In this document: one piece after another, positions 1 to 63,188 of the stretch
How positions within the stretch are numbered: position 1 is the first letter of the stretch
Layout of the letters: every line of letters starts with the position of its first letter
Origin: an uncultured Candidatus Saccharibacteria bacterium
GTDB taxonomy: Bacteria; Patescibacteriota; Minisyncoccia; Phycocordibacterales; UBA9973
Length of the DNA: 63,188 bases
Assembly: GCA_964496425.1 (NCBI GenBank)
Contig: CAZBZO010000006.1
Coordinates: 1,190 to 64,377 of the forward strand
Direction: 5' to 3'
Notes under the pieces: model-generated
Databases searched by the model: none
What the model saw: only the letters and a program-made list of their open reading frames with translations
What the model was told of the DNA's origin: nothing
Program-made: the position numbers and the translations under genes

Positions 1-52
1 CCTATTGATAATGACATAGAGCAATACTAGCATAATTTGCTATACTTTTTCC

Positions 53-445
53 ATGCTTCAAAACCTCAAAGATTTCAAGGTTGTCCGCGGATATGATGTT
101 GTGTCCTACTTCAGCGGTAAGCCAATCATGGGTGATCCAGTGATCAATACCACATACAAAGGTGGTGTGTATCAATTTGCCAATGTCGCCAACAAAAATG
201 AGTTTCTCGCTCATCCGGACCACTACATGCCCGCCTACGGCGGCTTCTGCGCCATCGCAATGACCGAAGGTTCGACTGTCGATGCGCATCCAGAAAGTTA
301 CATCATTCAAGACAGTCGTCTCCTCATGTTTTACGCTACAAAGTTTCTTGGATTTTTTCTTGTCGATACGCGCAGGCAATGGAGAGCGAAACCAGCTGAA
401 TTTTTAAAAATTGCTGACGAAATTTACACTCAGCTTTCGCAGTAA
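53..445 (+). CDS. YHS-domain protein
   Basis: GYDVVSYF...YQFANVANKNEFLAHPDHYMPAYGGFCA matches the YHS family pattern; start lies 6 nt after TGC-TATACT (38-46). Confidence 0.75.
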   Translation: MLQNLKDFKVVRGYDVVSYFSGKPIMGDPVINTTYKGGVYQFANVANKNEFLAHPDHYMPAYGGFCAIAMTEGSTVDAHPESYIIQDSRLLMFYATKFLGFFLVDTRRQWRAKPAEFLKIADEIYTQLSQ

Positions 446-1558
446 TTATTTGACCTCAAAAAGTTTTTGGTACTTCAACTCCTTCCCTTTCAACCACGAG
501 GCGATTAAGTAGCCTGAAATAAATGTTGTAAGAATGCCAGTACCACCGAAGCCATAGTTGACCCAGATCGGTGTGTTGGGGATTTTTCCAATATACGGCA
601 GCCCGTTTTCTGTCGGATAGTAGATGCCACTCCAAGCAAATTCTCGCTTATAGCTTTTTGGCAACTTCAAATTTTGTCGCGCGTATTTTTCTATACTTTT
701 GTAATAATTAGATTTTGACTTGTAATCTTTTTCATACACATCTGCTCCTCCGACCCACAGTACGTTGCCTTTAAACGAACGAATATAGTGATACGGATCT
801 TCGTTGTCCCAATACACAGCTTTGGTGTAAAAGGGATCCATGCCATGTTTTTTGTACTGCACGACGAACGCACGCTTGATTGAGGTCTTGGGCGCAATAC
901 GAGGAAGGAGTACTCGGGTACCTGTTGCCAAAATAACATTTTTTGCTATAAACGTTTTTTTATTTTTTGTCGCCACCGTTGCTATATCTTTTGTGTAAGT
1001 AATATCAACAACAGGTGTTTGCTTAACAATCTTTCCACCTAAGCGTCGCACTTCTCTCGACAAGTTTTTGAGCATCGCTTGATTGTTGGTTTGCCCTTCT
1101 TGCTCGATCTCAATATACGAATCAAAAGCCGGGTGAAGCTTGGTGCCCTCTTTGATAAATTTGCATGGAACACCAGCTTTTTTGAAAATCTGGTACTGCG
1201 CAAAAAGTTTTTTAGTTTTAGCTTTTGAATTGGAGTAGATACGCGACACCAGACGCTCGGTATTGAAATGCGGTTTAGTCGTATGAGCAAATTTGGTAAG
1301 CGCTTTGGCGGACTTTTCTCCTAGTTCCCAAATATCTTTCACTCCATTAATCCCAAACTTCTTCACTACTAGTGGCCAGTGCGCATCCGGATCATGGCTC
1401 ATAATCGCATTTGAGTGGAAGCTGGCATTGTCGAGACCTTTCCGTCCTTCGAGAACAAGTACCGAATGTTTATCTTTCAAAAGATAGTACGCACTCGAAA
1501 GACCAGCGATGCCGGCGCCGATAATTATGAAATCATATTGTTTTGTGAGTGACGGCAT
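446..1558 (-). CDS. FAD-dependent oxidoreductase (DadA/PuuB-like)
   Basis: N-terminal IIIGAGIAG Rossmann motif, VILATG, C-terminal WSG...GLPYIG...GFGGTG. Confidence 0.85.
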   Translation of the reverse strand: MPSLTKQYDFIIIGAGIAGLSSAYYLLKDKHSVLVLEGRKGLDNASFHSNAIMSHDPDAHWPLVVKKFGINGVKDIWELGEKSAKALTKFAHTTKPHFNTERLVSRIYSNSKAKTKKLFAQYQIFKKAGVPCKFIKEGTKLHPAFDSYIEIEQEGQTNNQAMLKNLSREVRRLGGKIVKQTPVVDITYTKDIATVATKNKKTFIAKNVILATGTRVLLPRIAPKTSIKRAFVVQYKKHGMDPFYTKAVYWDNEDPYHYIRSFKGNVLWVGGADVYEKDYKSKSNYYKSIEKYARQNLKLPKSYKREFAWSGIYYPTENGLPYIGKIPNTPIWVNYGFGGTGILTTFISGYLIASWLKGKELKYQKLFEVK

Positions 1559-1563
1559 TGAAA

Positions 1564-1869
1564 TTAGCGCTTCATGAAAAGTTCCATGAGAGGTGCAAGT
1601 TCTTTTTGGTACTTCGCGATCTCGCTTTTGTATTTAGTCATGACATTCATAGCCGCATAGGTGTCGTTCATCCCAGCTTTCTTTTTCTCTTCTATTTCCG
1701 CTTGCACCTTCTCAAATAGCTTCATGACCTCTTTGTTGCCCTCAAGTGCTTTCAGGTTTTCAGCCAAAGCAGGATTGTTCTCGAGTGCTTCGGAGATTTT
1801 ATCTGCCTCGTCTTTCGATACTCCCTTCATGCGCAGTGCCGTTTTTGTAATAAATTTTTTGAATCCCAT
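1564..1869 (-). CDS. hypothetical helical protein (101 aa)
   Basis: Clean ORF that abuts the next gene; extended -10 (TGA-TATAGT) 6 nt upstream. Confidence 0.7.
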   Translation of the reverse strand: MGFKKFITKTALRMKGVSKDEADKISEALENNPALAENLKALEGNKEVMKLFEKVQAEIEEKKKAGMNDTYAAMNVMTKYKSEIAKYQKELAPLMELFMKR

Positions 1870-1889
1870 ACCTCCACTATATCACAACA

Positions 1890-1916
1890 AAAAATACCCG
1901 ACTAGCGGGTATTTTT
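1890..1916 (-). terminator. intrinsic terminator
   Basis: aaaaatacccg-actag-cgggtattttt inverted repeat just past the stop of 1931..2149. Confidence 0.65.
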
Positions 1917-1930
1917 GGAGCGAATATGAG

Positions 1931-2149
1931 TTACTGCAATTCTTCTTTGAAGGCCTCCATTTCGCAGGTGCCACCATCAGCTTTGCATATTTTCCCGCAA
2001 TTTTCACAGGCACTCAAAAGTCCTTTGTGCTCACCATCGGTACACGAGCATGGAGTAAGTGGATGGTTATGTTTTGAGCAGGTTTCTGATCCACAATTTT
2101 TTGGTTCTGGGGAGACGCCACCGCAGCCTCCAGTACATACGTAGTGCAT
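1931..2149 (-). CDS. small Cys/His-rich putative metal-binding protein (72 aa)
   Basis: 10 Cys and 4 His in 72 aa; terminator follows directly. Confidence 0.65.
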   Translation of the reverse strand: MHYVCTGGCGGVSPEPKNCGSETCSKHNHPLTPCSCTDGEHKGLLSACENCGKICKADGGTCEMEAFKEELQ

Positions 2150-2150
2150 A

Positions 2151-2185
2151 TAAATAGTAAATAGTTAGTAGTAAATAGTTAGTAG
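2151..2185. repeat. heptamer-period intergenic repeat, family A (gtagtaa/atagtta)
   Basis: aaatagttagtagt x2; 2166-2185 is identical to 17526-17545. Confidence 0.7.
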
Positions 2186-2244
2186 TCGACACTCTAAGTA
2201 TATGACTAATCTAAAGGAGCTGCAAATACGATATACTGTTGTAC

Positions 2245-2820
2245 ATGCATACACAGGAAGAGCTCAAGGCTTTGCATGAAAAGTGGTCTCGCGATTGCAT
2301 CTGCGAGCTTAAAAAAACTGCTACTCAACCTGTACCAGGTGATGGCAACCCAAATGCCACTATTGTATTTGTCGGAGAAGCACCAGGAAAAAATGAAGAT
2401 ATTGAAGGCCGACCATTTGTCGGCGCAGCTGGTAAATTCTTAGCAGAAATGCTTGATACTATTGGGATGAAACGCGAGGATATTTATATTACCAACATAG
2501 TTAAATATCGTCCGCCCAACAACCGCGATCCAGAGCCTAGTGAAAAAGAAGCCTGCGCGCCCTGGCTCTACGAAGAGCTCAATCTCATTGCTCCCAAGCT
2601 CATTGTATTCTTAGGCCGTCATTCTATGAATGACTTTTTTCCGGATCTAAAAATTTCTGATACTCACGGCAAAATGATCCACAAAAAATTCAAACGAATC
2701 AATACCGAATACTTTTTACCGCTCTACCATCCTGCTGCCGCCCTCTACAATGGCGGCATGCGCGAGACGCTGATAGAGGACTTCAAAAAAATCCCTCTAG
2801 TGCTAAAGAAAATAGAATAA
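2245..2820 (+). CDS. udg: uracil-DNA glycosylase, family 4
   Basis: VFVGEAPGKNED, GRPFVGAAG, NIVKYRPPNNRDP, YHPAA motifs; ATG 2245 (7 nt after TATACT) preferred over 2239. Confidence 0.92.
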   Translation: MHTQEELKALHEKWSRDCICELKKTATQPVPGDGNPNATIVFVGEAPGKNEDIEGRPFVGAAGKFLAEMLDTIGMKREDIYITNIVKYRPPNNRDPEPSEKEACAPWLYEELNLIAPKLIVFLGRHSMNDFFPDLKISDTHGKMIHKKFKRINTEYFLPLYHPAAALYNGGMRETLIEDFKKIPLVLKKIE

Positions 2821-2826
2821 AAAAAG

Positions 2827-2856
2827 CAGCCCTTGTGTATTTTTACACAAGGGCTG
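2827..2856. terminator. terminator between convergent genes
   Basis: 13-bp perfect stem cagcccttgtgta/tacacaagggctg with adjacent A-tract. Confidence 0.8.
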
Positions 2857-2874
2857 ATGTTAAAATAAAAAATT

Positions 2875-4620
2875 CTACTTCATTAATACCTGGAGCTCCT
2901 TCAATGAAACTGTTGGCAATAGTTTTTCAGGGAAAGTAATCTCTCCGATGTTCACTGCGCCATCTTTTAGCTTCACAAGCCGGATGTCATTTTTGACAAA
3001 CATCTCCAAGAGCTTCTCCGCTGACCAGACAACTTCACCCGATGTTTTAGCTGCAAGAGCTAAACTTTTTATCAGGTTTATCATCTGTTTCGGCACCTCT
3101 GGTCCAAATAGGATTCCCAGGAGTTCCACATCCTGTTCAATGGACCGGCCTGACGACTGGACCAATTTTTCAGTTGAGTTCTCATCCGATTTTTTAGATC
3201 TAATGGACTCAGGCCTTACATCATCAATACTTATTGACTTATCCCCGAGCCTTGAGTCTATACCGATAAATCTTAGATCCTCCTGTAGTAAAACAATTTT
3301 TTCCTGCATTTTATTTGACGAAGCGAAGGTAACATAAAACCACCATGGTTTTTTCGAAGTATTTTGCCTGCGATGGATTCTGAGTTTATGTTTTTTTATT
3401 AACTCAATTATCACAGCACGGCACTCCTTGGGATTTTTTTCTCCTAAAGCAGGAGGTTCCAACTCAATAGTTGATTTTATTTTTCTCGTCTTGTAGGGTC
3501 TTCTCACAGTTCCAGTTACTGCTGAAAATTCTTCCAGAGGATTGAGGCTAACAGGCAAAACGACAGATGAATTCTTTTTTTCTTTACCTGATTTTCCTTT
3601 TGGAAGACGCACAGCCACGTATCCCGTATCAATTAATACTTTCATCACCTCTTCGGTATTTTTTGACTTGGCAATAACATAAGCAAATTTACTGCGAGGA
3701 GGAGTTAGGATATCATAAAGTTTGATTCCTTTTTTTGTGAGAATACTTCGTACCCGTTCATTCAAGTACCCTGGTGTTCCAATTTCTATAGCATCGTAAT
3801 AGCCCTTGGTTTTCTGCACGACCTGATAATTCAGGATCACCGCATCAGCACTGATGAATGAGAGGAAGAAGCCGCATCTTTCAAACTTTTCCATTGCGTC
3901 TCTACGATCTTTAATTGCTGTAGTTGTGTTGGTAAAATGAATTACAGCGCGCATCTTTCCATTAGTGAAATCTACTCTGGTATGAGCGGTTATTTCTTTC
4001 ACTATGGCCTTAATTGCTTTCTCGCGAATCAGCAAACTATCGGATGAGTGTGAAAAATGGATGGCTGACAGATCGATCGAAATCTTTCTCTCTGAGTGTT
4101 CGATCATTACGGCATCTCCATAGTAAATCACTAAACGTTCCATTTCAGCTAAAAGTTGTTTCCCCTGAGCGGTGTCATCACAAACGAACACAAATAATCC
4201 ACTCTGTGTGCTTTCTTCAACCGAAGTTTTTGGAATGTTAAAGCATAAAATAAAATCCTCCCAAAATGACTTCTCTGCAGCGGCATCAAATTGCTTTTCA
4301 TCATTATTTAGCAAAGAAACGGTGGATTCTGAAATTTCGTCTGGCAATTTCATACAACTAATTTTTACTATCGTTCTATCTCCTTTGGCTGTCTCAGCCT
4401 CACATTCTTTTGGTAGATTTTCACATACCGAAGATGCTATCCCGGCATTAAAAAATTTTAATTTAAAAACTACCGGGTCTTTCGCCAACGGCAATCGTTG
4501 GTATTCTTTAGGGAGATGAGGACTTGCTCCTATTGCTGTAAGAGTAAATTTATCCTCAATAAATTTACATACGGAGTTTATTATCACTGTACGTTTGTCT
4601 AAGGAAAGCTTTTTGCTCAT
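2875..4620 (-). CDS. large hypothetical protein (581 aa from ATG 4620)
   Basis: Long AT-rich ORF with its own consensus promoter and terminator; no family recognised. Confidence 0.75.
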   Translation of the reverse strand: MSKKLSLDKRTVIINSVCKFIEDKFTLTAIGASPHLPKEYQRLPLAKDPVVFKLKFFNAGIASSVCENLPKECEAETAKGDRTIVKISCMKLPDEISESTVSLLNNDEKQFDAAAEKSFWEDFILCFNIPKTSVEESTQSGLFVFVCDDTAQGKQLLAEMERLVIYYGDAVMIEHSERKISIDLSAIHFSHSSDSLLIREKAIKAIVKEITAHTRVDFTNGKMRAVIHFTNTTTAIKDRRDAMEKFERCGFFLSFISADAVILNYQVVQKTKGYYDAIEIGTPGYLNERVRSILTKKGIKLYDILTPPRSKFAYVIAKSKNTEEVMKVLIDTGYVAVRLPKGKSGKEKKNSSVVLPVSLNPLEEFSAVTGTVRRPYKTRKIKSTIELEPPALGEKNPKECRAVIIELIKKHKLRIHRRQNTSKKPWWFYVTFASSNKMQEKIVLLQEDLRFIGIDSRLGDKSISIDDVRPESIRSKKSDENSTEKLVQSSGRSIEQDVELLGILFGPEVPKQMINLIKSLALAAKTSGEVVWSAEKLLEMFVKNDIRLVKLKDGAVNIGEITFPEKLLPTVSLKELQVLMK

Positions 4621-4657
4621 GAGTTTAAGTTTTAAAAGGGTTAGAAAAATTTTGTTG

Positions 4658-4686
4658 ATTCTACATGGAAATCTTGAGTATGTCAA
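4658..4686 (-). promoter_or_regulatory. sigma70-type promoter TTGACA-N17-TAGAAT
   Basis: Near-consensus hexamers with 17-nt spacer, 37 nt upstream of ATG 4620. Confidence 0.75.
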
Positions 4687-4717
4687 GATAGTAAGATGGA
4701 GGATCAAACTTCAATAT

Positions 4718-4741
4718 AAAAGACGGCTTTCGCCGTCTTTT
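4718..4741. terminator. bidirectional intrinsic terminator
   Basis: aaaagacggc-tttc-gccgtctttt downstream of ndh. Confidence 0.75.
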
Positions 4742-4761
4742 CTTGCAGTACATATTTAAAT

Positions 4762-5988
4762 CTAGCTTTGTTTCTCTTCTGGCGCGCAAGTCGGGCATGA
4801 CTCACAGAGTTGGTCGCCGCTACGAAATGCGATGAGTGCTTTCTTCCACGGTAATATTGTCAGAAAGAAACGAAGATCAGCAATCTCACGTGCAACCCAA
4901 GCAAGACGGCCGAAGATTTTTACTTTTCCAATAACAAGCGCCGCCCAGCCATGCCCGACCGGAATATCGTAGGCATTTTTGACGGGAATGTATTTTTTCA
5001 TACTCTCCCCCTTGCTCATACGTAAAATATTTTTGGAAATAAATCTTCCATCTCGAAGAGCGGTTTGAGCAAGTCCAGCGTACGGCGTATCCGCAGCATC
5101 CCCTGCAATAAATATATCAGTAGCTCCCTTGGCTTCAAGATGTTCCCCAACGACGACCCGCCCATTTTTAGAAAGCTCAAGACCAGGTATTGTTTTATAA
5201 ATATGGTGAGGCTTTACTCCCGCTGTCCAAATAATAGTCTTGGATGCGAGTTCCATATCTTTGAGGCGTACACCTTCGGGTGTTTCCTCAAGAACATTTT
5301 TCCCAAGCAAAATATTCACGCCGAGCCGATCGAGCCGTCCTGATATTTTTTTTGACACAATCTCCGGCAACACTGGCAGCAGTCTCGGTGCAAGCTCAAT
5401 AATATCAAGGGTAACCAATTTTTTGGGAATCTCATGACGACGAGCAAGATCGTGAAGATAGAGCGCAAGTTCGCCCGCAAGCTCTACGCCAGTCGGACCA
5501 CCACCGACTACTACAAACTGCATTTTTGCCATAAGCTCTTCTTGCGAAAGCTGCTGATGGGAATCAAACAATGAATGAAGATGCCGTTTCAAGCGAAGAC
5601 CTTGATTTATGGATTTAAAAGTGTAGGAAAGCGTATCGAGGCCTGGCACTCCAAAAAATACTGTCTCACTCCCAAGTGCGAGGACTAAATAATCATATGC
5701 ATATTCCGAACCAGTCTCCCCTTTTGCTATTTTCTTCTCAGGATCGATCCCGACGATAGTGTCGATTTCAATTCGAACGTTTTTATCGTTGAAAATTTCT
5801 GAAAGTGGAATACAGACTTCGAGCGGACTTTTGCCTGTCACGACTTTATACAAGGTCGGATAGTATTCGAAATGGTGCTGATTGTTGATAAGGACGATTT
5901 CAAGATCACTTCCACAACGTGCGAGGTCAAGAGCGCTGCGAACACCAGCAAATCCTGCGCCGACAATGATGACTCTTTTTTTATGCAT
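4762..5988 (-). CDS. ndh: type II NADH dehydrogenase (NDH-2)
   Basis: VIIVGAGFAG, VLALGS, VVVGGGPTGVELAGEL, IWTAGV, FIAGD; C-terminal CxxCxxC. Confidence 0.88.
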   Translation of the reverse strand: MHKKRVIIVGAGFAGVRSALDLARCGSDLEIVLINNQHHFEYYPTLYKVVTGKSPLEVCIPLSEIFNDKNVRIEIDTIVGIDPEKKIAKGETGSEYAYDYLVLALGSETVFFGVPGLDTLSYTFKSINQGLRLKRHLHSLFDSHQQLSQEELMAKMQFVVVGGGPTGVELAGELALYLHDLARRHEIPKKLVTLDIIELAPRLLPVLPEIVSKKISGRLDRLGVNILLGKNVLEETPEGVRLKDMELASKTIIWTAGVKPHHIYKTIPGLELSKNGRVVVGEHLEAKGATDIFIAGDAADTPYAGLAQTALRDGRFISKNILRMSKGESMKKYIPVKNAYDIPVGHGWAALVIGKVKIFGRLAWVAREIADLRFFLTILPWKKALIAFRSGDQLCESCPTCAPEEKQS

Positions 5989-6150
5989 AGTGTTATTGTA
6001 GCAAAGTTTTTGTAGGGTTCGAAATATACTCTATCGACAGTTATACTGAAGCGTGTTCTTATTTTTTTGCTTACCCTATCTTTTCCCCTCTTTTGGGTTT
6101 TTAAGCTTTAAAAATAAAGTGAAATAAGCTATACTGCTATACCAGAATCA

Positions 6151-6179
6151 TGTAAGAAAGTCTTATGTGTTTCGTCTTA
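6151..6179 (+). promoter_or_regulatory. putative ECF-sigma autoregulatory promoter TGTAAG-N16-CGTCTTA
   Basis: Resembles the SigW/SigX-type layout and ends 4 nt before the ECF sigma start. Confidence 0.55.
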
Positions 6180-6183
6180 CCAT

Positions 6184-6687
6184 ATGGATAGCGCTCATAC
6201 TCAAAATACCTTCCTTGAAAGCTTCAGTGCTTACAACGACGCAATTTTCCGATATTGCTATTTTCAGACGTCCAACCGCGAAATAGCCCTTGATCTCACT
6301 CAGGATACCTTTATGAGAGCATGGGAATATTTACAAACAGGAAAAACAGTCGGCAATATGCGTGCGTTTCTGTATCGGATCGCCACCAATCTGATTATCG
6401 ACTATCGCCGAAAACGAAAAGCGACCTCGCTCGATACCATGATTGAAAGCGGATACGATACCAGTACGACCGGAAGAAAAGAAGTAGAGAGCATCATTGA
6501 GGGTCAAGAAATACTGAAGCTCGTTGACCAGATTGATGAAAAATATCGTGATGTAATCATTATGAGATACATCGACGATATGAGTATCAAAGAAATTGCG
6601 CTGGCTATGGGTGAACTTGAAAATACGATTTCAGTGCGGATACATCGAGGACTTGAGAAATTAAAGAAACTCTATATCACAGAATAA
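6184..6687 (+). CDS. ECF RNA polymerase sigma-70 factor
   Basis: Region 2 (ALDLTQDTFMRAW, AFLYRIATNLIIDYRR) and region 4 (MSIKEIA...TISVRIHRG). Confidence 0.92.
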   Translation: MDSAHTQNTFLESFSAYNDAIFRYCYFQTSNREIALDLTQDTFMRAWEYLQTGKTVGNMRAFLYRIATNLIIDYRRKRKATSLDTMIESGYDTSTTGRKEVESIIEGQEILKLVDQIDEKYRDVIIMRYIDDMSIKEIALAMGELENTISVRIHRGLEKLKKLYITE

Positions 6688-6695
6688 AATAAAGT

Positions 6696-8336
6696 ATGGA
6701 AAAATTATACGACATATTTAAAAAAGGTACCTCTCTCAAGATGACACTTGAGGAAAAAGCGGCCATGCGGACGCGTATTTTGGCGTACATGAACAAAGCA
6801 ACAACGCCAAGTCCATATCACGGTGTTATATCTCCATACACCCCTCGATTTTCATTTAGATTTATGCATGTAGCCAAAGTCATGGCTTTGGTGCTTATCG
6901 TCGTTCTCGTCGGTGGAGAAACTTTGGCATATGCTTCACAAGACGCTCTCCCGGGCGATGGTTTTTTATACGCGGTAAAAGTAAACGTCGCTGAGGAGAT
7001 CACGGCCACCTTCAAAGTAAGTCACGAAGAAAAAATCGCCTGGATCAGCGAACGTATGGATCGCCGCATCAACGAAGTAAAAGTACTGAAAGAAGAGAAC
7101 AACCTCACGCCTGAAAATGAAAAGATCGTGACCAGCGCATTTATGGATCACACCAAAGCACTCGACGAAGATCTTGCAAAACTTGAAGCCAGCGGCAAAA
7201 GCGAAGTTGTCGTAGCGATTGCTGACGACTTAATTCCAAAGCTTGATACATACGAAAAAGTTATTAACGGAGATGATGTCACACTGGCACTTGCTCCTTC
7301 TGTGACTCTGCCTGATGAAGACACCGACACAAAAGCTCTTTCGGTTGATAGTACTGTTTCCGAAAATATTGAAAGTACATTAGAAAATACATCTTTGTCT
7401 ACCATTGATGACACTGAGAATATCGGAGGTGTTGATACTGATGGAATACAAGATGAAGACATGGTGCCACTTGCTAAAACCCTAGAAGCAGATGAGGACA
7501 CAGTGGGTTCAGAAGTCAGCGCACCCTCAGAACTTGGAGATTTGATACGGATGCAGCGCTCCGTCCTCATAGCAAAAAAAGAAGTAGCTCTGGAAAGTAT
7601 AGACGAAGAACAGCAAATTCTTGACGATGCCAAAGCAGATACTGAAAGTGAAACATCTGAACTTATGGGAATGATTGAAGGCCATGTAACAATGGCTGGA
7701 GCAACTTTCGCATGTCTCTCGCCAGAAAATGCTCTGCCTGGCATCTCGCTCACCTGTACAAGCATTGACCCAAATCTTTTTCTCGGCCGCACCCTCACGG
7801 TTTATCAAAATGATGAAATCATAACAACGATAGATTTATCGAAGACGGGACCCAACTTTTCCCTTCCCCTCCCAGTCGGTACATACGAGATAGTCTACAG
7901 CGGCGTACCGACTGACGGCATCCAAAAAGAGAAACAAACGATAACTGTCGAAGCTGACAGTAGCGCGACATATACAAATCTCATCAAACAATCAAAAGCC
8001 ACCTCAGCAACCAATGTTGCAACCGTGTCCGGCACTGTAACAGTCGAGTTTTCATGCCCCGTGTCTGATGTATGCGTAGAGCCAGTTAAAAAACCAGGTA
8101 TCTCAATACTCATCTCAGATCCTGCTACCGCTAAAGTAATCAAAACAGTATCAGTAAAAACAGACGGGACGTTTACTACCACCATGCCAGAAGGCACGTA
8201 TACTCTATCCCTTGTTGAAATAGTTCCGTCTTCCAAAGCCAGTGCTGCTCATAGATTTACAAGCATTCCTGCGACGCTCTCACTCCACGCTTACGAAACA
8301 CAGACTATTTCATTTGCAGTGTCGATAGTCCAATAG
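6696..8336 (+). CDS. putative anti-sigma factor: TM helix, DUF5667, acidic linker, two C-terminal Ig/carboxypeptidase-regulatory-like beta domains
   Basis: ALPGDGFLYAVKVNVAEEI signature after a TM helix; 8 nt downstream of the ECF sigma. Confidence 0.7.
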   Translation: MEKLYDIFKKGTSLKMTLEEKAAMRTRILAYMNKATTPSPYHGVISPYTPRFSFRFMHVAKVMALVLIVVLVGGETLAYASQDALPGDGFLYAVKVNVAEEITATFKVSHEEKIAWISERMDRRINEVKVLKEENNLTPENEKIVTSAFMDHTKALDEDLAKLEASGKSEVVVAIADDLIPKLDTYEKVINGDDVTLALAPSVTLPDEDTDTKALSVDSTVSENIESTLENTSLSTIDDTENIGGVDTDGIQDEDMVPLAKTLEADEDTVGSEVSAPSELGDLIRMQRSVLIAKKEVALESIDEEQQILDDAKADTESETSELMGMIEGHVTMAGATFACLSPENALPGISLTCTSIDPNLFLGRTLTVYQNDEIITTIDLSKTGPNFSLPLPVGTYEIVYSGVPTDGIQKEKQTITVEADSSATYTNLIKQSKATSATNVATVSGTVTVEFSCPVSDVCVEPVKKPGISILISDPATAKVIKTVSVKTDGTFTTTMPEGTYTLSLVEIVPSSKASAAHRFTSIPATLSLHAYETQTISFAVSIVQ

Positions 8337-8351
8337 CTACAACTAAAAGTT

Positions 8352-8388
8352 AAATGTAAAATCCCCATTTGATGGGGATTTTACATTT
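8352..8388. terminator. bidirectional terminator
   Basis: 17-bp perfect inverted repeat aaatgtaaaatccccat/atggggattttacattt between convergent genes. Confidence 0.8.
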
Positions 8389-10873
8389 TCAAAATATCAT
8401 TGAGCACGTCAGCAGGTACTTCTTTGCGTTTTTTAGATGGTGTCGGTGGTGATGCTTCATCGTTTGCTTTTACAGAAGCAGCTTCAGCTTCTTTAGCGCG
8501 CATCTGTTCCTGTTTTTCTTTGGCGCGAATAGCTTCCTCCGCCTCTTCTTTGGCAGCCACCTCTTTAGCTTTAGCTTCCAGTACTCTTTTTTTCTCTTCT
8601 TCGAGCTCGACTTGTTTCTGCTCTGCTTCTTTTCGTGCTTTCTCGATGTTGTTTTTTTCTTCAAGCATTTTTCGCTCTTCTTCAAGGCGGGCAAGTTTTT
8701 GTTTTGCTTCCGCGATCGCCGCGGCTTCTGCAGCCTGACGCTCGGCCAATTCTTTTTCTTCTTGTTCTTTTTTTATTTTCTGATCTTCACCCACTTCTTT
8801 CTCTGGTACCGATGCTCGTGGATGGTCATTCCCTCCCATCGCTTTAGCAATGACATCTTTGAGAGCTGATACATGTTCGGTAGAAGCATCTTTGGTAGAA
8901 AGTGAGACTGGAGTAGATGATGGTTTCTTTAGATTGGAAAGTGACACGGCTTGCGCAGTCGGTTTTACGGAAATGACCTCTTCGTCTTTGGCTCCTCTGG
9001 CAGTAGGCACTGCACTGTGGCGCGAATAATCAGATGGTGTTTTTCCACCAGAGAGTGCTTCAGCGAGCACACTCTTGAGCCCTGCTAAGTCTGGAGCTTG
9101 GCGTTCTTTTGCAACAAATTTTTGTACTACCGGAGGCGTCTTCGGCGCAAATGAAGGAGTAGAAGATGGACTTTTGGAAACTTGAGAGGCGGGGCGGGGC
9201 GCTATTTCTGGTTGTGGTCGGCGAGCGGTAGTCGCGGTAGTCTCTGTGGTAGATGCTTTTGTTGCATCAAATTCAATACCGAGGTTTGCAAGCGGTGCGA
9301 ATGATTTTGATTCAGGGCCTCGCTTGGCTACGACTTTGAGCGGCTGAAGCTCACCGGCTTTTATTTTGGCGATACAGTCGCGACAATAGACGGGCCTGCC
9401 TGGAGCCGGCTCAAATGGTACCGTTGTTTCTTTGTTGCAGATCGAACACAATGCACGAAACTTCCCTTCAGCATTGAAGCCAGTGGATGCACCCGCGCCA
9501 GGACTTGAAGAAGAATTGGGTGTCGAGGTGGCATGCGAACCGTCGCCTGAACCCACCATCATGCCACTCCAGTCAGCAATTTCTCGCTCTACAATTTCTC
9601 TTGGCCGAGTATAGAGGCTGCGAGATGATTGGATGATCTCCTCTGCGACACTTGCTCCGCCCTCTATGACAAATGGCGCCATAGTGACCGCTGAAAACGG
9701 CCGAGAAGTTATACCGTCTACCATCAATTTCAGATAAATGTGGTAGTTGGGAATATTAACAACGTCTTGCGGAGTAAACTCAGGTTCAAATTCTTTTTCC
9801 AAAAATTCAGCATCAGCGGCGCCGACTCGAAAGACGATCATCGTACCCACGTTGCCGAAAACTGCATCACGCACACTATCTGAGCCGTTGACCGAAAGTT
9901 GGCCGATGTATTGGTGAGCAATGGTCAAGTCGAGGCGATACTTACGAGCTTCGGAGAGGATCGAAGCAAATGAATCCGTTACAAAGTTTTGAAATTCGTC
10001 GACATAGAGAAAAAAGTCTTTACGATCTTTCTCCGGGATACGGACACGCTCCATGGCTGCCAGCTGAAGCTTGGTGATCAGCATGCCACCCAAAAGTGCA
10101 GAGTTGTCTTCACCCACTCGACCCTTTGAGACGTTGACGAGGAAAATTTTTCCGGAGTTCATGACCTCAAAGAGATCAATCGTGGACTTGGCTTGTCCGA
10201 CGACGTTGCGGATGATGGAGGTCGAAAGAAATTGACCGACTTTGTTTTGAATTGGAGCGATCGCTTCATTACGAAACTGATCACGCCAGGCTTCATATTC
10301 ATGGATCCAAAAAGCTTTGACGACCGGGTCTTTCAAATTGTTGATGATCTGCTGACGGAAGTCCTTGTCGACTAAGAGACGCGGAATACCGAGAAGCGTC
10401 GAGCCCGGGGTGTCGAGAAGCGCTAAAATAGCGTTGTTCAAGATGTATTCCATTCGAGCACTCCAGGCATTGGCCCAAATCTTGGTGAAAATACCCATGA
10501 GACCTGATGCTACAAGGTGCTTATATTTTGGATCGTCGAGCTGAAGTACGTTGAAGCCAACGTGATAGTCGGTATCAGCCGGGTTGAAGTAAATAACATC
10601 TTTTATGCGGTGCGGTGGAATAGCCTCAAGGATCGATTCTACAAGCTCGCCGTGCGGATCTACCACACAGACGCCTTCCCCGGTGTAAATATTTTGAATG
10701 ACCATGTTGGTGAGCATGGCTGACTTACCGGTACCGGATTTACCAAGCACATAGACGTGCTGGCGTCGGTCTTTGCGCTTGATGCCAAAGACCTGATCTT
10801 TATTGCGAAAATTGGTTTTCGCAAGATATGTAATATCGTCGTTAAAATTGACGCCTTCGGGTAGAACTAGCAT
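8381..10873 (-). CDS. VirD4/TraD (HerA-FtsK)-like ATPase with CxxC-x17-CxxC zinc ribbon and E/K/A-rich coiled-coil tail
   Basis: Walker A GKSGTGKS, Walker B LYVDEFQN, SEARKY, AHQY; CSIC-x17-CRDC at 9374-9448. Confidence 0.85.
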   Translation of the reverse strand: MLVLPEGVNFNDDITYLAKTNFRNKDQVFGIKRKDRRQHVYVLGKSGTGKSAMLTNMVIQNIYTGEGVCVVDPHGELVESILEAIPPHRIKDVIYFNPADTDYHVGFNVLQLDDPKYKHLVASGLMGIFTKIWANAWSARMEYILNNAILALLDTPGSTLLGIPRLLVDKDFRQQIINNLKDPVVKAFWIHEYEAWRDQFRNEAIAPIQNKVGQFLSTSIIRNVVGQAKSTIDLFEVMNSGKIFLVNVSKGRVGEDNSALLGGMLITKLQLAAMERVRIPEKDRKDFFLYVDEFQNFVTDSFASILSEARKYRLDLTIAHQYIGQLSVNGSDSVRDAVFGNVGTMIVFRVGAADAEFLEKEFEPEFTPQDVVNIPNYHIYLKLMVDGITSRPFSAVTMAPFVIEGGASVAEEIIQSSRSLYTRPREIVEREIADWSGMMVGSGDGSHATSTPNSSSSPGAGASTGFNAEGKFRALCSICNKETTVPFEPAPGRPVYCRDCIAKIKAGELQPLKVVAKRGPESKSFAPLANLGIEFDATKASTTETTATTARRPQPEIAPRPASQVSKSPSSTPSFAPKTPPVVQKFVAKERQAPDLAGLKSVLAEALSGGKTPSDYSRHSAVPTARGAKDEEVISVKPTAQAVSLSNLKKPSSTPVSLSTKDASTEHVSALKDVIAKAMGGNDHPRASVPEKEVGEDQKIKKEQEEKELAERQAAEAAAIAEAKQKLARLEEERKMLEEKNNIEKARKEAEQKQVELEEEKKRVLEAKAKEVAAKEEAEEAIRAKEKQEQMRAKEAEAASVKANDEASPPTPSKKRKEVPADVLNDILKM

Positions 10874-10910
10874 AAAAAATGTTAAATACCATTAGTGGTA
10901 CTTGGGACTA

Positions 10911-12614
10911 TTATAGCACTTCTTTTTGATAACAAGCTTCGCAATATACTATTTCTGAGCGATCGGGAGCAAAAGCCGTCTCAAATGTATTAAGGCATAT
11001 ATTTTCGTGACCATGATCAGGGATGTCGCACATGCACGAGCGATGCCAGAGCTTTATCGGATTCTCCATTTTGAGACGTCTACTATTTCGACAGAAAAAG
11101 CACTCACGCGGAAGTGGCGCAGATATTCTCTGATGGAATTGAAGCTCTTCAGGAACAATTTTATAATTTCGCTCACACGTAATACAATCGAGAATCTCTT
11201 TAAGAATTTCTTCCGTTGTATTGCCAATCGCATCAGGCATGTTTTCAGCAAGCATTGTTTCTTTACCAGTCGTATGTTGAATTTCATCAAACCATGTATA
11301 CCCATTTCTCAGAGCTTCTTCTTTACTGAGTGGAAAATGTTCTTGCGCCATAGTTTCGTTATACCCAAAATATGAAAACTTGGCTGGAAAAAATTCTCCC
11401 CATTCCCTTGTCGCTCTCATATGCTCAATAATTTTTGGCACAAGCGCTTCATATTCTTCTTTCGTATATTCTTTATTTAGGATTAAATATTTTCCATGTC
11501 GTATTGCCGAACATCCAAAAAGATACTTCGATGAATGACAATTTTCCACATATGTGAGTTCCTGACTTTTTAGTGAATAAATTGAAAAGAACACTCGATA
11601 ATCATGGTCAGGCGTGAGTCCTTCATAACATTGGTCTGTCATGCCCGCCGGAGTGAGGTCGTAACTATTTTTTATTTCATTTCCACGGAAAAGAAAACGC
11701 GAATCTTCACAATCCCGAAGGAAACAGCTGTCTTTCGCATTTTTACATCCCCACAAACCGTCTCCTGTTGAATCGACACAGTTACGAATATTCGCAAACC
11801 GGCGAGGCTGTGTGGCCAAAAATTTGAAAAATTCTTTTTTCGCATACTCTGCTCCTGAATACGTATCGAGGCGGTATTCTTTCATAATTTTTTGATACTC
11901 CTCCTTTGTGAATTGTTTATTAAAAATGCAATAACTTTTCTGCCGCAGATTTACGCACATACAACAATTTGAACAACCCTTACAATCATATACAAAGACA
12001 CAGTCGGTAAGACCAGTGGAATAGTATGCATTTCGACAGTTATAACAATGCTCAAGAAATACTGAGTCGTAAATGAGTTCAGAATAATTAAAGATATCTA
12101 CGGTGTCTGTACAATAGCTCGTTTCGGGACCTGCATTATTGTAAAAATACATGCAATTCTCTGCGTACCACGTCATAGCACCCATATACATGTTCTTGGT
12201 AAACGTGGCATTGGTTGTGTATTCAGCATTTATACTTCCCACCCCGTCATCGTTAAACATTGCTGGCTGTGGAATAACATTTTGAAGATCGCGAAATTGT
12301 TCGAAAAACGGACGAGAGAAATCAAAATCGCGGCCATAGGTATGCGGATCCCAGGCATCGCTCCACCAGCATTTATTGCAATACACTACAAGTTTTTTCT
12401 TTGGCGAATGCAAAGAAATTATTTTTCTATTGCAAAGATCACATGTCCGGTTGTAAAACGAAAGGTCATTTCTCCATGCAAGACGGCGTTGGAGCCGGCA
12501 GGTCGAGCAAAATGTGGGTGCTGGCACACCAATCTTCTCATAAAACGAAAAATCATCGGGTTCGATGGTGAATTTTTGTGTGCAGTTTTGACAAATTTTT
12601 GTTTCTGGTTGCAT
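10911..12614 (-). CDS. Cys-rich multi-zinc-ribbon protein, paralog 1
   Basis: CQNC...PTFCSTCRLQRR, CxxC-x17-CxxC, WWSDAWDP, central CxxCxxC repeats, YGEFFP-like motif, C-terminal YCEACY. Confidence 0.85.
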   Translation of the reverse strand: MQPETKICQNCTQKFTIEPDDFSFYEKIGVPAPTFCSTCRLQRRLAWRNDLSFYNRTCDLCNRKIISLHSPKKKLVVYCNKCWWSDAWDPHTYGRDFDFSRPFFEQFRDLQNVIPQPAMFNDDGVGSINAEYTTNATFTKNMYMGAMTWYAENCMYFYNNAGPETSYCTDTVDIFNYSELIYDSVFLEHCYNCRNAYYSTGLTDCVFVYDCKGCSNCCMCVNLRQKSYCIFNKQFTKEEYQKIMKEYRLDTYSGAEYAKKEFFKFLATQPRRFANIRNCVDSTGDGLWGCKNAKDSCFLRDCEDSRFLFRGNEIKNSYDLTPAGMTDQCYEGLTPDHDYRVFFSIYSLKSQELTYVENCHSSKYLFGCSAIRHGKYLILNKEYTKEEYEALVPKIIEHMRATREWGEFFPAKFSYFGYNETMAQEHFPLSKEEALRNGYTWFDEIQHTTGKETMLAENMPDAIGNTTEEILKEILDCITCERNYKIVPEELQFHQRISAPLPRECFFCRNSRRLKMENPIKLWHRSCMCDIPDHGHENICLNTFETAFAPDRSEIVYCEACYQKEVL

Positions 12615-12619
12615 TTTTT

Positions 12620-12643
12620 CTACTAACTATTTCCTACTTACTA
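12620..12643. repeat. heptamer-period repeat, family A (inverted copy lacking one unit)
   Basis: Reverse complement tagtaagtagg-aaatagttagtag equals 17515-17545 minus tagtagt. Confidence 0.65.
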
Positions 12644-12645
12644 CC

Positions 12646-14340
12646 CTACAGCACTTCTCGTTGATAACATGCTTCACAATATATCACCTCTGGTCGCTCA
12701 GGCGCATACGGCGTGCGGATAGCCTTTTTACAAAAATCACAGTTTCGATCAAAAAGCCGAGTGGGTAAAAGTAGCTTTAATCTTTCAGCATGCCGCTCCT
12801 GTGGACACAAGCGTGGTAGAGGCAAACCCGCTTGACGATAAAACGCGAGCTCAGAGGGAATGATTCTATAGGCCTTGTCTGACACTTTACACTTAAGAAT
12901 CTTTTGTAAAATATCGTCACCAACGTCTTGTATGTCATCAGGGATCACATAATCAGAAAACTCGTAGTGTGTATCTGATACATACTCACTCCACGTGAAT
13001 CCTTGATCGATTACCTCTTCTTTTGTTAGTGGAAAGTTTTCAGGAGCAGTCGTTTCATTGTATCCAAATGGAGAAAGTTCCGAAGGAAAGAACTCACCGT
13101 ATGTGTATACTTTTCCTTTTTTGTCTACATACGGCATGTCGTTCATATGAGCTTTTATTTTCGGTAAAAGTGTCAAGTATTCATCTTTGGAATATCGGCG
13201 GTTTAAAATGACATATTCGCCACCACGAATCGAAACACAACCGAAACAATTGCTTGAACTCGTACTGACCGCACAATATTCCAGATTTTGCACCGTTACT
13301 TTTTTAAAAGGATCATTCGAAAGACACAGAAGTAAGAACTTCGAATTATACCCTCCACCACTACTTGAACATTCATACACGAGCTCAGCCGCTCCAAAGC
13401 ACGAACAATCGTATCCTTCCTTCACCCATCCGGTAATAAACATATGTTTGCAATTTTCAACCTTGGTTGACTCCCAGACATCATGAGCATTTTTTGATTC
13501 CGACACTGCATTACCAGTAACATCAACTGATTTAAATATTGTGTTTTCGCGATGTGGAGACTGTATCCATATCGGCATTGATTGCTCTTTCCACCACGAC
13601 GCTTCGGTATGTGAAGATACAGGATGTTCCTTTAGAAATTGCTCATATGATTCTTTGCTTTTTTGTTCATTAAAAATACAATACTGCTTGTTTCGGAGTC
13701 CTGCGCAACCAATAATATCCTTGCAGTTTCGACAATCATACGAAAAGAATGTATCAAGCGAATCATGACATTCAAGAGAATAGTGCGTATTATAATCGCG
13801 CTCGCAATGAACATTGTTACTACAGCGATCAGAATTGAGTATCCAGTAGTTATCAAAACAATTTTTGCTTTGCACGCCATATGTGCAGTAAGCTGAATCT
13901 TCGTTGTATAAACCACCAATATTTAAGTAGCAATTTTTACTGTCGGTTTCCTGATTAACCCATTCACTGTTGATACAGTTGGAATTGAAAATAGAAATAT
14001 GAGGAACGGTATAAAAAAGTTCCTTCCACTGATCAAAAAATGGTCGGGAAAAGTCATAAGCCCTGCCGTATGAATACGGATCCCATTTGTCGCTCCACCA
14101 GCAATTTGAGCAATACATTGGATACGGTTTGTCCGGTGAAATCCGGGAAACTACGCTCGTGTGGCACATATCGCAATCCCTCTTATAAAAATTACGCTCA
14201 TTACGAAATGAAAGTCTACGCTGAAATCTACAATCCGGACAAAATGTCGGCGGCGGAACACTCATCTTTTCGTAAAACGAAAAATCATCTGACTCGATGG
14301 TAAAATCTTTTTTGCAGTTTTGGCAGGTTTTTATTTCCAT
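12646..14340 (-). CDS. Cys-rich multi-zinc-ribbon protein, paralog 2
   Basis: Same architecture as paralog 1; start overlaps the stop of paralog 3 (TAATG). Confidence 0.85.
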   Translation of the reverse strand: MEIKTCQNCKKDFTIESDDFSFYEKMSVPPPTFCPDCRFQRRLSFRNERNFYKRDCDMCHTSVVSRISPDKPYPMYCSNCWWSDKWDPYSYGRAYDFSRPFFDQWKELFYTVPHISIFNSNCINSEWVNQETDSKNCYLNIGGLYNEDSAYCTYGVQSKNCFDNYWILNSDRCSNNVHCERDYNTHYSLECHDSLDTFFSYDCRNCKDIIGCAGLRNKQYCIFNEQKSKESYEQFLKEHPVSSHTEASWWKEQSMPIWIQSPHRENTIFKSVDVTGNAVSESKNAHDVWESTKVENCKHMFITGWVKEGYDCSCFGAAELVYECSSSGGGYNSKFLLLCLSNDPFKKVTVQNLEYCAVSTSSSNCFGCVSIRGGEYVILNRRYSKDEYLTLLPKIKAHMNDMPYVDKKGKVYTYGEFFPSELSPFGYNETTAPENFPLTKEEVIDQGFTWSEYVSDTHYEFSDYVIPDDIQDVGDDILQKILKCKVSDKAYRIIPSELAFYRQAGLPLPRLCPQERHAERLKLLLPTRLFDRNCDFCKKAIRTPYAPERPEVIYCEACYQREVL

Positions 14341-15992
14341 TAGCTAATATTGCTTTTATAGCAATCTTCACAAGATACATTCTCATACCCCCACGATCGT
14401 GGATAGTATCCAACAATATTTTTTGAACAATAAAAACATGAATAGTTTTCTCCTTGCGTGGGTGCAAGTAGCCGCATTCGACTCTTTGTACGTACATCAA
14501 AATGCACTCGTGGCAGGGCTATATTCTTTCTCTTAAGAAATGCGAGTTCGTCTGGCGCTATATTAAAACGCCACCCTGTTACAGGGCAAATAAGTGCCTG
14601 TTTTGAAATACTTCCTGAGATATCATGTATGCTATCAGGTAAATCATTCGTCGCGATCCCCTCTATATGATCTTCTCTGGAATCGTCCCAATATCCTCCT
14701 TGAGAGAGCACAAATTCCCTTGAGACTTCAGGAAAATAAATTTGTGCAGTTGTTAAATTATACGGACACAGTCCCATATTGTATGGGAGAAATTGTCCGT
14801 ATTCATTCCTGGCTCGCATATCGGAAATTATTGTTTCGCGAAGACTTTCATATTCTTCTTTTGTGTATTGTTTATTGAGAATGCAATATTTCTTCTTTCG
14901 TAGCCCTACACATCCAAAACAATATTCAACCTCTGCGCATTGGTCGAGGTACTCCGAATACCGACCATCAGACCACGAAGAATACTTAAGCTGATATCCA
15001 GCTGTTGCACAGCTATTTCTTCCCGAGAGCTCGATTTGCCAACAGCCTAACATATCAATACAGTCTGTGGCAGTACGGCCACGTAGGCAGTCGTAACAAT
15101 TTTCCGAATCTTCAAAGCTAAAAACATTATGACAATTATTACAGTTTGCAAGATAGGTACCTTCCGAATTATACGTATTCAAAGTAAAATTTTGTCGGTG
15201 AACAAAATCTTTTTTTAAAATCTCTTCGTATCGTTCTTTTAGTTTTTCCAAACTTTTGTTTGAACTTAGATCATATTCCTTGAGTTTTTCTACATATTCC
15301 TCTTTGGAATATTGCTTGTTCTCGATACAGTATTGCTTCCCGCGCAAATTCCAACACATGGTGCAATTGGTGCAATTACGGCAGTCATACAAAAATTGGG
15401 AATCCATACAATCCCGACAGTTACGCGAAAACAAAACATTAAAAGAATTGAAGGTATATGTACATTCGTAACAATTATCAAGGTTAAACACATGCGAAAT
15501 ATCAATCGAATCTTTTGTATCAAACGCACGATATCCATAGGAAAGATTCTCGCTACGAGCGATGGAACGAGAAAGATAACAATTTTTACATTCCCATGCA
15601 TCATCACACCAGTCAGAATTTGTATTTTGTGCACCTTGCTGATGTGGGCGCGGCACCTTTTCTTGTAGCTCTTTCAATTGGTCAAAGAAAGAGCGACTGG
15701 GGTCATACGTCAAACCAAAACTCATTGGGTCCCAAGCATCAGAAAACCACTCACTTGAAGTATAGATCGGATATCGGGCACTTGCCGGAAGTATAGTAAT
15801 GAGATTTTCTCCAGATAAATCAGACGTTCCCTTCCGAAACTTCCCAAATGGCCAAAAGGCGAAATAGTGCTTCATCCGACAGGAAAAACACTGGGTCGGA
15901 AGTGGAATCGCTACCTTCTCATACATAGAAAGCTCGTCAGGAGAAATTGTGAAACGTGTTTGGCAATGCTCGCAAACTTTTTGAGTATCCAT
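14340..15992 (-). CDS. Cys-rich multi-zinc-ribbon protein, paralog 3
   Basis: Same architecture, but second zinc site altered (SDLS...TSSE); TGG-TAGTCT 6 nt upstream. Confidence 0.85.
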   Translation of the reverse strand: MDTQKVCEHCQTRFTISPDELSMYEKVAIPLPTQCFSCRMKHYFAFWPFGKFRKGTSDLSGENLITILPASARYPIYTSSEWFSDAWDPMSFGLTYDPSRSFFDQLKELQEKVPRPHQQGAQNTNSDWCDDAWECKNCYLSRSIARSENLSYGYRAFDTKDSIDISHVFNLDNCYECTYTFNSFNVLFSRNCRDCMDSQFLYDCRNCTNCTMCWNLRGKQYCIENKQYSKEEYVEKLKEYDLSSNKSLEKLKERYEEILKKDFVHRQNFTLNTYNSEGTYLANCNNCHNVFSFEDSENCYDCLRGRTATDCIDMLGCWQIELSGRNSCATAGYQLKYSSWSDGRYSEYLDQCAEVEYCFGCVGLRKKKYCILNKQYTKEEYESLRETIISDMRARNEYGQFLPYNMGLCPYNLTTAQIYFPEVSREFVLSQGGYWDDSREDHIEGIATNDLPDSIHDISGSISKQALICPVTGWRFNIAPDELAFLKRKNIALPRVHFDVRTKSRMRLLAPTQGENYSCFYCSKNIVGYYPRSWGYENVSCEDCYKSNIS

Positions 15993-16023
15993 CTTTAGAG
16001 ACTACCATTTCTCTAATTAAATA

Positions 16024-17511
16024 CTAGATAAGGGGCTCGGCGGTCGCTTCAGCTTTGGCGGGTGCCGCTTCTTCCTCTATTTCTTCCCCACTAGCGTCAT
16101 CTTTGCGGGCTTTACGAGTAATAGCTGCTTTTTCTTGTGCGCTACGAATGATAGAGGATTCTTCTTCTTCAATGAGTTTCTTGGCAGCATCAGCGGTGAT
16201 GGCATATTTGCGGCGCGAAGCAGCAAGAATTTCTGCTTTGTATGACGGATGCGTGGCTGGCAAGACTTTCAAGGTCTCGGCAGAAAACGGATCGTAGGAT
16301 TCTCCATCGATTGTCATTTTGATATAGAACTCCGCAATACCTAAGTTGATCATATCTTTGATATCGAAGATCGGCGCAAATTCTGGCTTGAGCTCAACAG
16401 CGTCCTCGCCGCCCACACGGAAGCAAATAAGTGAGGCCACATTACCACGAACTGCTCGCTGAATCTTTTGCGACAGTTGTCCCAGGTACTGGTTGGCGAC
16501 AATAAGATTGAGGCCGTATTTACGGGCCTCAGAGAGAATGTTTTCAAATGTATCAGTGACCACGTTTTGAAACTCGTCCACGTAGAGATAAAAGTCTTGG
16601 CGGTCTTTAGGATCCATTTTTGCGCGCGCCATACCCGCCTGTTTGATTTTGGTGAGAAACATGGAACCAAAGAAGCTCGAGTTTTCTTCACCAATTTTTC
16701 CCTTAGAGAGATTGATGAGAATAATTTTTTGACTATTCATCAAGGCTTCAATATCGACTTTGTTTTCTTTTTGACCAAAAATATTTCGAAGCATCGGGTC
16801 GGAGAGAAACTGCCCGAGCTTGTTGACGAGCGGAATGATAGCGTCGGTGTCAAATTTTTCTGACCAGTCGGCAAATTCAATCGCCCAGAAGCGCTTGACC
16901 ATATCGTCTTCGATATACTCCACCACTTTCTGACGGTAGTTACGATCTGTGAGCATCGAGATCATACCGCGCATCGTGGCATGCGGATAGTCGAGGAGTG
17001 CGAGAGTCGTGAAACGAAAGACGTGCTCCAAGCGTGGCGTCCAGTTGGCCCCAAATTGTTTCTCCAACACTTCGATCAAACCCTGCGTGAGTTGGTGCTT
17101 GAAAGTGAGGTCGATATTTTGCAGTGGATTGAAAGAAGCTGGATAGTCGATATCGGACGGATCAATAATACACACATCCTCGATGCGATCTTCTGGCACG
17201 AAATTTAAAATATCATCGATAAATTCTCCGTGCGGATCGATCACACAGAGGCCATGGCCATAGGCAATATCTTGGCGCACCATCAGCTCTTGGAGTTTGG
17301 ATTTGCCGACACCAGACTTGCCGACGATGTACATATGACGTCTACGGTCAACACGCTTAATGCCGAAGATAAATTTCTTTTCTTCAAGTGCCGCTACATA
17401 GTTGGTGCGGCCAATAAAAACGATGTCAGCAGGATCCCCTTGCCCATACATCGGCAGCTCCGGTGGCGGTGGCGCATATTTGATTATTTGGATTTTATTG
17501 GCGCGTGGCAT
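16024..17511 (-). CDS. VirD4/TraD (HerA-FtsK)-like ATPase, second paralog
   Basis: Walker A GKSGVGKS, LYVDEFQN, SEARKY, ANQY; collinear with the ATPase core of 8381..10873. Confidence 0.85.
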   Translation of the reverse strand: MPRANKIQIIKYAPPPPELPMYGQGDPADIVFIGRTNYVAALEEKKFIFGIKRVDRRRHMYIVGKSGVGKSKLQELMVRQDIAYGHGLCVIDPHGEFIDDILNFVPEDRIEDVCIIDPSDIDYPASFNPLQNIDLTFKHQLTQGLIEVLEKQFGANWTPRLEHVFRFTTLALLDYPHATMRGMISMLTDRNYRQKVVEYIEDDMVKRFWAIEFADWSEKFDTDAIIPLVNKLGQFLSDPMLRNIFGQKENKVDIEALMNSQKIILINLSKGKIGEENSSFFGSMFLTKIKQAGMARAKMDPKDRQDFYLYVDEFQNVVTDTFENILSEARKYGLNLIVANQYLGQLSQKIQRAVRGNVASLICFRVGGEDAVELKPEFAPIFDIKDMINLGIAEFYIKMTIDGESYDPFSAETLKVLPATHPSYKAEILAASRRKYAITADAAKKLIEEEESSIIRSAQEKAAITRKARKDDASGEEIEEEAAPAKAEATAEPLI

Positions 17512-17514
17512 GGA

Positions 17515-17545
17515 TAGTAAGTAGGTAGTAGTAAATAGTTAGTAG
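17515..17545. repeat. heptamer-period repeat, family A
   Basis: tagtaagtaggtagtagtaaatagttagtag; first 24 nt are the exact reverse complement of 18075-18098. Confidence 0.8.
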
Positions 17546-17587
17546 ATAAAAATTCAAATTCACCAAAATAAATCCCTAAACTGATTG

Positions 17588-18010
17588 TTATTTGAGAAAA
17601 CTGCCGCGAAGCGTTTTCATGGCCAAATAGGTAGCAAAGAAAAAAAGAAGCGACAATACTTGGTTGACCCAAAAGAAAGCAATATTTTTTACATCTTCTG
17701 GAGGCAAATGCAAATATGCAAAGACTGCGAAGTATTCAAATACTGCAAACCCTATCACCGGAACAATAGTGTTTAGAGCAAGCACCCAGCGCTGCTCGGG
17801 ATTCATCAAGCCGCCGGCAACAGCGAGTAAAATGATGATAAAAAGGACAGTCGGGATCGGCAATGGTATCAAGGAAGCAAAAAAGGGAAACCCGATTAGC
17901 ATAATGACGCCGGTGAGAATAAAAATCCCTCTGATCGTATCTCCATAATAATGAGCAAGACTTTTGTCGGTAATATTTTTAGTCGCTTGCTCGGTGACTT
18001 GGTCGTTCAT
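17588..18010 (-). CDS. four-TM membrane protein of unknown function
   Basis: Four hydrophobic helices; ATG 18010 lies 6 nt after TGG-TATACT. Confidence 0.75.
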   Translation of the reverse strand: MNDQVTEQATKNITDKSLAHYYGDTIRGIFILTGVIMLIGFPFFASLIPLPIPTVLFIIILLAVAGGLMNPEQRWVLALNTIVPVIGFAVFEYFAVFAYLHLPPEDVKNIAFFWVNQVLSLLFFFATYLAMKTLRGSFLK

Positions 18011-18074
18011 GGCTACAGTATACCACTTTGAGGGCACCAATAAAAAGCACAGCTGGTAATATTTTTTACTCCGT

Positions 18075-18098
18075 CTATTTACTACTACCTACTTACTA
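18075..18098. repeat. heptamer-period repeat, family A (inverted copy overlapping the gdhA stop)
   Basis: ctatttactactacctacttacta. Confidence 0.8.
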
Positions 18099-19325
18099 GT
18101 CCTTATACCCCATTGCCTTGGCGATCCGTCCAAGCGCCACGATAAATGCCGCACGGCGTAGATCAGTTTTCAATGCAATAGATTCTTCATATATTGCCAG
18201 AGTCTCACGATCGAGCAGCTCTTTCAACTTGGCAAACACATCTGCCTCGCTCCAATGCTCGCCTTTCAAATTTTGTTCCCATTCAAATGTAGAAACTGTG
18301 ACACCGCCAGAGTTGGCCAAAATGTCAGGCACGACAGGGATACCACGGCCATAGAGTATTTCATCAGCTTCTGGCGTGATCGGACCATTGGCTAGTTCGA
18401 GAATAAACTTGGCTTGAATCTTGCCAGCATTCTCTCCAGTGATTTGATTTTCAAGTGCGGCTGGGATAAGCACATCACATGGCAATTCAAGAAGCTCTTG
18501 GTTGGTGAGGCTGCGCGAGCCAGGGAATCCAGCAAGTGTTCCGTTTACTTTTTTCCATTCTTCCAACGCTTTAATGTCCAAGCCATCTTCTTTCACAATC
18601 CCACCTTTTGAGTCTGACATTGCAATGATCTTGTATCCATTCTTTTGGAATATTTCTGCTGCATTACCGCCAACGTTGCCGAAACCTTGGATTACCACAG
18701 AGCCACCTTCTGGCACATTGTATTTGGCGCGAAGTGCATCGAAGACATAAAATCCGCCGAGACCAGTCGCTGGACCGCGACCTTCAGATCCACCAAGAGC
18801 AATCGGCTTACCGGTGAAAGTAGCATTGGTCGTATCACCAGAGATTTTTGCAAATTCATCTACCATCCAGCCCATGATCTCGGGAGTAGTGTTGACGTCT
18901 GGTGCAGGCACATCTTTTTTCGGCCCCAGCACATCTGCCATGCCCCGCACCCAGCCGCGAGAGAGACGTTCGAGTTCGCCTTTGGAAAGTTTTTTTGGAT
19001 CAACCGTGATACCGCCCTTGCCACCGCCCATCGGAATACCTGCTACTGCACACTTCAGTGCCATCCAAAACGCCAGAGCCTTCACTTCATAGATGTCTGT
19101 ATCGTGATGGTAGCGAATACCACCTTTGTATGGTCCGCGAGCATTGTTGTGCTCAACGCGATAGCCTTCAAAGACTTCGAGGCTGCCGTCGTCCATGGTG
19201 ACTGGGATTGAAATCCGCACTTCGCGGTTTGGGACTGATATTTGCTTTATAAACTTCGGATCAAAAGCTTTAACGGCATTGGCACGAGCAAGCTGCGAGA
19301 GGGCGTTTTCGAATGGGTTGGACAT
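18096..19325 (-). CDS. gdhA: Glu/Leu/Phe/Val dehydrogenase (glutamate dehydrogenase)
   Basis: RGPYKGGIRYH, GGGKGG, DVPAPDVNT, IQGFGNVG, PDILANSGGVTVS. Confidence 0.93.
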   Translation of the reverse strand: MSNPFENALSQLARANAVKAFDPKFIKQISVPNREVRISIPVTMDDGSLEVFEGYRVEHNNARGPYKGGIRYHHDTDIYEVKALAFWMALKCAVAGIPMGGGKGGITVDPKKLSKGELERLSRGWVRGMADVLGPKKDVPAPDVNTTPEIMGWMVDEFAKISGDTTNATFTGKPIALGGSEGRGPATGLGGFYVFDALRAKYNVPEGGSVVIQGFGNVGGNAAEIFQKNGYKIIAMSDSKGGIVKEDGLDIKALEEWKKVNGTLAGFPGSRSLTNQELLELPCDVLIPAALENQITGENAGKIQAKFILELANGPITPEADEILYGRGIPVVPDILANSGGVTVSTFEWEQNLKGEHWSEADVFAKLKELLDRETLAIYEESIALKTDLRRAAFIVALGRIAKAMGYKD

Positions 19326-19328
19326 AAA

Positions 19329-19363
19329 TAATTATGGGTTATGAGTTAATAATTACGAGTTGA
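19329..19363. repeat. heptamer-period repeat, family B (attatg/attacg)
   Basis: aattatg ggttatg agttaat aattacg; reverse complement resembles 46125-46157. Confidence 0.5.
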
Positions 19364-19414
19364 AAATAAGTCCCTATTATACATTCAGAGGGAGGCAAAG
19401 AAACATTGACAATA

Positions 19415-21196
19415 TTATAAACTATCTTTCAAATTTTCTTTAACAAAACCACCTGCCTGGAGATTCCACAATTTTTTATACAAACTACCGCGCTTTTTGA
19501 GCAGTTTTTCATGCGTGCCTTCTTCGATGATTTTTCCATGCTCGAGCACAATGATTCGATCCATTTTGCGAATCGTCGAGAGACGGTGAGCAATAACGAT
19601 GGTTGTCTTGCCTTTCATGAGTTCTTCCAGCGCATCTTGTATAAGCGACTCACTATGCGAATCAAGCGAGCTGGTGGCTTCGTCGAGTACCAGTATCGGC
19701 GCATTCTTCAATATTGCTCGAGCGATGGCGATCCGCTGGCGCTCACCACCGGAGAGCTTCACTCCCCGCTCGCCTACCAGAGTATCGTAGCCAAGCGGTA
19801 AATCTGAAATAAATTCATGGGCGTGGGCATGTTTTGCTGCATTAATAATTTCTTCCATCGTAGCATCTGGCTTTCCATAGGCAATATTTTCTTTCAAACT
19901 TCTATGGAAAAGTACAGGTTCTTGTGGGATATAGGATATAGTATTTCGCAAATCATCTTGCGTAATAGCGTGAATATTTTGTTTATCAATCGTGATCTCG
20001 CCACTCGTAATATCGGTAAAACGCAACAACAGTTTAGTAATAGTCGACTTTCCGGCACCCGAAGGACCAACAAGGCCTATTCGCTCACCAGGAGCAACAT
20101 CTAAATTAAAATCTGAAAGAATTTCTTTGCCTTCTGTGTAGGCGAAAGAAACGTGATCAAAAATGAGATGGCCATTTTGTATTGCAAGGGCCTCTGGGTG
20201 CACGGGGTCTTTAATATCAAGATCAGTATCAAATATTTGCACCATTTCCTGCATATCAGCGGCTGACTTCATAAAACGTGTCAATGAGTTGCCCAGATCC
20301 CACATGCGATCAAAAAGAATTACTGCATAGGTTTGCACGAGCACCACGGTACCGGTAGTGATGGTACCTGCAAGCCAGAGTTTGATCATGCTATACAATA
20401 CAATACTTTGCGTGAAAAATATTAGAATACTTTGGAGAATATCGATACGATTACTGAAAAACCATGCGGCTTTTTCTGCAGCGGCAGCCTCGATTGTAAT
20501 CTGTCGAAACATGGTAGCTTCACGGTCATGAGCAGAAAATGTTTTTACGGCGAGATTATTGCCAAACACATCTGCAAGCGCTCCACCGATTCGAGAGTCG
20601 GACTTGGCTTCTAAGATGTCGTATTTGATTTTTCTACGCACAAAAATAAGAACTATCGTGACATAGAGAATCGCCCACAAAAGAAAAAGTCCAGCAATCA
20701 ACACAGACTCGTGTGCCAAAACAAAAAGCGCACCAACAAGAACGATAAATACATTCCAGAAATTATATATGAAAATATCAAACATGAGCTCAAATGAGCC
20801 CACAAAACGTCTAGATTTCGTCACCAATGACCCAGCAAATGTATTCGCAAAAAAAGCTTGGGAATGTTGCTCTATTTTACGGAAAGTAAGATTACGAAGA
20901 TCACGAATGGCATTGATTTCAAATAAGTAATGAAAATGCTTTCCCACCCGAGCTGCGACACCTGAAAAAAGATGTAATGCAACCAAAATAGCAGCAATCC
21001 CGAAAAGAGTCTCTGCGGTCGCCATTCGGTCAAGCGGGTTACTCGAAAGCACATCAACTATTTTCTTAAAATAAATAGGTCGAATTATATCGTTTGCAAC
21101 ACGAAATCCAAAAATAATAAGGACCGCATATAAGAGCCCGGAATGTTTTTGTATTTCGGGCCAGACATAATAAAAAATTCGTTTAAATGAAAACAT
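19415..21196 (-). CDS. ABC exporter, fused permease/ATPase
   Basis: TM domain plus GPSGAGKS, LSGGERQR, LVLDEATSSLD, IAHRLS; ATG 21196 (alternative 21232). Confidence 0.92.
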   Translation of the reverse strand: MFSFKRIFYYVWPEIQKHSGLLYAVLIIFGFRVANDIIRPIYFKKIVDVLSSNPLDRMATAETLFGIAAILVALHLFSGVAARVGKHFHYLFEINAIRDLRNLTFRKIEQHSQAFFANTFAGSLVTKSRRFVGSFELMFDIFIYNFWNVFIVLVGALFVLAHESVLIAGLFLLWAILYVTIVLIFVRRKIKYDILEAKSDSRIGGALADVFGNNLAVKTFSAHDREATMFRQITIEAAAAEKAAWFFSNRIDILQSILIFFTQSIVLYSMIKLWLAGTITTGTVVLVQTYAVILFDRMWDLGNSLTRFMKSAADMQEMVQIFDTDLDIKDPVHPEALAIQNGHLIFDHVSFAYTEGKEILSDFNLDVAPGERIGLVGPSGAGKSTITKLLLRFTDITSGEITIDKQNIHAITQDDLRNTISYIPQEPVLFHRSLKENIAYGKPDATMEEIINAAKHAHAHEFISDLPLGYDTLVGERGVKLSGGERQRIAIARAILKNAPILVLDEATSSLDSHSESLIQDALEELMKGKTTIVIAHRLSTIRKMDRIIVLEHGKIIEEGTHEKLLKKRGSLYKKLWNLQAGGFVKENLKDSL

Positions 21197-21249
21197 ATAG
21201 AAAATTAACTGAGATGCTACGCATCCGTGCACATATTAAACCAAAGATA

Positions 21250-22335
21250 CTATGCGTGATGGGCTTTTTGGATATCAGTGATATCCTGTGCAGTACCGAT
21301 AACAAAGTTTGGTTCTCGATCAGGACCGCGACGCACCGTGCAGATCGAAAACATTTGTCGCTCCATGCCATTTTTGAGAATGAAGCGGTATTGAAGATTG
21401 AAAATACCTACATCACTTGAAAATGCCTGTTCTATCATATTTTTCACATATTCCATATCTTCGGCGTGAATCATGGCAGAAAAATCTTCATATTTGACCC
21501 GGCTGCCTTGGGCAATACCCGTGAGGGCATACATTTGATCTGAGAAAAGCATGATGTTGTTTTTAAGATTCCATGTAAAGCTACCGAGTTTGGCGATCGA
21601 TTCTGCCTCGCGGAGGTGTTCTGCGCCAATACTGAGTTTGGCGTTGGCTGATTTTAATTGCTCGATTGAAGAATATGATTTGCGCAAAAAGAGCATCAGG
21701 GTCAAGACCAGCAGTGAAAGCAGTACCGTGATAGCTGCGATCACTAAACGCACTGACAATATCTGCATCTGCCACGGTCGCGCAGACGCATCAAGACCGA
21801 TAATCGCTACGACTTCGTTCGTTGCAGGATCAATAATCGGCGCATAGGCCGACATCCAAGTACCCCACGCATCTGTATATGGCCCTTCGACAAAAGAGAC
21901 TGCGTTAATATAATTGTTTATTTCAAGGTCATTTGTCTCCTCGTATATTTGTCCCGGCGGTGAATAATCCGGTGATCCGGGCGACTCTGAGTCAACAAAG
22001 AAAAAAAGTTTCCCGTTCTCGTAGCCCATGAGGTAGACAAATTGAGTGTCTGGATTGATGGCGGCAAGGGCGATCATTTTATTTTTTAGATCTGTATATG
22101 CGGGATTCTCGAGATCTGCATCGGTAGCACTTAAGGACTGAATAGAAGCTGCATCAATCAGAAGCGATGCATTCTGCGCACGAAGAAGAAGTTTGTTTCG
22201 ATTGCTGCTATCAACGCGATTGCCAATAAGCACCGTCGCTATTGCGCCGCAAAAAAAGATAAGGAGAATGATGCCGGTAACGATAGTGAAAAAGAGCGTA
22301 CTGCGTGAAGGCTCCCAAATTTTTCCTGATACCAT
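21250..22335 (-). CDS. membrane sensor-like protein: TM, Cache-like domain, TM, PAS; no output domain
   Basis: GPYTDAWGTWMSAYAPI periplasmic motif; PAS_3 ending IGTAQDIT then stop; ATG 22335 6 nt after TATACT. Confidence 0.75.
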   Translation of the reverse strand: MVSGKIWEPSRSTLFFTIVTGIILLIFFCGAIATVLIGNRVDSSNRNKLLLRAQNASLLIDAASIQSLSATDADLENPAYTDLKNKMIALAAINPDTQFVYLMGYENGKLFFFVDSESPGSPDYSPPGQIYEETNDLEINNYINAVSFVEGPYTDAWGTWMSAYAPIIDPATNEVVAIIGLDASARPWQMQILSVRLVIAAITVLLSLLVLTLMLFLRKSYSSIEQLKSANAKLSIGAEHLREAESIAKLGSFTWNLKNNIMLFSDQMYALTGIAQGSRVKYEDFSAMIHAEDMEYVKNMIEQAFSSDVGIFNLQYRFILKNGMERQMFSICTVRRGPDREPNFVIGTAQDITDIQKAHHA

Positions 22336-22410
22336 GTAAATAGTATAACGCTCTTTTATTTGGAATGCCACTTTCTACCTGTTTATTACTTGCATTTCTT
22401 ATTCACCCAA

Positions 22411-22511
22411 GCCAAATTGCTCATTGAGAGAGACTTGCGGAGGCCGACGGGCCGAGCAGGAACAAAAATTCACCAGAATTTTATGTGTTCTCTCACAATG
22501 AGCAATTTGGC
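22411..22511. repeat. structured palindromic element, copy 1
   Basis: About 23-bp terminal inverted repeat (first 16 bp perfect) enclosing GA-ggcc-GACG-ggcc-GA and aaaattc-ACCA-gaatttt. Confidence 0.75.
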
Positions 22512-22515
22512 GCCC

Positions 22516-24039
22516 TTACTCCCACTCCATCGTCGCTGGAGGTTTGTGTGTGATGTCGTAGACCACACGATTGATTTCTTTGACTTCGTTGGTTATACGC
22601 GTAGAAATACGCTCGAGAATGTCGTAAGGAATTTTGGCAAAGTTGGCGGTCATGGCGTCACGTGATTCCACGATCCGAAGAACAATCGGCCGCTTATAAC
22701 TTCGTTCGTCGCCCTGCACTCCCACACTTTTTATCGGTAGCAGCACTGGAAAGCTCATCCATATATCTTTCCAGTGTTTGGTTGGGCGAAGCTCATCTTC
22801 AATGATCTTCCCTGCCTGTCGTACAATTTCAACATTCTCCGGTGTCACTTCACCAATGATCCTGATCGCAAGTCCTGGTCCCGGAAATACTTGCCGCGTT
22901 TGGATGATCGGAGACAGGCGAAGCTCGCCGCCGAGCTTGCGGACCTCGTCTTTATAGAGCTCGCGAAGCGGCTCGTAGAGCTTCAATTTTAGATTTTTCG
23001 GCAGGCCTCCTACATTGTGATGAGATTTAATAGTTGACGAATGTTTAGTAAGACCTGACTCGATACGATCAGAATAAATCGTGCCTTGAATCAAGTAGTT
23101 TGCTTTTGCAGTTTTGGCTGCTTCGTAAAACACATCAATGAACACTTTGCCGATTATTTTTCGTTTGGTTTCAGGATCAGTCACACCTTTTAATGCTTTG
23201 AAGAATCGATCTGCGGCATAGACTACTTTGAGTTTCAATTTTTCTTTTGCGAATGCTCGTTTCACTTCTTCTGTTTCTTTATAGCGCATGAGGCCAGTAT
23301 CAACATAAATCGCAGTGAGAGCAGGGCCGATCGCGCGACCCACAAGCATCGCCGCCACGGAAGAATCAATACCGCCCGAGAGCCCGATGATCGCGCGCTC
23401 GCCTCCAAGAGTCGTCTTCGCTTCAGCGATAATATTTTTGAGAAGCTGTTTTGAAGACCATGTTTTTTTCGTCTTACAAATATCGAAAATGAAAGAGGCA
23501 TAAATCGTATCACCGTGCGGAGTATGACTGACTTCGGGATGAAATTGCACGCCGTATATACAACGACGAGGATCCATATATGCTGCAATAGTGGAATGTT
23601 CGGTCGAAGCAATTGCAGTAAAACCTGATGGTACTTTTACTACCACGTCTCGATGATTCATCCATACCATTTCTTTAGGCTTAAAACGCGCAAGAACACC
23701 GGACGTTTTTTGGCTCGACAAGAGCATTTGACCGTATTCTCCTGAGGCTCCGGAAACCACCTTGCCGCCAAGGAGTTTAGCAATCAGTTGATGCCCGTAG
23801 CAGATGCCAAGTATTGGAATCCCGAGTTCTAAAATTTTCGCATCAAACTTCGGAGCATTTTTTTCATACACTGATCGAGCCCCGCCGGATAGAATAATCC
23901 CGCGAATATGAGGAGACGATAGTTTACTGCTCGGTGTATCCGAAGGCAGTACTTCCGCGAAAACTCCGAGGTCTCGGATGCGGCGAGAAATCAAATGACA
24001 ATATTGACCGCCGAAATCAAGAATAACTATAGTATCCAT
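22516..24039 (-). CDS. guaA: GMP synthase (glutamine-hydrolysing)
   Basis: DFGGQY, ILGICYGHQ, QFHPEV, SGGIDS, QGTIYSD, FPGPGLAIR, KPPATMEWE. Confidence 0.97.
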   Translation of the reverse strand: MDTIVILDFGGQYCHLISRRIRDLGVFAEVLPSDTPSSKLSSPHIRGIILSGGARSVYEKNAPKFDAKILELGIPILGICYGHQLIAKLLGGKVVSGASGEYGQMLLSSQKTSGVLARFKPKEMVWMNHRDVVVKVPSGFTAIASTEHSTIAAYMDPRRCIYGVQFHPEVSHTPHGDTIYASFIFDICKTKKTWSSKQLLKNIIAEAKTTLGGERAIIGLSGGIDSSVAAMLVGRAIGPALTAIYVDTGLMRYKETEEVKRAFAKEKLKLKVVYAADRFFKALKGVTDPETKRKIIGKVFIDVFYEAAKTAKANYLIQGTIYSDRIESGLTKHSSTIKSHHNVGGLPKNLKLKLYEPLRELYKDEVRKLGGELRLSPIIQTRQVFPGPGLAIRIIGEVTPENVEIVRQAGKIIEDELRPTKHWKDIWMSFPVLLPIKSVGVQGDERSYKRPIVLRIVESRDAMTANFAKIPYDILERISTRITNEVKEINRVVYDITHKPPATMEWE

Positions 24040-24043
24040 ATTG

Positions 24044-25060
24044 TTAACTATTCTTTTTCGCCTCAGTAATCATCGGGTAAATCTCTAGAAGTACAAAAAG
24101 ACACGAAAGCGTCAGCGGCCCGAGAAGAAATCCAAGCGGTCCATAAAACGCCAAGCCGCCAAAAACTGAAAGAAGGACTAAAAAGGGATGAATGTTGACG
24201 TCACGACTCACTAGAAATGGCCGAAGCACATTGTCTACCAGACCGACGATCACCACTCCCCAAATCAAAAGCCCAACAGCTTGCAAAATATTGCCGGCGG
24301 CAAAAAGATAAATGATTGCTGGTCCCATAACAATCGCCGTACCGACTCCGGGAATGAGTGACGCAAATACTGTCACGCCGCCCCACAGAGCCGGCGATGG
24401 GATACCGAAAATCAAAAATCCAGCACCAGCAAGTATCCCCTGCACCAAGGCCACTACGAGCGTACCACGGACAATAGAGTTGATGGCGCGTCGCAGCTTG
24501 TCGAGAATTTCTTGGTCATAGACGGTGGCAAGCGGCGAAGCCGACATCATCGTACCGACGAGTTTTTTGCCATCACGGAGAAAGAAAAACAAAGCAACAA
24601 TTCCAAGAAATACGAGGAAGAGAATGTGGAGCACACTTGAGAAAATAGTGCTGACGCTGCCGAGGACACCAGCGAGTGCTGTTTGAATGTATGTGGCGAG
24701 ATTGAAGTCTGGTGCAAATAACTGTACTTTTGCTTCCAGCACTGAAAAAGCGGCATTGTTGAGATAGCCGTTACCGCTCGTAATAGTATAGAGATCTTTC
24801 GCTTCATTGAAAATATTTACAAAGAAAAATACCAAAGGTATCATAACGATGACACCGACAAGGAGAATTGTCATAAAGGCCGACACGCCCTGCCGTTTGA
24901 GTGATGATTTGAGCTTCAAGTAAAGCGGATAAAATACTACTGCTAAAATAGCGATCACCGCCAAAAACTTAAGAAATGGAAAGAAAAGGAGAATATTAAC
25001 GATAAAGACTAGTCCGAGGAGACCGGAGAAAAAGTAGAATTGGAGGTTTTTGCTGTTCAT
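24044..25060 (-). CDS. AI-2E family transporter
   Basis: Multi-TM protein with VDNVLRP and HPFLVLLSVFGG...GFLLGP signatures. Confidence 0.88.
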   Translation of the reverse strand: MNSKNLQFYFFSGLLGLVFIVNILLFFPFLKFLAVIAILAVVFYPLYLKLKSSLKRQGVSAFMTILLVGVIVMIPLVFFFVNIFNEAKDLYTITSGNGYLNNAAFSVLEAKVQLFAPDFNLATYIQTALAGVLGSVSTIFSSVLHILFLVFLGIVALFFFLRDGKKLVGTMMSASPLATVYDQEILDKLRRAINSIVRGTLVVALVQGILAGAGFLIFGIPSPALWGGVTVFASLIPGVGTAIVMGPAIIYLFAAGNILQAVGLLIWGVVIVGLVDNVLRPFLVSRDVNIHPFLVLLSVFGGLAFYGPLGFLLGPLTLSCLFVLLEIYPMITEAKKNS

Positions 25061-25108
25061 GGTTTTAGTATACCTAGAAGACCTTATTTTTCAAAATAAA
25101 ATCCTTTG

Positions 25109-25137
25109 TTGACAACAAAAGGCGAAAGGCATAGATT
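25109..25137 (+). promoter_or_regulatory. sigma70-type promoter TTGACA-N17-TAGATT
   Basis: Near-consensus, 39 nt upstream of ATG 25177. Confidence 0.7.
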
Positions 25138-25176
25138 AACAAGGAATTCATCAGTTCACCCTCAAAATTTACTGCC

Positions 25177-25551
25177 ATGAACCCACAATTTAAGAATGCT
25201 TCGATAGCTTTTGCCTTTATGATTTTCTTAAGTATAGCAGTGTACAAATTGTATGCCACATATCAACGCAAAGATGTTACCAGGCACGGAATTTGTTTTA
25301 ATTACACGCTGGGAGGAGGAAAGCTGGTTAATGTGGATAGTCTTCCACATACGATTACCAAAGTGTGGAAAAAATATAGAAAAGTAAATGGGAAACTGAT
25401 CAACCCAGAAAAAATATTGTGGACTATTACACTTAATCCTAATGATACTGCTTGGATTAAAAACGTTGCGAATTCAGGTTCCGGTTATTATATTTCTTCT
25501 GTAGCTGATCCTGAGAAAAAATATTTTGTCGTTCCGTATGACGAAATGTGA
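25177..25551 (+). CDS. hypothetical membrane-anchored protein (124 aa)
   Basis: N-terminal TM helix, AT-rich, own promoter. Confidence 0.65.
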   Translation: MNPQFKNASIAFAFMIFLSIAVYKLYATYQRKDVTRHGICFNYTLGGGKLVNVDSLPHTITKVWKKYRKVNGKLINPEKILWTITLNPNDTAWIKNVANSGSGYYISSVADPEKKYFVVPYDEM

Positions 25552-25576
25552 AATAATAAAATATTATTTGTTTGTA

Positions 25577-25603
25577 AGGCTTGGAAATTTTATTTCCAAG
25601 CCT
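25577..25603. terminator. bidirectional terminator
   Basis: aggcttggaaat-ttt-atttccaagcct between 25177..25551 and tRNA-Ala. Confidence 0.75.
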
Positions 25604-25614
25604 CTATTTTTTTG

Positions 25615-25685
25615 TGGACCTAAGGGGAATCGGACCCCTACTTCGTCCATGCCATGGACGCGTAATACCATTTTACTATAGGCCC
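25615..25685 (-). tRNA. tRNA-Ala(GGC)
   Basis: Cloverleaf GGGCCTA...TAGGTCC-A with G3:U70; anticodon arm CGTCC-ATGGCAT-GGACG; no encoded CCA. Confidence 0.9.
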
Positions 25686-25754
25686 GAAATGAATTTAAAC
25701 GCCACTAGTATATCGCAAGATGTTATTTTACGCATCTGGGCGTATACTCTACAT

Positions 25755-26396
25755 ATGACTACCTCTTCAAAAATAATGCTCGCTCTCATACTTGTTGTGC
25801 TCGGCTACGGGATTTTTTTATTGAGTAATACCGAGCCTCAGGATCTCCCCGTCCCTTCAAATCCTCTGCCATCTGGATTTGTTTCATATACAAACAACCA
25901 ATACCACTTCTCCCTGGCCTATCCGCAAACAGGTGAAGTTATTGTCGACAAAACAGAAATGGCGAACGTGGGCTATCTACCGACATGCGACATAGAAAAT
26001 GCAATTGTGTGTATTTTTCTTCCTCCTTCACTGTATCCCACTACCAACTTTCAAGGAGCAGGCGTATCAGTAAATATATTAAGTGATACAAGTACCGAAG
26101 CCAGTTGTGTAGCTCCCCGCTCTGATCTACCTGAAGACCCTCGTGCCGAAAGTGTAATGCTCAATGATAATGCATTTACCAAATACTCCGCCGGCGATGC
26201 GGCAATGAGTCATCAATCAATGGGAGCCGACTATCGCACTTTTTACAATAATACGTGTTACGAAATCACGACGCGCACCAATACCACGACATTTGAAGTC
26301 TACGAACCGGGTAGTATCGGTCTCTTCACTGATACACAAAAAACTGAAGTAGGAAATATACTTCTACAAATCGTGCAAAGCTTTGAGTTTAATTAG
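25755..26396 (+). CDS. secreted or membrane-anchored hypothetical protein
   Basis: N-terminal TM helix, YTNNQYHFSLAYP PsbP-like start, four Cys; ATG 25755 6 nt after TATACT (ORF-track start overlaps the tRNA). Confidence 0.7.
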   Translation: MTTSSKIMLALILVVLGYGIFLLSNTEPQDLPVPSNPLPSGFVSYTNNQYHFSLAYPQTGEVIVDKTEMANVGYLPTCDIENAIVCIFLPPSLYPTTNFQGAGVSVNILSDTSTEASCVAPRSDLPEDPRAESVMLNDNAFTKYSAGDAAMSHQSMGADYRTFYNNTCYEITTRTNTTTFEVYEPGSIGLFTDTQKTEVGNILLQIVQSFEFN

Positions 26397-26411
26397 ACCG
26401 AACCGCGCTAC

Positions 26412-27578
26412 CTATCGGCAGGCTTTGATTACTTTCATGTAGTACGCGACATATTTTTCGAGCGCCTTCTGTACTCCAAAGTCACGAGTTGCACGAACGA
26501 GAGCTTGTGCACCAAGACTCTCTACCAATTCCCTATCTGCTTCAAGTTCGAGTAGTTTCTTGGCAAAATCATTCACCTGCCCTACTCCACACAAGTAGCC
26601 TGTGGTACCGTGTTGCATAAATTCTTTGATGCCGCCAGCACGAGTCGCTAGGACAGGCTTGCCGTAGCTCATCGTCTCAAGTATCGCCATACCAAAGCTC
26701 TCTTCGCCTGATGTGTAGAGACCGATATCTGCTGCATTGATATAGTTTTCTATATCCATAATGTTGCGCTTTACGATCACACGATCAGCGATACCGAGTT
26801 TTTTGACCAATGCTTCATACGGAGCGAAGTCCCCGCCGGCGAGAACAAGCAGTTTGATCCTTGGGTTCTTTTTCACTTTCGCTATGATCGAAAGAAGATC
26901 CGGGATTCGTTTCACCGGACGGAGATTGGACAAATGAATAACCAGAAAATCTGCCGCCGAAACCCCAAGGCTTTTCCGCACGACTTCTTTTGATTTTGTG
27001 ATTTTTTTAGGATTGTAGAAATTGTGTATGACTTCAATATGCTTTTTTGTTTTTAAAACCTTTTCGGTATCTTTTTTCAAGCTCTCAGATACAGCAGTGA
27101 CGCCACAGGAGGTCTCAATAGAATATTTGATGACCGGCATGACTCTTTTGTCTCGCGCCAAAAGGGTAATGTCTGTACCGTGAAGTGTCGTGACGACATT
27201 TGGAAAATGAAGTCCTTCTTCAAGGGCAATGTTTTTAGCGAGGAGTGCAGCGGTGGCATGTGGCACAGCATAATGCACATGCAAAATGTCGAGCGTATAT
27301 TTCTGGCTGATCTCCACCATTTTTACTGCCAGAGGCAGCGTATAGTCCGGATATTTGAAAAGCTCGTAGCCATTGAAATCTACTTTATGAAAAAATATTC
27401 GTGGCTGAGCGAGATCGAGCAAAAACGGTGGATCGTAGCTTATAAAATGCACACTGTGTCCCGCGCGTGCAAGCTCAGCGCCCAACTGGGTTGCAACAAT
27501 ACCCGAGCCGCCGACCGTGGGATAGCACACAATACCGATGCGGAGTTTTGGGTTGCGAGATTTTGAATTTGAGGACAT
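26412..27578 (-). CDS. bshA: N-acetyl-alpha-D-glucosaminyl L-malate synthase (bacillithiol biosynthesis)
   Basis: CYPTVGGSG, HVHYAVPHA, TTLHGTDIT, SNLRPVKR, ESFG motifs. Confidence 0.88.
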   Translation of the reverse strand: MSSNSKSRNPKLRIGIVCYPTVGGSGIVATQLGAELARAGHSVHFISYDPPFLLDLAQPRIFFHKVDFNGYELFKYPDYTLPLAVKMVEISQKYTLDILHVHYAVPHATAALLAKNIALEEGLHFPNVVTTLHGTDITLLARDKRVMPVIKYSIETSCGVTAVSESLKKDTEKVLKTKKHIEVIHNFYNPKKITKSKEVVRKSLGVSAADFLVIHLSNLRPVKRIPDLLSIIAKVKKNPRIKLLVLAGGDFAPYEALVKKLGIADRVIVKRNIMDIENYINAADIGLYTSGEESFGMAILETMSYGKPVLATRAGGIKEFMQHGTTGYLCGVGQVNDFAKKLLELEADRELVESLGAQALVRATRDFGVQKALEKYVAYYMKVIKACR

Positions 27579-27640
27579 TGAAAATATTTTAAATTAATTC
27601 TAGGTAGCGATTCGATTTTTCTAACAAGACGGATTGTGCT

Positions 27641-27725
27641 AAACATATATGAGGTATTTGGAGTGCAACGGCACGACAACGAAGGGAATTTTCTAGCAAG
27701 AAAATGACCGACCTCATATATGTTT
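27641..27725. repeat. structured palindromic element, copy 2
   Basis: Perfect 15-bp terminal inverted repeat enclosing GA-gtgc-AACG-gcac-GA and attttct-AGCA-agaaaat. Confidence 0.75.
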
Positions 27726-27739
27726 TGTACGTGTAGTTT

Positions 27740-28444
27740 CTAATAGTTCCGCGACGATCCAAGATCTCCGAGATTTTCCACTCTTATAGAATCTGAGGCC
27801 CAAAGTCCGACCGCATATTCAACGCCGATTGTAGCTCCGAAATAGCGTGCTTTACTACTCACCAAATTGAGATATTCCCGAGTTTTCATCTGACTCTTAT
27901 GGCATGACATAGCTTTGACCCAGTCTTCATAGTGAGCGGAAACATCAACAATAATATCTGGCCGTGCATCAAACTCTGCGCTTGATGGATAAAAATAAAG
28001 CGCATCAATAGCATGCACAGGAATATTTTTAATTTCTTCTAGTCCACCATAGCGGGCAAGGCGTGCAGCATCACGTACTGTTTCTGCGACCGCGCGATGG
28101 TCAGGATGTTGGTTTGCCATAAGGGATGGCGCAAGTACGATGTCGGGTTGGTATACGCGAATGATTTCCGCCAAACGAATTCTGTTCTCAGGTGTGTTTA
28201 GGATATGGCAATCCCCTCCCATGTCGATACATTCTATTTCAGCGCCGATGAATTTTGCCGCCGCTTCTGCCTCAGCTTTGCGGCTCTCTGGCGTACCGTT
28301 TGTACCTGCTTCTCCAAGCGAGCCGATGACTATTTTCACCTGGGCGCCATTCTTTATTTCCTTGATCAAAAGCCCTCCACAGCCAAATTCCACATCGTCC
28401 GGATGCGCCCCAAATGCTAGGATTTTTTTAGTTTGTTGTTTCAT
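27740..28444 (-). CDS. bshB1: bacillithiol biosynthesis deacetylase (PIG-L/LmbE family)
   Basis: AHPDDVEFG, HPDH, CHKSQ motifs; adjacent to bshA. Confidence 0.82.
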   Translation of the reverse strand: MKQQTKKILAFGAHPDDVEFGCGGLLIKEIKNGAQVKIVIGSLGEAGTNGTPESRKAEAEAAAKFIGAEIECIDMGGDCHILNTPENRIRLAEIIRVYQPDIVLAPSLMANQHPDHRAVAETVRDAARLARYGGLEEIKNIPVHAIDALYFYPSSAEFDARPDIIVDVSAHYEDWVKAMSCHKSQMKTREYLNLVSSKARYFGATIGVEYAVGLWASDSIRVENLGDLGSSRNY

Positions 28445-28481
28445 ATATTTAAGCAAAGCTAGTATAGCAGAAAATGAGATT

Positions 28482-28994
28482 TTAGGGTTTGAGGCTATTT
28501 AAAAAAGTTTTCTCTTCCCTTTCATTACGCAAAATAACAACTTTCTTATTATTGGAATACCCCAGCACTTTCTCTCTAATTTCTTTTGTTGGATACTTCC
28601 AAATAAATTTGATTAAATTCCAATGTAATTGTTCTTTGTGACTCTCTGGCATATCTGGTCGTCGTCGACGATGATATTTTATTCGTCTCCATAGCAGTCT
28701 CCAGTAAATAACTAATTTAGAAAATTCAAAATAGATTATCATGTCAGCCGCAGAAAGTCGCATATCAAAGGACTTTGATTTCATATAATTACCATCAATA
28801 ATCCATTGAGCCCCTTTCATCATTTCTTCTTGTTGTGCAATAAAATTATCTTGCGTAATACCACCTTTTTCAACCCAAAAAATCTTATCCAAATGATAGA
28901 CCGGGATATTTAAGATACTCCCTATTTTATTAGCAAGTGTAGTTTTGCCCGAACCAGGGCAGCCGACAATTGCGATTTTGCGTGGCGTAAACAT
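28482..28994 (-). CDS. P-loop kinase-like protein (DNA topology modulation/FlaR family)
   Basis: IVGCPGSGKTTLA, VYHLDKIFW, WIIDGNY; ATG 28994. Confidence 0.8.
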   Translation of the reverse strand: MFTPRKIAIVGCPGSGKTTLANKIGSILNIPVYHLDKIFWVEKGGITQDNFIAQQEEMMKGAQWIIDGNYMKSKSFDMRLSAADMIIYFEFSKLVIYWRLLWRRIKYHRRRRPDMPESHKEQLHWNLIKFIWKYPTKEIREKVLGYSNNKKVVILRNEREEKTFLNSLKP

Positions 28995-28995
28995 G

Positions 28996-29772
28996 TTAAA
29001 TAGTGGTTGGAATATAAGCGAGGTCTTGTTGATCGATCGCATCTCGCTCAACAAATGTGACGTCTGGAAACTCATCTTTTTTCAAATACCCACCTTCGCC
29101 GACACCAGATACATAATGCGTCGCATGAAGGACCGACTGCATCCAAGCAAAGCGCTCTTCACGACCGGGATTTTTTTGCCATTTTTCGATAGTCTGGGGC
29201 ATAGGAATCGTAAAATAGTTACCACCGCCTTCATGGAGTCGCAGTGCGCCTTCGTGGAGCTCCGCTCGCACGATTTCGCCTTCATAGGACACATCCGCGT
29301 AGTATTCTGTCTGCACAATGGCATTCATGCGAATATCTCTGTCGCTCGAACGTACCACTTCAATACCGTCGAGTAACCCCATTTTTTCATAGAGCGAGAG
29401 ACAAAAGTCAGCAACCGTCGTCGCTTTGACGCTTGCGAACATTTCAACTAATCTTTTATCGACATAGCGCGGGAGCTTGCGTATCATATCTTCCTGCCAG
29501 CCCGCAGCGATTTTTTTTATATACAACGGTGAATATTTTTTCTCAATTTTATTGTCTACTAGGAAATTGAGTCGGACTTCTTTTTTAGTTTCCGGATCGA
29601 TGAATGTTGTAATCGTTTCTTTGTAGTCTGCATCAGAGTCATGGTAGAAGAAAACAATTCTCCCACCGATCTCTTTTTGCAATCTTCGCGCCGTCTCTAT
29701 CTTGGCATACAAATACCGCTTCGGAAAAAATCCGTTGGGTTGTTGACCGAAAGCGATAATGGGGGAAGACAT
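28996..29772 (-). CDS. short BshC-like protein (258 aa)
   Basis: FGQQP...YAKIETARRL...IVFFYHDSDAD parallels the BshC N-terminal TGQQ...YK...FW..EDHD; C-terminal YVSGVGEGGY; located in the bsh cluster. Confidence 0.6.
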   Translation of the reverse strand: MSSPIIAFGQQPNGFFPKRYLYAKIETARRLQKEIGGRIVFFYHDSDADYKETITTFIDPETKKEVRLNFLVDNKIEKKYSPLYIKKIAAGWQEDMIRKLPRYVDKRLVEMFASVKATTVADFCLSLYEKMGLLDGIEVVRSSDRDIRMNAIVQTEYYADVSYEGEIVRAELHEGALRLHEGGGNYFTIPMPQTIEKWQKNPGREERFAWMQSVLHATHYVSGVGEGGYLKKDEFPDVTFVERDAIDQQDLAYIPTTI

Positions 29773-29826
29773 AGATTTAATAAAAATTATACACAAGATG
29801 CAATTAAACCAGAATCGTCGAGGCTG

Positions 29827-29908
29827 AGATTTTTGGGATGCTTGTGAGGCTGGCGAGCCGAGCACGAGGAATTTTTCACCAGAAAAATATCCGTCTTCCC
29901 AGAAATCT
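29827..29908. repeat. structured palindromic element, copy 3
   Basis: 12-bp terminal inverted repeat (11/12) enclosing GA-ggct-GGCG-agcc-GA and atttttc-ACCA-gaaaaat. Confidence 0.72.
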
Positions 29909-29923
29909 TTGCCGAGTAAGATC

Positions 29924-31666
29924 TTACACCCGCTCGCCGATCTGCTGACGCCACATAGCATAGTAGAGTCCTTTAGCTTCCAGAAGCTCGGCATGCGCGC
30001 CATGCTCAACAATTTTTCCTTTTTCCAGCACATAGATACGATCAGCGTGCATGATCGTCGATAGCCGGTGCGCGATCAAGACACTGACTCGAGTACTTCC
30101 CGCTGACACGTCACGGATAGTTTTGGTGATCTCTTCTTCGGTGATCGAGTCAAGTGAGCTTGTCGCTTCATCAAAAACCAAAATCGTCGGTTTGCGCAAA
30201 AGCGCCCGCGCGATCGAAAGACGTTGCTTTTCACCACCAGAAACTTTCACGCCACCTTCCCCGATCACCGTATCAAGACCTGACCCGCCGCGGGAAAGGA
30301 GATTTTGGCATTGAGCTTGTGTCAGTGCGAGCAGACATTCCTCGTCGGTTGCTTTTGGATTGACGAAAAGCAAGTTTTCACGAATGGTGCCAGCAAAGAG
30401 CTGAGTATCCTGAGTGACAAATCCAAACTGCGCACGCAGAGTATTGAGATCTAGATCTTTCATCGACACATCATTGAAAAATACTCCACCCGTAAGTGGC
30501 TCATAGAGCCCGACCAATAGCTTTACCAAGCTCGTCTTGCCCGAACCTGAGGGTCCCACAAAAGCGATCGTCTCGCCGCTTTTGGCCTCAAAACTAATAT
30601 GCTCAAGTGCATGAGTCTTTCCGCTTTTGTATCCAAAGGAGACATCGCGAAATTCAAGTTTTCCGATTTTATCCATAGGAGTAGCATTTTCCGGCGTAGG
30701 CTCGACGGGCATATGCATAATCTCTTCAAATTTTTTGAGCGCGACTTCGGCTTCGCGGTAGTTGTTGATGACGTTGCCGAGCTCTTGCAGTGGCCCAAAT
30801 ATAAAGAAGGAGTAAATATAGAGTGAGAAAAATTGTCCGAAGGTCACCGTGCGATTGAACACCAAATACAAAAGAAATGCCAAGACGAGTGTGCGCATGA
30901 GATTGATCATGGTGCCTTGTACAAAACTAATACTCCGGATATAACGGAGCTTTTTGAGTTCAAGTTTGAGAATCTTCTCCGTGGTTGCGTTTAGCCGGCT
31001 GATCTCCTGCCCCACCAGTCCGAGACTTTTCACCAGCTCAATATTGCGCAGACTTTCAGTCGTAGCTCCGGCAAGCGCAGTCGTTTCCGCCAAAATGATG
31101 TTTTGAATCCGCTTTACTTTTGAAGTCAAAAAATATGAAAGCCCGCCGATGATCGGTATGGTAAGCGCATACACGAGAGCGACGCCCCAATAAATCGTAA
31201 ACGCATAAATCGAAACAAAAATAAATCCAATGATCGACACGAAAGCCACGTTGATAAAAGCGTTGACGAAGGTCTCGCTTGATGTGCGTACTTTCTGAAG
31301 CGTGCCCAAAGTCTCCCCGCTTCGCTGATCTTCAAAGACTTCGTACGGCAAGGCCAAAGAGTGCTCGATGCCGTCGTTGTATATTTTGGCACCTGTGCGC
31401 TGAGTGACCGTGTTTAGATAATAATCCTGAAAATTCTTGGCGACGCGGGATACAAAGGCGACGCCGACTGCCATCAAAAGTAAATACGACACTCCGCGAA
31501 TAAATTCACTTAAGGTATACGTATCAAACTTCGTGGCATAGTCGTCGATGATATGACGAAAAATCAAAGGATCCAGAAGCGAAAAGGTCTGATTGATAGC
31601 AGCCAGCAAAAGGACGAGTAGGCAGAGCTTCCAATGATGTTTGAGGTATTTGAGGAGGATTTTCAT
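29924..31666 (-). CDS. ABC exporter, fused permease/ATPase
   Basis: GPSGSGKT, VSGGEKQR, LVFDEATSSLD; ATG 31666 (alternative 31684). Confidence 0.92.
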   Translation of the reverse strand: MKILLKYLKHHWKLCLLVLLLAAINQTFSLLDPLIFRHIIDDYATKFDTYTLSEFIRGVSYLLLMAVGVAFVSRVAKNFQDYYLNTVTQRTGAKIYNDGIEHSLALPYEVFEDQRSGETLGTLQKVRTSSETFVNAFINVAFVSIIGFIFVSIYAFTIYWGVALVYALTIPIIGGLSYFLTSKVKRIQNIILAETTALAGATTESLRNIELVKSLGLVGQEISRLNATTEKILKLELKKLRYIRSISFVQGTMINLMRTLVLAFLLYLVFNRTVTFGQFFSLYIYSFFIFGPLQELGNVINNYREAEVALKKFEEIMHMPVEPTPENATPMDKIGKLEFRDVSFGYKSGKTHALEHISFEAKSGETIAFVGPSGSGKTSLVKLLVGLYEPLTGGVFFNDVSMKDLDLNTLRAQFGFVTQDTQLFAGTIRENLLFVNPKATDEECLLALTQAQCQNLLSRGGSGLDTVIGEGGVKVSGGEKQRLSIARALLRKPTILVFDEATSSLDSITEEEITKTIRDVSAGSTRVSVLIAHRLSTIMHADRIYVLEKGKIVEHGAHAELLEAKGLYYAMWRQQIGERV

Positions 31667-31719
31667 AGGGTATTGAGGTGGCATTATAACACATTGCTAC
31701 CAGCTCGTTTAAATTTAAA

Positions 31720-31748
31720 TTGACAATAGGAAAAATATAAGGTATTAT
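31720..31748 (+). promoter_or_regulatory. sigma70-type promoter TTGACA-N17-TATTAT
   Basis: Near-consensus, 45 nt upstream of ATG 31794. Confidence 0.7.
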
Positions 31749-31793
31749 GAAAAAAACCTGCGCTATTGCATTCACATCTAAATAATTTCGGAA

Positions 31794-32123
31794 ATGGAAC
31801 ATACTAAGAATAATTCACATAACCAGAAAGAAAATTTTGGAACATGGGAAGATGTCCCCGACGCTCGTCTTGGTAAAATGAAACTTTCCCCTGGCGTAAT
31901 AATTAAGCGGCATGCACATAAGGGAAGAGAATATGAGATCATGAGAATGAAATATAATCATGAGCGCAAAAACTGGAAAATTTATACTATGAACCCGGAG
32001 GGAAAAGTTAAAGTATTTCTTACTTCGTGGCTTTTAAATGAAATACCAGTGGTAGAATTAATTTACCCTGACGCCGTGGAAGGTGGTGGAGAGGAATATG
32101 AAACATATGTACCTACTGAATAA
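31794..32123 (+). CDS. hypothetical protein (109 aa)
   Basis: Solo AT-rich ORF with its own promoter and terminator. Confidence 0.6.
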   Translation: MEHTKNNSHNQKENFGTWEDVPDARLGKMKLSPGVIIKRHAHKGREYEIMRMKYNHERKNWKIYTMNPEGKVKVFLTSWLLNEIPVVELIYPDAVEGGGEEYETYVPTE

Positions 32124-32151
32124 TCCAGAGTGAGAAATTTTTAAACAAACA

Positions 32152-32174
32152 GCCATTGCGATATTCGCAATGGC
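32152..32174. terminator. terminator between convergent genes
   Basis: gccattgcga-tat-tcgcaatggc. Confidence 0.65.
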
Positions 32175-32229
32175 CTTTATTTTTGAAAGTTGAAATAAAG
32201 TATTAAAGGTCTCTGTGAGATATCAACAC

Positions 32230-33900
32230 TCAGTCTAGATCAATGACCGTAATACTGTATGGCTTGAGTGTCATACCATTTTCCAAAAGCACGGTTCCTT
32301 TTTCGAGTTTGGCTGAAACTGGAGCGATAGCACCTTGCGTGGTCTTAAAATGAGAATATGCAGGAGAACTCCCGATCGATCCGTAAGGTTTTTCACTCCA
32401 TAGCGAAGTAGAATTCTTTGCTCCACTTTGAAGCTCGCCGTTCACACTTACACTTTTGATCGCCCGCTCTGGGCCATTATTGTAAATGTAGAGTCTCATC
32501 GTATCGCTTGTGACGGTGATCGCATCCAGTCCGTCAATCGTACTTCCGAGTTGGGTTTTTATAAAAAGCGGATTTGCGGAGGCAAACACTGGCTTTAGCA
32601 TTTCATACGCCACTCCTGGTACCCGTTTTACAAATGACCGCGAGCCATCAGTGCCAATAAAACTCGGATCGATCTCAAATAGTCCATCGGCTTGCTCGTA
32701 CGGGCTGACAGCGTTTTCATTGACGAGAAAAATCGCGGAATTAACGAAATTGTTGTGCGTGCTGTTGAATTTAAGAATTTCAAACAAGAAATTCCAAATC
32801 ATAACACCGTGAAGCATGGTATGGGCACCATAACCACCGCGCTGAAGACTGAGTCCATACTGGCCAAGATGCATTTTGATGCTCGGCATTTCTTTGGCAT
32901 AGGTGGAAAGTCTAGGCAACAAGGTGTCGCGAAGACTCGCCGAGAGCTGCGGACGAATTTCAGCAAAGTATTCATCTATCGAGGTCTTACTCGAGCGTCC
33001 GTCGAGCCAAGCGTACTGACTAAATTCTGCCACTCCATGATCGCGGGCCCAGGCATACACATCAGCATTGTTCCAACTCGGCGTCGAATGGTCCGCCATA
33101 TTCACCACCATAGGTGGGAGCGGTGAATAGTGGCTTTTTAAATACGCATAAAATTCATCGAGCTTGGCGATATATTGGTCTGATGTCAGGGCGCCACCGA
33201 TACCAGTCGATACTTCTTGACCAAAACGAAGCTTGTATGATCCGATGCCATGGGATTTGATCGAATCAATAAAGACTCCCATTTCTTCTGGTGTACCATG
33301 AATAATATTGGCAGTAAACACAAAGGTTTGATCGTGATTTTCTACATACTTGGCAGTTGCATCCCAAAAATCCACGCCGGTGTCATTAATCTTTTTTTGT
33401 AAATTGTATGCCCCTGAAGTGCTGTTGGTGTAATGAAAAATTTCATCGAGATTGGCACCCATGCCGACGACCGGTGCGCCAGTAGCTTTCGCCGGCCAAC
33501 CAGAAAGTGCGATCGGATGAATCCAGCGATCTTCGGCGCCTGCTGTGTAGGCCCCGCTAGTAAACCCAACCTCTTGGATCATCGTATTCCAAAGTGGATT
33601 GGCACTAAAATCATTAAAATCTTTTCCAATATTATTGAGCGCCACACCAAAGAGATCTTTGGCGATTGGTGTCTCTCCTGCAGTAATGATGTTGATGGTC
33701 ACGCCACCTGAAGTATCCATGCTCGGTGTAAGTATGGTATCGCTTCCGCCCGTGAGGTCAGTACGTGAATTGGTGTCTCCTGTACGGCTTGATCGTTCAC
33801 TTCCAGTACGAGTGGCAAATTGATACACAAAAAATCCTATTACAAGGACTGCGATGATAGCCAGAGCGAGGAGTATGTATTTTTTAGAAATAGGTGGCAT
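32230..33900 (-). CDS. membrane-anchored protein, possible glycoside-hydrolase (TIM barrel plus beta sandwich) fold
   Basis: N-terminal TM helix, S/T/G/D-rich linker, RFGQE and HLGQY at positions typical of clan GH-A catalytic motifs, C-terminal LKPYSITVI. Confidence 0.45.
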   Translation of the reverse strand: MPPISKKYILLALAIIAVLVIGFFVYQFATRTGSERSSRTGDTNSRTDLTGGSDTILTPSMDTSGGVTINIITAGETPIAKDLFGVALNNIGKDFNDFSANPLWNTMIQEVGFTSGAYTAGAEDRWIHPIALSGWPAKATGAPVVGMGANLDEIFHYTNSTSGAYNLQKKINDTGVDFWDATAKYVENHDQTFVFTANIIHGTPEEMGVFIDSIKSHGIGSYKLRFGQEVSTGIGGALTSDQYIAKLDEFYAYLKSHYSPLPPMVVNMADHSTPSWNNADVYAWARDHGVAEFSQYAWLDGRSSKTSIDEYFAEIRPQLSASLRDTLLPRLSTYAKEMPSIKMHLGQYGLSLQRGGYGAHTMLHGVMIWNFLFEILKFNSTHNNFVNSAIFLVNENAVSPYEQADGLFEIDPSFIGTDGSRSFVKRVPGVAYEMLKPVFASANPLFIKTQLGSTIDGLDAITVTSDTMRLYIYNNGPERAIKSVSVNGELQSGAKNSTSLWSEKPYGSIGSSPAYSHFKTTQGAIAPVSAKLEKGTVLLENGMTLKPYSITVIDLD

Positions 33901-34208
33901 GGAAGTACACTTCTAGTATACACCAAATTTATTATTTGAATTTCAAAACAAAAGACGCCATTTAGGCGTCGGAGTCCTATAAGGTGGACCAAATTTCTGC
34001 ACTTCCGAACTACTCCGAGATCATCATTTAATACAAGAAAGTATCTATGATTTAAAAACGTTCTTACCTCACTCTTCGGTAACAGCTATTGAGTCAAAGA
34101 CAAAGGAGAATGAACAGAAGAAAGCACTCACTGATCTTGGTGAGGATTTGCCATTTCTGGGTAGATTCCCGTCCTTATAACCACCACACCTTAACTATTT
34201 TGTTACAT

Positions 34209-34439
34209 ATGCCAATACCAAACAAATTACGAGAAGCACGGAAACTTAATAATCTTACCCAGGAAGCGGTTGCGAAAGAATTAGGGCTTACTGACACAGG
34301 TCAGATATCAAAGTGGGAGAAAGGACGAGGATATCCGCATGTGCTGACTCTTTTTAAGCTCTGTGTACTCTATGGCGTGTATCCGCATCAGGTGTATGGG
34401 GAGGTGTTAAAAAATATTAAAGAGAAAAGTAAAGAGTGA
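34209..34439 (+). CDS. Xre-family HTH protein (copy 1)
   Basis: LREARKLNNLTQEAVAKELG...ISKWEKGRGYP. Confidence 0.85.
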   Translation: MPIPNKLREARKLNNLTQEAVAKELGLTDTGQISKWEKGRGYPHVLTLFKLCVLYGVYPHQVYGEVLKNIKEKSKE

Positions 34440-34494
34440 TAGGAAAACTTAAAATCTCAATAATTCAAAAACTTTTACCTGTATATATCCACTC

Positions 34495-34523
34495 TTGCGC
34501 ATACCCCTCGGGGGGTATATACT
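34495..34523 (+). promoter_or_regulatory. csoR-copA promoter with CsoR operator
   Basis: TTGCGC-N17-TATACT; the spacer holds ATACCCC-TCGG-GGGGTAT, a CsoR-type C/G-tract inverted repeat. Confidence 0.8.
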
Positions 34524-34529
34524 CAGATT

Positions 34530-34793
34530 ATGCAAACAAATAAAGCAAAACTTACTCGGAGGTTAAAAATACTAGAGGGTCAAGTCCGAGGGATACAAAA
34601 TATGGTTGAAAAGAACGCCTATTGTATTGATATCATAACTCAAACGTCAGCTATTAAGCAAGGTCTGTCACGGGTCGAGGACGAATTGCTAGAAAGTCAT
34701 CTCGGCCACTGTCTTGTAAATCAAATTAAAAAAGGACAAACTGACAAAGCCACTAAAGAGATATTAAAAGTTTATCAGCTTAAACGAAAATAA
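34530..34793 (+). CDS. csoR: CsoR copper-sensing repressor
   Basis: RRLKILEGQVRGI, YCIDII, HLGHC ligand fingerprint. Confidence 0.9.
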   Translation: MQTNKAKLTRRLKILEGQVRGIQNMVEKNAYCIDIITQTSAIKQGLSRVEDELLESHLGHCLVNQIKKGQTDKATKEILKVYQLKRK

Positions 34794-34796
34794 TTT

Positions 34797-37091
34797 ATGC
34801 ATCACACCAAAACTTACAAAGTAAAAGGAATGCATTGTGCCTCCTGTGCAGGCATCATTGAGAAGACCTTCAAAAAGACAGAGGGGGTTCATTCTGTGGA
34901 AGTGAATTATGGAACTGAAACTGCCAAGATTGCTTTTGATGAAGCAAAAACAAATCCACATCATCTATCCGAAAAAATAGAAAAGCTCGGTTATTCTCTT
35001 GTCGTTCCTACCGCAGAAGAAATGGGGATGTCCGCTAGTGAACACGCAGGACACCTCGGGTTGAACCAATCAAAAAAAGAAAAGTTGGCAGAGATTTCTG
35101 ATATGAAGAAAAAAGTTATGTCTGTGATACCTTTAGCTGTTTTCAGTATATTTTTAATGAGCTGGGATATTTTAGCTCAATTTAATTTCGTTACTGAAGC
35201 TCCCTATGTTTGGAAGGAGTTTTTTCATCATTTGCTGCCCGTATTTGCTACTTATACTCTGTTTGTAGTAGGTAAACCTTATCTTCTTGGTATGTATCGT
35301 TTCTTCCGATATGGCAAAGCTAATATGGACACCTTGATTGGTATTGGTACTTCTGTTGCCTTTCTATATAGCTTTATTGTAACTGCTTTTGAAGAAAACC
35401 TCAGACCTTTTATTAATGTAGAGCATTCTTATTACGATGTAGCAATTGTTGTGATTGCTTTCATAACTCTAGGAAAATATCTTGAAGCTCGTTCAAAAGT
35501 AAAGACAGGAGATGCAATAGAAAAACTTCTTAACCTTCAAGCCAAGACGGCACTTGTTATTCGTGATGGAAAAGAAATTGAAGTTCCTATAACCCAAGTA
35601 GTTCACGGAGATTTAATTGTGGTAAAGCCAGCTGGTAAAATCCCTGTTGATGGAGTTATCACGGAGGGCAGTTCCTACATTGATGAAGCTATGGTTACAG
35701 GAGAGCCAATGCCTATTGAAAAGAATGTTGGAGATGCAGTAGTCGCAGGAACTATTAATACCACTGGCTCATTTACTTTCAAGGCAACAAAAGTTGGTTC
35801 TGAAACCTTTCTAGCAAATATCATTAAAATGGTTCAAGAAGCTCAAGGTAGTCGTGCTCCGATACAAGCTCTTGCCGACAAAATATCAAGCGTATTTGTC
35901 CCTATTGTTTTAGTTCTAGCAGTTCTTTCTCTTGCTATATGGCTTCTCGTTGGAACATACTATCTCGGTTTCTCACAGGCACTTTCCAATGGACTGGTCT
36001 CTTTTGTGGGTATTCTTGTTATCGCTTGCCCTTGTGCTCTAGGGCTTGCTACGCCGACCGCAATCATAGTAGGTGTTGGCAAAGGTGCTAAGGAAGGTAT
36101 TCTTATCAAAGATGCAGGAACATTGGAGAAACTTCATAAAGTAAATACTGTTGTAGTCGATAAAACAGGCACACTTACAAAAGGAAAACCAGAGTTAGTA
36201 TATATTAAAAATATTTCTGATAAAAAAGATGAGGACCTAATTGCAATCTTGGCAACATTAGAAAAGAAATCTGAACATCCTATTGCACACGCTATCGTTT
36301 CTTATGCCAATGAACATAAAATAAATCTTTTCTCCGTAGATAACTTTGAAGCAATTAAGGGTAAAGGATTAAAAGGTGTTATTTCTAATACAGAATACTA
36401 TGCTGGGAATGCGAAACTGATAACAGACCTAAAGCTATCATTAGACATTAAATCTATTGAGAAAGAAACCACTGAAGGTAATACTCCTATCATTCTAGCC
36501 ACGAAAGAAAAGATACTAGGAATAATACTTGTTGCTGATGCAATAAAGCCCGAAGCAAAAGAAGCTGTTACTAACTTACACAAGCTAGGTATTAAAGTTG
36601 TGATGCTCACTGGAGATAATAAAAATACTGCAAAGTATATCGGGGAACAGGTTGGTATTGATGAAGTGTTTGCCGAAGTTATGCCAGAAGATAAGCTAAA
36701 GAAAATTAAAGAGCTACAAGCACAAGGGAGGATAGTAGCTATGGCAGGAGATGGTGTAAATGATGCACCAGCCCTTGCTCAAGCGGATGTAGGCATAGCT
36801 ATGGCAACAGGGACAGATGTAGCTATTGAAAGTGCGGGTATCACACTACTTCACGGAGATATAAGTAAACTTGTAAAAGCGGTCCACTTATCAAAATTAA
36901 CAATGCGAGGCATTAAGCAAAACCTATTCTGGGCGTTCTTCTATAACATTGTCGGTATACCGCTTGCAGGAGGGCTCTTCTATCCGATATTCGGTTGGCT
37001 TCTCAATCCCATCTTCGCAGGTTTTGCAATGGCCCTTTCCAGCGTGTCCGTTGTCGGGAACTCGCTTCGCTTAAAAGCGAAAAAATTATAA
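34797..37091 (+). CDS. copA: Cu(I)-exporting P1B-type ATPase
   Basis: HMA GMHCASC, TGE, CPC, DKTGT, GDGVNDAP, YN and MALSS motifs. Confidence 0.95.
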   Translation: MHHTKTYKVKGMHCASCAGIIEKTFKKTEGVHSVEVNYGTETAKIAFDEAKTNPHHLSEKIEKLGYSLVVPTAEEMGMSASEHAGHLGLNQSKKEKLAEISDMKKKVMSVIPLAVFSIFLMSWDILAQFNFVTEAPYVWKEFFHHLLPVFATYTLFVVGKPYLLGMYRFFRYGKANMDTLIGIGTSVAFLYSFIVTAFEENLRPFINVEHSYYDVAIVVIAFITLGKYLEARSKVKTGDAIEKLLNLQAKTALVIRDGKEIEVPITQVVHGDLIVVKPAGKIPVDGVITEGSSYIDEAMVTGEPMPIEKNVGDAVVAGTINTTGSFTFKATKVGSETFLANIIKMVQEAQGSRAPIQALADKISSVFVPIVLVLAVLSLAIWLLVGTYYLGFSQALSNGLVSFVGILVIACPCALGLATPTAIIVGVGKGAKEGILIKDAGTLEKLHKVNTVVVDKTGTLTKGKPELVYIKNISDKKDEDLIAILATLEKKSEHPIAHAIVSYANEHKINLFSVDNFEAIKGKGLKGVISNTEYYAGNAKLITDLKLSLDIKSIEKETTEGNTPIILATKEKILGIILVADAIKPEAKEAVTNLHKLGIKVVMLTGDNKNTAKYIGEQVGIDEVFAEVMPEDKLKKIKELQAQGRIVAMAGDGVNDAPALAQADVGIAMATGTDVAIESAGITLLHGDISKLVKAVHLSKLTMRGIKQNLFWAFFYNIVGIPLAGGLFYPIFGWLLNPIFAGFAMALSSVSVVGNSLRLKAKKL

Positions 37092-37109
37092 ACAATAATA
37101 AAATAATTT

Positions 37110-37331
37110 ATGAAAATATCAAAAGTATTACATATCGTTAGTGTCGCAGTTGGTTTTATTGGGGTCATCTCATTTCTAGCATCAGTGCTGGGCGGGGCTG
37201 ATAACAGCGTGTTTGGGGTTACAAAAGTAGATGCATTGCTTTGTAGCGGTATTCTAATTCTTATAGCAACTTGGACACAAATCGGAGCCATCCATCACAT
37301 AATGCTTGAGAAAACAGGAGAAATCGTATAA
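37110..37331 (+). CDS. small two-TM membrane protein in copper operon
   Basis: Two hydrophobic helices, operonic spacing. Confidence 0.7.
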   Translation: MKISKVLHIVSVAVGFIGVISFLASVLGGADNSVFGVTKVDALLCSGILILIATWTQIGAIHHIMLEKTGEIV

Positions 37332-37343
37332 GCATTCATAACT

Positions 37344-38351
37344 ATGAAAACATACACATTCAATGTCTCAGGAACTCATTGTGCATCGTGCAAAATCTTA
37401 ATTGAAGATATTTTGAACGAGCAGGATTTTATTAAAAAATCAAAAGTGGATTTGAAGAAGGAAACCGTAGATATTGAAACTGATAGCAATGTTGATGCGA
37501 GTGAGATGGCTGGTATCCTAACTAATAAAATACAATCTCACGGCTACGTTCTTTCAACGGAGAAAATAGCAGCCCAAAAAGAAAGCGATGGGGTTATATG
37601 GAAAGCTCTGCCTATTGGTTTAGCTTTTCTGATACTCTTTTTCCTTTTGCAAAAATCTGGCATCCTTAACATTGGGCTTGGGAGCAAAACAACTCCCACG
37701 ACCAGTTTTATTATTGGGCTTATTGCTTCCGTTTCTTCTTGTCTCGCCATTGTGGGTGGACTTGTTCTATCTCTTTCCGCAAAAGTTTCAGAGGATAATG
37801 TGAGCGACAAAAAGAACTTTATACTTTTTCACATTGGGCGACTTTTCGGCTTTGCAGTGTTAGGAGGTGTATTAGGAGCCTTAGGACAAGCTATTGGTAT
37901 CAATTTTACTTTTACTGCGATATTAGGAATTATTGCATCATTAGTAATGTTGCTCTTAGGCCTTAGTTTAACAGGAGTATTTACTAAAAATCACATAACC
38001 CTACCTTCTAACATCTTCAACTTCTTCAGGAAAATAGAACACAAAACTCTTACTCCAATTTTGATTGGATTTGGAACATTCTTTCTACCGTGTGGATTTA
38101 CTCAAGCAATGCAGGTTGCATCTCTTTCTAGCGGGTCATTCCTTTCAGGTATGCTTATTATGTTTGCTTTTGCTCTAGGCACTTTACCAATGCTGGCACT
38201 TCTATCATTTGGTTCGGCATCATTTGCTCACGGAAGGCACGCTCCTTTATTTTTCAAATCTGCGGGAGTAGTAGTTATTGGGCTTGGTATGTTTGCATTA
38301 CTCTCGGGTCTAGCAGGTTTAGGTATTATCAATCCTTTATTTAATATATAA
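37344..38351 (+). CDS. HMA domain plus DsbD_2/TauE-like membrane protein
   Basis: GTHCASC, SSCLAIVGG, FHIGRL, FLPCGF, FALGT. Confidence 0.85.
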   Translation: MKTYTFNVSGTHCASCKILIEDILNEQDFIKKSKVDLKKETVDIETDSNVDASEMAGILTNKIQSHGYVLSTEKIAAQKESDGVIWKALPIGLAFLILFFLLQKSGILNIGLGSKTTPTTSFIIGLIASVSSCLAIVGGLVLSLSAKVSEDNVSDKKNFILFHIGRLFGFAVLGGVLGALGQAIGINFTFTAILGIIASLVMLLLGLSLTGVFTKNHITLPSNIFNFFRKIEHKTLTPILIGFGTFFLPCGFTQAMQVASLSSGSFLSGMLIMFAFALGTLPMLALLSFGSASFAHGRHAPLFFKSAGVVVIGLGMFALLSGLAGLGIINPLFNI

Positions 38352-38358
38352 TTACTTA

Positions 38359-38745
38359 ATGAATAAAACAGTTTCAATCGTCCTAACTCTCGGCCTAGTG
38401 ATAGCTTTAGGAATAGTATTTCTAGGGGGTGGCTTCAAATCCCAAGAAACGACACGGCAAAATGTTGAACTTAAGGATGGTGTTCAATTCATAACTATCA
38501 ATGCTAAAGGTGGATATACTCCAACAAAAAGTATCGCTAAATCTGATATTCCTACAATACTTCGATTTGATACTAATGGAACTTTTGACTGTTCCTCTTC
38601 CGTCCGTATCCCTAGTATGAATATAAGTAAAATGCTTCCTCAAAGTGGTAGCACAGACATTGATTTGGGAAATCCCAAACTCGGCACGCTTCAAGGAACT
38701 TGCGGAATGGGTATGTATTCTTTTGAGATTGAGTTTCTGAGTTAA
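38359..38745 (+). CDS. cupredoxin-domain protein
   Basis: TM anchor, GGYTP, FDCSSSVRIP, GTCGMGMY. Confidence 0.8.
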   Translation: MNKTVSIVLTLGLVIALGIVFLGGGFKSQETTRQNVELKDGVQFITINAKGGYTPTKSIAKSDIPTILRFDTNGTFDCSSSVRIPSMNISKMLPQSGSTDIDLGNPKLGTLQGTCGMGMYSFEIEFLS

Positions 38746-38923
38746 TTTAATATTAAGCATTTATTTCTTCAATAAACCTAGACACCTTAATAGCGGATTG
38801 CAACATGGGGAAAGTATAGCAAGTATTAGTATACCCAATTTGCAAAGAGGATAATCATTTATTGCCACCTATAGCAATTTCTCCTCCCTTATAATTTTTG
38901 CAAGTTCTATTTACACTTCATGA

Positions 38924-39232
38924 ATGAGCATTCCAAATGATTTAAAAAACTGCCGGAAGGCATGCGGGTTAACTCAAGTTGAAGTAGCCAAGAAGTTAGG
39001 GTTCCATAGCTCAGATCGAATTTCTAAATGGGAATACGGACAGATGTATCCGCACATGGTTAATCTGCTAAAACTTTCGATCATTTATGACAGAAGACCG
39101 GAGGAGCTGTATCCGGAGCTTCTCTGGAACTTGCGTTTAGAAATGACTCCTAAACCAGTCTATTCTCCTGTTCCCTTCTCTCCTCCACCAGATGTTTCTC
39201 CAGATCCTCTGGTAATATCCCTTCAGGAATAA
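38924..39232 (+). CDS. Xre-family HTH protein (copy 2)
   Basis: LKNCRKACGLTQVEVAKKLG...ISKWEYGQMYP; homologous to 34209..34439. Confidence 0.85.
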   Translation: MSIPNDLKNCRKACGLTQVEVAKKLGFHSSDRISKWEYGQMYPHMVNLLKLSIIYDRRPEELYPELLWNLRLEMTPKPVYSPVPFSPPPDVSPDPLVISLQE

Positions 39233-39355
39233 TACATGCTCAGATAGGCAAAGACTTAGCAACAAATGATGGCTATGGTCTGCAATTACGATTTCTATTT
39301 ACTAATAACTAACTATAGAATAAAAAGAAGATATCTGTTATTGTTTAAAATATAA

Positions 39356-42049
39356 ATGGAGACATGGCCAAGCCCAAAATCTAAACATGAACTGAAGGAG
39401 CAGATAAAAGATACTAATAAAGTTCTTGCTGTACCGATTTCTTCTGCGTCAATAAATAAAGAGTTACGGAAACTAACAACCGAAGAAATTAAAGAAAAGT
39501 ATACTGAAAGGTATGAAGTATATTTGAGAATTCTTCGTGCACAAAAGAATAATCAAGAAATATCAGAAGAAGATATACTTAACACCCAGAAATGGATTGA
39601 GTCACTAAACAATCTTGATCGATATATTGATTCTCATCAAAATAGGCAAGAAAAAAGAATATTGCGAGAAAAACAGTTTACTGTTTTTGAAAATGTAAGA
39701 AAATCATTAGAACAGGGTAAAAAGGAAGGATATATTAAACTTCCAACTGGTGTTGGGAAAACAGTACTGTTTTCCCAGATTGTTGAGTCTCTAGGCACAA
39801 AAACACTTATTTGTGTTCCATCGAAAATTCTCGTTACCCAAACTGGAGAGAAACTTGAAGAATTTACTGATGTAGAATTTGGAAAATATTTCCAGCATGA
39901 AAAAGATTTCTCAAAAGATGTTACTATAATCACATATCAGTCACTTATCAACGGAATTGAGAAGGGTATTATTAATCCCAAAGACTATGGGGCAATCATC
40001 TTGGATGAAGTGCACAAAGCCTTAGGTGGAAAAACTTCTGAGGCAATAAATAAATTTAATTGTATTAAACTCGGTTTCACCGCGACTCCACAATACACTG
40101 ATAAAAATGTAAGCGAACTCCTTGAGCACGAGATTCATAGTATGAGTATTGCAGAAGGCGTAAATGGTGGTCTCATAAATCGCTTTAAATCTATCTTTGC
40201 CCATACAGAAGTTGATCTTTCAAAAGTTAAAATCAAACAGGGTGAATATGATCAAGATGAGCTTGAAAAGGCGGTCAACATACAAGCCAGAAATCTTTCA
40301 GCAGTTCAACTCTATAAAGAAATGTTCGTGGGACAAAGTGCTATAGCTTATTGTTCAGGAGTTACTCACGCTAAAGATATGGCTGATCTTTTTAATAAAT
40401 ATGGCGTATCTGCAGCTGCAATAACTGGAACAACATCTCAAGGAGATAGAGAGATAATTCTCAAAAAATATCATGCCGGAGAAATCAAAGTTTTATGTAA
40501 TGCAAAAGTACTTATAGAGGGTTTTGACGAGCCTCACGCAAGTGTAGCTCTTAATCTCCATCCGACGCTCTCAAAGGTTAACGCAGAACAACGCGCGGGC
40601 CGTGTTTTACGTCTCGATAATGACAATCCTGAAAAATGGGCTTATGTTGTTGATTTTATTGACAAAAATGCGAGAAAACCACAAGTCACATTTCCAGAAA
40701 TTGCTGGAGCTAGTGAACTTAGTTCTGATATAGAGCCAGGTGCGGAATCTCGTGATGGAAGTAGTAGAGAACATCTCTTAGGTAACAATAAAATCCCCGA
40801 AATCCAAGGATTAAGAATAATTCTTGATACACAAGAGGTAATGCGCATGAGTGAACAAGGCGTTCTTGCTAGAGAAGCAAGCGAAAGCAAGAGGTGGGTT
40901 TTTGAAAAGCTCAAAAGAGAGGTTCAGGGAAAAGGAGTCAAGAGTCCAAAAGAATATGAAGCCCTGCGCCAAAAATATAAATGGCTTTCGTCACGAAATC
41001 TTTTACTTAGACCTGAATTTAAAGGCTGGGATGATTTTTTAGATGGCAAAAAACTTTTTCAGAACTTAAAAAAAGAGGTGCAAGAAAAAGGAATTAAAAC
41101 TTCTGGCGAATATGCTCGTAATTCGCCCAAATATCATTGGCCCTCATTAGCTACTCTTATGAGTAAATCTGAATTTAAAGGCTGGGATGATTTTTTAGAT
41201 CGTGATCTTGAGGCGAAAGCACTGCAAAAGCAGAAATATTTTGATCAGTTAAAAAAAGAGGTAAAAGAAAAAAATATTAGCTCTTCTACTCAATATGCAG
41301 CAGTTGCAAAGATTTATAAATGGCCGGCTCTAACTACACTTGCGGCCTTTCCAATGTTTAAGGATTGGGATGATTTTCTGGGAAGAGAAAAATTTAATTT
41401 TGAAAAGTTTAAATTGGAAGTACAAGCAAAAGGCATTAAATCATCTACAGAATATATAGATGTTTCGCCCGAAAACAAGTGGCCAAATTTCTCTACCCTT
41501 ATTAAAAACCCGAAATTTATCAGCTGGGATGATTTTCTAGGAAGGGAAAAGAAATTATGGACAACTTATGAAGACTTAAAAAAAATGGTGCGGGAAATGG
41601 AAGTCCAGAATCCTTACCAATATAGCAGATTGCAACCAAAGTATCGCTGGCCTTCAAAGGAAGCTCTTATAAAGAAACCGGAATTTACAAACTGGGGAGA
41701 TTTCTTGGGAATTGAAAATATGAAAGAATGGACGGTAGATGAACTAAAAAAAGTCGTTAATGAGACAAATATAAAATCTACACACCAGTATCAAAAAATA
41801 AGTTCTATAAAAAAGTGGCCTGATTTTTCAACCGTTAAAAAGATGGCTGGATTCAGAGATTGGAATGATTTTTTTGATACTGAACCAAAAAAAGCCTGGA
41901 CTCTCAGTGAATTAAAAAAAGAATTAATAGGAAAGAATGTGACCACCAAAGGAAAATACAAATTGCTCTCACCCAAATTAGGATGGCTGGATCACAGAAA
42001 AGTTGAAAAGCTTCCCGGCTTTTCAAGTTGGGATGAATTCCTCTCTTAA
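39356..42049 (+). CDS. SF2 DExH (ResIII-like) helicase with seven C-terminal tandem repeats
   Basis: LPTGVGKT, ILDEVH, GFTATP, QRAGRVLR; 7 copies of F/L..LK.EV....I....Y......W......F..W..F(L/F). Confidence 0.88.
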   Translation: METWPSPKSKHELKEQIKDTNKVLAVPISSASINKELRKLTTEEIKEKYTERYEVYLRILRAQKNNQEISEEDILNTQKWIESLNNLDRYIDSHQNRQEKRILREKQFTVFENVRKSLEQGKKEGYIKLPTGVGKTVLFSQIVESLGTKTLICVPSKILVTQTGEKLEEFTDVEFGKYFQHEKDFSKDVTIITYQSLINGIEKGIINPKDYGAIILDEVHKALGGKTSEAINKFNCIKLGFTATPQYTDKNVSELLEHEIHSMSIAEGVNGGLINRFKSIFAHTEVDLSKVKIKQGEYDQDELEKAVNIQARNLSAVQLYKEMFVGQSAIAYCSGVTHAKDMADLFNKYGVSAAAITGTTSQGDREIILKKYHAGEIKVLCNAKVLIEGFDEPHASVALNLHPTLSKVNAEQRAGRVLRLDNDNPEKWAYVVDFIDKNARKPQVTFPEIAGASELSSDIEPGAESRDGSSREHLLGNNKIPEIQGLRIILDTQEVMRMSEQGVLAREASESKRWVFEKLKREVQGKGVKSPKEYEALRQKYKWLSSRNLLLRPEFKGWDDFLDGKKLFQNLKKEVQEKGIKTSGEYARNSPKYHWPSLATLMSKSEFKGWDDFLDRDLEAKALQKQKYFDQLKKEVKEKNISSSTQYAAVAKIYKWPALTTLAAFPMFKDWDDFLGREKFNFEKFKLEVQAKGIKSSTEYIDVSPENKWPNFSTLIKNPKFISWDDFLGREKKLWTTYEDLKKMVREMEVQNPYQYSRLQPKYRWPSKEALIKKPEFTNWGDFLGIENMKEWTVDELKKVVNETNIKSTHQYQKISSIKKWPDFSTVKKMAGFRDWNDFFDTEPKKAWTLSELKKELIGKNVTTKGKYKLLSPKLGWLDHRKVEKLPGFSSWDEFLS

Positions 42050-42276
42050 GACTATCTTTAAAAATCATTATTTCGAAGGCATATCTGCTTTCGAACCCTC
42101 TATATTAACAATTGTTCAAACGACTGACTATTGCAATGTATAATCGCTATGCTCTGTAATTACGATTATTGTCACAAATAACAGGTTCGAGTCCTACTGG
42201 GTCATAAAACCTTTTTTGTGAAAAATAGAGAACAAAAAAAGCCTTGATACTAAAGGCTTTGTTATTACTACCATAG

Positions 42277-42320
42277 GTGGACCGTACAGGACTCGAACCT
42301 GCCACCCCCTCATTGCAAAT
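42277..42320 (-). repeat. att-type duplication of the 3' half of tRNA-Ala(TGC)
   Basis: 44 bp identical to 46000-46043; identity ends at the anticodon loop. Confidence 0.92.
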
Positions 42321-42530
42321 AATTCGACCGAAGTTAAATCAATGAAAAGCGTTGGAAATAAAGGTTAAAATGTGAATTTGAAAAAGAATTTGTACCCGTC
42401 TATGTGCACCTGTTTAAGAATTAAACATGCAGGAAAATCTAATACTGCAGATCGCAATAATTAAATTAATAAACTGACCGACGTAGTTAATGATATTCCT
42501 TTCAAGAAAATTATCAATACTCTATAAAAT

Positions 42531-42561
42531 AAAAGAGCCTCCGTTTGGCGGAGGCTCTTTT
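42531..42561. terminator. intrinsic terminator
   Basis: aaaagagcctccg-tttgg-cggaggctctttt. Confidence 0.8.
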
Positions 42562-42573
42562 AGACTTTTTTGT

Positions 42574-43260
42574 TTAAAGGAAAGCTATCCTTGTTGAACT
42601 ACTGTGACCATCGTTATAACCAATATCTTCACTATTGATATATAGATGGTTATGAGAAGCATCTCGAACAACTGTTGCCAGGTATAGATCATTGTGATTG
42701 CGCCAGCGTTCAATTTCGTAATACACAGATATTATTGACCTTCTTTTATCAATCTGACCCGAAAGTATTGCCGATTTAATGATTGAAAATGCCTGATACG
42801 GTGTATATATCTTCTTTATTCCGCACTTCTCAGCTTCGGCAAGAGTCATGGGGTGAGTGTAATATAAACTGTTCGGCCCCTCTCTTTCTTCTTTTGTGTT
42901 GTAAATAGAATAGAGATTTGTGTTGAATGGAAGAAAGCTTTTCATCGTGCTTCCAGAAGGAAATATGGTTCTCCAAATATGCTTTGGCGTTAAACTGAAA
43001 TCAGGTATTTCCCAACCTCGTCCCAGTTCATACTCATTTACTTCTTCCCAGAAGGCTGCCATATTTTTCTTAGTAACTTTAAGTTTTGCATTCGGGGAAG
43101 GAACTTCAAAAGTACTGGTCTTTTTAAATATCGTTGAACCTATGTCCCCTTTCTTTCGAAAGTCGGCAAGAAATTTTAGCAACTGGTTTCTTTCTGTTTC
43201 GGGGTATTCTGTGTTAGCAACGAGCTTTAGTAAGTCATTCTTCAAGTTTATTTTTTGCAT
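42574..43260 (-). CDS. hypothetical protein (island cargo)
   Basis: ORF from MQKINL; TTGACA upstream at 43370-43375; terminator downstream. Confidence 0.65.
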   Translation of the reverse strand: MQKINLKNDLLKLVANTEYPETERNQLLKFLADFRKKGDIGSTIFKKTSTFEVPSPNAKLKVTKKNMAAFWEEVNEYELGRGWEIPDFSLTPKHIWRTIFPSGSTMKSFLPFNTNLYSIYNTKEEREGPNSLYYTHPMTLAEAEKCGIKKIYTPYQAFSIIKSAILSGQIDKRRSIISVYYEIERWRNHNDLYLATVVRDASHNHLYINSEDIGYNDGHSSSTRIAFL

Positions 43261-43400
43261 GTTCTTTGTTTTTTGGTTTCTATAAAAGAGTGGGGCTAGG
43301 TCCCTACTATAGAAACCAAAAAACATCTGAAAAACTGCTTTCTGTTTATAGTAATACAAATATTTACTTTGTCAAACGCCAATTTCAATTACGCTAGTCG

Positions 43401-43739
43401 CTATTCACAACCCCAACCATCACCATCACGATCTAATCCATATTCGTCATATCCCAAAACCCGGACTTGTCCGGTATAGTTTGGACCATTTCCGGATCCA
43501 CCTGCACAGTCGTAATCACTCGCGTTGGGTAATAGGCAGCCTGAATAATTTGAATTACATTTTGGCTCTGATACTTTCTTTAGTTGAATTGGGGCCTGTT
43601 TAAGTGTCTTGGACTGAGCACTGTCTGAATCAGATAATCCGAAGACAATAATTAATACCAAAATGCCAAGAGATATGATGTATCGCTTCTTTTTATACCA
43701 AATTCGTTCTTCCTGGAGACCCTGATCTTGTTGATTCAC
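43401..43739 (-). CDS. membrane-anchored protein with Excalibur-like Ca-binding domain
   Basis: TM helix followed by CNSNYSGC...DYDC...GLDRDGDGWGCE. Confidence 0.75.
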   Translation of the reverse strand: MNQQDQGLQEERIWYKKKRYIISLGILVLIIVFGLSDSDSAQSKTLKQAPIQLKKVSEPKCNSNYSGCLLPNASDYDCAGGSGNGPNYTGQVRVLGYDEYGLDRDGDGWGCE

Positions 43740-43819
43740 TACGTCACACTACCACAAAGTATGGGAAATAAAATCGTTGCACGACCCCTCAATATGTTAT
43801 GGATTTAATAGAGGCAATC

Positions 43820-45607
43820 TTAGTCCCCAGAAACTTCTTTATCTTCAGATAAAATACTCTCAATTATCTTCATAATTGAAGAAAAATTCTTGAAATCCTC
43901 CTTATCTCCATTGTCACACAACCAATCGCAAAGATTAGTTTTTTCTTGTTTGTTCACTTCATATTTTTCCTCTTCAATCTTTTCTTCTGCTCTAATAAGT
44001 TTTTTAACTTCCGGAGTGTAGTCAATAAAAGCTTTTTTATAATCCTGAGCCTTTTTTATGGTCTTCTCAGGGAATAGATTTTCTATACCATTTTTAATTA
44101 AATTTGTAGAAACAGTTGGAATTGCTCTTTTAAAAACTTTACCTTTTTCCGCAGAGCTTTTATTTGTATCACAATCATAAAGTAACAATATTTTTTGAGG
44201 TACTATTTCAGATAATTTTGTATTATAGTGAATCCATATTTTATCCAAACCTCCATAACCATTTGCATCAAAGATCTTCACTTTTTTTAAGATACTTTGT
44301 TTACTTAAGAGCTCTGCGGCCTTATTGATATATTTAATATCATGGTCGCCCTCAACAAACAAAATAGGAATTTCAACATCTTCCGTCTTTTTTTTAATTT
44401 CTGATTCGTACTTTTCTGTTTCCTTTAAAACCTCGTAGGCTTTTTCAAACTCAGAGAATCTCTCTGTGGTAATAATACGTCCATCTGGCATACTTCTAAC
44501 TTCGAAACCTTCCTCGCCAAAGACTTTCTTCATTCCTAGTAAAAAAAGTGGGGAATGAGTTGTAAAAATAAATTGAACTTTAGGAAATAAGTTTATAAGT
44601 TCGGGTAGTACAAGGTTTTGTAAATCTGTATGTAAATGAACATCTATCTCATCTATAGCTACAATACCTTTTATTTCATTGCAGGCTTTTGGAGGGTTAT
44701 CTCCGTGACGTATTATATTTATAAAAAGATTCAATAGAACTGATTCGCCCAGAGAAAGATTATCTATACTCGGAATTAATTGTCTTATCGCTTCTCCCCG
44801 CAAATCTTGTTCGACAATGCTTACTCTATACCCTCCTCTTGGCCCAATTCCAAATCTTACATCGTCTCTCCTTTTTACCTTTCTTAATATTTCATTGAGA
44901 TTTTTCCATATCTCTTGATCGAGAGTACCTTGAGAGTTTTTAGAAGAGTTTCTAGTAAAATCCAAAACCAAATCCAATAAGTAAGATTTATTGTCTTTTG
45001 TTGCTACTATTATCTCAATATCCTTTCCTAATTGATTTGAGAATCTTCTTTTCTCTTCAAATCTCTGGTAGTCAAAAAATTGTTTATTCTTCCAAAAAGG
45101 TTCCTCGTATCTATATGCTGGCTGGTAAAAATGTACTCCTGACAACCACTCAGCTTGTAAATTTTTCTTTTGTTCTTTCTTTATTGAAGTAGTTACTTTT
45201 TGGTTTCCGTCTTTATTGTTTGGTGATAAAACAAAATCTGGAATAAGTTTTACAACATCTTCCTTTTTAACATCACCCATTATGTCGAGGTACTCTATTT
45301 TATTTTTTTCTTCGTTAATAAAAACTAAAGCAGAAAAGCCTTTATTTTTCCCTGATTGTAAGTTTAAACCACCAGACATTTTATAATAATTCTTACTTAA
45401 GCCATCTGTTTTCCCAACATCATCAAAGAGACCACTTCCAATCTCATAGAAACTGTCTATAATTTGGGATTGTAAAATAGTTTTTCCGGACCCATTTTCT
45501 CCCACAAAAATTATTGGTTTCGGGTTTCCATTTTCATCAAAAGGCAATTCAACAGAGAGCTGGTCTATAGGCCCTATGTTCTCCATGGTTATATTCTTTA
45601 AATACAT
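43820..45607 (-). CDS. ABC-type ATPase fused to TOPRIM domain (OLD-like ATP-dependent nuclease)
   Basis: GENGSGKT, LSLGE, AIDEIDVHLH, TTHSP; TOPRIM ILFVEGDHD and LYDCD. Confidence 0.78.
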   Translation of the reverse strand: MYLKNITMENIGPIDQLSVELPFDENGNPKPIIFVGENGSGKTILQSQIIDSFYEIGSGLFDDVGKTDGLSKNYYKMSGGLNLQSGKNKGFSALVFINEEKNKIEYLDIMGDVKKEDVVKLIPDFVLSPNNKDGNQKVTTSIKKEQKKNLQAEWLSGVHFYQPAYRYEEPFWKNKQFFDYQRFEEKRRFSNQLGKDIEIIVATKDNKSYLLDLVLDFTRNSSKNSQGTLDQEIWKNLNEILRKVKRRDDVRFGIGPRGGYRVSIVEQDLRGEAIRQLIPSIDNLSLGESVLLNLFINIIRHGDNPPKACNEIKGIVAIDEIDVHLHTDLQNLVLPELINLFPKVQFIFTTHSPLFLLGMKKVFGEEGFEVRSMPDGRIITTERFSEFEKAYEVLKETEKYESEIKKKTEDVEIPILFVEGDHDIKYINKAAELLSKQSILKKVKIFDANGYGGLDKIWIHYNTKLSEIVPQKILLLYDCDTNKSSAEKGKVFKRAIPTVSTNLIKNGIENLFPEKTIKKAQDYKKAFIDYTPEVKKLIRAEEKIEEEKYEVNKQEKTNLCDWLCDNGDKEDFKNFSSIMKIIESILSEDKEVSGD

Positions 45608-45939
45608 GTCCGAATAATACTACTTTCATAACCTTTGCTCAATAAGCCTTTATTTCATTCAGTTGGTTTATTAACTAAATTGGTTAAAACTTCACCCTAC
45701 AATGTCAGTGGCTCTTTTGATTGTTTCTTAAAAAGAGCGATTTCAATTGTTTAAAGATTTTTACTACCTGTTTAAGGATTATGGTGGTGGCAAAAAGTGA
45801 CAAAAAAGCAGGAATAAAATACTAAATACTCAGAAAAGCGTTGCAGCATCTACACATTTTAAAACTTTTTATTTAGAAATTATTTATAATTTAAAAATTA
45901 CCTAGACCACCTCTTTTACTATAAGGTGCTTGACGTAGC

Positions 45940-45969
45940 AAAAAAGGTGACTCGAAAGTCACCTTTTTT
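45940..45969 (-). terminator. terminator downstream of tRNA-Ala(TGC)
   Basis: aaaaaaggtgact-cgaa-agtcacctttttt. Confidence 0.8.
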
Positions 45970-46000
45970 CTATTTGAGCCTTATTTTATAAGGATACCAG

Positions 46001-46073
46001 TGGACCGTACAGGACTCGAACCTGCCACCCCCTCATTGCAAATGAGGTGCTCTACCAGATGAGCTAACGGCCC
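46001..46073 (-). tRNA. tRNA-Ala(TGC)
   Basis: GGGCCGTTAGCTCATCTGGTAGAGC-A-CCTCA-TTTGCAA-TGAGG...GGTTCGAGTCC-TGTACGGTCC-A; G3:U70. Confidence 0.96.
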
Positions 46074-46080
46074 GTTATTC

Positions 46081-46157
46081 AATTACAAATTACTAATTAA
46101 AAATTACGAATTAGAATTCTTATCCAACTCATAATTCATAACTCGTCAGTCGTAATT
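46081..46157. repeat. heptamer-period repeat, family B (forward then inverted units)
   Basis: aattaca aattact aattaaa aattacg aattaga, then tcataat tcataac tcgtcag tcgtaat. Confidence 0.6.
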
Positions 46158-46170
46158 TCCCTATATTACC

Positions 46171-47151
46171 TTATTTTTTCCCAATTGCAACTCCCACTAA
46201 ATGGTCTACGAGATGATTGATGTTTGCTCCGACGCGGGCAAGAGCATGGGAGAAATAGCCATGCTCATGGAGGTGCGGCAAAGTATCGACTTCGAGTATA
46301 TAGCGGCCTTTCGGGCTTTCCACAAGCTCAATGAGGCCATAGTGTCGCAAACCAAAGTGGCCAAAGAGCGTACGACCGATCTCCTGGAGCTCGCGCTCTG
46401 ATATGTGCGTGCCGACAGGTATGAAAGAATGTTCTCCCTTTTGCCTGGTCTCTGAGTCCCAGATTTTGCCCGGCTTTTTGATCTCGCTTGGCAAAAGATG
46501 ATAGAGCTGTTCGCCTCGAAAACCCTCGATCATCCCGATCGTAATCTCCCGTCCAGGAATATATTCTTCCACTATCATATCCCCTCCTTCCCGACTCGCT
46601 TCTGCCAGTGCGCCGACCAATTCGCCAAATGTCTGCACGTACTGGACGCCGCGGGAGCCGGTGCCTGACTTCGGTTTTATCACCCATGGCGGCGGCATCG
46701 CATCAAAAATCTTTTTAGCTGTTTGAAATAAATAATCCTTAAAATCTTCTTCTGTATCAAATGATGTCTGCGGCAAGACCAGCATATCGGGAGTTTTGAG
46801 GCCAAGCTTGGTGAATTCTTCTTTGGACAAAAGTTTGTTCATAGCCAAAGCAGATCCAAGCGCCGGAGTGCCGACATATGGCAGCCCCATATCTTCAAGC
46901 ATGCGTGAAAGCGTCCCGTCTTCTCCGATGCCATGGAGCGCATTCCAAAACACATCCACTTGGTGGAGCAAGGCATCGCGCGACAGCGGCTGACCGCGCA
47001 CGTGCCACGTCCCTGCGCGATCAATAAAAATATCTACTGGTATATATTTTTCAGGCATCGAAGAGAGCGCACGCAGAACTTCTGCGCCACTCTTAAGCGA
47101 TGTTTCATATTCCATACCTTGCCCGCCGCGAAGTACTCCGACTCGTATCAT
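46171..47151 (-). CDS. D-Ala-D-Ala ligase-like ATP-grasp protein (divergent active site)
   Basis: VGVLRGG..EYETSLKSG, LHG.GEDG, VEEYIPGRE; RID changed to LIE and EVNTxPG to EVDTLPH. Confidence 0.75.
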   Translation of the reverse strand: MIRVGVLRGGQGMEYETSLKSGAEVLRALSSMPEKYIPVDIFIDRAGTWHVRGQPLSRDALLHQVDVFWNALHGIGEDGTLSRMLEDMGLPYVGTPALGSALAMNKLLSKEEFTKLGLKTPDMLVLPQTSFDTEEDFKDYLFQTAKKIFDAMPPPWVIKPKSGTGSRGVQYVQTFGELVGALAEASREGGDMIVEEYIPGREITIGMIEGFRGEQLYHLLPSEIKKPGKIWDSETRQKGEHSFIPVGTHISERELQEIGRTLFGHFGLRHYGLIELVESPKGRYILEVDTLPHLHEHGYFSHALARVGANINHLVDHLVGVAIGKK

Positions 47152-47213
47152 GGAGTAAGTATACCGCAGAGTAAAACAAAAAACACCGCTTTGGTGTTTT
47201 TTGTTTTACTGTT

Positions 47214-47660
47214 TTATTTCTTCAAACTTTTCTTTGCCATGCTTTTGGCTTTTTTCATTGGCTTACCGGCCATCTTTTTCATAGAACCTTTTGCTTTCCC
47301 CGCCATACTTTTACCTTTCTTTTTAGCACCGGCTACAACTGTTTTGCCAGTATTTTTAAGTTCTTTGATAAAGCCTGCGAGATCAGCCGCACTGACTTCT
47401 TTCATTTCGCTGTACTTATCCCCAATAGCTTCTACAAGGGCATCATAAGCTTCCATACTTATCTCTTTACCATTTTCGAGCTGTTCCAAAAGTTCACCTT
47501 TGGCCTTGAGCATCCAGCCTTTCACCACCTTGCGGTTTTTTTCGCCACGCTTACCTGTAAGCATATAGGTGCCGATTGCTGCTGCTGATATTGCCGCTAC
47601 TCCCAAACCCATCTTCATTGCACCACTCATACCATCTTTTTTAGACATTTTTTTTGCCAT
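47214..47660 (-). CDS. YtxH-like membrane-anchored basic protein
   Basis: G/A-rich TM segment followed by helical region and K/M-rich tail. Confidence 0.6.
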   Translation of the reverse strand: MAKKMSKKDGMSGAMKMGLGVAAISAAAIGTYMLTGKRGEKNRKVVKGWMLKAKGELLEQLENGKEISMEAYDALVEAIGDKYSEMKEVSAADLAGFIKELKNTGKTVVAGAKKKGKSMAGKAKGSMKKMAGKPMKKAKSMAKKSLKK

Positions 47661-47711
47661 ATGTTTCCTCGGCTCGCCGTAGCAAATGCATAGGCGGCTT
47701 AAAATTAATTA

Positions 47712-47978
47712 TTAATCGTTTTTACGAATTTTCTTCTTCTCGCGGTGAATAATACCCATGACAGTCGCTACGATACCATCGTGTTTTACTTCCTCGGCTA
47801 CGGTATCGATCGCTCCCCCAACACTTTCTGCGCTTTCTCGGATGCGCTTCGTGACTGCGGCCACATCGCCTAAGATACGGACAACATAGACCCCGATCAC
47901 GATCGTGGCAACACCGACAATAGCGACAAAAATGGTTGCGACGAAAAAGAAAATATCTGCGTGTAATATACTCTCCAT
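47712..47978 (-). CDS. small DUF948/YtxG-like membrane protein
   Basis: TM helix plus amphipathic coiled coil; TGG-TATAGT 6 nt upstream. Confidence 0.6.
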   Translation of the reverse strand: MESILHADIFFFVATIFVAIVGVATIVIGVYVVRILGDVAAVTKRIRESAESVGGAIDTVAEEVKHDGIVATVMGIIHREKKKIRKND

Positions 47979-48042
47979 AGTTTTACTATACCACTAATTG
48001 ATAAAATTCATATTCATAGGTACTAACGTTTCGCTTTTGATT

Positions 48043-49302
48043 TTATGACAGTGGTAGATTGAGAAAACTTTTCCCGCGGCGTAGTTTATGAAATGCGATG
48101 CCATAGCGATGAGCTTCAGCGTTGGCAAGTAGTATGGCTGACTCTTTGCCTGCGATTGTTTTTTCGTCACCCAAGATATGATCCGGCTTATGACGGGCAT
48201 TTTTCACGACCGTGGCGACAGGTATTTTGTATTGATAGCGCTTCAGCACTTGCTCGGCCACTTTCTTCTGCGCTTCTGCCCCGTCTACGACGACAAGATC
48301 TGGCAATCCCCATTCGCTATGTCGAAAACGTCGGGAAAGCATTTCTTCAAGCGCACCTGTGTCGTTGGCATCGCTTTGAGTGCGGATGATGAATTTACGA
48401 TATTCTTTTTTATCAGCAATGCCGTTTTCAAGCACGGTCATCACGCCTACCATATTTTTTCCGCTCATATGGGCAATGTCGTAAGCTTCAATACGGTACT
48501 TCTTAATGCGACCTTCCTCAAGATTTTCCTCTTTAATAAGCGACACATCGCGAATGTGCTCAAGCGCAAAGATTTGCCGTTTGATCATATCGGCTTGCTC
48601 AAATTCTTGTCGCGCTGCATGCGCCATCATATCTTTTTTCAAACTGCGAATAATTTGTCGTTTCTTGCCTTCGAAGAGTAGTTTGATATTTTTTATATTT
48701 TTTGAGTAGGCACTCGCTGCCTCTATGTTGGTCACTTCTGGTGTCAGGCCCAGCTGGCGATAAAATTCATACTGATCGCGTTTGGCTGAGCTGGCATCCA
48801 CAAACGGAAAAATCCGTCTGATAATTTTCAAAGCTTCACGAAGCGCACCGCCTGAAGTAAAGGGTCCGTATGTTTTATCAAGCTTAGTATCAGACGGCAC
48901 GTGAATAGCAGCCGCATTCCCTTCTTGATATTGTTTCAGGTCATGTCCTCGCACGACAAGAATTTTTGGAAATTGCTCTTTGGTGATGCAAATATAATTC
49001 CAACTCTTATCATCTTTTTCACGAGTATTGTAGTACGGCTTATATTTTTTGATGAGACTGGCTTCGAGAATCAAGGCTTCAAGCACGCTGTCGGTCTCCT
49101 GCCATTTCAAGCCACTGGCCTTAAACACCATATCGAGAATATGCGGCCCACGAGTCGCGATGAGATCTTTGGCAAAATAGCTTCGTACTCGATCACGGAG
49201 CGAAGTGGCTTTGCCGATATAGAGCGTACTGCCTTTGCTTTGGAAATAGTATACGCCCGGCTTGTCAGGCAAATTGAATTTTTTGAGCTGTTTGGTATTC
49301 AT
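48043..49302 (-). CDS. uvrC: excinuclease ABC subunit C (short form, no HhH domain)
   Basis: GIY-YIG (GVYYF, LYIGKA), UVR motif, RNase H-like IEAYDIAH/VVVDG. Confidence 0.9.
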   Translation of the reverse strand: MNTKQLKKFNLPDKPGVYYFQSKGSTLYIGKATSLRDRVRSYFAKDLIATRGPHILDMVFKASGLKWQETDSVLEALILEASLIKKYKPYYNTREKDDKSWNYICITKEQFPKILVVRGHDLKQYQEGNAAAIHVPSDTKLDKTYGPFTSGGALREALKIIRRIFPFVDASSAKRDQYEFYRQLGLTPEVTNIEAASAYSKNIKNIKLLFEGKKRQIIRSLKKDMMAHAARQEFEQADMIKRQIFALEHIRDVSLIKEENLEEGRIKKYRIEAYDIAHMSGKNMVGVMTVLENGIADKKEYRKFIIRTQSDANDTGALEEMLSRRFRHSEWGLPDLVVVDGAEAQKKVAEQVLKRYQYKIPVATVVKNARHKPDHILGDEKTIAGKESAILLANAEAHRYGIAFHKLRRGKSFLNLPLS

Positions 49303-49354
49303 AATTCTTCACTCTTATAAGATCTGAGTATAACAAAAAGGCTCTAAAATAGTC

Positions 49355-49383
49355 TTGACTGATTAGTATTTTTAATGTATTAT
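49355..49383 (+). promoter_or_regulatory. sigma70-type promoter TTGACT-N17-TATTAT
   Basis: Near-consensus, 37 nt upstream of ATG 49421. Confidence 0.65.
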
Positions 49384-49420
49384 AGTAAAAATTTCATTCA
49401 CCTCACCTAAATTTTAACAG

Positions 49421-49729
49421 ATGAAAACAACATCGATTCTTTTGATTGTGGCTTTCGCGGCTGCGAGTTTTTATTTTTTTATTAACTCAGCAAGACACAA
49501 ATGTCCAGAGTTAGCATCACAAGTAGAAAAGCAACAAAGAAAAATAGATTCTTTGGTGAAACAGAAAGATGTTTATTTCACCCAGATCGTAGATTACCAA
49601 AAACAAATTCGGCAAAATGACTCTGCTAACGCCGAACATCAAAGACACCACGTAGCGGCACAAAACATGCTGGACCATGCTCACAAGAAAATCAAACCTC
49701 AGGTTTCGCCCTGGAATCCTGATTTATAA
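49421..49729 (+). CDS. hypothetical signal-anchored coiled-coil protein (102 aa)
   Basis: N-terminal hydrophobic helix, Q/K-rich coil, own promoter and terminator. Confidence 0.6.
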   Translation: MKTTSILLIVAFAAASFYFFINSARHKCPELASQVEKQQRKIDSLVKQKDVYFTQIVDYQKQIRQNDSANAEHQRHHVAAQNMLDHAHKKIKPQVSPWNPDL

Positions 49730-49754
49730 GAGCATAAGAGTAACTTATCGTTTT

Positions 49755-49783
49755 AAAAGTATGAGGCAAAACCTCATACTTTT
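49755..49783. terminator. bidirectional terminator
   Basis: aaaagtatgagg-caaaa-cctcatactttt. Confidence 0.75.
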
Positions 49784-49842
49784 TTATTTTCGTAACACTT
49801 TCTTTAAATACTTTCCAGTAAATGATTTTGTATTGTTTGCTA

Positions 49843-49891
49843 CCCCGGCAGGAAAATTTGTCATCGAATGCATTTCAAATTTCCTACGGGG
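49843..49891. repeat. CCCCG...ACGGGG palindromic (REP-like) element
   Basis: ccccggcaggaaaatttg ... caaatttcctacgggg imperfect inverted repeat. Confidence 0.55.
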
Positions 49892-49907
49892 CGAGACGTT
49901 ACCTATT

Positions 49908-52514
49908 TTACTTTTTTCTTAGTACCTTCTTTAGGTAGTGTCCCGTAAAGCTCTTTGATGAATTTGCAACTTCCTCCGGTGTACCACGAGCTACGATTTC
50001 TCCCCCACCAGAACCGCCTTCGGGACCGATGTCGATAATATAGTCAGCACATTTGATGATGTCGAGGTTGTGCTCGATCAATATCACGGTATTGCCCTTG
50101 CCGACGAGTTGATTGAGTACATGTAGTAGATTGGCGACGTCGTCATAGTGGAGTCCGATCGTCGGCTCATCCAGAAGATAGATCGTTTTTTCAACATGCG
50201 GACGATAGAGCTCGCTTGATATTTTCACCCGTTGCGCTTCCCCGCCCGAGAGCGTGGTAGCGCTCTGTCCAAGCTTCACATAAGCCAGTCCCACATCTGA
50301 AAGTGTTTTCAAACGATCATAGATGGCCGGAATATCCTCAAAAAATGCCAGCGCATCTTCTACTGTCATCTGGAGCACTTCATAAATATTTTTCTTTTTG
50401 TATTTGACCGTGAGTGTCTCTTTGTCAAAGCGCTTGCCGCCGCAGACGTCACAAGTGACATAGACTGTCGGTAAAAAATGCATCTCGACTGCTATCTCGC
50501 CGTTGCCTTCACACGCTTCACAACGTCCGCCTTTGACGTTGAAGGAGAAGCGATTGGCCTTCCAGCCGCGAAGCCGTGCGTCTTCAGTCGTGGCAAAGAG
50601 ATCACGGATATGCGTAAAGGTGCCGGTATAGGTCGCAATATTTGAGCGAGGTGTGCGGCCGATTGGCGACTGATCGATGAGGATGGCACGGGAGACGTAT
50701 TCGCTGCCCGTAAACGACGCACAGTTAAATGTTTGGGCACTTCGATAGGCTCGTTCGAGACGTGCCTGGAGATTTTTATAGAGGATTTCGTACATGAACG
50801 AACTTTTGCCGGAGCCTGAGACACCAGTAATGCAGACGAATTTCCCGAGTGGCACTTCGACATTCATGTTTTTGATATTAAACACTTTTCCACCAGCAAT
50901 CTTGAGCGAGCCTTTTTCCGTATCGCGACGTTTTACAGGCACTGGGATTTTTTCTTCTCCTCGCAAATACGCGAGTGTGCGGGACTTGGATGGATTGGTC
51001 TTGGCATCGAGAAGTTCTGCCAAATCACCCGAGACGACAACCTTGCCGCCATGCACGCCAGCTTTTGGGCCGATATCAATAATATAGTCCGATGCAAAAA
51101 TAGTGTCTTCGTCGTGTTCGACAACAATGATCGTATTGCCGAGATCACGTAAGTCTTCAAGGGTGCTAATCAAACGTTCATTGTCGCGCTGGTGAAGTCC
51201 GATCGTCGGCTCGTCGAGCACATAGAGTGCGCCGACGAGTCGTGAGCCAAGCTGAGAAGCCAAACGAATACGCTGACTCTCTCCACCCGAGAGCGTATTG
51301 GCTTTGCGGTTCAAAGAAAGGTAGTTGAGACCGACGTTTAACATAAATTGGAGTCGGGTCTCAATCTCTTTGATGACCACTTTAGCGATTTCTTTCTCCT
51401 GCGCAGTAAGCTTGAGGTCTATGAAAAAATCTGCCGCGTCTTCGATAGAAAGATTAGTAAGGTTGACGATATTAATTTGTTTTTTGGTCTCGTCGGATTT
51501 CAAAAATACGTTCAGTGCTTCCGGCCGCAAGCGAGCTCCGCCGCAAACTTCACAGGCATCGAGTCCGCCGAAATATTTCGTACCCAAGCCATTACATTCC
51601 GGACAGGCACCGTAGGGAGAATTGAAAGAAAAAAGTCGCGGCTCGATTTCCGGAAATGAAAATCCATCGCGCGGACAAGCAAAACGAGCAGACAAGATAG
51701 ATTCTTCATCGGAAATTTTAATGCTTACCAAGCCATCCGACTCAATGAGTGCGCGCTCTACCGCTTCAGCGAGGCGCATCCGCGCATCGGCTGGCGTATC
51801 CTTGAATTCATGCACGGCAAAACTATCAACCAAGACGTCGATATCATGTTTTTTTGTTTTTGATAGCTCGACTCGATCGCGGAGATTTTTCAGTGCGCCA
51901 TCGAGACGAACCTTGGCAAAACCTTTACCCAAAAGATCATAGAGCAGCTGATAGTATTCGCCTTTGCGTCCACGGACGATCGGAGAAAAGATTTCGATCT
52001 GGAGATCATTCCACTCTATACCCATGACAGCTTTTTTACCTTTAGTCCCCTTTGAATATACAGCGACTTTTTCCAAAATAAAGTTGATGATTTCTTCATG
52101 GGAGAGTTTTTTGATCTCATCGCCACAGAGCGGACAGTGTGGGTGCCCGATACGCGCGTAGAGCACACGGAGGTAGTCGTAGATCTCGGTAATAGTCGCC
52201 ACGGTAGAACGCGGATTGTTGGAGCGAGACTTCTGGTCGATCGAAATGGCAGGAGAAAGTCCCGTGATCTCATCGACATCAGGCTTTGGCATTTGATTTA
52301 AAAATTGCCGCGCGTAAGCAGAAAGACTCTCCACGTAGCGGCGCTGACCTTCGGCGAAGATCGTATCGAATGCAAGCGAGCTTTTGCCCGAGCCTGACAT
52401 GCCTGTGATCACCACCATTTTATTGCGTGGCATTTCCACGGTGATGTTTTTGAGGTTGTGGGTGCGTGCACCACGGACAATTATCTTTTCACTTTTCTCT
52501 GTTTTTTCTTTCAT
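49908..52514 (-). CDS. uvrA: excinuclease ABC subunit A
   Basis: [17 protein letters not shown], two LSGGE signatures, zinc fingers. Confidence 0.97.
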
Positions 52515-52531
52515 TATTGTTGGGGGGCATG

Positions 52532-52578
52532 CCCCGCATGAAACAGGCGGTAAGAACCGCCGTAGTTTTCATACGGGG
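52532..52578. repeat. CCCCG...ACGGGG palindromic (REP-like) element
   Basis: ccccgcatgaaac-a-ggcggt-aaga-accgcc-gta-gttttcatacgggg nested hairpin. Confidence 0.6.
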
Positions 52579-52625
52579 TGTCTATCTCTATGCAACTTCG
52601 TCAATTGTACCACATCAGTCAAGCA

Positions 52626-52654
52626 TTGACAAAAGATTATTTTCATTATAGATT
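52626..52654 (+). promoter_or_regulatory. sigma70-type promoter TTGACA-N17-TAGATT
   Basis: Same hexamers as 25109-25137, 41 nt upstream of ATG 52696. Confidence 0.7.
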
Positions 52655-52695
52655 CTTTATGATAAAATTTTACTTCATTCAAAAACTAATCTGCC

Positions 52696-52968
52696 ATGCT
52701 GTACCCTCTCCCCCACCTTTCCGGTTCAAATTCAAAAAGTGATACCGAGAAAAAAATAATACATATAGTAGAAAAAATCACCGGTAATAACACCACATTG
52801 ACTTCCACTCTTGCTGATCTTAGAGTTGATTACATCAATCTATTCTCTATTACCGAAGCAGTCGAGAAGGAATTCAAAACATCGATTCCGGACAATGTTT
52901 CTGATGCCTGGAGGACTATCGCAGATATTGTAAATACCGCAGATGCTTCCCAAAGGCGCAATAGGTGA
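52696..52968 (+). CDS. acyl-carrier-protein-like protein lacking the phosphopantetheine serine
   Basis: TEKKIIHIV...LADLRVDYINL...AVEKEF...IPD......TIADIV; DSL motif reads DYI. Confidence 0.65.
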   Translation: MLYPLPHLSGSNSKSDTEKKIIHIVEKITGNNTTLTSTLADLRVDYINLFSITEAVEKEFKTSIPDNVSDAWRTIADIVNTADASQRRNR

Positions 52969-52987
52969 AAATTGCCCATTTATAGCC

Positions 52988-53013
52988 GGCTTGAGATTAT
53001 AAAATCTCAAGCC
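52988..53013. terminator. terminator between convergent genes
   Basis: ggcttgagatt-ataa-aatctcaagcc. Confidence 0.7.
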
Positions 53014-53017
53014 ACTT

Positions 53018-55129
53018 TTATTTCTCCATCCGTTTTTTCAGCACCACTATTTCATCACGCAATATTGCCGCGGTTTCAAAATCGAGCTCTTTGACGGCAG
53101 TATTCATATCACGCTCTTTGAGCTTGATGATTTTTTCATACACAGCTTTTTCACGCTCTTCGTCGGAGAGCATGAGCCGTTTGATAGACTTTGATTCGGT
53201 TTTTTCTTTTTTGGTAAGCTCTTTGGCATAGACTTTTTTGAAAAGTTCGATGTCGGCCGAAAGCTCGCCAGCTACTGCTTTGTCGTGTTTGCTTTCAAGC
53301 TCTTCGGTAATATCTTTGATTCTTTTTAGAATGGTTTTCGGGGTTATACCATGCGCTTTGTTGTAGGCGACCTGCCGCTCACGGCGGCGGCTTGTTTCCC
53401 GGATGGCATACTCCATTGAGCCCGTCATTTTGTCGGCATAGAGGATCACTCGGCCTTCACTGTTACGGGCAGCGCGGCCGATGGTTTGGATGAGAGATGT
53501 TTCACTTCGGAGAAATCCTTCTTTATCGGCATCGAGTATACCAATGAGCGCCACTTCGGGAAGATCCAGTCCTTCACGGAGCAGATTGACCCCGACCAAG
53601 ACATCAAAATCCCCTTTTCGAAACTGGGTGAGGATCTGGATACGTTCGATGGTTTTAATATCGCTATGTAGATATTCGGCTTTGATTTTCTTTTCCTTCA
53701 GATAGATCGAGAGATCTTCGGCCATCTTTTTTGTAAGCGTCGTAGCAAGCACCCGAAAGCCGCGCTTAATAGTCGCCTCTGTCTCTTTTATGAAATCTTG
53801 GATTTGGCCTGGATAGCTATCCTTCTCAAGGATGGGTCGGATAACGATTTCTGGGTCCACGAGTCCGGTCGGACGAATGATCTGCTCAACTATTTGCTCA
53901 CTTTTTTCTTTTTCGTACGTAGACGGAGTAGCTGTCGTATAAATGACTTGTCCGACTCGCTCTTCAAACTCAGGATATCTGAGCGGCCTATTGTCAGCAG
54001 CACTTGGCAAGCGAAAGCCGAAATCAATTAATGTTTTTTTACGACTCTGATCACCGGCAAACATACCACCAAGTTGCGGCACAGTCACATGTGATTCATC
54101 GATCACGGTCAAAAAGTCCGGACTACCATCAGGCTTATGCGGAAAATATGAAAGCAGTGTTTCTGGTGGTTCACCGGCTTTTTTACCTGAAAGGTGGCGA
54201 GAATAATTTTCAATCCCTGAACAATAGCCAACCTCCTTGATCATAGCGAGATCGTAGGTTGTACGGCGCTTAATGCGTTCGGCTTCTAAAAGTTTGCCTT
54301 CTTTTTCAAATTTGGCGAGTTGCTCCTTAAGCTCAATCTTGATGGCCTTGATGGCTTGTTCTTTTTTTACTGGATCTGTAAGGAAATGCTTAGCGGGAAA
54401 AAGAAACATGTTGGCGACACTCTCGCGTACATGGGACGACACAGGATCAACAACAAGTATTTCTTTGACCATATCACCTTCTAAAAATATCTGGTACATA
54501 AACGTTTCCGAGACTGGCATGACATCGATCCGATTGCCAAGGACACGAAACTCACCGGAAGACAGGTCGGCATTGGTGCGCGTATAATGGATCGCCACGA
54601 GCTGTTTCATAATCTCAAGGCGTTTGGCGCTATCCCCGACTTTCAGCATGACATGTTCCTTTTCGTACTCCACCGGCGAGCCCAAACCATAAATGCAAGA
54701 CACTGAGGCCACAATGATCACGTCTTTGCGGGTCAGAAGCGCAGCAGTCGAGGCATGACGCAAGCGGTCGATCTCTTCGTTGATCTGCGCATCTTTTTCG
54801 ATATAAGTATCCGTGACTGGCATGTAGGCCTCCGGCTGGTAGAAGTCGTAGTAGGAGACGAAATAATGTACGGCAGCATCAGGAAAAAATTCTCGGTATT
54901 CTTGTGCGAGCTGAGCCGCGAGAGTTTTGTTGTGAGCGATCACCAATGTCGGCTTGTTGTGTGCAGCGATAATATTGGCAACCGTAAACGTTTTACCAGA
55001 TCCAGTCACCCCCAAAAGGGTCTGCTTTTGCATACCCTTCTCAAGTCCACTCATAAGCTGCTTGATCGCTTCCGGCTGGTCCCCTGCCGGAGCCCAATCG
55101 CTTTTTAGTTTGAATACATTACTTGCCAT
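53018..55129 (-). CDS. uvrB: excinuclease ABC subunit B
   Basis: GDQPEAI, LLGVTGSGKT, IDESH, QTIGRAARN, C-terminal UVR motif; ATG 55129. Confidence 0.97.
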   Translation of the reverse strand: MASNVFKLKSDWAPAGDQPEAIKQLMSGLEKGMQKQTLLGVTGSGKTFTVANIIAAHNKPTLVIAHNKTLAAQLAQEYREFFPDAAVHYFVSYYDFYQPEAYMPVTDTYIEKDAQINEEIDRLRHASTAALLTRKDVIIVASVSCIYGLGSPVEYEKEHVMLKVGDSAKRLEIMKQLVAIHYTRTNADLSSGEFRVLGNRIDVMPVSETFMYQIFLEGDMVKEILVVDPVSSHVRESVANMFLFPAKHFLTDPVKKEQAIKAIKIELKEQLAKFEKEGKLLEAERIKRRTTYDLAMIKEVGYCSGIENYSRHLSGKKAGEPPETLLSYFPHKPDGSPDFLTVIDESHVTVPQLGGMFAGDQSRKKTLIDFGFRLPSAADNRPLRYPEFEERVGQVIYTTATPSTYEKEKSEQIVEQIIRPTGLVDPEIVIRPILEKDSYPGQIQDFIKETEATIKRGFRVLATTLTKKMAEDLSIYLKEKKIKAEYLHSDIKTIERIQILTQFRKGDFDVLVGVNLLREGLDLPEVALIGILDADKEGFLRSETSLIQTIGRAARNSEGRVILYADKMTGSMEYAIRETSRRRERQVAYNKAHGITPKTILKRIKDITEELESKHDKAVAGELSADIELFKKVYAKELTKKEKTESKSIKRLMLSDEEREKAVYEKIIKLKERDMNTAVKELDFETAAILRDEIVVLKKRMEK

Positions 55130-55160
55130 AAGCAGCTCATTGTACGATATTTGGGATAAT

Positions 55161-55211
55161 AAAAAAAGCTTCCTTCTTTGCGTACAAATATCGTACACAA
55201 AGAAGGAAGCT
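55161..55211 (-). terminator. strong intrinsic terminator upstream of uvrB
   Basis: 14-bp perfect stem agcttccttctttg/caaagaaggaagct with 7-U tract on the minus strand. Confidence 0.75.
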
Positions 55212-55219
55212 ACTCATTT

Positions 55220-55405
55220 TCACCGGTGCCGCATTCGGTGAATAGTAGGGTTTTTAAATTTTACCCAAATTAGCAACAACACAACCGTAGTTGCTACCGT
55301 ATCCCCGAGGAAAAAGTATCTTGTAAACTCTCCTCCCGCAGCCAGATGGAAGGCGGAAATGATAAGAAAAATAACCGGCCAGGCCAGTAAAAGATTTTTT
55401 TTCAT
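55220..55405 (-). CDS. small two-TM protein (61 aa)
   Basis: MKKNLLLAW... two hydrophobic helices, followed by a terminator. Confidence 0.5.
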   Translation of the reverse strand: MKKNLLLAWPVIFLIISAFHLAAGGEFTRYFFLGDTVATTVVLLLIWVKFKNPTIHRMRHR

Positions 55406-55491
55406 AAAAAGCAGTTTCGTGAAATTTGAGTCGGATTCTACTCTTTTTACACAACAAATCAAGGACTTTCAGTATAAGACCGTACCGAAAT

Positions 55492-55806
55492 TTAGTACAT
55501 TGTATCCCGAATCTTTTCTAGTTGAGAAACAATATTTTGATCAGTAATTTTTGAAAATCGCTCGGTTTCTCCCCCATCGCGCAAAACTGGTTCCATAAAT
55601 GATGCCAGTGGCCGAGCATCCCAGTGACGCCCAGCTTTGTACACGCTCGATTCATATATCGGCCGATAGACCACCATAGCAGACTCATCGAGTCCTTCTA
55701 CTTCCGTATGATGAGCAATGTTTAAGACCTCATAGGCATAGTCATTAATCTCGCCTGCCGGATCATGTTTGTAGTGATAATAAAATCCTGGTTGTGGTAT
55801 TTGCAT
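55492..55806 (-). CDS. DUF1653-domain protein
   Basis: GFYYHYK, YEVLNIAHHTE, MVVYRPIY, RPLASF, RF; ATG 55806 7 nt after TATACT. Confidence 0.82.
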   Translation of the reverse strand: MQIPQPGFYYHYKHDPAGEINDYAYEVLNIAHHTEVEGLDESAMVVYRPIYESSVYKAGRHWDARPLASFMEPVLRDGGETERFSKITDQNIVSQLEKIRDTMY

Positions 55807-55873
55807 GGGTACTAGTATATCAAAAAAAAAGAAAGCCAAGGCTATGCCGCGGCTTTCTTGCAAATAATAAGAT

Positions 55874-56302
55874 TTAGTCTTCAAAAACTTCAACTTCGTG
55901 CTTCTTTTTTACAAATTCAGTAAATTTTCCAATATACCGAGTGGCACGAACGACGTGATTGTCGATCCAGTGATAATTACCACCACGGGGTTTCCCCATC
56001 AGCATACCGTGGTATTTGAAGCCACATTGCTTCAGCCAAGTTTCTGTAATATCACGCAAGCTTTCAGTACGAGAGGTAAAGAAATAGATCACATGGCCTT
56101 CGTCATACCATTTATTGATGATTTGCAATGCATCCGGGAATGGTTCGCAGGTCACCATTCGTTCGGGCTGCTCGTTGGGAATATCATCGGTGATGGTACC
56201 ATCGATATCAATTAAAAAATTTTTTATCTCTTCTTTCAGAACCGGACTTACCGATTCACCTTGTTGGTCTAATTGTTGCAGGAAATCGGTTGTAGGGTTC
56301 AT
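55874..56302 (-). CDS. HAD-superfamily phosphatase (capsule-phosphatase-like)
   Basis: FLIDIDGTI, FFTSR, MGKPRGG, WIDN. Confidence 0.8.
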   Translation of the reverse strand: MNPTTDFLQQLDQQGESVSPVLKEEIKNFLIDIDGTITDDIPNEQPERMVTCEPFPDALQIINKWYDEGHVIYFFTSRTESLRDITETWLKQCGFKYHGMLMGKPRGGNYHWIDNHVVRATRYIGKFTEFVKKKHEVEVFED

Positions 56303-56417
56303 ATTTTAGGGGGTTGGTTTTGAATGAAAATAAAAAATCAGCTCCGAGAAAAGGAGCTGTGCTGTCGTTTGCGTATTTTATACCATATTTAGTCCCGAAC
56401 TCACAAATATGATATTT

Positions 56418-57689
56418 CTACTTTACATATCGCGCGAGAAACTCATGTTTAAACTCAGAAAAAGTATCATCAACGATGTTCTGACGCATTTTTGCCACCA
56501 AGCCGACTATAAAATGCACATTGTGGATCGAGGCCAAAGTGCCTCCAAGCATTTCTTTACCATGAAACATATGAGCGACATATGCGCGAGTGAATCCTTT
56601 GCATGTATAGCATTCGCAATCTGCTTCTATCGGCGTGAAGTCATTTCGATATTTCGTGTTGGTAATACTGATTTTCCCTTCTTTGGTATAGATCGTGCCG
56701 TTACGGCCGAGTCGGGTCGGCACCACGCAGTCAAAAAGGTCGACGCCATTTTCTACTCCCATAAAAAGATCCTCTGGCTCACCAATACCAAGCAGATGCC
56801 GTGGCTTATCTTCCGGCAATATTTCATTCACCCACTTCACTGCTGTTTCCATATCCTCTTTGGCGAATGACCCGCCAATACCAAAGCCGTCAAAATATTT
56901 TCCGTCAATATTCATTTCGGAAATAACCTGTGCAGACTTTTTGCGAAGCACTTCTTCACGCCCACCTTGAACAATACCAAAAAGAGCTTGGGGTTCGGGA
57001 AGAACATTTTGTGAAGATCGATGATCGAGCCGAGCCTCTTCCAACTTTTTATGCTCTGATAAACACCGCCTGGCCCATGCATGCGTGCGATCGAGCGCCT
57101 CTTCTTGATAGCGCAGGTCTTCAGCCGGCGAGGTACATTCATCAAAAGCAAAAATAATATCAGCCCCAAGATTGTGCTGGATCTGGATCGATTTTTCAGG
57201 CGTAATGTAATGCATACTGCCATCGAGATGAGATTTGAAAGAGACGCCGTCAGAGCCAATGTTGGCAAGTCGCGGCGCGTCAGAGTCATCAAACCGTTCC
57301 GGAATCAAAAGTGATGGATCAGTAATTTTTACCACTTTAGAAATATCTTTGCCGTAGGCTGCCCCGAGTGAAAAGACTTGAAAACCTCCGGAATCAGTCA
57401 TCGTCGGACCGATCGTACCGTCTTTTGAGCGCCAGTTCATAAAGCGACCGAGGCCGCCGGCGTCTCGTACGATTTCATCTCCTGGTTGGAGGTATAAATG
57501 ATATGTATTTGAAAGCACGACTTCTGCGCCTTCAGCTTCCACTTGGCTCGGATTGAGTGATTTCACCGTAGCCTTGGTACCCACGGTCACAAACGCCGGC
57601 GTCTGTATGATTCCATGAGGAGTCGTAAGTACTCCTGCCCGGCCGAGCTTGCCATCCATTTTTTTTATAATATCAAAACCAAATTTCAC
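56418..57689 (-). CDS. tgt: tRNA-guanine transglycosylase
   Basis: TPAFV.VGT, NTYHL, TDSGGFQ, GIVQGG, HLLG, DLFDC, CECYTC...H; GTG start overlaps the mreC stop. Confidence 0.95.
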   Translation of the reverse strand: MKFGFDIIKKMDGKLGRAGVLTTPHGIIQTPAFVTVGTKATVKSLNPSQVEAEGAEVVLSNTYHLYLQPGDEIVRDAGGLGRFMNWRSKDGTIGPTMTDSGGFQVFSLGAAYGKDISKVVKITDPSLLIPERFDDSDAPRLANIGSDGVSFKSHLDGSMHYITPEKSIQIQHNLGADIIFAFDECTSPAEDLRYQEEALDRTHAWARRCLSEHKKLEEARLDHRSSQNVLPEPQALFGIVQGGREEVLRKKSAQVISEMNIDGKYFDGFGIGGSFAKEDMETAVKWVNEILPEDKPRHLLGIGEPEDLFMGVENGVDLFDCVVPTRLGRNGTIYTKEGKISITNTKYRNDFTPIEADCECYTCKGFTRAYVAHMFHGKEMLGGTLASIHNVHFIVGLVAKMRQNIVDDTFSEFKHEFLARYVK

Positions 57690-58486
57690 TGTGATGTTCC
57701 TTTTTTTATTTCCACAAACGAAAGCGCTTGGATGTTTGTTGGAGAAAGTAGTAATACCTTTTGGTACGGATCACGCGGATCAGAAATGACTTCCCCGACT
57801 GTCGCTACTACAGATGGAGTAAGGGCGAACGACACTATTTCATCTCCGGGCAAAAGTACCAGATCACGAGCAACGGTCACTTCAAAACTACCGCCACCGC
57901 GACCGACGAGATCCAGATCAATACCAGAGGCTGCATGACGGGCTAAAAAATGTTCCCCAGCAGTTGAATATAAAGTGGCAAGCGAACTATTTTTGTCGAC
58001 GTTTTGAATTCGCCCGAGTAAAATACTGCCAAACGCATAGACTTCATCTCCTGGAGAAACACCATCATTCTCTCCAATATCAAGCACCAGAGTATCGTAG
58101 AGCGAGCGTGGCGGTCGAACTAAGATTTTTGCAAGCACAAATACACCTTCAGGCTTGCGACCAAAAGCTTCTTTGAGGGCGGCATTCTCAATAGCAAGAA
58201 CATCGCGGTCAAATGCTCGAAGTTCAGCTTGTAAAAGATCTTCACGCAAACGCGCATTTTCTTCAGAAAGATGGGCTTTTGATTTCCACGTAACAGCAAT
58301 GCTTGAAAATCCATTCCCGATGCGATCTTCAAACCACCAGAGCGGCCGGCCAATACCGCGAGCAGTTGCTCCGAGCGATGACACAATAGTTGTGTATGCC
58401 AAAAGTATAAACAAAAAACAGCCAAGGAGTATAAGTCCAGCTTTTATTTTTCGATCGCGAGATTTTTTAATGCGGAGGTAGCTCAT
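57686..58486 (-). CDS. mreC: rod shape-determining protein MreC
   Basis: TM helix, coiled coil (LSEENARLRE, ENAALKE), LDIGENDGV, LLGRI; downstream of mreB. Confidence 0.88.
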   Translation of the reverse strand: MSYLRIKKSRDRKIKAGLILLGCFLFILLAYTTIVSSLGATARGIGRPLWWFEDRIGNGFSSIAVTWKSKAHLSEENARLREDLLQAELRAFDRDVLAIENAALKEAFGRKPEGVFVLAKILVRPPRSLYDTLVLDIGENDGVSPGDEVYAFGSILLGRIQNVDKNSSLATLYSTAGEHFLARHAASGIDLDLVGRGGGSFEVTVARDLVLLPGDEIVSFALTPSVVATVGEVISDPRDPYQKVLLLSPTNIQALSFVEIKKGTSQ

Positions 58487-59513
58487 CTTCAGTGTTAAGT
58501 AATAAGTCGCGATAATATGGCACATCATCGAGCACTACACCGGTGCCGCGTGCGACTGCAGTCAGCGGATCTTCAGCAACATAAATCGGGATTTTCAATG
58601 CTTGTGCCAGCATGCTGTCGAGTCCGCCGATCATAGCTCCGCCACCGACAAGCACAATGCCACGATGCATCACATCTGAGAGGATTTCCGGTGGTGTGGT
58701 TTCAAGTACTTCTTTGACTCCATCAACGAGATTGTTGATCGAAGGCGCTATGGCTTCACGGATATCTGAATCCGTAATAATCACTTCTCGCGGCAGTCCG
58801 GTGACGAGGTCTCGCCCGCGGACTTCTGCTTCTACATATGCTCCGGGAATCACTGAACCGATCGCTACTTTGACGTTTTCTGCAGTTTTTTCACCGATCA
58901 AGAGTTTAAATTCGTCACGCAAATATGTAATGATGTCGTTGTTGAGTCGATCTCCGGCGATTTTCAAATTGCTTGAGCGCACGATTCCACCAAGCGAGAT
59001 CACCGCCACATCAGTGGTACCGCCGCCGATATCAATAATCATTGAGCCCACAGGATCTTTGACAGGCAAACGAATACCAATCGCTGCCGCCATAGGCTCT
59101 TCGATCACGTAAACTTCCCGCGCACCTGCGGAACGAGCCGCATCGTAGACAGCGCGGATCTCAACGTTGGTCACGCCGGACGGCACGCCCACAACCACAC
59201 GCGGACGGAAAAATTTCTTGGATATTTTTTCCGTCTTGCCGATCAAATACGACAACATTTCTTCGGTGACTTCAAAATCAGAAATAACTCCTTCCACAAC
59301 CGGTCGTACTGCTTTGATATGGCCCGGAGTGCGACCAATCATTTGTTTTGCTTCCATGCCGACGGCTACGATCTGGCCGGTTTTTTGGTTGACCGCCACG
59401 ACGGACGGCTCATTGATCACAATGCCGTGGCCGCGCAAATACACCAAGGTATTTGCAGTCCCGAGGTCGATACCAATGTCATTTGAAAATAATTCGTAGA
59501 TTTTTTTGAACAT
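58467..59513 (-). CDS. mreB: rod shape-determining protein MreB
   Basis: DIGIDLGTANT, EEPMAAAIG, IDIGGGTTD, GGGA. Confidence 0.97.
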   Translation of the reverse strand: MFKKIYELFSNDIGIDLGTANTLVYLRGHGIVINEPSVVAVNQKTGQIVAVGMEAKQMIGRTPGHIKAVRPVVEGVISDFEVTEEMLSYLIGKTEKISKKFFRPRVVVGVPSGVTNVEIRAVYDAARSAGAREVYVIEEPMAAAIGIRLPVKDPVGSMIIDIGGGTTDVAVISLGGIVRSSNLKIAGDRLNNDIITYLRDEFKLLIGEKTAENVKVAIGSVIPGAYVEAEVRGRDLVTGLPREVIITDSDIREAIAPSINNLVDGVKEVLETTPPEILSDVMHRGIVLVGGGAMIGGLDSMLAQALKIPIYVAEDPLTAVARGTGVVLDDVPYYRDLLLNTEDELPPH

Positions 59514-59523
59514 ACACGGAAGT

Positions 59524-60774
59524 CTACTTCACTTCATTTAATAATTCTTCTTCGGTAACAATTTTTCCTTTTTCTTCCGCTCGCTTTTTGAGCTCATAGC
59601 CGCCATCTTTCAAACTGCGCTCTGAAACAACGACTCGATATGGCATACCCAAAAGGTCAGCATCTGCAAACTTCTCTCCTGCACTCACCTCACTCCGATC
59701 GTCAAAAAGTACTTCAATATTTTTTGAAGTGAGATTTTGATATAGCAATTCTGCTGCCTCGCGAACTTCATCTTTGTCGCCCAATGCGAGGAGATGCACT
59801 TGAAATGGAGCGATCGACTCTGGCCAAATAATACCTTTGTCATCAGAGAGTACTTCGACAACCGTGCCCATGAGCCGAGCAGGGCCAATCCCATAACAAC
59901 CCATGATAGCTTCTACTTTATCTCCGGCCTCTGTTGCGAAAGTAAGATCATGAGCCTTTGTATATCGCGTGCCAAGCGTAAAAATATTGCCGACTTCAGC
60001 CGCACGAGTTTCAACGAGTTTTTCTTTATGTAAACCAAGGCTTTCAATTACATCATCCGTATACACTTCTTTATTGACGGCGACGCCTTTTGATTCATCG
60101 ATATATATTGTGTCTTCTCCCGCACCAGTAATAGTCTGAAATTCATGAGAAAACTTTGCAAACACTCCGCCGGATGCAGTCGTCAGATAGGTGACATGCC
60201 CGATACCTACACGCTTAAAAATTTTCTTGTAGGCTTCAGTCGCTACTTCATAAAACGCATCGTGTTCACTCTGATCTTTGGAAAACGAATACATATCTTT
60301 CATCACGAATTCTCTGGTACGCATAATACCGCTTTTCGCTCGCGTTTCGTTGCGAAATTTGGTTTGAAATTGATAGAGGGCTTTCGGAAGGTCACGATAG
60401 GAGCTGACATACTCTTTAAGGATTTTTGTCACCATGCCTTCGTGCGACCATCCGAGTCCTACTTCAGTATCATTTTTTAGTTTTGTTTTAAACCAAATAT
60501 CCACCGCCTCATCACTCCATTGATCAGTCGGTTCCCACGTCGATCGTTCTTGGAGGGACGCCATAGTGATCTCTTGACCACCGATCGCATCCATTTCTTC
60601 ACGGATAATACCTATGATTTTGTTGAGCACTCGCAAGCCAAGTGGCAAATATGAGTACACACCGGCCATTTCTTTATGAATAAAACCGGCTTTAATCAAA
60701 AGCTCGGCGTTTTTGGAGACCTCGTCAGCTGGGTTCTCTTTTTTGGTTTTTGTAAAAAGTTGAGATTGTTTCAT
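59524..60774 (-). CDS. proS: prolyl-tRNA synthetase (short form, no INS editing domain)
   Basis: QFQTKFRNE, MRTREF.MKD.YSF, EVGNIF, MGCYGIG, anticodon-binding domain. Confidence 0.95.
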   Translation of the reverse strand: MKQSQLFTKTKKENPADEVSKNAELLIKAGFIHKEMAGVYSYLPLGLRVLNKIIGIIREEMDAIGGQEITMASLQERSTWEPTDQWSDEAVDIWFKTKLKNDTEVGLGWSHEGMVTKILKEYVSSYRDLPKALYQFQTKFRNETRAKSGIMRTREFVMKDMYSFSKDQSEHDAFYEVATEAYKKIFKRVGIGHVTYLTTASGGVFAKFSHEFQTITGAGEDTIYIDESKGVAVNKEVYTDDVIESLGLHKEKLVETRAAEVGNIFTLGTRYTKAHDLTFATEAGDKVEAIMGCYGIGPARLMGTVVEVLSDDKGIIWPESIAPFQVHLLALGDKDEVREAAELLYQNLTSKNIEVLFDDRSEVSAGEKFADADLLGMPYRVVVSERSLKDGGYELKKRAEEKGKIVTEEELLNEVK

Positions 60775-60821
60775 GGCGTATTGATACTAACGCAAAACGC
60801 CTTATTTTACAACTCTATTAC

Positions 60822-60850
60822 TTGCACACATCACATTTTTCTGCTATAGT
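60822..60850 (+). promoter_or_regulatory. rpsB-tsf promoter TTGCAC-N17-TATAGT (extended -10)
   Basis: 17-nt spacer, TGC extension, followed by a structured leader of about 145 nt. Confidence 0.65.
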
Positions 60851-61000
60851 GCCGAAGCATACCGTGGCCCGAAATCGAGGGCTGTAGAGTCCGTATTTCG
60901 ATATTTTATTTAAATATTGAGAGACGGAATAAAGCTGTAATGCTTAAAAACGGATTGCCTCCCGTCGAACGGAGAATAATTAATACGTAGATACATACAT

Positions 61001-61693
61001 ATGGATCCTATTATTGAAGCAATGTTTACTGCGGGCGCTCACTTTGGATATTCCAAGAGCCGCCGCCACCCATCAACCGCCAAATTTATTTTTGGTAACA
61101 AAAACAAGGTTGATATTATTGATTTAGAAAAAACCAACACACTTCTGTCCGAAGCACTCGCCTTCATACAAAACCTCGCCGCGAGTGGAAAGCAAATTCT
61201 CTTGGTAGGTGTGAAACCTGAAGCCAAGCAAGCTATTGTTCGCACTGCAGTAGCGCTTGAAATGCCATACGTCAGCGAACGATGGGTAGGCGGAATACTC
61301 ACCAACTTTTCAGAAGTCAAAAAGCGCATTACCCGATTGGAAGAGCTCCGTAAGCAAAAAGAAAACGGCGAGCTCGAAAAATACACAAAAAAGGAGCAGC
61401 TCTTGATCGATGAGGAAATCGTGCGAATGGAGAAATTTTTCGCAGGTCTTGTATCACTCAAAAAAATGCCCGATGCAGTTTTCGTCATTGATCCACGTCG
61501 CGAACATATCGCTGTTGAAGAATCAAAGAAAATGGGCATTCCAGTCATCGCACTTGGTAGCACAGACTGCAACATGAGTATCGTCGACTTCCCTATTATC
61601 GCGAACGACGGCGCGGTATCGAGTATCGATTTCTTCATGAATACCGTCAAAGACGCATACGAAGGCAGCAAGCAAACCACACCAAAAGCGTAA
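61001..61693 (+). CDS. rpsB: 30S ribosomal protein S2
   Basis: AGAHFG, IIDLEKT, VGVK, RWVGGILTN, NDGA. Confidence 0.97.
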   Translation: MDPIIEAMFTAGAHFGYSKSRRHPSTAKFIFGNKNKVDIIDLEKTNTLLSEALAFIQNLAASGKQILLVGVKPEAKQAIVRTAVALEMPYVSERWVGGILTNFSEVKKRITRLEELRKQKENGELEKYTKKEQLLIDEEIVRMEKFFAGLVSLKKMPDAVFVIDPRREHIAVEESKKMGIPVIALGSTDCNMSIVDFPIIANDGAVSSIDFFMNTVKDAYEGSKQTTPKA

Positions 61694-61729
61694 AACCTTA
61701 TTATTTTATTTAAAAATTTCATTATATAT

Positions 61730-62506
61730 ATGACTATCACAACAGAGATGATCAAGGATTTGAGAGACCAGACTGGTGTCTCAGTCATGCAATGCAAAAA
61801 GGCGCTTGAAGAAGCAGGGGGTGATATGGAAAAAGCGCTCATGATTTTGAAAAAGAAATCGAGCGAAGTTGCAGCTAAAAAATCTGACCGTGAGGTACAT
61901 GACGGACTCGTTGTCATAAAAAAGAGTCCCGGCCATGCTGCGATGCTCGTCCTTAAATGTGAAACTGACTTCGTTGCCAAGAATGCCGACTTCATTGCCC
62001 TCTCTGAAGCTCTCGCGACCACTTTGCTTGAAGATGGAGCTGATGAAACCCAAACCAAAGCTCCCGAAATGATTGGTCCAGTTATTCAGAAAATCGGAGA
62101 GAACATTGTGCTCGGTGACCTCGTACGTATCGAAGGCCAAAATCTTGGCACGTATGTCCACAACGGAAAGTCAGGCGTCATTGCAACACTCGAAGGAGGC
62201 GATGAAACTCTGGCTAAGGACATTGCAATGCATATTGCGGCCATGAAACCTGAATATCTCGATAAAAGTCAAATCGAAGGATCGAAAGTGAATCTCGCGA
62301 AAGAACTCTTCAGTGAAGAAGTAGAGAAGTCAGACAAGCCAGCTGATATTAAAGAAAAAATGCTCGCTGGAAAAATCGATTCATATTTTAAAGAGTTGAC
62401 GCTGCTCGACCAGATGTTTATCAAGGATGGCAATCTTTCGATTGGCAACCTGCTTAAAAACAAGAACGCTAAAGTACTTTCATTTGTACGCTATACGCTC
62501 GGCTAA
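61730..62506 (+). CDS. tsf: elongation factor Ts
   Basis: IKDLRDQTG..VMQCKKAL, LKCETDFVAKN, KIGENI, DIAMHIAA. Confidence 0.97.
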   Translation: MTITTEMIKDLRDQTGVSVMQCKKALEEAGGDMEKALMILKKKSSEVAAKKSDREVHDGLVVIKKSPGHAAMLVLKCETDFVAKNADFIALSEALATTLLEDGADETQTKAPEMIGPVIQKIGENIVLGDLVRIEGQNLGTYVHNGKSGVIATLEGGDETLAKDIAMHIAAMKPEYLDKSQIEGSKVNLAKELFSEEVEKSDKPADIKEKMLAGKIDSYFKELTLLDQMFIKDGNLSIGNLLKNKNAKVLSFVRYTLG

Positions 62507-62512
62507 TACTGT

Positions 62513-62911
62513 ATGTGGGTACTCATTATCTTATTCGCCATAGCGCTCATAAGTATCACAGTGATATTTATAACGGCATACTGGAAAATCAAAACGGGTA
62601 AACGCATTCCTACTGAAACAAGAAACACCTGGATAGAACTTCGACCAGACAGCATAAAAAGCGAACTCAAGGAACAAAGTCGTTTTTACATACACCGCCT
62701 CGTTCTCTTTTTGCTGAAGCTTTGGATACGATGTGCCTACTTTATCCGTAAACAAGAACAAACAGTACGTACCCGTCTGACTTCCTATCTCCACAGCAAT
62801 GCCCAAAAAATGAATGAAGGTCGCACACGGCCGGTATCAAAATTTTTGAAGCACATTAGTGACCACAAAGAAGGCACAAAAACAGAGGATACAGATGGGT
62901 TGGTGAAATAA
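62513..62911 (+). CDS. hypothetical membrane-anchored basic protein
   Basis: N-terminal TM helix, 6 nt after the tsf stop. Confidence 0.7.
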   Translation: MWVLIILFAIALISITVIFITAYWKIKTGKRIPTETRNTWIELRPDSIKSELKEQSRFYIHRLVLFLLKLWIRCAYFIRKQEQTVRTRLTSYLHSNAQKMNEGRTRPVSKFLKHISDHKEGTKTEDTDGLVK

Positions 62912-62939
62912 AAAAATATGGTAGGATAGTGTGGTAGTT

Positions 62940-62993
62940 TTGCCGCCTTAGCTGTCCCTGCCTACCGGCAGGCAGGTTGGGAGATAACAACAC
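62940..62993 (+). pseudogene. degenerate 5' half-copy of tRNA-Thr interrupted by a 20-bp palindrome
   Basis: ttgccgccttagct identical to 63001-63014; then cctgcctaccggcaggcagg; then ttgg-g-aga-taa-caacac versus ttgg-t-aga-g-caacac in the tRNA. Confidence 0.65.
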
Positions 62994-63002
62994 AATATAA
63001 TT

Positions 63003-63075
63003 GCCGCCTTAGCTCAGTTGGTAGAGCAACACTTTTGTAAAGTGAAGGTCCTCGGTTCAAGTCCGAGAGGCGGCT
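63003..63075 (+). tRNA. tRNA-Thr(TGT)
   Basis: GCCGCCT/AGGCGGC acceptor stem, loop TTTGTAA, GGTTCAAGTCC T-arm. Confidence 0.95.
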
Positions 63076-63098
63076 CAGGAATGAAGTGACGAGCGTAC

Positions 63099-63160
63099 TC
63101 AACAAGCAAACTGCTTTGCTTGTGTTCAGCTTGAACACCGGAGCGATATTTCGCAGCAGC
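63099..63160. repeat. multi-hairpin element downstream of tRNA-Thr
   Basis: acaagcaaa-ctgc-tttgcttgt, gtgttca-gct-tgaacac, tttcgc-AGCA-gcgaaa. Confidence 0.5.
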
Positions 63161-63188
63161 GAAAGACGCGAGGTGGTGCCCAGACAAA

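Follow-up and report, generated by a model that had tools for sequence, protein, structure and literature searches.

Which partners do VirD4-type coupling ATPases work with when they stand apart from conjugation and secretion genes? For Patescibacteria, a survey from 2025 put the number of VirD4-type homologues at about two per genome and detected VirB4 in 2,417 of 3,035 genomes (about 80%), and only 148 of 5,713 VirD4-type homologues were near virB4; exaptation was described as 'not ruled out' (PMC12102498). The stretch of DNA analysed here, called the window in the following (63,188 nucleotides), raises this question in a concrete form. At 8381-17511 on the minus strand it carries a tight operon of five co-oriented genes, with two such ATPases (A and B) on either side of three Cys-rich proteins of a family that we call PAR. 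The transcribed order is ATPase A, PAR1, PAR2, PAR3, ATPase B, with intergenic gaps of 31, -1, 31 and 37 nt. The initial annotation of the window had described five co-oriented genes, and all five ORFs were indeed found on the minus strand over this span. It had also reported that two of the paralogs overlap as TAATG. This overlap exists, at 14340, where the stop codon of PAR1 (550 aa) shares 1 nt with the start of PAR2 (564 aa), but the pair had been given as paralogs 3 and 2, which in plus-strand numbering should read paralogs 1 and 2. The features are:

16024..17511, minus strand: ATPase A, 495 aa, soluble VirD4/TrwB-like P-loop ATPase (Pfam, fold)
14340..15992, minus strand: PAR1, 550 aa with 33 Cys, Cys-rich zinc-finger/solenoid protein
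12646..14340, minus strand: PAR2, 564 aa with 33 Cys (AF2 model, hhalign internal repeats)
14089-14340, minus strand: N1 and N2 fingers of PAR2, aa 1-84 (hhalign, AF2)
13555-14007, minus strand: solenoid M1 of PAR2, aa 112-262 (hhalign, AF2)
13135-13557, minus strand: solenoid M2 of PAR2, aa 262-402 (hhalign, AF2)
PAR2 aa 402-478: acidic linker
12649-12909, minus strand: C1 and C2 fingers of PAR2, aa 478-564 (hhalign, AF2)
10911..12614, minus strand: PAR3, 567 aa with 35 Cys, four intact terminal zinc sites
8381..10873, minus strand: ATPase B, 830 aa, soluble VirD4/TrwB-like ATPase with finger and tail (Pfam)
9365..9460, minus strand: CxxC-x17-CxxC zinc finger of ATPase B, aa 472-503 (Pfam, NCBIfam, hhalign)
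8352..8388, minus strand: intrinsic-terminator-like hairpin with a 17-bp stem and a T-run, overlapping the ATPase B stop codon

Judged by its sequence, the hairpin at 8388..8352 marks the end of the operon. Of the window's ORFs, the scan covered the main ones with a length of 120 aa or more, 45 in all. Relaxase, VirB4 and pilin families had no match among these 45, in line with what had been noted for the window before. DnaK, DnaJ, GrpE, a CIRCE element, CutA1 and the two membrane proteins X and Y are likewise absent from the window; the last three are found in some relatives.

ATPases A and B share 44% identity across 413 aa. ATPase A exceeds the Pfam gathering cut-off for each of DUF87, T4SS-DNA_transf, TrwB_AAD_bind and TraG-D_C, and ATPase B for TrwB_AAD_bind and TraG-D_C. 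The AF2 model of ATPase A, which is of only moderate confidence (pLDDT 70), has a helical block (aa 135-259) inserted in the P-loop core. In a Foldseek search with this model the top 12 matches were TrwB (1e9r), Cag-beta (8dol) and DotL (6sz9), with HerA and VirB4 ranking lower; at a pLDDT of 70 the TM-scores are only 0.4-0.5, with E-values of about 1e-7 to 1e-8 for 1e9r and 8dol. The earlier VirD4-like assignment of both ATPases is upheld by these Pfam matches and by the coupling-protein fold. Both proteins have this fold, intact Walker motifs (GKSGVGKS at aa 64 and FYLYVDE at aa 307 in A, GKSGTGKS and FFLYVDE in B) and no membrane domain. The highest 19-residue Kyte-Doolittle mean is 0.85 in A and 1.22 in B, no segment exceeding 1.6, and no transmembrane segment is found in either.

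A and B have in common with coupling proteins such as TrwB of R388, VirD4, TraD and Cag-beta the FtsK/HerA-superfamily P-loop core, into which a helical domain is inserted. In contrast to them, A and B lack the N-terminal transmembrane domain, come as two conserved paralogs per locus, and are chromosomal, with housekeeping-level conservation and no adjacent relaxase or VirB4. They also fall far below all curated NCBIfam cut-offs: the TraD/VirD4 CD1115/CedD models were not passed (best scores 55.0 vs a cut-off of 366, 45.8 vs 250 and 35.1 vs 600 bits), and the matches are for the most part partial and lie around the P-loop, except that the CD1115 match of ATPase A spans most of the model. Against PADLOC anti-phage models the ATPases show only generic mad8/HerA P-loop similarity, and the PAR proteins have no match. 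ATPase A is conserved at the level of glutamate dehydrogenase (81-82% identical to the copies in loci L001 and L002, compared with 82-83% for GDH). At the far end of a variable linker, A and B each carry a short conserved C-terminal peptide of their own, and both peptides are new relative to the known coupling proteins. ATPase A ends in ...EPLI-COOH, and EP(L/M)I closes 76 of 77 complete A-type relatives. ATPase B consists of the ATPase domain (aa 1-445) and a C-terminal extension of 385 aa, in which the zinc finger, absent from known coupling proteins, is followed by an S/T/P/A-rich stretch, an E/K-rich helical tail and the C-terminal peptide EVP.DVL..IL; the motif EVPEDVLxK(I/V)LE is kept in B-type relatives.

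The PAR proteins belong to a large family (about 5,000 clusters at 50% identity) with no Pfam model, no NCBIfam model and no significant fold match. More than 7,194 homologues of PAR2 were found, nearly all called 'hypothetical protein' where the source gives a name, and the family does not occur on viral contigs. PAR proteins are laid out as an internal duplication: a pair of zinc fingers, two modules of CxxC solenoid, an acidic linker and a second pair of zinc fingers. In PAR2, for which the AF2 model is good (pLDDT 83.4, pTM 0.83), hhalign matches N1 to C1 at 98%, N2 to C2 at 97% and M1 to M2 at 99.6%. PAR2 and PAR3 are 33-34% identical to PAR1. Family-wide, the Cys spacing has a period of 3, with about 12.6 CxxC per protein and 27-43 Cys per PAR; no signal peptide and no membrane segment is found in PAR proteins. 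Three shared traits had been ascribed to the paralogs, and each of them holds in part. The W.SD.WDP motif is invariant in PAR1, PAR2 and PAR3, but its strict form occurs in only 76 of 254 family members. Terminal zinc ribbons are complete in PAR3 with its four intact sites, whereas the second N-terminal finger of PAR1 has lost its Cys and the third fingers of PAR1 and PAR2 are degenerate. The central CxxCxxC repeat is seen as a C-x2-C-x2-C-x2-C run in PAR1 and PAR3, but PAR2 retains only C-x2-C-x5-C.

PAR genes come in arrays of 2-11, and 89% of array paralogs resemble a copy from a different genome more than they do a neighbour in their own array. PAR1 is 70% identical to the L001/L002 copies (GMP synthase, GuaA, is 68% identical), and in related genomes the gene immediately after ATPase A is a PAR1 orthologue, with 54-70% identity. 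By these sequence comparisons, the paralogs are old and individually conserved rather than fast-diversifying.

A domain common to both partners is found in the extension of ATPase B. The finger at aa 472-503, with four Cys in 2-17-2 spacing, passes zf_Tbcl_2 (PF23477; 48.9 bits vs a cut-off of 27) and TIGR04272 (51.4 bits vs 36). By hhalign it matches PAR N2 at 95% (E 1.8e-8) and PAR C2 at 96% (E 1.1e-9); it is homologous to both and of the same type as the fingers at both PAR ends. The PAR proteins of the window themselves stay below the Pfam cut-off for zf_Tbcl_2, at 15-17 bits; among 56 PAR2-type sequences, 41 match zf_Tbcl_2 and 16 match zf_Tbcl (PF13451). The examples of these two finger families considered here are small stand-alone proteins and helicase tails, whereas the four fingers of PAR enclose a duplicated CxxC solenoid of 150 aa for which no relative has been described.

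The proposal of a single system depended on the two families being neighbours in other genomes too, and this neighbourhood holds across classes of Patescibacteria, whichever of the two families is used to select the loci. When loci were selected by PAR, an ATPase was present in 29 of 80, where 2.8-4.6 were expected (P <= 3e-16), and the ATPase-PAR pairs were co-oriented in 167 cases and opposed in 2. When they were selected by ATPase and had at least 4 kb on both sides, PAR was present in 23 of 25, within two genes in 22; all 168 ATPase-PAR pairs of the ATPase-selected loci were co-oriented. These counts overstate the number of independent events, since the sampled loci are phylogenetically related. 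Adjacency and co-orientation nevertheless survive at least four different gene orders, and the link reaches as far as Peribacteria and Abawacabacteria, with an ATPase identity of only about 50%. Neither partner strictly needs it, because 51 of the 80 PAR-selected loci have no ATPase within about 10 kb and in some loci A lies directly beside B without PAR. Across 160 related loci no VirB4-like or relaxase family recurs, nor any other large-protein family beside the ATPase and PAR genes. With the chromosomal housekeeping setting, the lack of relaxase and VirB4 among the scanned ORFs of the window and the missing membrane anchor, this agrees with the earlier view that the operon is not a standard conjugation module. 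No description of the ATPase-PAR association was found in the literature searched.

In one large sister clade, and only there, the ATPase and PAR genes lie within grpE-dnaK-dnaJ. As an example, the order grpE, PAR(n), paaX, dnaK, B, PAR(n), A, dnaJ is seen in loci such as L120 and L135. A dnaJ gene is present in 31 of the 80 ATPase-selected loci and, in those whose gene order was read, it always comes after ATPase A; the dnaK context may be inherited synteny. In some lineages the genes ahead of ATPase A code for the membrane proteins X and Y. The membrane-associated X is upstream of it in about 20 loci, and in Peribacteria the soluble domain of X is fused to the ATPase. Genes for metal handling also recur, with CutA1 within or beside PAR arrays (12/80 and 21/80 loci) and an Nramp metal transporter divergent from ATPase A in 14 loci.

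It is likely that the ATPases and the PAR proteins act in one system. What that system does is a more tentative matter. Our best reading, which we put forward with some reserve, is a Patescibacteria-specific module in which two soluble ATPases derived from coupling proteins work with PAR proteins. That it is independent of a type IV secretion system (T4SS) and acts on protein is possible, to much the same degree; such a job is favoured because the genes lie between dnaK and dnaJ in the sister clade and because in other relatives X lies ahead of the ATPase or is fused to it. A and B would form hexameric rings, given their homology to TrwB, and their tails would recruit PAR proteins as DotL and TraD tails recruit adaptors; ATP hydrolysis may then thread or remodel a polymer. 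For PAR proteins, a role as client-specific adaptors or co-factors is favoured over one as fast-evolving cargo. In Legionella Dot/Icm, the long C-terminal extension of DotL carries adaptors (DotM, DotN, IcmS/W and LvgA), and DotN binds zinc. DotL (6sz9) is among the top fold matches, and ATPase B also has a long extension (385 aa). The difference is that DotL is membrane-anchored in a complete secretion system and PAR has no sequence relation to any adaptor; binding of PAR to the tail would be by analogy. Archaeal Ced/Ted DNA import likewise uses a VirD4-like ATPase, CedD/TedD, repurposed from conjugative export, and some CedD/TedD orthologues lack a membrane domain (PMC11823120). The NCBIfam CedD model gives partial matches to A and B (E 6e-9 and 2e-6), at 27-35 bits vs a cut-off of 600, but Ced/Ted partners are absent and the neighbours are different.

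The ATPases could instead be the coupling proteins of a chromosomal monoderm-type T4SS encoded elsewhere, with PAR as cargo delivered to the surface or to host cells. This is unlikely, though several observations fit it. True coupling proteins are the nearest relatives of A and B in sequence and fold, X and Y (membrane proteins) lie ahead of ATPase A in some lineages, and CxxC-rich solenoids may resemble extracellular disulfide-rich proteins. Coupling-protein genes are often apart from virB4 and beside their own substrates, and the VirB2 pilins of Patescibacteria, discussed with T4SS, form tandem arrays that match those of PAR in size, with 2-11 divergent paralogs (PMC12102498). These pilins, however, are small membrane or secreted proteins near virB4, while PAR proteins are about 560 aa long, lack both signal peptide and membrane segment, and are near orphan coupling ATPases. 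Cargo would also fit poorly with ATPases that lack a transmembrane domain, with a PAR1 as conserved as GMP synthase among old paralogs, with the dnaK-operon location in one clade, and with the 160 loci in which no VirB4-like family recurs. The C-terminus of PAR is predicted to be a confidently folded zinc finger instead of a disordered signal, and zinc ribbons are typically cytoplasmic. In Southlakia, a coupling-protein homologue is dispensable while the secretion system genes are essential (PMC12102498).

A nucleic-acid machine, in which the PAR and ATPase B fingers bind DNA or RNA and rings of A and B move DNA during its uptake, segregation or repair in the manner of TrwB, FtsK, HerA and CedD, is less probable still. 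The superfamily kinship with DNA translocases, the partial CedD matches and the basic C1 module of PAR2 (pI 10.1) fit this, and CxxC-x17-CxxC fingers are also found at the C-terminus of helicases. Yet whole PAR proteins are acidic (pI 5.5-5.7), with a strongly acidic linker; genes for nucleases, recombinases, competence or partition are not among the recurrent neighbours in the 160 loci, which are chaperone and metal genes; and for this finger type only zinc binding has been demonstrated, in small Methanosarcina proteins that carry the domain (PMC12704099). Least probable, in our estimate, is that there is no mechanistic coupling and that PAR has a role of its own, such as buffering of zinc or other divalent metals or a redox-sensitive holdase, with inherited synteny or co-regulation accounting for the ATPases. 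Most sampled PAR genes are not beside an ATPase, each PAR has its 27-43 Cys, and CutA1 and Nramp are recurrent neighbours. Against it are an adjacency far above chance, kept co-oriented through at least four gene orders and across classes, and the finger common to ATPase B and PAR.

The reading of soluble ATPases that work with PAR proteins can be taken further, to a new T4SS-free machine in which a two-paralog hexameric motor acts with Hsp70 and, via X, with the membrane, and in which client-specific PAR adaptors of a new fold help to unfold, assemble or move proteins. In this full form it is improbable; if true, it would add to bacterial proteostasis or transport a branch that has so far gone unrecognised and that is near-universal across a large section of the bacterial tree. 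The locus offers the missing partners for orphan coupling ATPases, namely the PAR family, the common finger, the docking-type tails and the Hsp70, X, Y and metal context, and the role of these ATPases can therefore be approached by binding, ATPase and localisation experiments. PAR, a family of about 5,000 uncharacterised clusters that can take up several percent of a 1-Mb genome, is new and deserves both its own Pfam entry and a solved structure.

Five ORFs in one orientation, as the initial annotation had described, fill 8381-17511 on the minus strand: two VirD4/TrwB-like ATPases (ATPase A and ATPase B) and, between them, three Cys-rich paralogs (PAR1 to PAR3, whose family is called PAR here).

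16024-17511, minus strand: ATPase A, 495 aa
14340-15992, minus strand: PAR1, 550 aa
12646-14340, minus strand: PAR2, 564 aa
10911-12614, minus strand: PAR3, 567 aa
8381-10873, minus strand: ATPase B, 830 aa
8388..8352, minus strand: hairpin with a 17-bp stem and a T-run, overlapping the ATPase B stop

The spacers in gene order are 31, -1, 31 and 37 nt. There is only one TAATG overlap, at 14340, and it lies between the 550-aa and 564-aa genes (PAR1/PAR2) instead of between paralogs 3 and 2, where it had been placed. The window is chromosomal Patescibacteria DNA, with genes for GMP synthase, UvrABC, TGT, MreBC, ribosomal protein S2, EF-Ts and aminoacyl-tRNA synthetases. A scan of the 45 main window ORFs with a length of 120 aa or more gave 0 matches to relaxase, VirB4 and pilin families, in agreement with the earlier statement that the window holds no such gene; the earlier view that this is not a standard conjugation module is supported. 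No promoters are claimed, as a sigma-70 scan gave fewer sites than shuffles, and the CIRCE element (heat-shock control) is absent from the window. A pair of plus-strand genes converges on ATPase B: first one for an ECF-type sigma factor (6184-6687), then one for a 546-aa protein that weakly matches DUF5667 (6696-8336). The hairpin (8352-8388) separates these two transcription units. On the other side, 76 nt upstream of ATPase A and on the same strand, is a 150-aa multi-helix membrane protein (17588-18040, minus strand) with 48-49% identity in L001 and L002, the loci of the two closest genomes; it recurs only there and was rejected as a conserved component.

The orphan ATPases occur as a conserved A/B pair. 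Of all their genomic partners the PAR family is the most consistent, and it has a zinc-finger module in common with B. In a forward test, 80 genome loci were picked by PAR peptide patterns alone. They contain 288 PAR genes, arranged in arrays of 1-11 with a shared orientation, and the commonest neighbour by far is the ATPase family. It is present in 29 of the 80 loci, against 2.8-4.6 expected if a genome of 0.6-1 Mb has two ATPase genes (P <= 3e-16); these counts and those that follow are not independent events, because the sampled loci are related to one another. ATPase-PAR pairs were co-oriented in 167 cases and opposed in 2, and many PAR genes lie elsewhere without a nearby ATPase. In the reverse test, 80 metagenome loci were picked by ATPase A alone, and PAR was present in 57. 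Where the flanks were long enough (>=4 kb on both sides, n=25), PAR was found in 23 loci, within two genes in 22, and a second ATPase in 15; all pairs in the reverse set (168/168) were co-oriented. The adjacency noted in this one operon is therefore conserved. The gene orders found are A-PAR(n)-B, B-PAR(n)-A and A-B, where PAR(n) is an array. In Peribacteria and Abawacabacteria, up to 7-8 PAR genes adjoin, and mostly precede, a single ATPase of 745-758 aa with about 50% identity to ATPase A. The best identity of a PAR protein within its array has a median of 42%, compared with 57% to another locus; for 89% of PAR proteins, the nearest copy is found in another genome and not in their own array. 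Very long arrays (L043, L047, L050 and L025) have 9-11 co-oriented copies in 21 kb, one of them in a 1.3-Mb Peribacteria chromosome (OZ246396.1), and several Peribacteria arrays are broken by opposite-strand TrmB-like regulators.

ATPases A and B are a new variant of the known type IV coupling protein ATPases. They share 44% identity over 413 aa, have intact Walker A and Walker B motifs, and both exceed the gathering thresholds of the Pfam families TrwB_AAD_bind and TraG-D_C; ATPase A also does so for T4SS-DNA_transf and DUF87. Matches of the ATPases to the curated NCBIfam TraD, VirD4 CD1115 and CedD families are far under cut-off and mostly cover the P-loop region only. An AF2 model of ATPase A (pLDDT 70, pTM 0.74) best matches TrwB, Cag-beta and DotL (E 4e-8 to 7e-7), with HerA and VirB4 behind, and a PDB sequence search with ATPase A gave no usable match. 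No 19-residue segment of either ATPase reaches the hydrophobicity that a membrane helix needs. Homologues of ATPase A are very numerous and strongly conserved (the best 120 clusters have 78-87% identity) and are named only 'DUF87 domain-containing', 'type IV secretion system DNA-binding domain-containing' or 'HerA-like' in the source. Identity of ATPase A to L001 and L002 is 81-82%, while glutamate dehydrogenase has 82-83% and GMP synthase 68%. The C-termini are distinctive: nearly all relatives of ATPase A end in EP(L/M)I-COOH after a variable acidic linker (76 of 77 complete proteins in the second locus set, and likewise the Peribacteria forms), and most complete relatives of ATPase B end in EVPEDVLxK(I/V)LE. 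In the window, ATPase A ends in …EPLI and ATPase B in …EVPADVLNDILKM. Residues 472-503 of ATPase B form a CxxC-x17-CxxC finger that scores above cut-off for PF23477 and TIGR04272; after it come low-complexity sequence and a tail rich in E and K. In a public collection, ATPase A is listed at 475 aa (P0121), with a start 20 codons downstream of that of the window ORF. The longer form probably has the true start, because the first 20 residues (…IQIIKYAPPPP.LP; 17452-17511, minus strand) are nearly invariant among homologues.

The three PAR paralogs of the window have 33-34% identity, and W.SD.WDP is invariant across them. PAR2 has >7,194 homologues, nearly all 'hypothetical protein' where a name is given; where an organism is named, it is always Patescibacteria or plain 'bacterium'. 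When 1.84 billion cluster representatives were searched with a profile, 5,026 clusters reached E <= 1e-3 and 2,206 of them E <= 1e-30; the 150 top-scoring ones are all near-full-length (528-612 aa). Over-long homologues (623-703 aa) were rejected as extra-domain forms; they have N-terminal extensions only, which look like mis-called starts. No Pfam, NCBIfam or PADLOC family spans PAR proteins, and only their ends match weakly (zf_Tbcl_2 in 41/56 members, zf_Tbcl in 16/56). For PAR2, AF2 gave a confident model (pLDDT 83.4, pTM 0.83), and Foldseek found nothing significant for this model in the PDB (best E 0.5, left-handed beta-helix enzymes) or in BFVD (best E 0.03, small zinc-ribbon pieces only); a PDB sequence search with the PAR profile gave no usable match. 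Profile self-comparison reveals internal duplication, both of the terminal zinc fingers (N1, N2, C1, C2) and of the CxxC-solenoid modules (M1, M2):

N1 (aa 1-50) with C1 (478-528): 98%, E 2.5e-13
N2 (50-84) with C2 (526-564): 97%, E 8e-11
M1 (112-262) with M2 (262-402): 99.6%, E 1.7e-24

N2 and C2 have the exact CxxC-x17-CxxC spacing, and profile comparison shows their homology with the finger of ATPase B (95-96%, E 1e-8 to 1e-9); small archaeal proteins with such a domain bind zinc (PMC12704099). Across 254 PAR proteins, Cys spacing has a period of 3, with about 12.6 CxxC and 27-43 Cys per protein. An iron-sulfur reading of the CxxCxxCxxC run was set aside because only three of its Cys are conserved among the window paralogs. 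The proteins are acidic, and a strongly acidic linker precedes the basic C1 module; they have neither a signal peptide nor a membrane segment.

Relatives of the operon include further components; X, Y, CutA1, Nramp and a dnaK/dnaJ/grpE context are all absent from the window. X, some 450-500 aa long and with hydrophobic helices at its N-terminus, is encoded about 0.5 kb upstream of A in some 20 Paceibacteria loci. The N-terminal ~310 aa of the Peribacteria ATPases are homologous to the soluble part of X, in effect a gene fusion, and this part is fused likewise in Abawacabacteria (X or X-ATPase examples: L151 7915-9333, L024 4703-6091, L066 7187-9427, L042 13465-15708). Y, a small membrane protein of about 170 aa, is usually found between X and A, and neither has a Pfam or NCBIfam match. 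CutA1, a divalent-cation tolerance protein, directly follows A or lies within PAR arrays in 12/80 and 21/80 loci of the two sets (L003 11730-12035; L082-L086, L100, L121, L126, L140, L144, L151, L157), and an Nramp metal transporter is divergent from ATPase A in 14 loci. With CutA1 and Nramp, a metal theme recurs around these Cys-rich proteins. A large Paceibacteria clade has the order grpE, PAR(n), paaX-like (opposite strand), dnaK, B, PAR(n), A, dnaJ, complete in L120 (690-12700) and L135; L103 and L143 have the same frame, but lack the PAR genes that separate B from A. Of the ATPase-selected loci, 31/80 contain a dnaJ homologue, just after A wherever the order could be read.

VirD4-type homologues are known from 2,918 of 3,035 Patescibacteria genomes (5,713 genes, 148 near virB4); one is non-essential in Southlakia, the authors did not rule out exaptation, and cysteine- or zinc-rich neighbours go unmentioned (PMC12102498). 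Neither the PAR family nor its association with the ATPases was found in the literature searched, including the 2019 CPR protein-family paper, and both appear undescribed. We lean, tentatively, towards a protein-directed role independent of a type IV secretion system. Five points favour it: both ATPases lack a membrane domain, the degree of conservation is that of housekeeping genes, PAR proteins end in folded zinc fingers on either side, a sister clade has the genes within dnaK-dnaJ, and the Peribacteria ATPase carries X as a fusion. In such a coupling-complex-like machine, ring ATPases A/B would recruit PAR proteins through their conserved tails, and PAR proteins may act as client-specific adaptors or co-factors. 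The A/B hetero-oligomer and the translocation proposed in the initial annotation are hypothetical, so that its interpretation is supported in part.

Export of PAR proteins by a secretion system encoded elsewhere seems unlikely to us. Handling of DNA or RNA in the manner of CedD is quite improbable. It is very doubtful that the neighbourhood is mere synteny, with PAR a metal or redox buffer. Readings as a defence system (no system by PADLOC) or a mobile element (no PAR relative in a viral-contig scan) were dropped.

Two large ORFs elsewhere in the window, 2875-4707 (minus strand, 610 aa) and 32230-33900 (minus strand, 556 aa), have no Pfam match and fall outside the PAR family in clustering. 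The stretch 34797-45607 is low in GC (32-38%, compared with about 43% elsewhere in the window) and is possibly an acquired island for metal resistance and defence:

34797-37091: copper/heavy-metal P-type ATPase
37344-38351: HMA-DsbD_2 protein
38359-38745: cupredoxin-like protein
39356-42049: 897-aa ResIII/DEAD helicase
43820-45607: AAA_21 ATPase

Follow-up and report, generated by a model that had tools for sequence, protein, structure and literature searches.

A canonical CxxC-x17-CxxC zinc finger in a soluble VirD4-like ATPase and its diverged homologues in the neighbouring Cys-rich proteins of a Patescibacteria operon

Organization of the operon and its finger sites

The window analysed here (the whole 63,188-nt stretch of DNA) harbours an operon of five genes on the minus strand, in the order B-P3-P2-P1-A, which encode a soluble ATPase (ATPase B), three Cys-rich paralogs and a second soluble ATPase (ATPase A). 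The genes are separated by gaps of 38 bp or less, with one start/stop overlap, and the sole strong terminator of the operon follows gene A and marks the operon end. The features discussed below are the following.

16024..17511, minus strand: ATPase B, 495 aa, soluble, T4CP-like and finger-less (Pfam; clade B)
14340..15992, minus strand: Cys-rich paralog 3, 550 aa, with site 1 intact and sites 2 and 4 altered
15879-15974, minus strand: paralog 3 site 1, intact x24 finger
14361-14438, minus strand: paralog 3 site 4, CFYC-x18-CEDC variant
12646..14340, minus strand: Cys-rich paralog 2, 564 aa, with a degenerate site 3
14230-14325, minus strand: paralog 2 site 1, x24 finger
14101-14175, minus strand: paralog 2 site 2, CDMC-x17-CSNC (C56, C59, C77, C80)
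12667-12741, minus strand: paralog 2 site 4, C-terminal, CDFC-x17-CEAC (C534, C537, C555, C558)
10911..12614, minus strand: Cys-rich paralog 1, 567 aa, with four finger sites
12498-12593, minus strand: paralog 1 site 1, x24 finger
12369-12443, minus strand: paralog 1 site 2, CDLC-x17-CNKC
11091-11186, minus strand: paralog 1 site 3, x24 finger
10932-11036, minus strand: paralog 1 site 4, C-terminal finger, first knuckle extended by a His-rich insertion of 10 residues
8381..10873, minus strand: ATPase A, 830 aa, soluble VirD4/TrwB-like P-loop ATPase (Pfam; clade A member)
9374..9448, minus strand: CxxC-x17-CxxC treble-clef zinc finger of ATPase A, a canonical PF23477/TIGR04272 domain
9269..9301, minus strand: tail motif FAPLANLGIEF of ATPase A (aa 525-535), from the comparison of 15 A-type tails
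8384..8425, minus strand: motif conserved at the very C-terminus of ATPase A, KEVPADVLNDILKM (+EVPEDVL+KILE in orthologues)
8352..8388, minus strand: terminator-like hairpin with a 17-bp stem, directly after the ATPase A stop codon

ATPase A consists of a core spanning about residues 30-430, with its Walker A motif at G44-S51, and a disordered tail of roughly 400 residues that contains the finger, several short motifs conserved in orthologues and a coiled coil rich in K and E. The protein matches PF10412 TrwB_AAD_bind (40.2 bits, GA 20.5) and PF12696 (24.4 bits), and a PDB sequence search returned only a weak match to the TrwB P-loop. Two tail motifs have been named, EVPADVLNDILKM and FAPLANLGIEF, the latter starting 25 residues past the finger and taking the form F.PLADLGIEF in orthologues. 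The finger is present in 14 of the 15 clade A ATPases, orthologues at 46-73% core identity, and the sole A-type protein without it (L033) still has the F.PLADLGIEF motif.

The 25 codons flagged in the earlier note correspond to a PF23477/TIGR04272-family zinc finger of the treble-clef type. The minus-strand translation of exactly 9374-9448 reads CSIC-NKETTVPFEPAPGRPVY-CRDC, with C476, C479, C497 and C500 in CxxC-x17-CxxC spacing, and residues 472-504 score 51.4 bits against TIGR04272 (cut-off 36) and 48.9 bits against PF23477 (GA 27). The TIGRFAM family mentioned in the earlier note exists, as TIGR04272, cxxc_cxxc_Mbark. ATPase A has five Cys in 830 residues, and the motif appeared in none of 20,000 residue shuffles of the protein. 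In the AF2 model the finger (pLDDT 87.5) is predicted to adopt a treble-clef topology, with a hairpin (E7-10/E17-20) forming the knuckle and a helix (H33-40) whose N-terminus holds the second CxxC; a Foldseek search of this model against the PDB retrieved only generic small zinc fingers (E>=2, none significant). The finger constitutes an isolated folded bead within the long disordered C-terminal tail. Zinc binding has been measured by ICP-MS for Methanosarcina mazei small proteins of the same domain family (PMC12704099).

The paralogs contain about 6% Cys and many putative zinc sites, lack a signal peptide, and are related to paralog 2 at 41% (paralog 1) and 33% (paralog 3) identity. They represent a large, Patescibacteria-specific family of about 570 residues that is annotated as 'hypothetical protein': paralog 2 has more than 7,194 relatives (49-75% identity over 100% of the length), and every named source belongs to the Patescibacteria. 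A phage-borne origin of the family was considered and rejected, since viral contigs yielded one marginal fragment. Each end of the family proteins carries a zf_Tbcl-like x24 finger followed by an x17 finger, both treble-clef, and between the ends lie two acidic, Cys-rich solenoid bodies built of 12-residue repeats. The C-terminal finger (site 4) is retained in 190 of 195 paralogs (97%), whereas the N-terminal x17 finger (site 2) has been lost in about half of them, and in about 70% of the family the C-terminal x24 copy is short of one or more Cys. Conservation inside arrays is highest at the protein ends, with identities of 0.57-0.69 against 0.16-0.30 in the bodies. The ends are basic, at a median net charge of +2 and +4, and the bodies acidic, at -9.

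In the window, the x17 copies that the earlier note had described at the N-termini of paralogs 1 and 2 and at the C-terminus of paralog 2 are found at the positions given above, as is the x18 copy of paralog 3, and the P-aromatic-x-P pattern and the Tyr preceding the third Cys are present as described there. In paralog 3, all four Cys of site 2 are gone. The C-termini of paralog 2 (16.8 bits, aa 530-561) and paralog 1 (15.2 bits, aa 545-565) fall below the PF23477 gathering threshold (GA 27), and the Pfam scan gave no PF23477 match in the N-terminal copies or in paralog 3; some paralog orthologues, however, carry a precomputed one. Likewise, no window paralog matches PF13451 zf_Tbcl at E<=1, and weak or precomputed matches occur in some orthologues. 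The AF2 model of paralog 2 (pLDDT 81, pTM 0.80) shows a hairpin plus helix at both x17 sites. Compared with the PDB, this model found nothing below E 0.1 in Foldseek; its top weak matches are left-handed beta-helix enzymes, which says that the body is solenoid-like and no more. A PDB sequence search with the paralogs gave LIM-domain noise only.

ATPase B is 44% identical to ATPase A over the core and matches PF02534 (30.3 bits, GA 20.1) and PF10412 (30.1 bits). It has a short acidic tail terminating in AEPLI-COOH, and an EP[LM]I-COOH end is seen in 18/18 genome loci and 36/47 metagenome loci. As the earlier note had stated, it is devoid of the finger, having three Cys and no CxxC. The accompanying idea that the finger might be supplied to ATPase B in trans is not supported: clades A and B are old and distinct, B is the older and more conserved of the two, and the finger occurs in none of the 18 B-type proteins. 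The PADLOC defence-system profiles matched the ATPases through generic mad8/HerA P-loop similarity alone and left the paralogs without a match; a defence-system identity for the locus is not justified.

Homology of the fingers and recurrence of the gene set

The exact CxxC-x17-CxxC string occurs five times in the six-frame translation of the 63-kb window, always in the three adjacent genes of ATPase A, paralog 1 and paralog 2. In proteins with about 6% Cys such strings might arise by chance or convergence of Cys spacing, and one of the five, which lies at 11973-12047 within the paralog 1 repeat body, is indeed incidental, with no match to the ribbon HMMs. The two x18 strings at 12432-12509 and 14164-14241 are merely the linker between two separate zinc sites. 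Shared spacing without homology is nevertheless refuted for the fingers proper, and we regard it as extremely improbable. Finger HMMs were built from 14 ATPase, 41 paralog C-terminal and 92 paralog N-terminal fingers; cross-family scores reach 16-26 bits (16-37 bits for real sequences at large), as opposed to 2-4 ± 3.4 bits for shuffles that preserve the Cys, and hhalign probabilities are 96.9-97.3% between the finger families, with E-values of 1.7e-10 and 2.7e-11, and 97-98.5% for the comparisons at large. Residue shuffles recreate the motif at a frequency of about 0.005-0.007 in the paralogs, compared with none in ATPase A, and the predicted topology is alike at the ATPase A finger and at both x17 sites of paralog 2.

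The paralog x17 fingers are hence, as judged by sequence profiles, homologous but clearly diverged copies of the ATPase A finger. The earlier claim of a common ribbon in ATPase A and its Cys-rich neighbours is thereby upheld, provided that "same" is read as homologous and diverged, and the similarity extends beyond Cys spacing. Scores among the fingers of the window itself amount to only 7-18 bits, and the x18 C-terminal copy of paralog 3 reaches only 5-7 bits. The ATPase A finger is nearer to the stand-alone canonical family than it is to the paralog fingers, and may therefore have been acquired independently.

The association between ATPases and paralogs recurs across the Patescibacteria, whichever side the search is started from. 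Starting from the paralogs, an ATPase is found in 17 of the 26 long loci with arrays of at least two paralogs, and 26/42 ATPases have a same-strand paralog no more than 200 bp away; single paralogs have an ATPase within 10 kb in 2 of 13 cases. Starting from the ATPases, in 80 loci on independent metagenome contigs, a paralog is present in 45, a DUF8128 gene in 44 and at least one of the two in 70; among ATPase loci of at least 10 kb, 40/45 have a paralog, DUF8128 or both. The DUF8128 membrane protein is thus a frequent third partner. Occasional fusions between it and the ATPase are found in both the genome and the metagenome sets, while the 63-kb window contains no DUF8128 gene. The interpretation in the earlier note is supported in part: the genes are functionally linked, to judge from the operon structure and the neighbourhoods retrieved from both directions, with the finger as a candidate for what links them. 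Taken together, finger homology and operon conservation can be asserted with high confidence. In many Nomurabacteria/Paceibacteria loci the block is flanked by dnaK...dnaJ; this embedding was set aside as a functional clue and taken as lineage-specific synteny, since neither the window nor other lineages show it.

The CxxC-x17-CxxC finger is not specific to this locus. An exhaustive search of cluster representatives identified PF23477-type fingers in 1,920 of them (E<=1e-3), mostly small archaeal and CPR proteins of 2-5 tandem fingers and RGG-rich linkers, without T4CP or paralog neighbours. The neighbourhoods of three stand-alone finger genes, which contain an Obg GTPase, a DEAD-box helicase and redox genes, share no common theme. 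Across the window and some 2.4 Mb of related neighbourhoods, however, the ribbon HMMs matched only A-type ATPases, paralogs or paralog fragments, and no other ORF. The possibility raised in the earlier note, that the domain is promiscuous and unenriched at the locus, consequently holds for its wide distribution and fails for its enrichment. A literature search on PF23477, PF13451, TIGR04272, DUF8128 and CPR coupling proteins with a zinc ribbon found nothing, and the locus is a case of a known domain within a previously undescribed conserved system.

Candidate roles of the finger

In the reading that we prefer, ATPase A and the paralogs would bind a common ligand through the finger, nucleic acid or another polyanion being the most probable. 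The same ligand would be held by the flexible tail of ATPase A and by the basic ends of the Cys-rich proteins, and paralog-ligand complexes would thereby be brought to an A/B motor that, where DUF8128 is present, would be tethered to the membrane through it. As an overall account, a finger that links tail, paralogs and motor by holding a ligand is the best explanation available, although it is held tentatively, at somewhat less than an even chance. Nucleic-acid binding as the activity common to the fingers, suggested by sequence features, is possible and slightly less secure than that. Several observations hint at it: the canonical family consists of tandem fingers with RGG/RD-rich linkers, the paralogs combine basic ends with acidic bodies, by its core ATPase A is a member of the TrwB family, which binds DNA, and members of the finger family bind zinc. 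Of these, the linkers and the charge are only circumstantial evidence for such an activity, and in Foldseek searches with the finger and paralog 2 models no structural analogue of known ligand reached significance. The preferred reading is also weakened by the finger-bearing ATPases and single paralogs that stand without their partner nearby, by the frequent loss of site 2, by the sub-threshold PF23477 scores of the window paralogs and by the lack of DUF8128 in the window.

Alternatively, the fingers might bind a protein surface or peptide and serve as a docking handle or cargo signal, so that paralogs would be recruited to the ATPases as adaptors or translocation substrates, by analogy with the C-terminal extension of TraD that recruits TraM. 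Candidate partners include other fingers, the tail motifs of ATPase A, DUF8128 and the EP[LM]I-COOH end of ATPase B, the last of which is speculation as a finger ligand. The location of the finger inside a long disordered tail rich in conserved short linear motifs is consistent with docking, as are the invariant terminal peptide of ATPase B, the core match to PF12696, which represents the TraM-recognition region of TraD/TraG, and the link to a DUF8128 membrane protein, compatible with a translocon. Furthermore, paralog ends that stay constant while bodies diversify in arrays resemble a constant handle on a variable body. Most members of the canonical family, however, are stand-alone proteins of tandem fingers and RGG linkers for which no protein partner is evident, and adjacent paralogs are missing beside a finger-bearing ATPase in a third of the long loci (8/24 without a paralog inside 10 kb). 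For cargo in particular, the combination of many putative zinc sites with the lack of a signal peptide would be unusual in exported proteins. Docking is hence an unlikely account, if a serious one, and a module for nucleic acid or another polyanion is favoured over a pure docking tag.

A further alternative is that the fingers share ancestry only, as generic structural zinc staples without a joint function, the genes being linked for other reasons. This would fit the wide occurrence of treble-clef fingers, the promiscuity of the canonical domain and the marked divergence between the ATPase A and paralog fingers; in addition, site 2 is dispensable in half of the paralog family, and L033 belongs to clade A without any finger. 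Yet a lone domain in a disordered tail stabilizes nothing around it and is kept all the same in 14/15 orthologues, site 4 persists in almost all paralogs, and in the 2.4 Mb of neighbourhoods the domain is confined to two co-operonic families. Common ancestry without common function is accordingly considered fairly improbable.

The orphan VirD4-like ATPases of the Patescibacteria might be the motor of a distinct three-part system, with the finger as its recognition handle, a proposition that we regard as doubtful at present. The three parts would be a DUF8128 membrane protein, a soluble A/B ATPase pair and diversifying arrays of Cys-rich solenoid proteins, and the finger would couple the motor, acting in translocation or remodelling, to the solenoid proteins or to nucleic acid carried by them. 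The orphan ATPases would then not be spare parts of type IV secretion systems. Despite their tiny genomes, Patescibacteria encode roughly two VirD4-like ATPases per genome, unlinked to virB4, and the locus supplies a reproducible genomic context for these coupling-protein ATPases of ultra-small bacteria. It also replaces vague labels ('type IV secretion system DNA-binding domain-containing protein', 'hypothetical protein') with a testable hypothesis of a lineage-specific machine, and gives the PF23477/TIGR04272 finger its first multi-domain context.

Comparison with known systems

In Cys spacing and consensus the ATPase A finger agrees with TIGR04272 cxxc_cxxc_Mbark and PF23477 zf_Tbcl_2 (F/Y-x-A-x-C-S-x-C-G-K-x-T-x-V-P-F-x-P-x-x-G-R-P-V-Y-C-x-D-C). 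Known PF23477 members are mostly proteins of 50-340 aa made up of 1-5 fingers only with RGG/RD linkers, whereas ATPase A, at 830 aa, has a single finger, set in its tail. In the paralogs the copies are divergent and sub-threshold with respect to PF23477, and are fused to an x24 finger and solenoid bodies. The first finger of each paralog end has the spacing of PF13451 zf_Tbcl (CxxC-x24-CxxC), with an inserted helix, although the window paralogs give no PF13451 match at E<=1 and the C-terminal x24 copy is eroded in most of the family.

The two ATPases resemble the type IV coupling proteins VirD4, TrwB and TraD in their P-loop NBD core with its all-alpha domain, through TrwB_AAD_bind, T4SS-DNA_transf and TraG-D_C, and a C-terminal tail in a putative recruiting role would recall TraD with TraM. 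Against the NCBIfam TraD/VirD4 models ATPase A reaches at best 41.6 bits and ATPase B 55 bits, far below the cut-off of 366 for TIGR03743. The N-terminal transmembrane anchor of VirD4/TrwB/TraD is missing: Walker A lies at residue 44 in ATPase A and 64 in ATPase B, and the residues ahead of it are polar in both. The 20 larger flanking ORFs gave no Pfam match to a virB or relaxase family, being housekeeping genes or without a hit. Of 5,713 T4CP homologues in Patescibacteria, only 148 are near virB4 (PMC12102498), and the ATPases described here, like most of these 'orphan' VirD4-like homologues, are not beside virB4 (PMC12102498). Unlike VirD4, TrwB and TraD, on the other hand, they form a conserved A/B pair that brackets Cys-rich paralogs, and their membrane part is provided, in other genomes, by a separate or fused DUF8128 protein.

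The shared zinc finger

An earlier note had reported a common CxxC-x17-CxxC zinc ribbon in ATPase A, one of two VirD4/TrwB-like ATPases of the window, and in the Cys-rich paralogs 1, 2 and 3 lying between it and ATPase B. Translation of the window recovered every listed motif in its assigned gene:

9374-9448, minus strand: ATPase A finger, CSIC-NKETTVPFEPAPGRPVY-CRDC (residues 476-500 of the 830-aa ORF 8381-10873)
12369-12443: paralog 1 N-terminal CDLC-x17-CNKC (gene 10911-12614)
12667-12741: paralog 2 C-terminal CDFC-x17-CEAC (gene 12646-14340)
14101-14175: paralog 2 N-terminal CDMC-x17-CSNC (gene 12646-14340)
14361-14438: paralog 3 C-terminal CFYC-x18-CEDC (gene 14340-15992)

Six-frame translation of the whole window yields only five exact CxxC-x17-CxxC strings, all within three adjacent genes, and ATPase B (16024-17511) has three cysteines and no CxxC. 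One x17 string, CYNC...CKGC (11973-12047, minus strand), belongs to the paralog 1 repeat body; none of the ribbon HMMs picks it up, so it is considered incidental, and in proteins this rich in cysteine the spacing by itself is no diagnostic. Residue shuffling generated the motif in 0/20,000 trials for ATPase A and in about 0.6% of trials for the paralogs.

The ATPase A finger clearly belongs to both TIGR04272 (51.4 bits, cut-off 36) and Pfam PF23477, zf_Tbcl_2 (48.9 bits, GA 27). Among the finger copies of the window paralogs, PF23477 detects only the C-terminal ones of paralogs 1 and 2, at 15-17 bits, and by its curated cut-off all of them fall outside the family. Three separate ungapped profiles were derived from 84 related loci in public Patescibacteria contigs and genomes, comprising 14 ATPase fingers (consensus EKFdAvCSiCGKeTTVPFkPEPGRPVYCKDCIAKIK), 41 paralog C-terminal fingers (CaKCGK.IeTSYaPdRpEIvYCEkCYQqEV) and 92 paralog N-terminal x17 fingers (CDLCkKsiISmYsPd.pytVYC..CWWSD). 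Cross-family HMM scores of 16-26 bits between ATPase and paralog sets and of 33-37 bits between the N- and C-terminal paralog sets, against 2-4 +/- 3.4 bits for control shuffles with every Cys fixed, together with hhalign probabilities of 96.9%, 97.3% and 98.5% among the three profiles, establish a similarity well beyond cysteine spacing, as the earlier note had supposed. Inside the window alone the resemblance is modest (7-18 bits); the closest pair is ATPase A and the paralog 2 C-terminus, as the earlier note had remarked. In the AF2 model of the ATPase A finger (pLDDT 87.5), strands 7-10 and 17-20 flank the first CxxC and helix 33-40 starts at the second, while the paralog 2 model (pLDDT 81, pTM 0.80) shows E52-55/E62-65/H78-81 and E530-533/E540-543/H556-562 at its x17 sites; as modelled, all three share a treble-clef arrangement.

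When the window finger served as query in an exhaustive phmmer search, 1,920 cluster representatives matched at E<=1e-3. Among the best 150, 99 are small proteins (87-340 aa) with 2-5 tandem fingers and RGG/RD-rich linkers, and the remainder are mostly A-type ATPase tails or fragments. Named sources of the small proteins include Thermoplasmatota, Diapherotrites, Kerfeldbacteria, Sungbacteria, Microgenomates and Negativicutes, and no T4CP or paralog neighbours were found around three stand-alone finger genes examined. Across about 1.4 Mb of loci, together with the window, ribbon-HMM hits lie in paralogs (393) and ATPases (15); across 0.99 Mb of metagenome loci they lie in paralogs (122) and ATPases (32). 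Three more lie in paralog fragments, and no other ORF is hit in either set. The promiscuity that the earlier note had named as a refuting possibility is thus real globally, the canonical finger not being confined to loci of this kind, but locally the domain is strongly enriched.

A conserved ATPase-paralog-DUF8128 gene module

The five window genes overlap or lie no more than 38 bp apart, and a terminator with a 17-bp stem follows ATPase A; a homologous zinc-finger module is present in two co-operonic families. The flanks are housekeeping in nature (sigma/anti-sigma factor, GDH, ABC exporter, GuaA, UvrABC, TGT, P-type ATPase), and a Pfam scan of 20 larger flanking ORFs found no match to virB or relaxase families. 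A 150-aa multi-pass membrane protein (17588-18040, minus strand), whose gene shares the strand of ATPase B and lies 76 bp upstream of it, has no Pfam match and no DUF8128 similarity. ORFs 2875-4707 (minus strand, 610 aa) and 32230-33900 (minus strand, 556 aa) lack Pfam matches at E<=1e-3 / 1e-4. Elsewhere, a ResIII/DEAD-type helicase (897 aa, 39356-42049, plus strand) lies near an AAA_21 (AbiEii-like) ATPase (595 aa, 43820-45607, minus strand), and the two (39356-45607) may form a defence-type gene pair.

Searches starting from the paralogs revealed same-strand arrays of 1-10 copies, with an ATPase in 17/26 long loci bearing arrays of at least two copies and in 2/13 with single copies; for 26 of 42 ATPases, a paralog lies on the same strand within 200 bp. 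Searches starting from the ATPases, on independent metagenome contigs, found a paralog in 45/80 loci, DUF8128 (separate or ATPase-fused) in 44/80, and one or both in 70/80 (40/45 when at least 10 kb long). Since the linkage appears from both directions, the association is reciprocal and three-part, defining a conserved A/B/paralog(/DUF8128) gene module. DUF8128 (PF26449) is a membrane protein of roughly 460 aa and the most frequent neighbour of these T4CP-like ATPases. In several genomes it is joined to the N-terminal end of the ATPase, which makes a Rosetta-stone link; fusions of the two occur in both genome and metagenome sets, and the 63 kb window has no homologue. In many Nomurabacteria/Paceibacteria the A-paralogs-B block has dnaK on one side, with a PaaX-like regulator before it, and dnaJ on the other; this placement, not seen in the window, is probably a lineage-specific synteny. 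The comparison loci (L-numbers) concerned are:

L032:9532-12276, L070:13062-15827, L076:37-2334; also L138-L146, L153, L165: DUF8128-ATPase fusions
L001, L027, L033, L035, L058, L063, many of L089-L168: DUF8128 as a separate gene
L003, L015, L016, L021, L024, L036, L041, L042, L077: block embedded between dnaK and dnaJ

ATPase tails, paralog ends and the possible role of the finger

Over their cores, the two ATPases share 44% identity. Median identity across loci is 61% for A-A, 76% for B-B and 45% for A-B, and best matches are always of the same type; by sequence, A and B are two old clades. The finger is carried by 14/15 A and 0/18 B. The A tail comprises about 400 low-complexity residues with conserved beads, including the finger and several L..L-type motifs, and the B tail is short, variable and acidic, ending in EP[LM]I-COOH (18/18 genome loci, 36/47 metagenome loci), a candidate docking peptide:

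9269-9301, minus strand: A-tail motif F.PLADLGIEF (window: FAPLANLGIEF), about 25 residues past the finger
8384-8425, minus strand: A-tail terminal motif +EVPEDVL+KILE (window: KEVPADVLNDILKM)
16024-16068, minus strand: last 15 codons of ATPase B including the stop, with EP[LM]I-COOH (window: ...AEPLI)

Further A-tail motifs (8384-9301, minus strand) include L+EIL.K.L-like, ISL..LK-like and DRSAS.EDMNKLKDLI-like stretches, and the window A tail is disordered, with a long, weakly TolA-like K/E-rich coiled-coil segment.

The paralog family exceeds 7,194 proteins, from Patescibacteria wherever the source is named and nearly all annotated as hypothetical. Its members (about 6% Cys) display an N-terminal finger pair (x24 then x17), two bodies, a conserved alpha/beta region and a C-terminal finger pair. 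The bodies have a strand every 12 residues, each closed by a GC.GLR.K.Y.I.NK.YSKEEYE cap and a helix; in paralog 2 (12900-13900), and equivalently in paralogs 1 and 3, they resemble two tandem Cys-rich beta-solenoids of 12-residue repeats. Comparison with the PDB gave no significant analogue, left-handed beta-helix enzymes being the weak best matches. Within arrays, ends and caps are most conserved (identity 0.52-0.69) and bodies least (0.16-0.30); ends and bodies also differ in charge, the former basic and the latter acidic. The paralog 1 C-terminal finger (10932-11036, minus strand) bears a 10-residue His-rich insertion (CMCDIPDHGHENIC) in its first knuckle, and in a large orthologue subfamily H.HG...C replaces CxxC there, suggestive of a Cys/His ligand swap at the zinc site.

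The earlier note proposed a common docking or nucleic-acid-binding tag; the findings speak neither for nor against its further idea that ATPase B may receive the finger in trans. The finger would be a ligand-binding module common to ATPase A and the paralogs, and the favoured ligand would be nucleic acid or another polyanion, on three grounds: the canonical family resembles RGG-type nucleic-acid binders, both ends of the paralogs are basic, and the TrwB family, of which the motor is a member, binds DNA. A protein-docking module explains the data nearly as well, in view of the motif-rich A tail, the invariant peptide at the C-terminal end of B and the constant ends on variable paralog bodies. 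Common ancestry of the fingers with no shared function is also kept alive: 8/24 long loci have a finger-bearing ATPase without nearby paralogs, the A finger is nearer to the stand-alone family than to paralog fingers, and the second of the four paralog finger sites is gone in half of the family, as in window paralog 3 (four Cys intact in 187, 100, 59 and 190 of 195 full-length paralogs at sites 1 to 4, respectively).

Relation to known systems

Of the T4CP models in Pfam, ATPases A and B match TrwB_AAD_bind, T4SS-DNA_transf and TraG-D_C. They score far under the NCBIfam TraD/VirD4 cut-offs, and Walker A, which begins at residue 44 in A and 64 in B, leaves no space ahead of it for a transmembrane anchor. 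The searched literature holds no description of the Cys-rich paralog family, of the homology of its termini to the PF23477/TIGR04272 domain, or of the conserved ATPase-paralog-DUF8128 module. The finger domain itself is already known, as is its occurrence in A-type ATPases, which are auto-annotated 'CxxC-x17-CxxC domain-containing protein', and its M. mazei members have been shown to bind zinc (PMC12704099).

What the first reader, a model, noticed from the sequence alone, without database searches (positions are those of the whole stretch)
22411..29908. Dispersed element family conserved in structure but not sequence (three copies with covariation)
Seen: 22411-22511, 27641-27725 and 29827-29908 each have a different terminal inverted repeat (12-23 bp) around the same internal layout. 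Hairpin 1 is GA-[4-bp stem]-RRCG-[stem]-GA (ggcc/GACG/ggcc; gtgc/AACG/gcac; ggct/GGCG/agcc). About 9-11 nt later, hairpin 2 is a 7-bp stem with an ASCA loop (aaaattc/ACCA; attttct/AGCA; atttttc/ACCA). All three are in the same orientation, just downstream of a stop codon in minus-strand gene strings. The stems change compensatorily. Inference: either a REP/MITE-like element recognised as ssDNA hairpins by an HUH (RAYT/TnpA-like) enzyme, or an unannotated structured 3'-UTR RNA.
Basis: partly seen in the sequence, partly recalled or inferred. Interest (0 to 1): 0.78.

Follow-up and report, generated by a model that had tools for sequence, protein, structure and literature searches.

The report
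Y-shaped palindromic repeat family in Patescibacteria
The three small hairpin elements are real, diverged members of a large and apparently undescribed family of about 85-180 bp palindromic insertion elements, found here only in ultra-small Patescibacteria (CPR) bacteria; a long copy-specific stem carries a strongly conserved Y-shaped tip, and copies sit just after stop codons or in-frame inside essential genes.

Summary
Each of the three loci is a long hairpin capped by a three-way junction: P2 has a 4-bp stem, a GRCG loop and tandem G.A pairs; P3 has a 7+3-bp stem and an ASCA loop.

A covariance model built only from 136 copies from other sources finds exactly these three sites in the window (80, 71 and 54 bits; next hit 12 bits).

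The family is large. All 30 taxonomically named hits among 32 in 185,579 reference genomes are Patescibacteria.

Covariation is strong (P2b 98.5% and P3 95.7% paired, with changes on both sides in every pair). There is no Rfam match, and I found no paper describing it.

It behaves as mobile palindromic DNA:
- Near-identical 118-nt copies lie in unrelated flanks.
- Copies within one genome form families.
- Orthologous sites are filled, decayed or inverted.
- About 14% of copies lie in-frame inside genes (tsaD, pcrA, iscS-like).
- Intergenic copies sit a median 9 nt from a stop codon, in either orientation.

The mismatch spectrum (G.U 151, A.C 123; tRNA controls 43:1) argues against a classical functional RNA. 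The mobilising enzyme is unknown, and no HUH or transposase gene is in the window.

I classify it as a new variant of the REP/MITE/RPE kind.

The parts
22411..22511 (+). Copy 1, whole hairpin (101 nt), 4 nt downstream of the guaA stop codon (minus-strand gene 22516-24039)
   Evidence: Inverted repeat I1. Fold -55 kcal/mol, z -9.1. R2 hit 22421-22502 at 70.9 bits. Hairpin extent 101 nt.
22411..22433 (+). Copy 1, P1 5' arm. It pairs with 22489-22511; a single A.A mismatch sits where other copies carry tandem G.A
22434..22460 (+). Copy 1, P2: outer helix CTTGC/GCAGG, internal loop GGA/GA, stem GGCC/GGCC, loop GACG (22446-22449)
22462..22486 (+). Copy 1, P3: ACA/TGT with bulged A22483, stem AAAATTC/GAATTTT, loop ACCA (22472-22475)
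22489..22511 (+). Copy 1, P1 3' arm
27636..27730 (+). Copy 2, whole hairpin (arms 27636-27655 / 27711-27730), 9 nt downstream of the stop codon of the PIG-L family gene (27740-28456, minus strand). This is the most diverged copy, with 2 extra nt in J2/3
   Evidence: Inverted repeat I5. Fold z -7.6. R2 hit 27643-27724 at 54.1 bits.
27661..27676 (+). Copy 2, P2 core: GA-GTGC-AACG-GCAC-GA
27688..27705 (+). Copy 2, P3 stem-loop: ATTTTCT-AGCA-AGAAAAT
29826..29909 (+). Copy 3, whole hairpin (P1 29826-29838 / 29897-29909, with two G.U pairs on the + strand), about 15 nt downstream of the stop codon of the ABC transporter gene (29924-31684, minus strand). This copy is closest to the family consensus
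   Evidence: R2 hit 29828-29908 at 80.3 bits.
29846..29861 (+). Copy 3, P2 core: GA-GGCT-GGCG-AGCC-GA
29871..29888 (+). Copy 3, P3 stem-loop: ATTTTTC-ACCA-GAAAAAT

Best explanation
The three loci are old, diverged copies of a non-autonomous, palindromic interspersed DNA element family that is spread through Patescibacteria (CPR).

Anatomy. A copy is one long imperfect palindrome (median 116 nt; 85-101 nt in the window). Folded as a single strand, it is a long stem (P1, often continued by an outer stem P0) capped by a Y-shaped three-way junction:
- P2 has a 4-bp stem, a GRCG loop and tandem G.A pairs below it.
- P3 has a 7+3-bp stem, an AGCA or ACCA loop and a bulged A.
- The stems are free to change as long as they pair.
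- The loops, the G.A pairs and the junction nucleotides are nearly invariant.

Shown here:
- The whole hairpin, stems included, moves as a unit to unrelated sites.
- It forms families within one genome.
- It is tolerated only where it does little harm: a few nucleotides past a stop codon, or in-frame in surface loops of proteins, where it is probably translated.
- It can be lost, decay, or lie inverted at an orthologous site.

Inferred:
- The conserved apex is the cis-acting module that a trans-acting enzyme, not yet identified, recognises on folded single-stranded DNA (or a cruciform) of one strand. This is the logic of integron attC sites, IS200/IS605 and REP hairpins, and the T-shaped terminal hairpins of parvoviruses.
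- The two arms are kept complementary by exchange or repair within the palindrome rather than by RNA-level selection.
- Recombination between the arms would explain why both orientations occur.

In this window the copies have no visible partner gene and look inactive.
For: Reality and family membership:
- R2, built without window sequences, finds exactly the three sites.
A narrower pattern found 32 loci in the reference genomes; all 30 named ones are Patescibacteria. The viral collection gave 0.

Structure:
- 83% of cells are paired against 63.6% in shuffles. All 30 pairs show changes on both sides. P2b is 98.5% paired and P3 95.7%.
- Invariant unpaired nucleotides are G24 A25 / G39 A40, the loops G-R-C-G and A-G-C-A, A51 and A75.

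Mobility as DNA:
- L016, L117 and L042 carry the same 118-nt hairpin at 97-99% identity in unrelated flanks.
- Five copies in one Paceibacterota genome bin (MAG) share arms at 82-92% identity over 111-129 nt.
- Contigs carry 2-4 copies in both orientations.

Insertion, loss and inversion at orthologous sites:
- The iscS-like gene is filled in L038, L079 and L082, has a short remnant in L138, and carries a different apex in L013.
- tsaD is filled at the same site in five lineages, inverted in L106.
- pcrA is filled in L012, L022 and L040, and empty in L121.

Placement:
- 23 of 161 copies lie inside ORFs. The core reads SATARARGIFQQKNIR in 10 of 18 long read-through cases.
- Intergenic copies lie a median 9 nt from a stop codon and 59 nt from a start codon.

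DNA rather than RNA:
- G.U 151 against A.C 123 in the element, against 43:1 in tRNAs of the same loci.
- Orientation relative to flanking genes is mixed.

One strand is special:
- Purine-purine mismatches number 451 against 227 pyrimidine-pyrimidine. The + strand folds better in 112 of 135 copies.

Not previously described, as far as I could check:
- No Rfam family matches.
- No paper was found.
Against: - No transposase, HUH enzyme or recombinase was found in the window. None is enriched near 148 copies. The mobilising activity is therefore purely inferred.
- No target-site duplication or conserved terminal sequence could be defined.
- The apex is almost identical in orthologous insertions whose host genes have diverged to about 68% nucleotide identity. 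A merely parasitic, immobile resident would be expected to decay. This points to a host-level function, to ongoing gene conversion among copies, or to repeated re-insertion.
- Part of the apparent cross-lineage conservation was imposed by my search patterns.
- Conserved tandem G.A pairs are also classic RNA motifs.
- The + strand lies preferentially on the C-rich strand (68:34). That is not the strand expected for elements that use the lagging-strand template.
Confidence: 0.55

Rival explanations
1. A functional structured RNA. One version is a cis-acting module in mRNA 3' ends or an antisense transcript, serving as a stability or processing signal bound by a conserved protein. Another is a multi-copy small RNA gene whose three-way junction and tandem G.A pairs form the protein-binding platform. 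On this view, mobility and ORF insertions are side effects.
For: - Strong covariation in P2, P3 and P1.
- Near-invariant loops, junction and tandem sheared G.A pairs, which are typical RNA-protein recognition motifs.
- The + strand folds better in 112 of 135 copies.
- The apex is conserved far above the surrounding coding sequence at orthologous sites.
- Copies sit next to stop codons, as REP-type 3' stabilisers do.
Against: - G.U:A.C is 151:123, against 43:1 in tRNAs from the same contigs.
- Orientation relative to the adjacent genes is mixed: 31 antisense, 18 sense, 18 convergent, 11 divergent. All three window copies are antisense to the gene they follow.
- No conserved promoter or terminator flanks the hairpin.
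- Copies occur inside ORFs in both orientations.
- No Rfam family matches.
Confidence: 0.25
2. A host DNA site with a chromosomal function, for example a hairpin or cruciform bound by a replication, repair or nucleoid protein, or a single-strand initiation or restart signal. On this view it spread and was then kept by selection in streamlined Patescibacteria genomes.
For: - Phylum-wide conservation of the apex.
- The mismatch spectrum is DNA-like.
- Orientation correlates with GC skew at 68:34, p = 0.002, more strongly than with coding strand (57:45).
- The density of roughly one copy per tens of kb would suit a chromosomal signal.
Against: - Sites are lost or decayed at orthologous positions without replacement (L138 and L013).
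- Copies are clustered rather than evenly spaced: three within 7.5 kb and none in the other 55 kb of the window.
- Insertion into essential ORFs is not what a beneficial site would need.
- GC skew is confounded with coding strand in these loci (rho 0.75).
Confidence: 0.12
3. An RNA-level intervening sequence (an intron-like or RNase III-excised hairpin) that is removed from transcripts, so that interrupted genes are restored.
For: - Copies interrupt essential genes (tsaD, pcrA, iscS-like) as long stable hairpins.
- Patescibacteria are known for many insertions in rRNA genes (PMC11270868).
Against: - In every ORF-internal case examined, the reading frame stays open through the whole element in the frame of the host gene. 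Excision would not require that.
- In the iscS-like gene the 3' arm supplies the hydrophobic residues just before the conserved HTDA motif, so removing the hairpin would delete needed codons.
- Most copies are intergenic.
- There is no match to any known ribozyme or intron family.
Confidence: 0.05

Closest known systems
Rickettsia palindromic elements (RPE; Ogata et al. 2000, cited from my own knowledge; mentioned in PMC1779305)
   Same: Palindromic repeats of about 100-150 bp, dispersed in a reduced genome. They lie both between genes and in-frame inside protein-coding genes, where they add a peptide segment without destroying the protein. No transposase of their own is known.
   Different: RPE families are conserved in sequence and confined to one genus. 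Here the stems are copy-specific, a Y-shaped apex is conserved across several Patescibacteria classes, and pairing is kept by compensatory change. No sequence similarity to RPEs was tested.
REP / REPIN elements mobilised by RAYT (HUH Y1) transposases
   Same: Extragenic palindromes packed against gene 3' ends, in both orientations and in many copies. They are recognised as folded single-stranded DNA. REPINs are long hairpins.
   Different: REPs are simple 20-40 nt hairpins with a conserved GTAG or CGTC 5' tetranucleotide, and the arms are the conserved part. Here the apex is conserved and the arms vary. No RAYT gene was seen, and ORF-internal copies are common.
Integron attC sites
   Same: Defined by structure rather than sequence. 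They function as a folded single strand whose conserved mispaired or extrahelical bases mark the active strand, and they lie directly after ORFs.
   Different: In attC the conserved boxes (R''/L''-L'/R') are at the base of the hairpin and the tip is variable. Here it is the reverse. There is no integrase and no cassette array, and the genes in between are housekeeping genes (guaA and others).
Bacterial MITEs such as ERIC, Correia/NEMIS, RUP, Nezha
   Same: Non-autonomous imperfect palindromes of about 100-170 bp, inserted in or near transcription units, forming families within a genome.
   Different: MITEs have family-specific conserved terminal inverted repeats and target-site duplications that match a parent insertion sequence. 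Here the termini differ between copies, no duplication could be defined and no parent element was found.
T-shaped terminal hairpins of parvoviruses, recognised by an HUH Rep nickase (architecture only)
   Same: A long stem capped by two short hairpins forming a three-way junction, existing in two orientations of the tip ('flip' and 'flop'). The folded DNA shape plus a few bases is what the enzyme reads.
   Different: Those hairpins are the ends of linear single-stranded viral genomes, not interspersed chromosomal repeats. No Rep-like gene was found, and the viral collection gave no hit. This is an analogy of form only.
Small dispersed repeats (SDR4-6) of Nostoc (Elhai et al. 2008; paper not held, abstract recalled from memory)
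   Same: Dispersed elements that share a secondary structure with compensatory changes but little sequence, sometimes nested in one another.
   Different: SDRs are 21-27 nt and cyanobacterial. The window is not cyanobacterial: the cyanobacterial HIP1 octamer GCGATCGC occurs 2 times against 1 expected.

Membership tests
The Patescibacteria three-way-junction palindromic element family defined here (models R1/R2) | Match to a covariance model built without the window copies: P1, P2 (GRCG loop, tandem G.A) and P3 (ASCA loop, bulged A) | tested here: met
   80.3, 70.9 and 54.1 bits; next hit 12.4 bits
The Patescibacteria three-way-junction palindromic element family defined here (models R1/R2) | Long flanking inverted repeat that closes the junction | tested here: met
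   Arms of 23, 20 and 13 bp; family median 33 paired nt per arm
The Patescibacteria three-way-junction palindromic element family defined here (models R1/R2) | Host is a Patescibacteria (CPR) genome | tested here: inconclusive
   All 30 named genome hits are CPR. Window proteins are 40-80% identical to proteins on element-bearing loci, including Nomurabacteria and Uhrbacteria MAGs. The window's own species was not identified.
REP/REPIN-RAYT | 20-40 nt hairpin with a conserved 5' GTAG or CGTC tetranucleotide, the sequence of the arms being conserved | tested here: not met
   Arms differ between copies. CGTC occurs only as the complement of the P2 loop.
REP/REPIN-RAYT | A RAYT (Y1 HUH transposase) gene in the genome, typically flanked by REPs | tested here: inconclusive
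   None among the 51 window ORFs. No family is enriched near 148 copies. Whole genomes could not be searched.
MITE (non-autonomous DDE-transposon derivative) | Conserved terminal inverted repeats shared by the family | tested here: not met
   Termini differ across copies; only subfamilies share arms.
MITE (non-autonomous DDE-transposon derivative) | Target-site duplication | tested here: inconclusive
   No direct repeat at the ends of the L016/L117/L042 copies or of the copies in MAG DATEUR01. A palindromic duplication could not be excluded.
MITE (non-autonomous DDE-transposon derivative) | Near-identical copies at unrelated sites | tested here: met
   118 nt at 97-99% identity in three unrelated flanks. 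This was seen in the family, not among the window copies.
RPE-like selfish palindromes in coding sequence | In-frame insertions in conserved proteins, with the host frame kept open | tested here: met
   tsaD, pcrA, an iscS-like gene, a dus-like gene and others. None of the three window copies is inside an ORF.
Integron attC | R''/R' core sites (RYYYAAC ... GTTRRRY) at the base of the hairpin, and a nearby intI gene | tested here: not met
   No such boxes at the hairpin bases. No integrase in the window.
Any Rfam 15 RNA family, including the hammerhead, twister, twister-sister, hatchet and pistol ribozymes | Covariance-model match | tested here: not met
   Whole window at gathering score: tRNAs only. 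Copy 1 at E up to 10: noise. Six consensus-like loci at E up to 1: no hit on the element.
Functional structured RNA in general | G.U pairs tolerated far more than A.C in helices | tested here: not met
   151:123 in the element; 43:1 in 54 tRNAs of the same loci

The most novel reading that the evidence does not exclude
The conserved Y-shaped apex is the recognition module of a mobility or maintenance system not yet described and specific to Patescibacteria. In that system an enzyme reads a folded DNA three-way junction rather than terminal sequences. The element would then be a shape-addressed transposon: its stems can take any sequence, it can invert in place, and it can live inside essential genes. 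Alternatively, the apex has been domesticated as a phylum-wide functional nucleic-acid module.
Probability: 0.3. Interest if true: 0.85.

Novelty: new variant of a known kind. Interest (0 to 1): 0.7.

Why it matters
Patescibacteria make up a large share of bacterial diversity. They have genomes of about 1 Mb and are thought to carry few mobile elements.

A repeat family that spans several of their classes would matter in four ways:
- It would be a new marker of the group.
- It would be a source of protein insertions in core genes such as tsaD, pcrA, iscS-like and holA-like genes.
- It would be a source of annotation errors, because small spurious ORFs are called on it.
- It would give a tractable route to an unknown structure-specific DNA enzyme.

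It is also a warning for covariation-based RNA discovery. DNA palindromes give excellent covariation. The G.U:A.C ratio, compared with tRNAs from the same contigs, separates the two cases.

Tried and rejected
1. Cyanobacterial origin and Elhai's small dispersed repeats. I guessed this from one copy of the cyanobacterial HIP1 octamer. I rejected it because HIP1 occurs 2 times against 1 expected, and the window proteins match loci that carry the element, two of them named CPR genome bins. The paper itself is not held.

2. Known ribozymes or riboswitches (hammerhead, twister, twister-sister, hatchet, pistol, guanidine-II, glnA). The core motifs do not fit by eye, and there is no Rfam hit.

3. Integron attC sites. 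There are no R boxes, and the conserved part is at the wrong end of the hairpin.

4. Similarity to plasmids. Only noise was found.

5. Viral contigs. No hits.

6. A conserved neighbouring protein. The largest neighbour cluster covers 9 of 120 loci and consists of ordinary housekeeping genes.

7. The idea that insertion creates the stems by inverted duplication of host flank. The iscS-like gene suggested it, because the 3' arm overlaps codons before HTDA. It is weakened by three observations: L138 looks like a deletion remnant, tsaD arms are entirely extra sequence, and arms travel with the element.

8. Searching protein databases with the translated core. The word-indexed search found almost nothing. 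The exhaustive search of representatives gave only 20 hits, one of which is a translated CRISPR array.

9. An autonomous parent with the two halves of the apex separated by an ORF. No orphan P2 hairpin occurs in 1.1 Mb.

10. ARAGORN bracket strings as a mismatch control. They mark only valid pairs, so I replaced them with counts at fixed stem positions.

Full report
**1. The observation**

The three stretches are as described. Each has a terminal inverted repeat of different sequence:
- 23 nt at 22411-22433 / 22489-22511
- 20 nt at 27636-27655 / 27711-27730
- 13 bp at 29826-29838 / 29897-29909

The arms lie 55-58 nt apart.

Inside each repeat are two hairpins. The first is GA-(4 bp)-RRCG-(4 bp)-GA. 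The second is a 7-bp A/T-rich stem with an ACCA or AGCA loop.

ViennaRNA folds each stretch into a three-way junction far more stable than shuffled sequence (z -4.1 to -9.1 on the + strand). The first hairpin continues into an outer 3-6 bp helix, so the GA/GA becomes an internal loop of tandem G.A pairs. The second continues into a 3-bp helix with a bulged A.

All three copies are on the + strand. Their bases lie 4-15 nt beyond the stop codons of minus-strand genes: guaA, a PIG-L family gene and an ABC transporter. The window holds no further copy.

**2. The copies belong to a very large family**

I wrote a pattern from the shared features, leaving the stems of hairpin 1 free. It gave these results:
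- no hit in 2.9 million viral contigs;

Every one of the 120 hits shows the same layout. The core is nearly constant: cttgg-GAG-CGC-GACG-GCG-CGA-GCACGAGGAATTTTTC-AGCA-GAAAAAT-ATCCGTGC. Each copy also has its own long flanking inverted repeat. The contigs range from 32 to 63% G+C.

On an alignment of 136 copies from other sources (A4):
- 83% of cells pair, against 63.6% in column shuffles and at most 56.5% when partners are slid.
- All 30 pairs show changes on both sides.
- P2b is 98.5% paired and P3 95.7% (the first alignment gave the same picture).

Unpaired positions are almost invariant: G24 A25 and G39 A40 (the tandem G.A), loop G-R-C-G, loop A-G/C-C-A, the junction A, and the bulged A.

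A covariance model from these 136 sequences contains nothing from the window. It scores the three window sites at 80.3, 70.9 and 54.1 bits, and nothing else above 12.4 bits.

The window copies are short and diverged members: 85-101 nt against a family median of 116 nt.

**3. Host range**

A narrower pattern, run over one genome for each of 185,579 species, gave 32 loci. All 30 that carry a taxon name are Patescibacteria: Paceibacterota, Nomura-, Zambryski-, Vogel-, Kaiser-, Adler- and Uhrbacteria, Parcubacteria and Saccharibacteria.

My first guess of a cyanobacterium was wrong. The cyanobacterial HIP1 octamer occurs twice against one expected. The window's proteins are 40-80% identical to proteins on element-bearing loci, including Nomurabacteria and Uhrbacteria MAGs. 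The same contig occurs, 100% identical, in three Logan assemblies and three NCBI metagenome assemblies.

**4. The full element**

Outside the 81-nt model the stem continues. The median is 33 paired nt per arm.

In many copies a self-pairing 5'-CGAG / 5'-CGAG motif interrupts the stem. This is another tandem G.A. It sits about 6 bp below the junction, or at the boundary with an outer stem.

A large subfamily shares the arm consensus AAATAGTCTT-C-GA-GAAATG ... CATTTC-GA-G-AAGA-G-CTATTT. Window copy 1 is a diverged version of it, with an A.A mismatch in place of the G.A pair.

**5. It moves as DNA**

- L016, L117 and L042 carry the same 118-nt hairpin at 97-99% identity, stems included, in completely unrelated flanks. 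One of them is in-frame in what appears, from one sequence motif only, to be a tRNA-dihydrouridine synthase (dus) gene.
- Five copies in one Paceibacterota MAG are 82-92% identical over 111-129 nt and differ by paired changes in the arms.
- Three copies in one Saccharibacteria MAG share lineage-specific core variants.
- Many contigs carry 2-4 copies in both orientations.
- No target-site duplication or conserved terminus could be defined.
- No neighbouring protein family recurs.
- No copy of hairpin 1 exists apart from hairpin 2 in 1.1 Mb.

**6. Where it sits**

Of 161 distinct copies, 23 lie inside long ORFs. For the rest, the hairpin base is a median 9 nt from the nearest stop codon and 59 nt from the nearest start codon.

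Orientation relative to co-directional neighbours is mixed: 31 antisense, 18 sense, 18 between convergent genes and 11 between divergent genes.

Inside genes the host frame runs through the whole element. The core reads SATARARGIFQQKNIR in 10 of 18 clear cases, and ...GYFSAEKFLVLAPSRSQ in the commonest reverse frame.

- tsaD carries the element at the same loop in five lineages, once inverted.
- pcrA carries it in three lineages, and a relative lacks it.
- An iscS-like gene carries it in three lineages. One relative keeps only a 12-residue remnant, and another has a different apex between similar arms.
- A 289-aa protein that may be HolA-like (named from its sequence by eye, not tested) and a 294-aa membrane protein with the in-frame core turned up in the exhaustive protein search.
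- In the iscS-like gene the 3' arm encodes the hydrophobic residues just before the conserved HTDA motif. The hairpin therefore cannot be excised whole from the mRNA, and the insert is most likely translated, as in Rickettsia palindromic elements.

**7. RNA or DNA?**

Covariation shows only that one strand pairs with itself. Four further observations bear on the question.

(a) Mismatch spectrum. In the helices of the element, G.U-type pairs number 151 and A.C-type 123. In the outer arms the counts are 192 and 119. In the acceptor, anticodon and T stems of 54 tRNAs from the same contigs the counts are 43 and 1. Selection on an RNA would tolerate G.U and purge A.C. Near-equality is what transitions in a DNA palindrome would give.

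(b) Orientation relative to transcription is mixed, and the window copies are antisense to the genes they follow.

(c) One strand is nevertheless special. Purine-purine mismatches, mostly the conserved G.A pairs, outnumber pyrimidine-pyrimidine ones 451 to 227. The + strand folds better in 112 of 135 copies.

(d) The + strand lies on the C-rich strand 68:34 (p = 0.002). In these loci, however, GC skew is tied to coding strand (rho 0.75).

Together these favour a DNA element that is read as a folded single strand or cruciform of defined polarity. Integron attC sites, IS200/IS605 and REP hairpins, and the T-shaped terminal hairpins of parvoviruses work this way. That comparison rests on established knowledge of those systems and is not a test made here.

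**8. Mechanism: shown and inferred**

Shown:
- the family and its structure;
- its restriction to Patescibacteria among named genomes;
- its mobility as a unit;
- its families within genomes;
- its gain, loss and inversion at orthologous sites;
- its placement after stop codons and in-frame in ORFs.

Inferred:
- the apex is the cis-acting site of an unidentified trans-acting enzyme;
- the arms are kept complementary by exchange or repair within the palindrome. Orthologous iscS-like copies have arms that are perfect over 27-29 bp yet about 60% alike between lineages;
- recombination between the arms inverts the apex.

Unexplained: the apex is almost unchanged where the host gene has diverged to about 68% nucleotide identity. 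That fits gene conversion among copies, repeated re-insertion, or a host-level function. This is why the RNA and chromosomal-site rivals keep appreciable probability.

**9. Comparison with known systems**

No Rfam 15 family matches. Searches of the paper library by sequence, by translated peptide and by topic found no description.

The closest known kinds are:
- RPEs, which share the in-frame palindromes;
- REP/REPIN elements, which share the extragenic hairpins at 3' ends;
- attC sites, which share structure over sequence and strand-marking mismatches;
- MITEs.

It fails the defining features of each:
- REP: there is no GTAG or CGTC tag, and the arms are not the conserved part.
- attC: there are no R boxes and no integrase.
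- MITE: there are no shared termini and no demonstrable duplication.

It is therefore best called a new variant of the interspersed-palindrome kind. Its distinguishing feature is an apex conserved across several Patescibacteria classes.

**10. Verdict for the window**

The three copies are diverged from one another (about 68% mean column identity), have no partner gene in 63 kb, and look like old residents rather than active elements.

The family to which they led is the interesting result.

Noticed in passing
window 42278-42320 (-) and 46000-46073 (-): The last 43 nt of tRNA-Ala(TGC), from the anticodon loop to the 3' end, are duplicated 3.7 kb from the intact gene, in the same orientation. 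The two repeats bracket three ORFs: a 595-aa AAA_21/DUF3226 ATPase (43820-45607), a small protein with a weak Excalibur-domain hit, and a 261-aa ORF with no hit. This looks like the scar of an element integrated at the tRNA, possibly a small defence islet. No integrase was found.
   Followed up: partly
window 42180-42205 (+): A second tRNA-like fragment (T arm plus acceptor 3' strand, CAGGTTCGAGTCCTACTGGGTCA) lies inverted about 90 nt from the tRNA-Ala fragment. Neither ARAGORN nor Rfam calls a gene here.
   Followed up: partly
L062:1296-1378, L044:1060-1142, L114:8992-9074, L111:3766-3848: A sister family has the same overall layout but different loops: P2 GAGGCTGTCGAGCC with a GUCG loop, and a P3 tip ending in AAGCTT(C). 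It scores only 36-44 bits with R1 and co-occurs on contigs with the main family.
   Followed up: no
L124:2646-2746 and L031:12982-13057: A small G+C-rich palindrome, CCTGCCTGCC(G)GGCAGGCAGG, is nested inside copies of the element. This suggests a second, even smaller insertion element in the same genomes.
   Followed up: no
L013:3235-4593 and L138 (about 3290-3330): At the iscS-like insertion site, L013 has similar arms around an unrelated apex (CAGGTCCTCGGATGAGGGAGGACGAGGAGCCAGACCGTTC). L138 keeps only a 12-residue remnant. Together they show decay or replacement of the apex at one orthologous site.
   Followed up: partly
window 8381-17511 (-): Two TrwB/VirD4-like coupling-protein ATPases (8381-10873 and 16024-17511) flank three ORFs of about 560 aa with no Pfam match. 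Those three are 34-41% identical to ORFs of a Nomurabacteria MAG (L136).
   Followed up: no
window 43267-43325 and 47170-47210: Two perfect 18-bp inverted repeats unrelated to the family. The second is GGTG-T-rich and looks like a terminator.
   Followed up: no
proteins P0001-P0005 (from public gene calls): Gene callers have predicted small proteins of 25-68 aa that are simply translations of copies of the element (...LGSATARARGIFQQKNIRAL...). This is a recurrent annotation artefact.
   Followed up: partly
L036:4146-4218 and L015:6054-6434: In two loci the element lies within about 60-100 nt of a stable RNA gene: a tRNA in L036 and RNase P RNA in L015. With only two cases this may be chance.
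   Followed up: no
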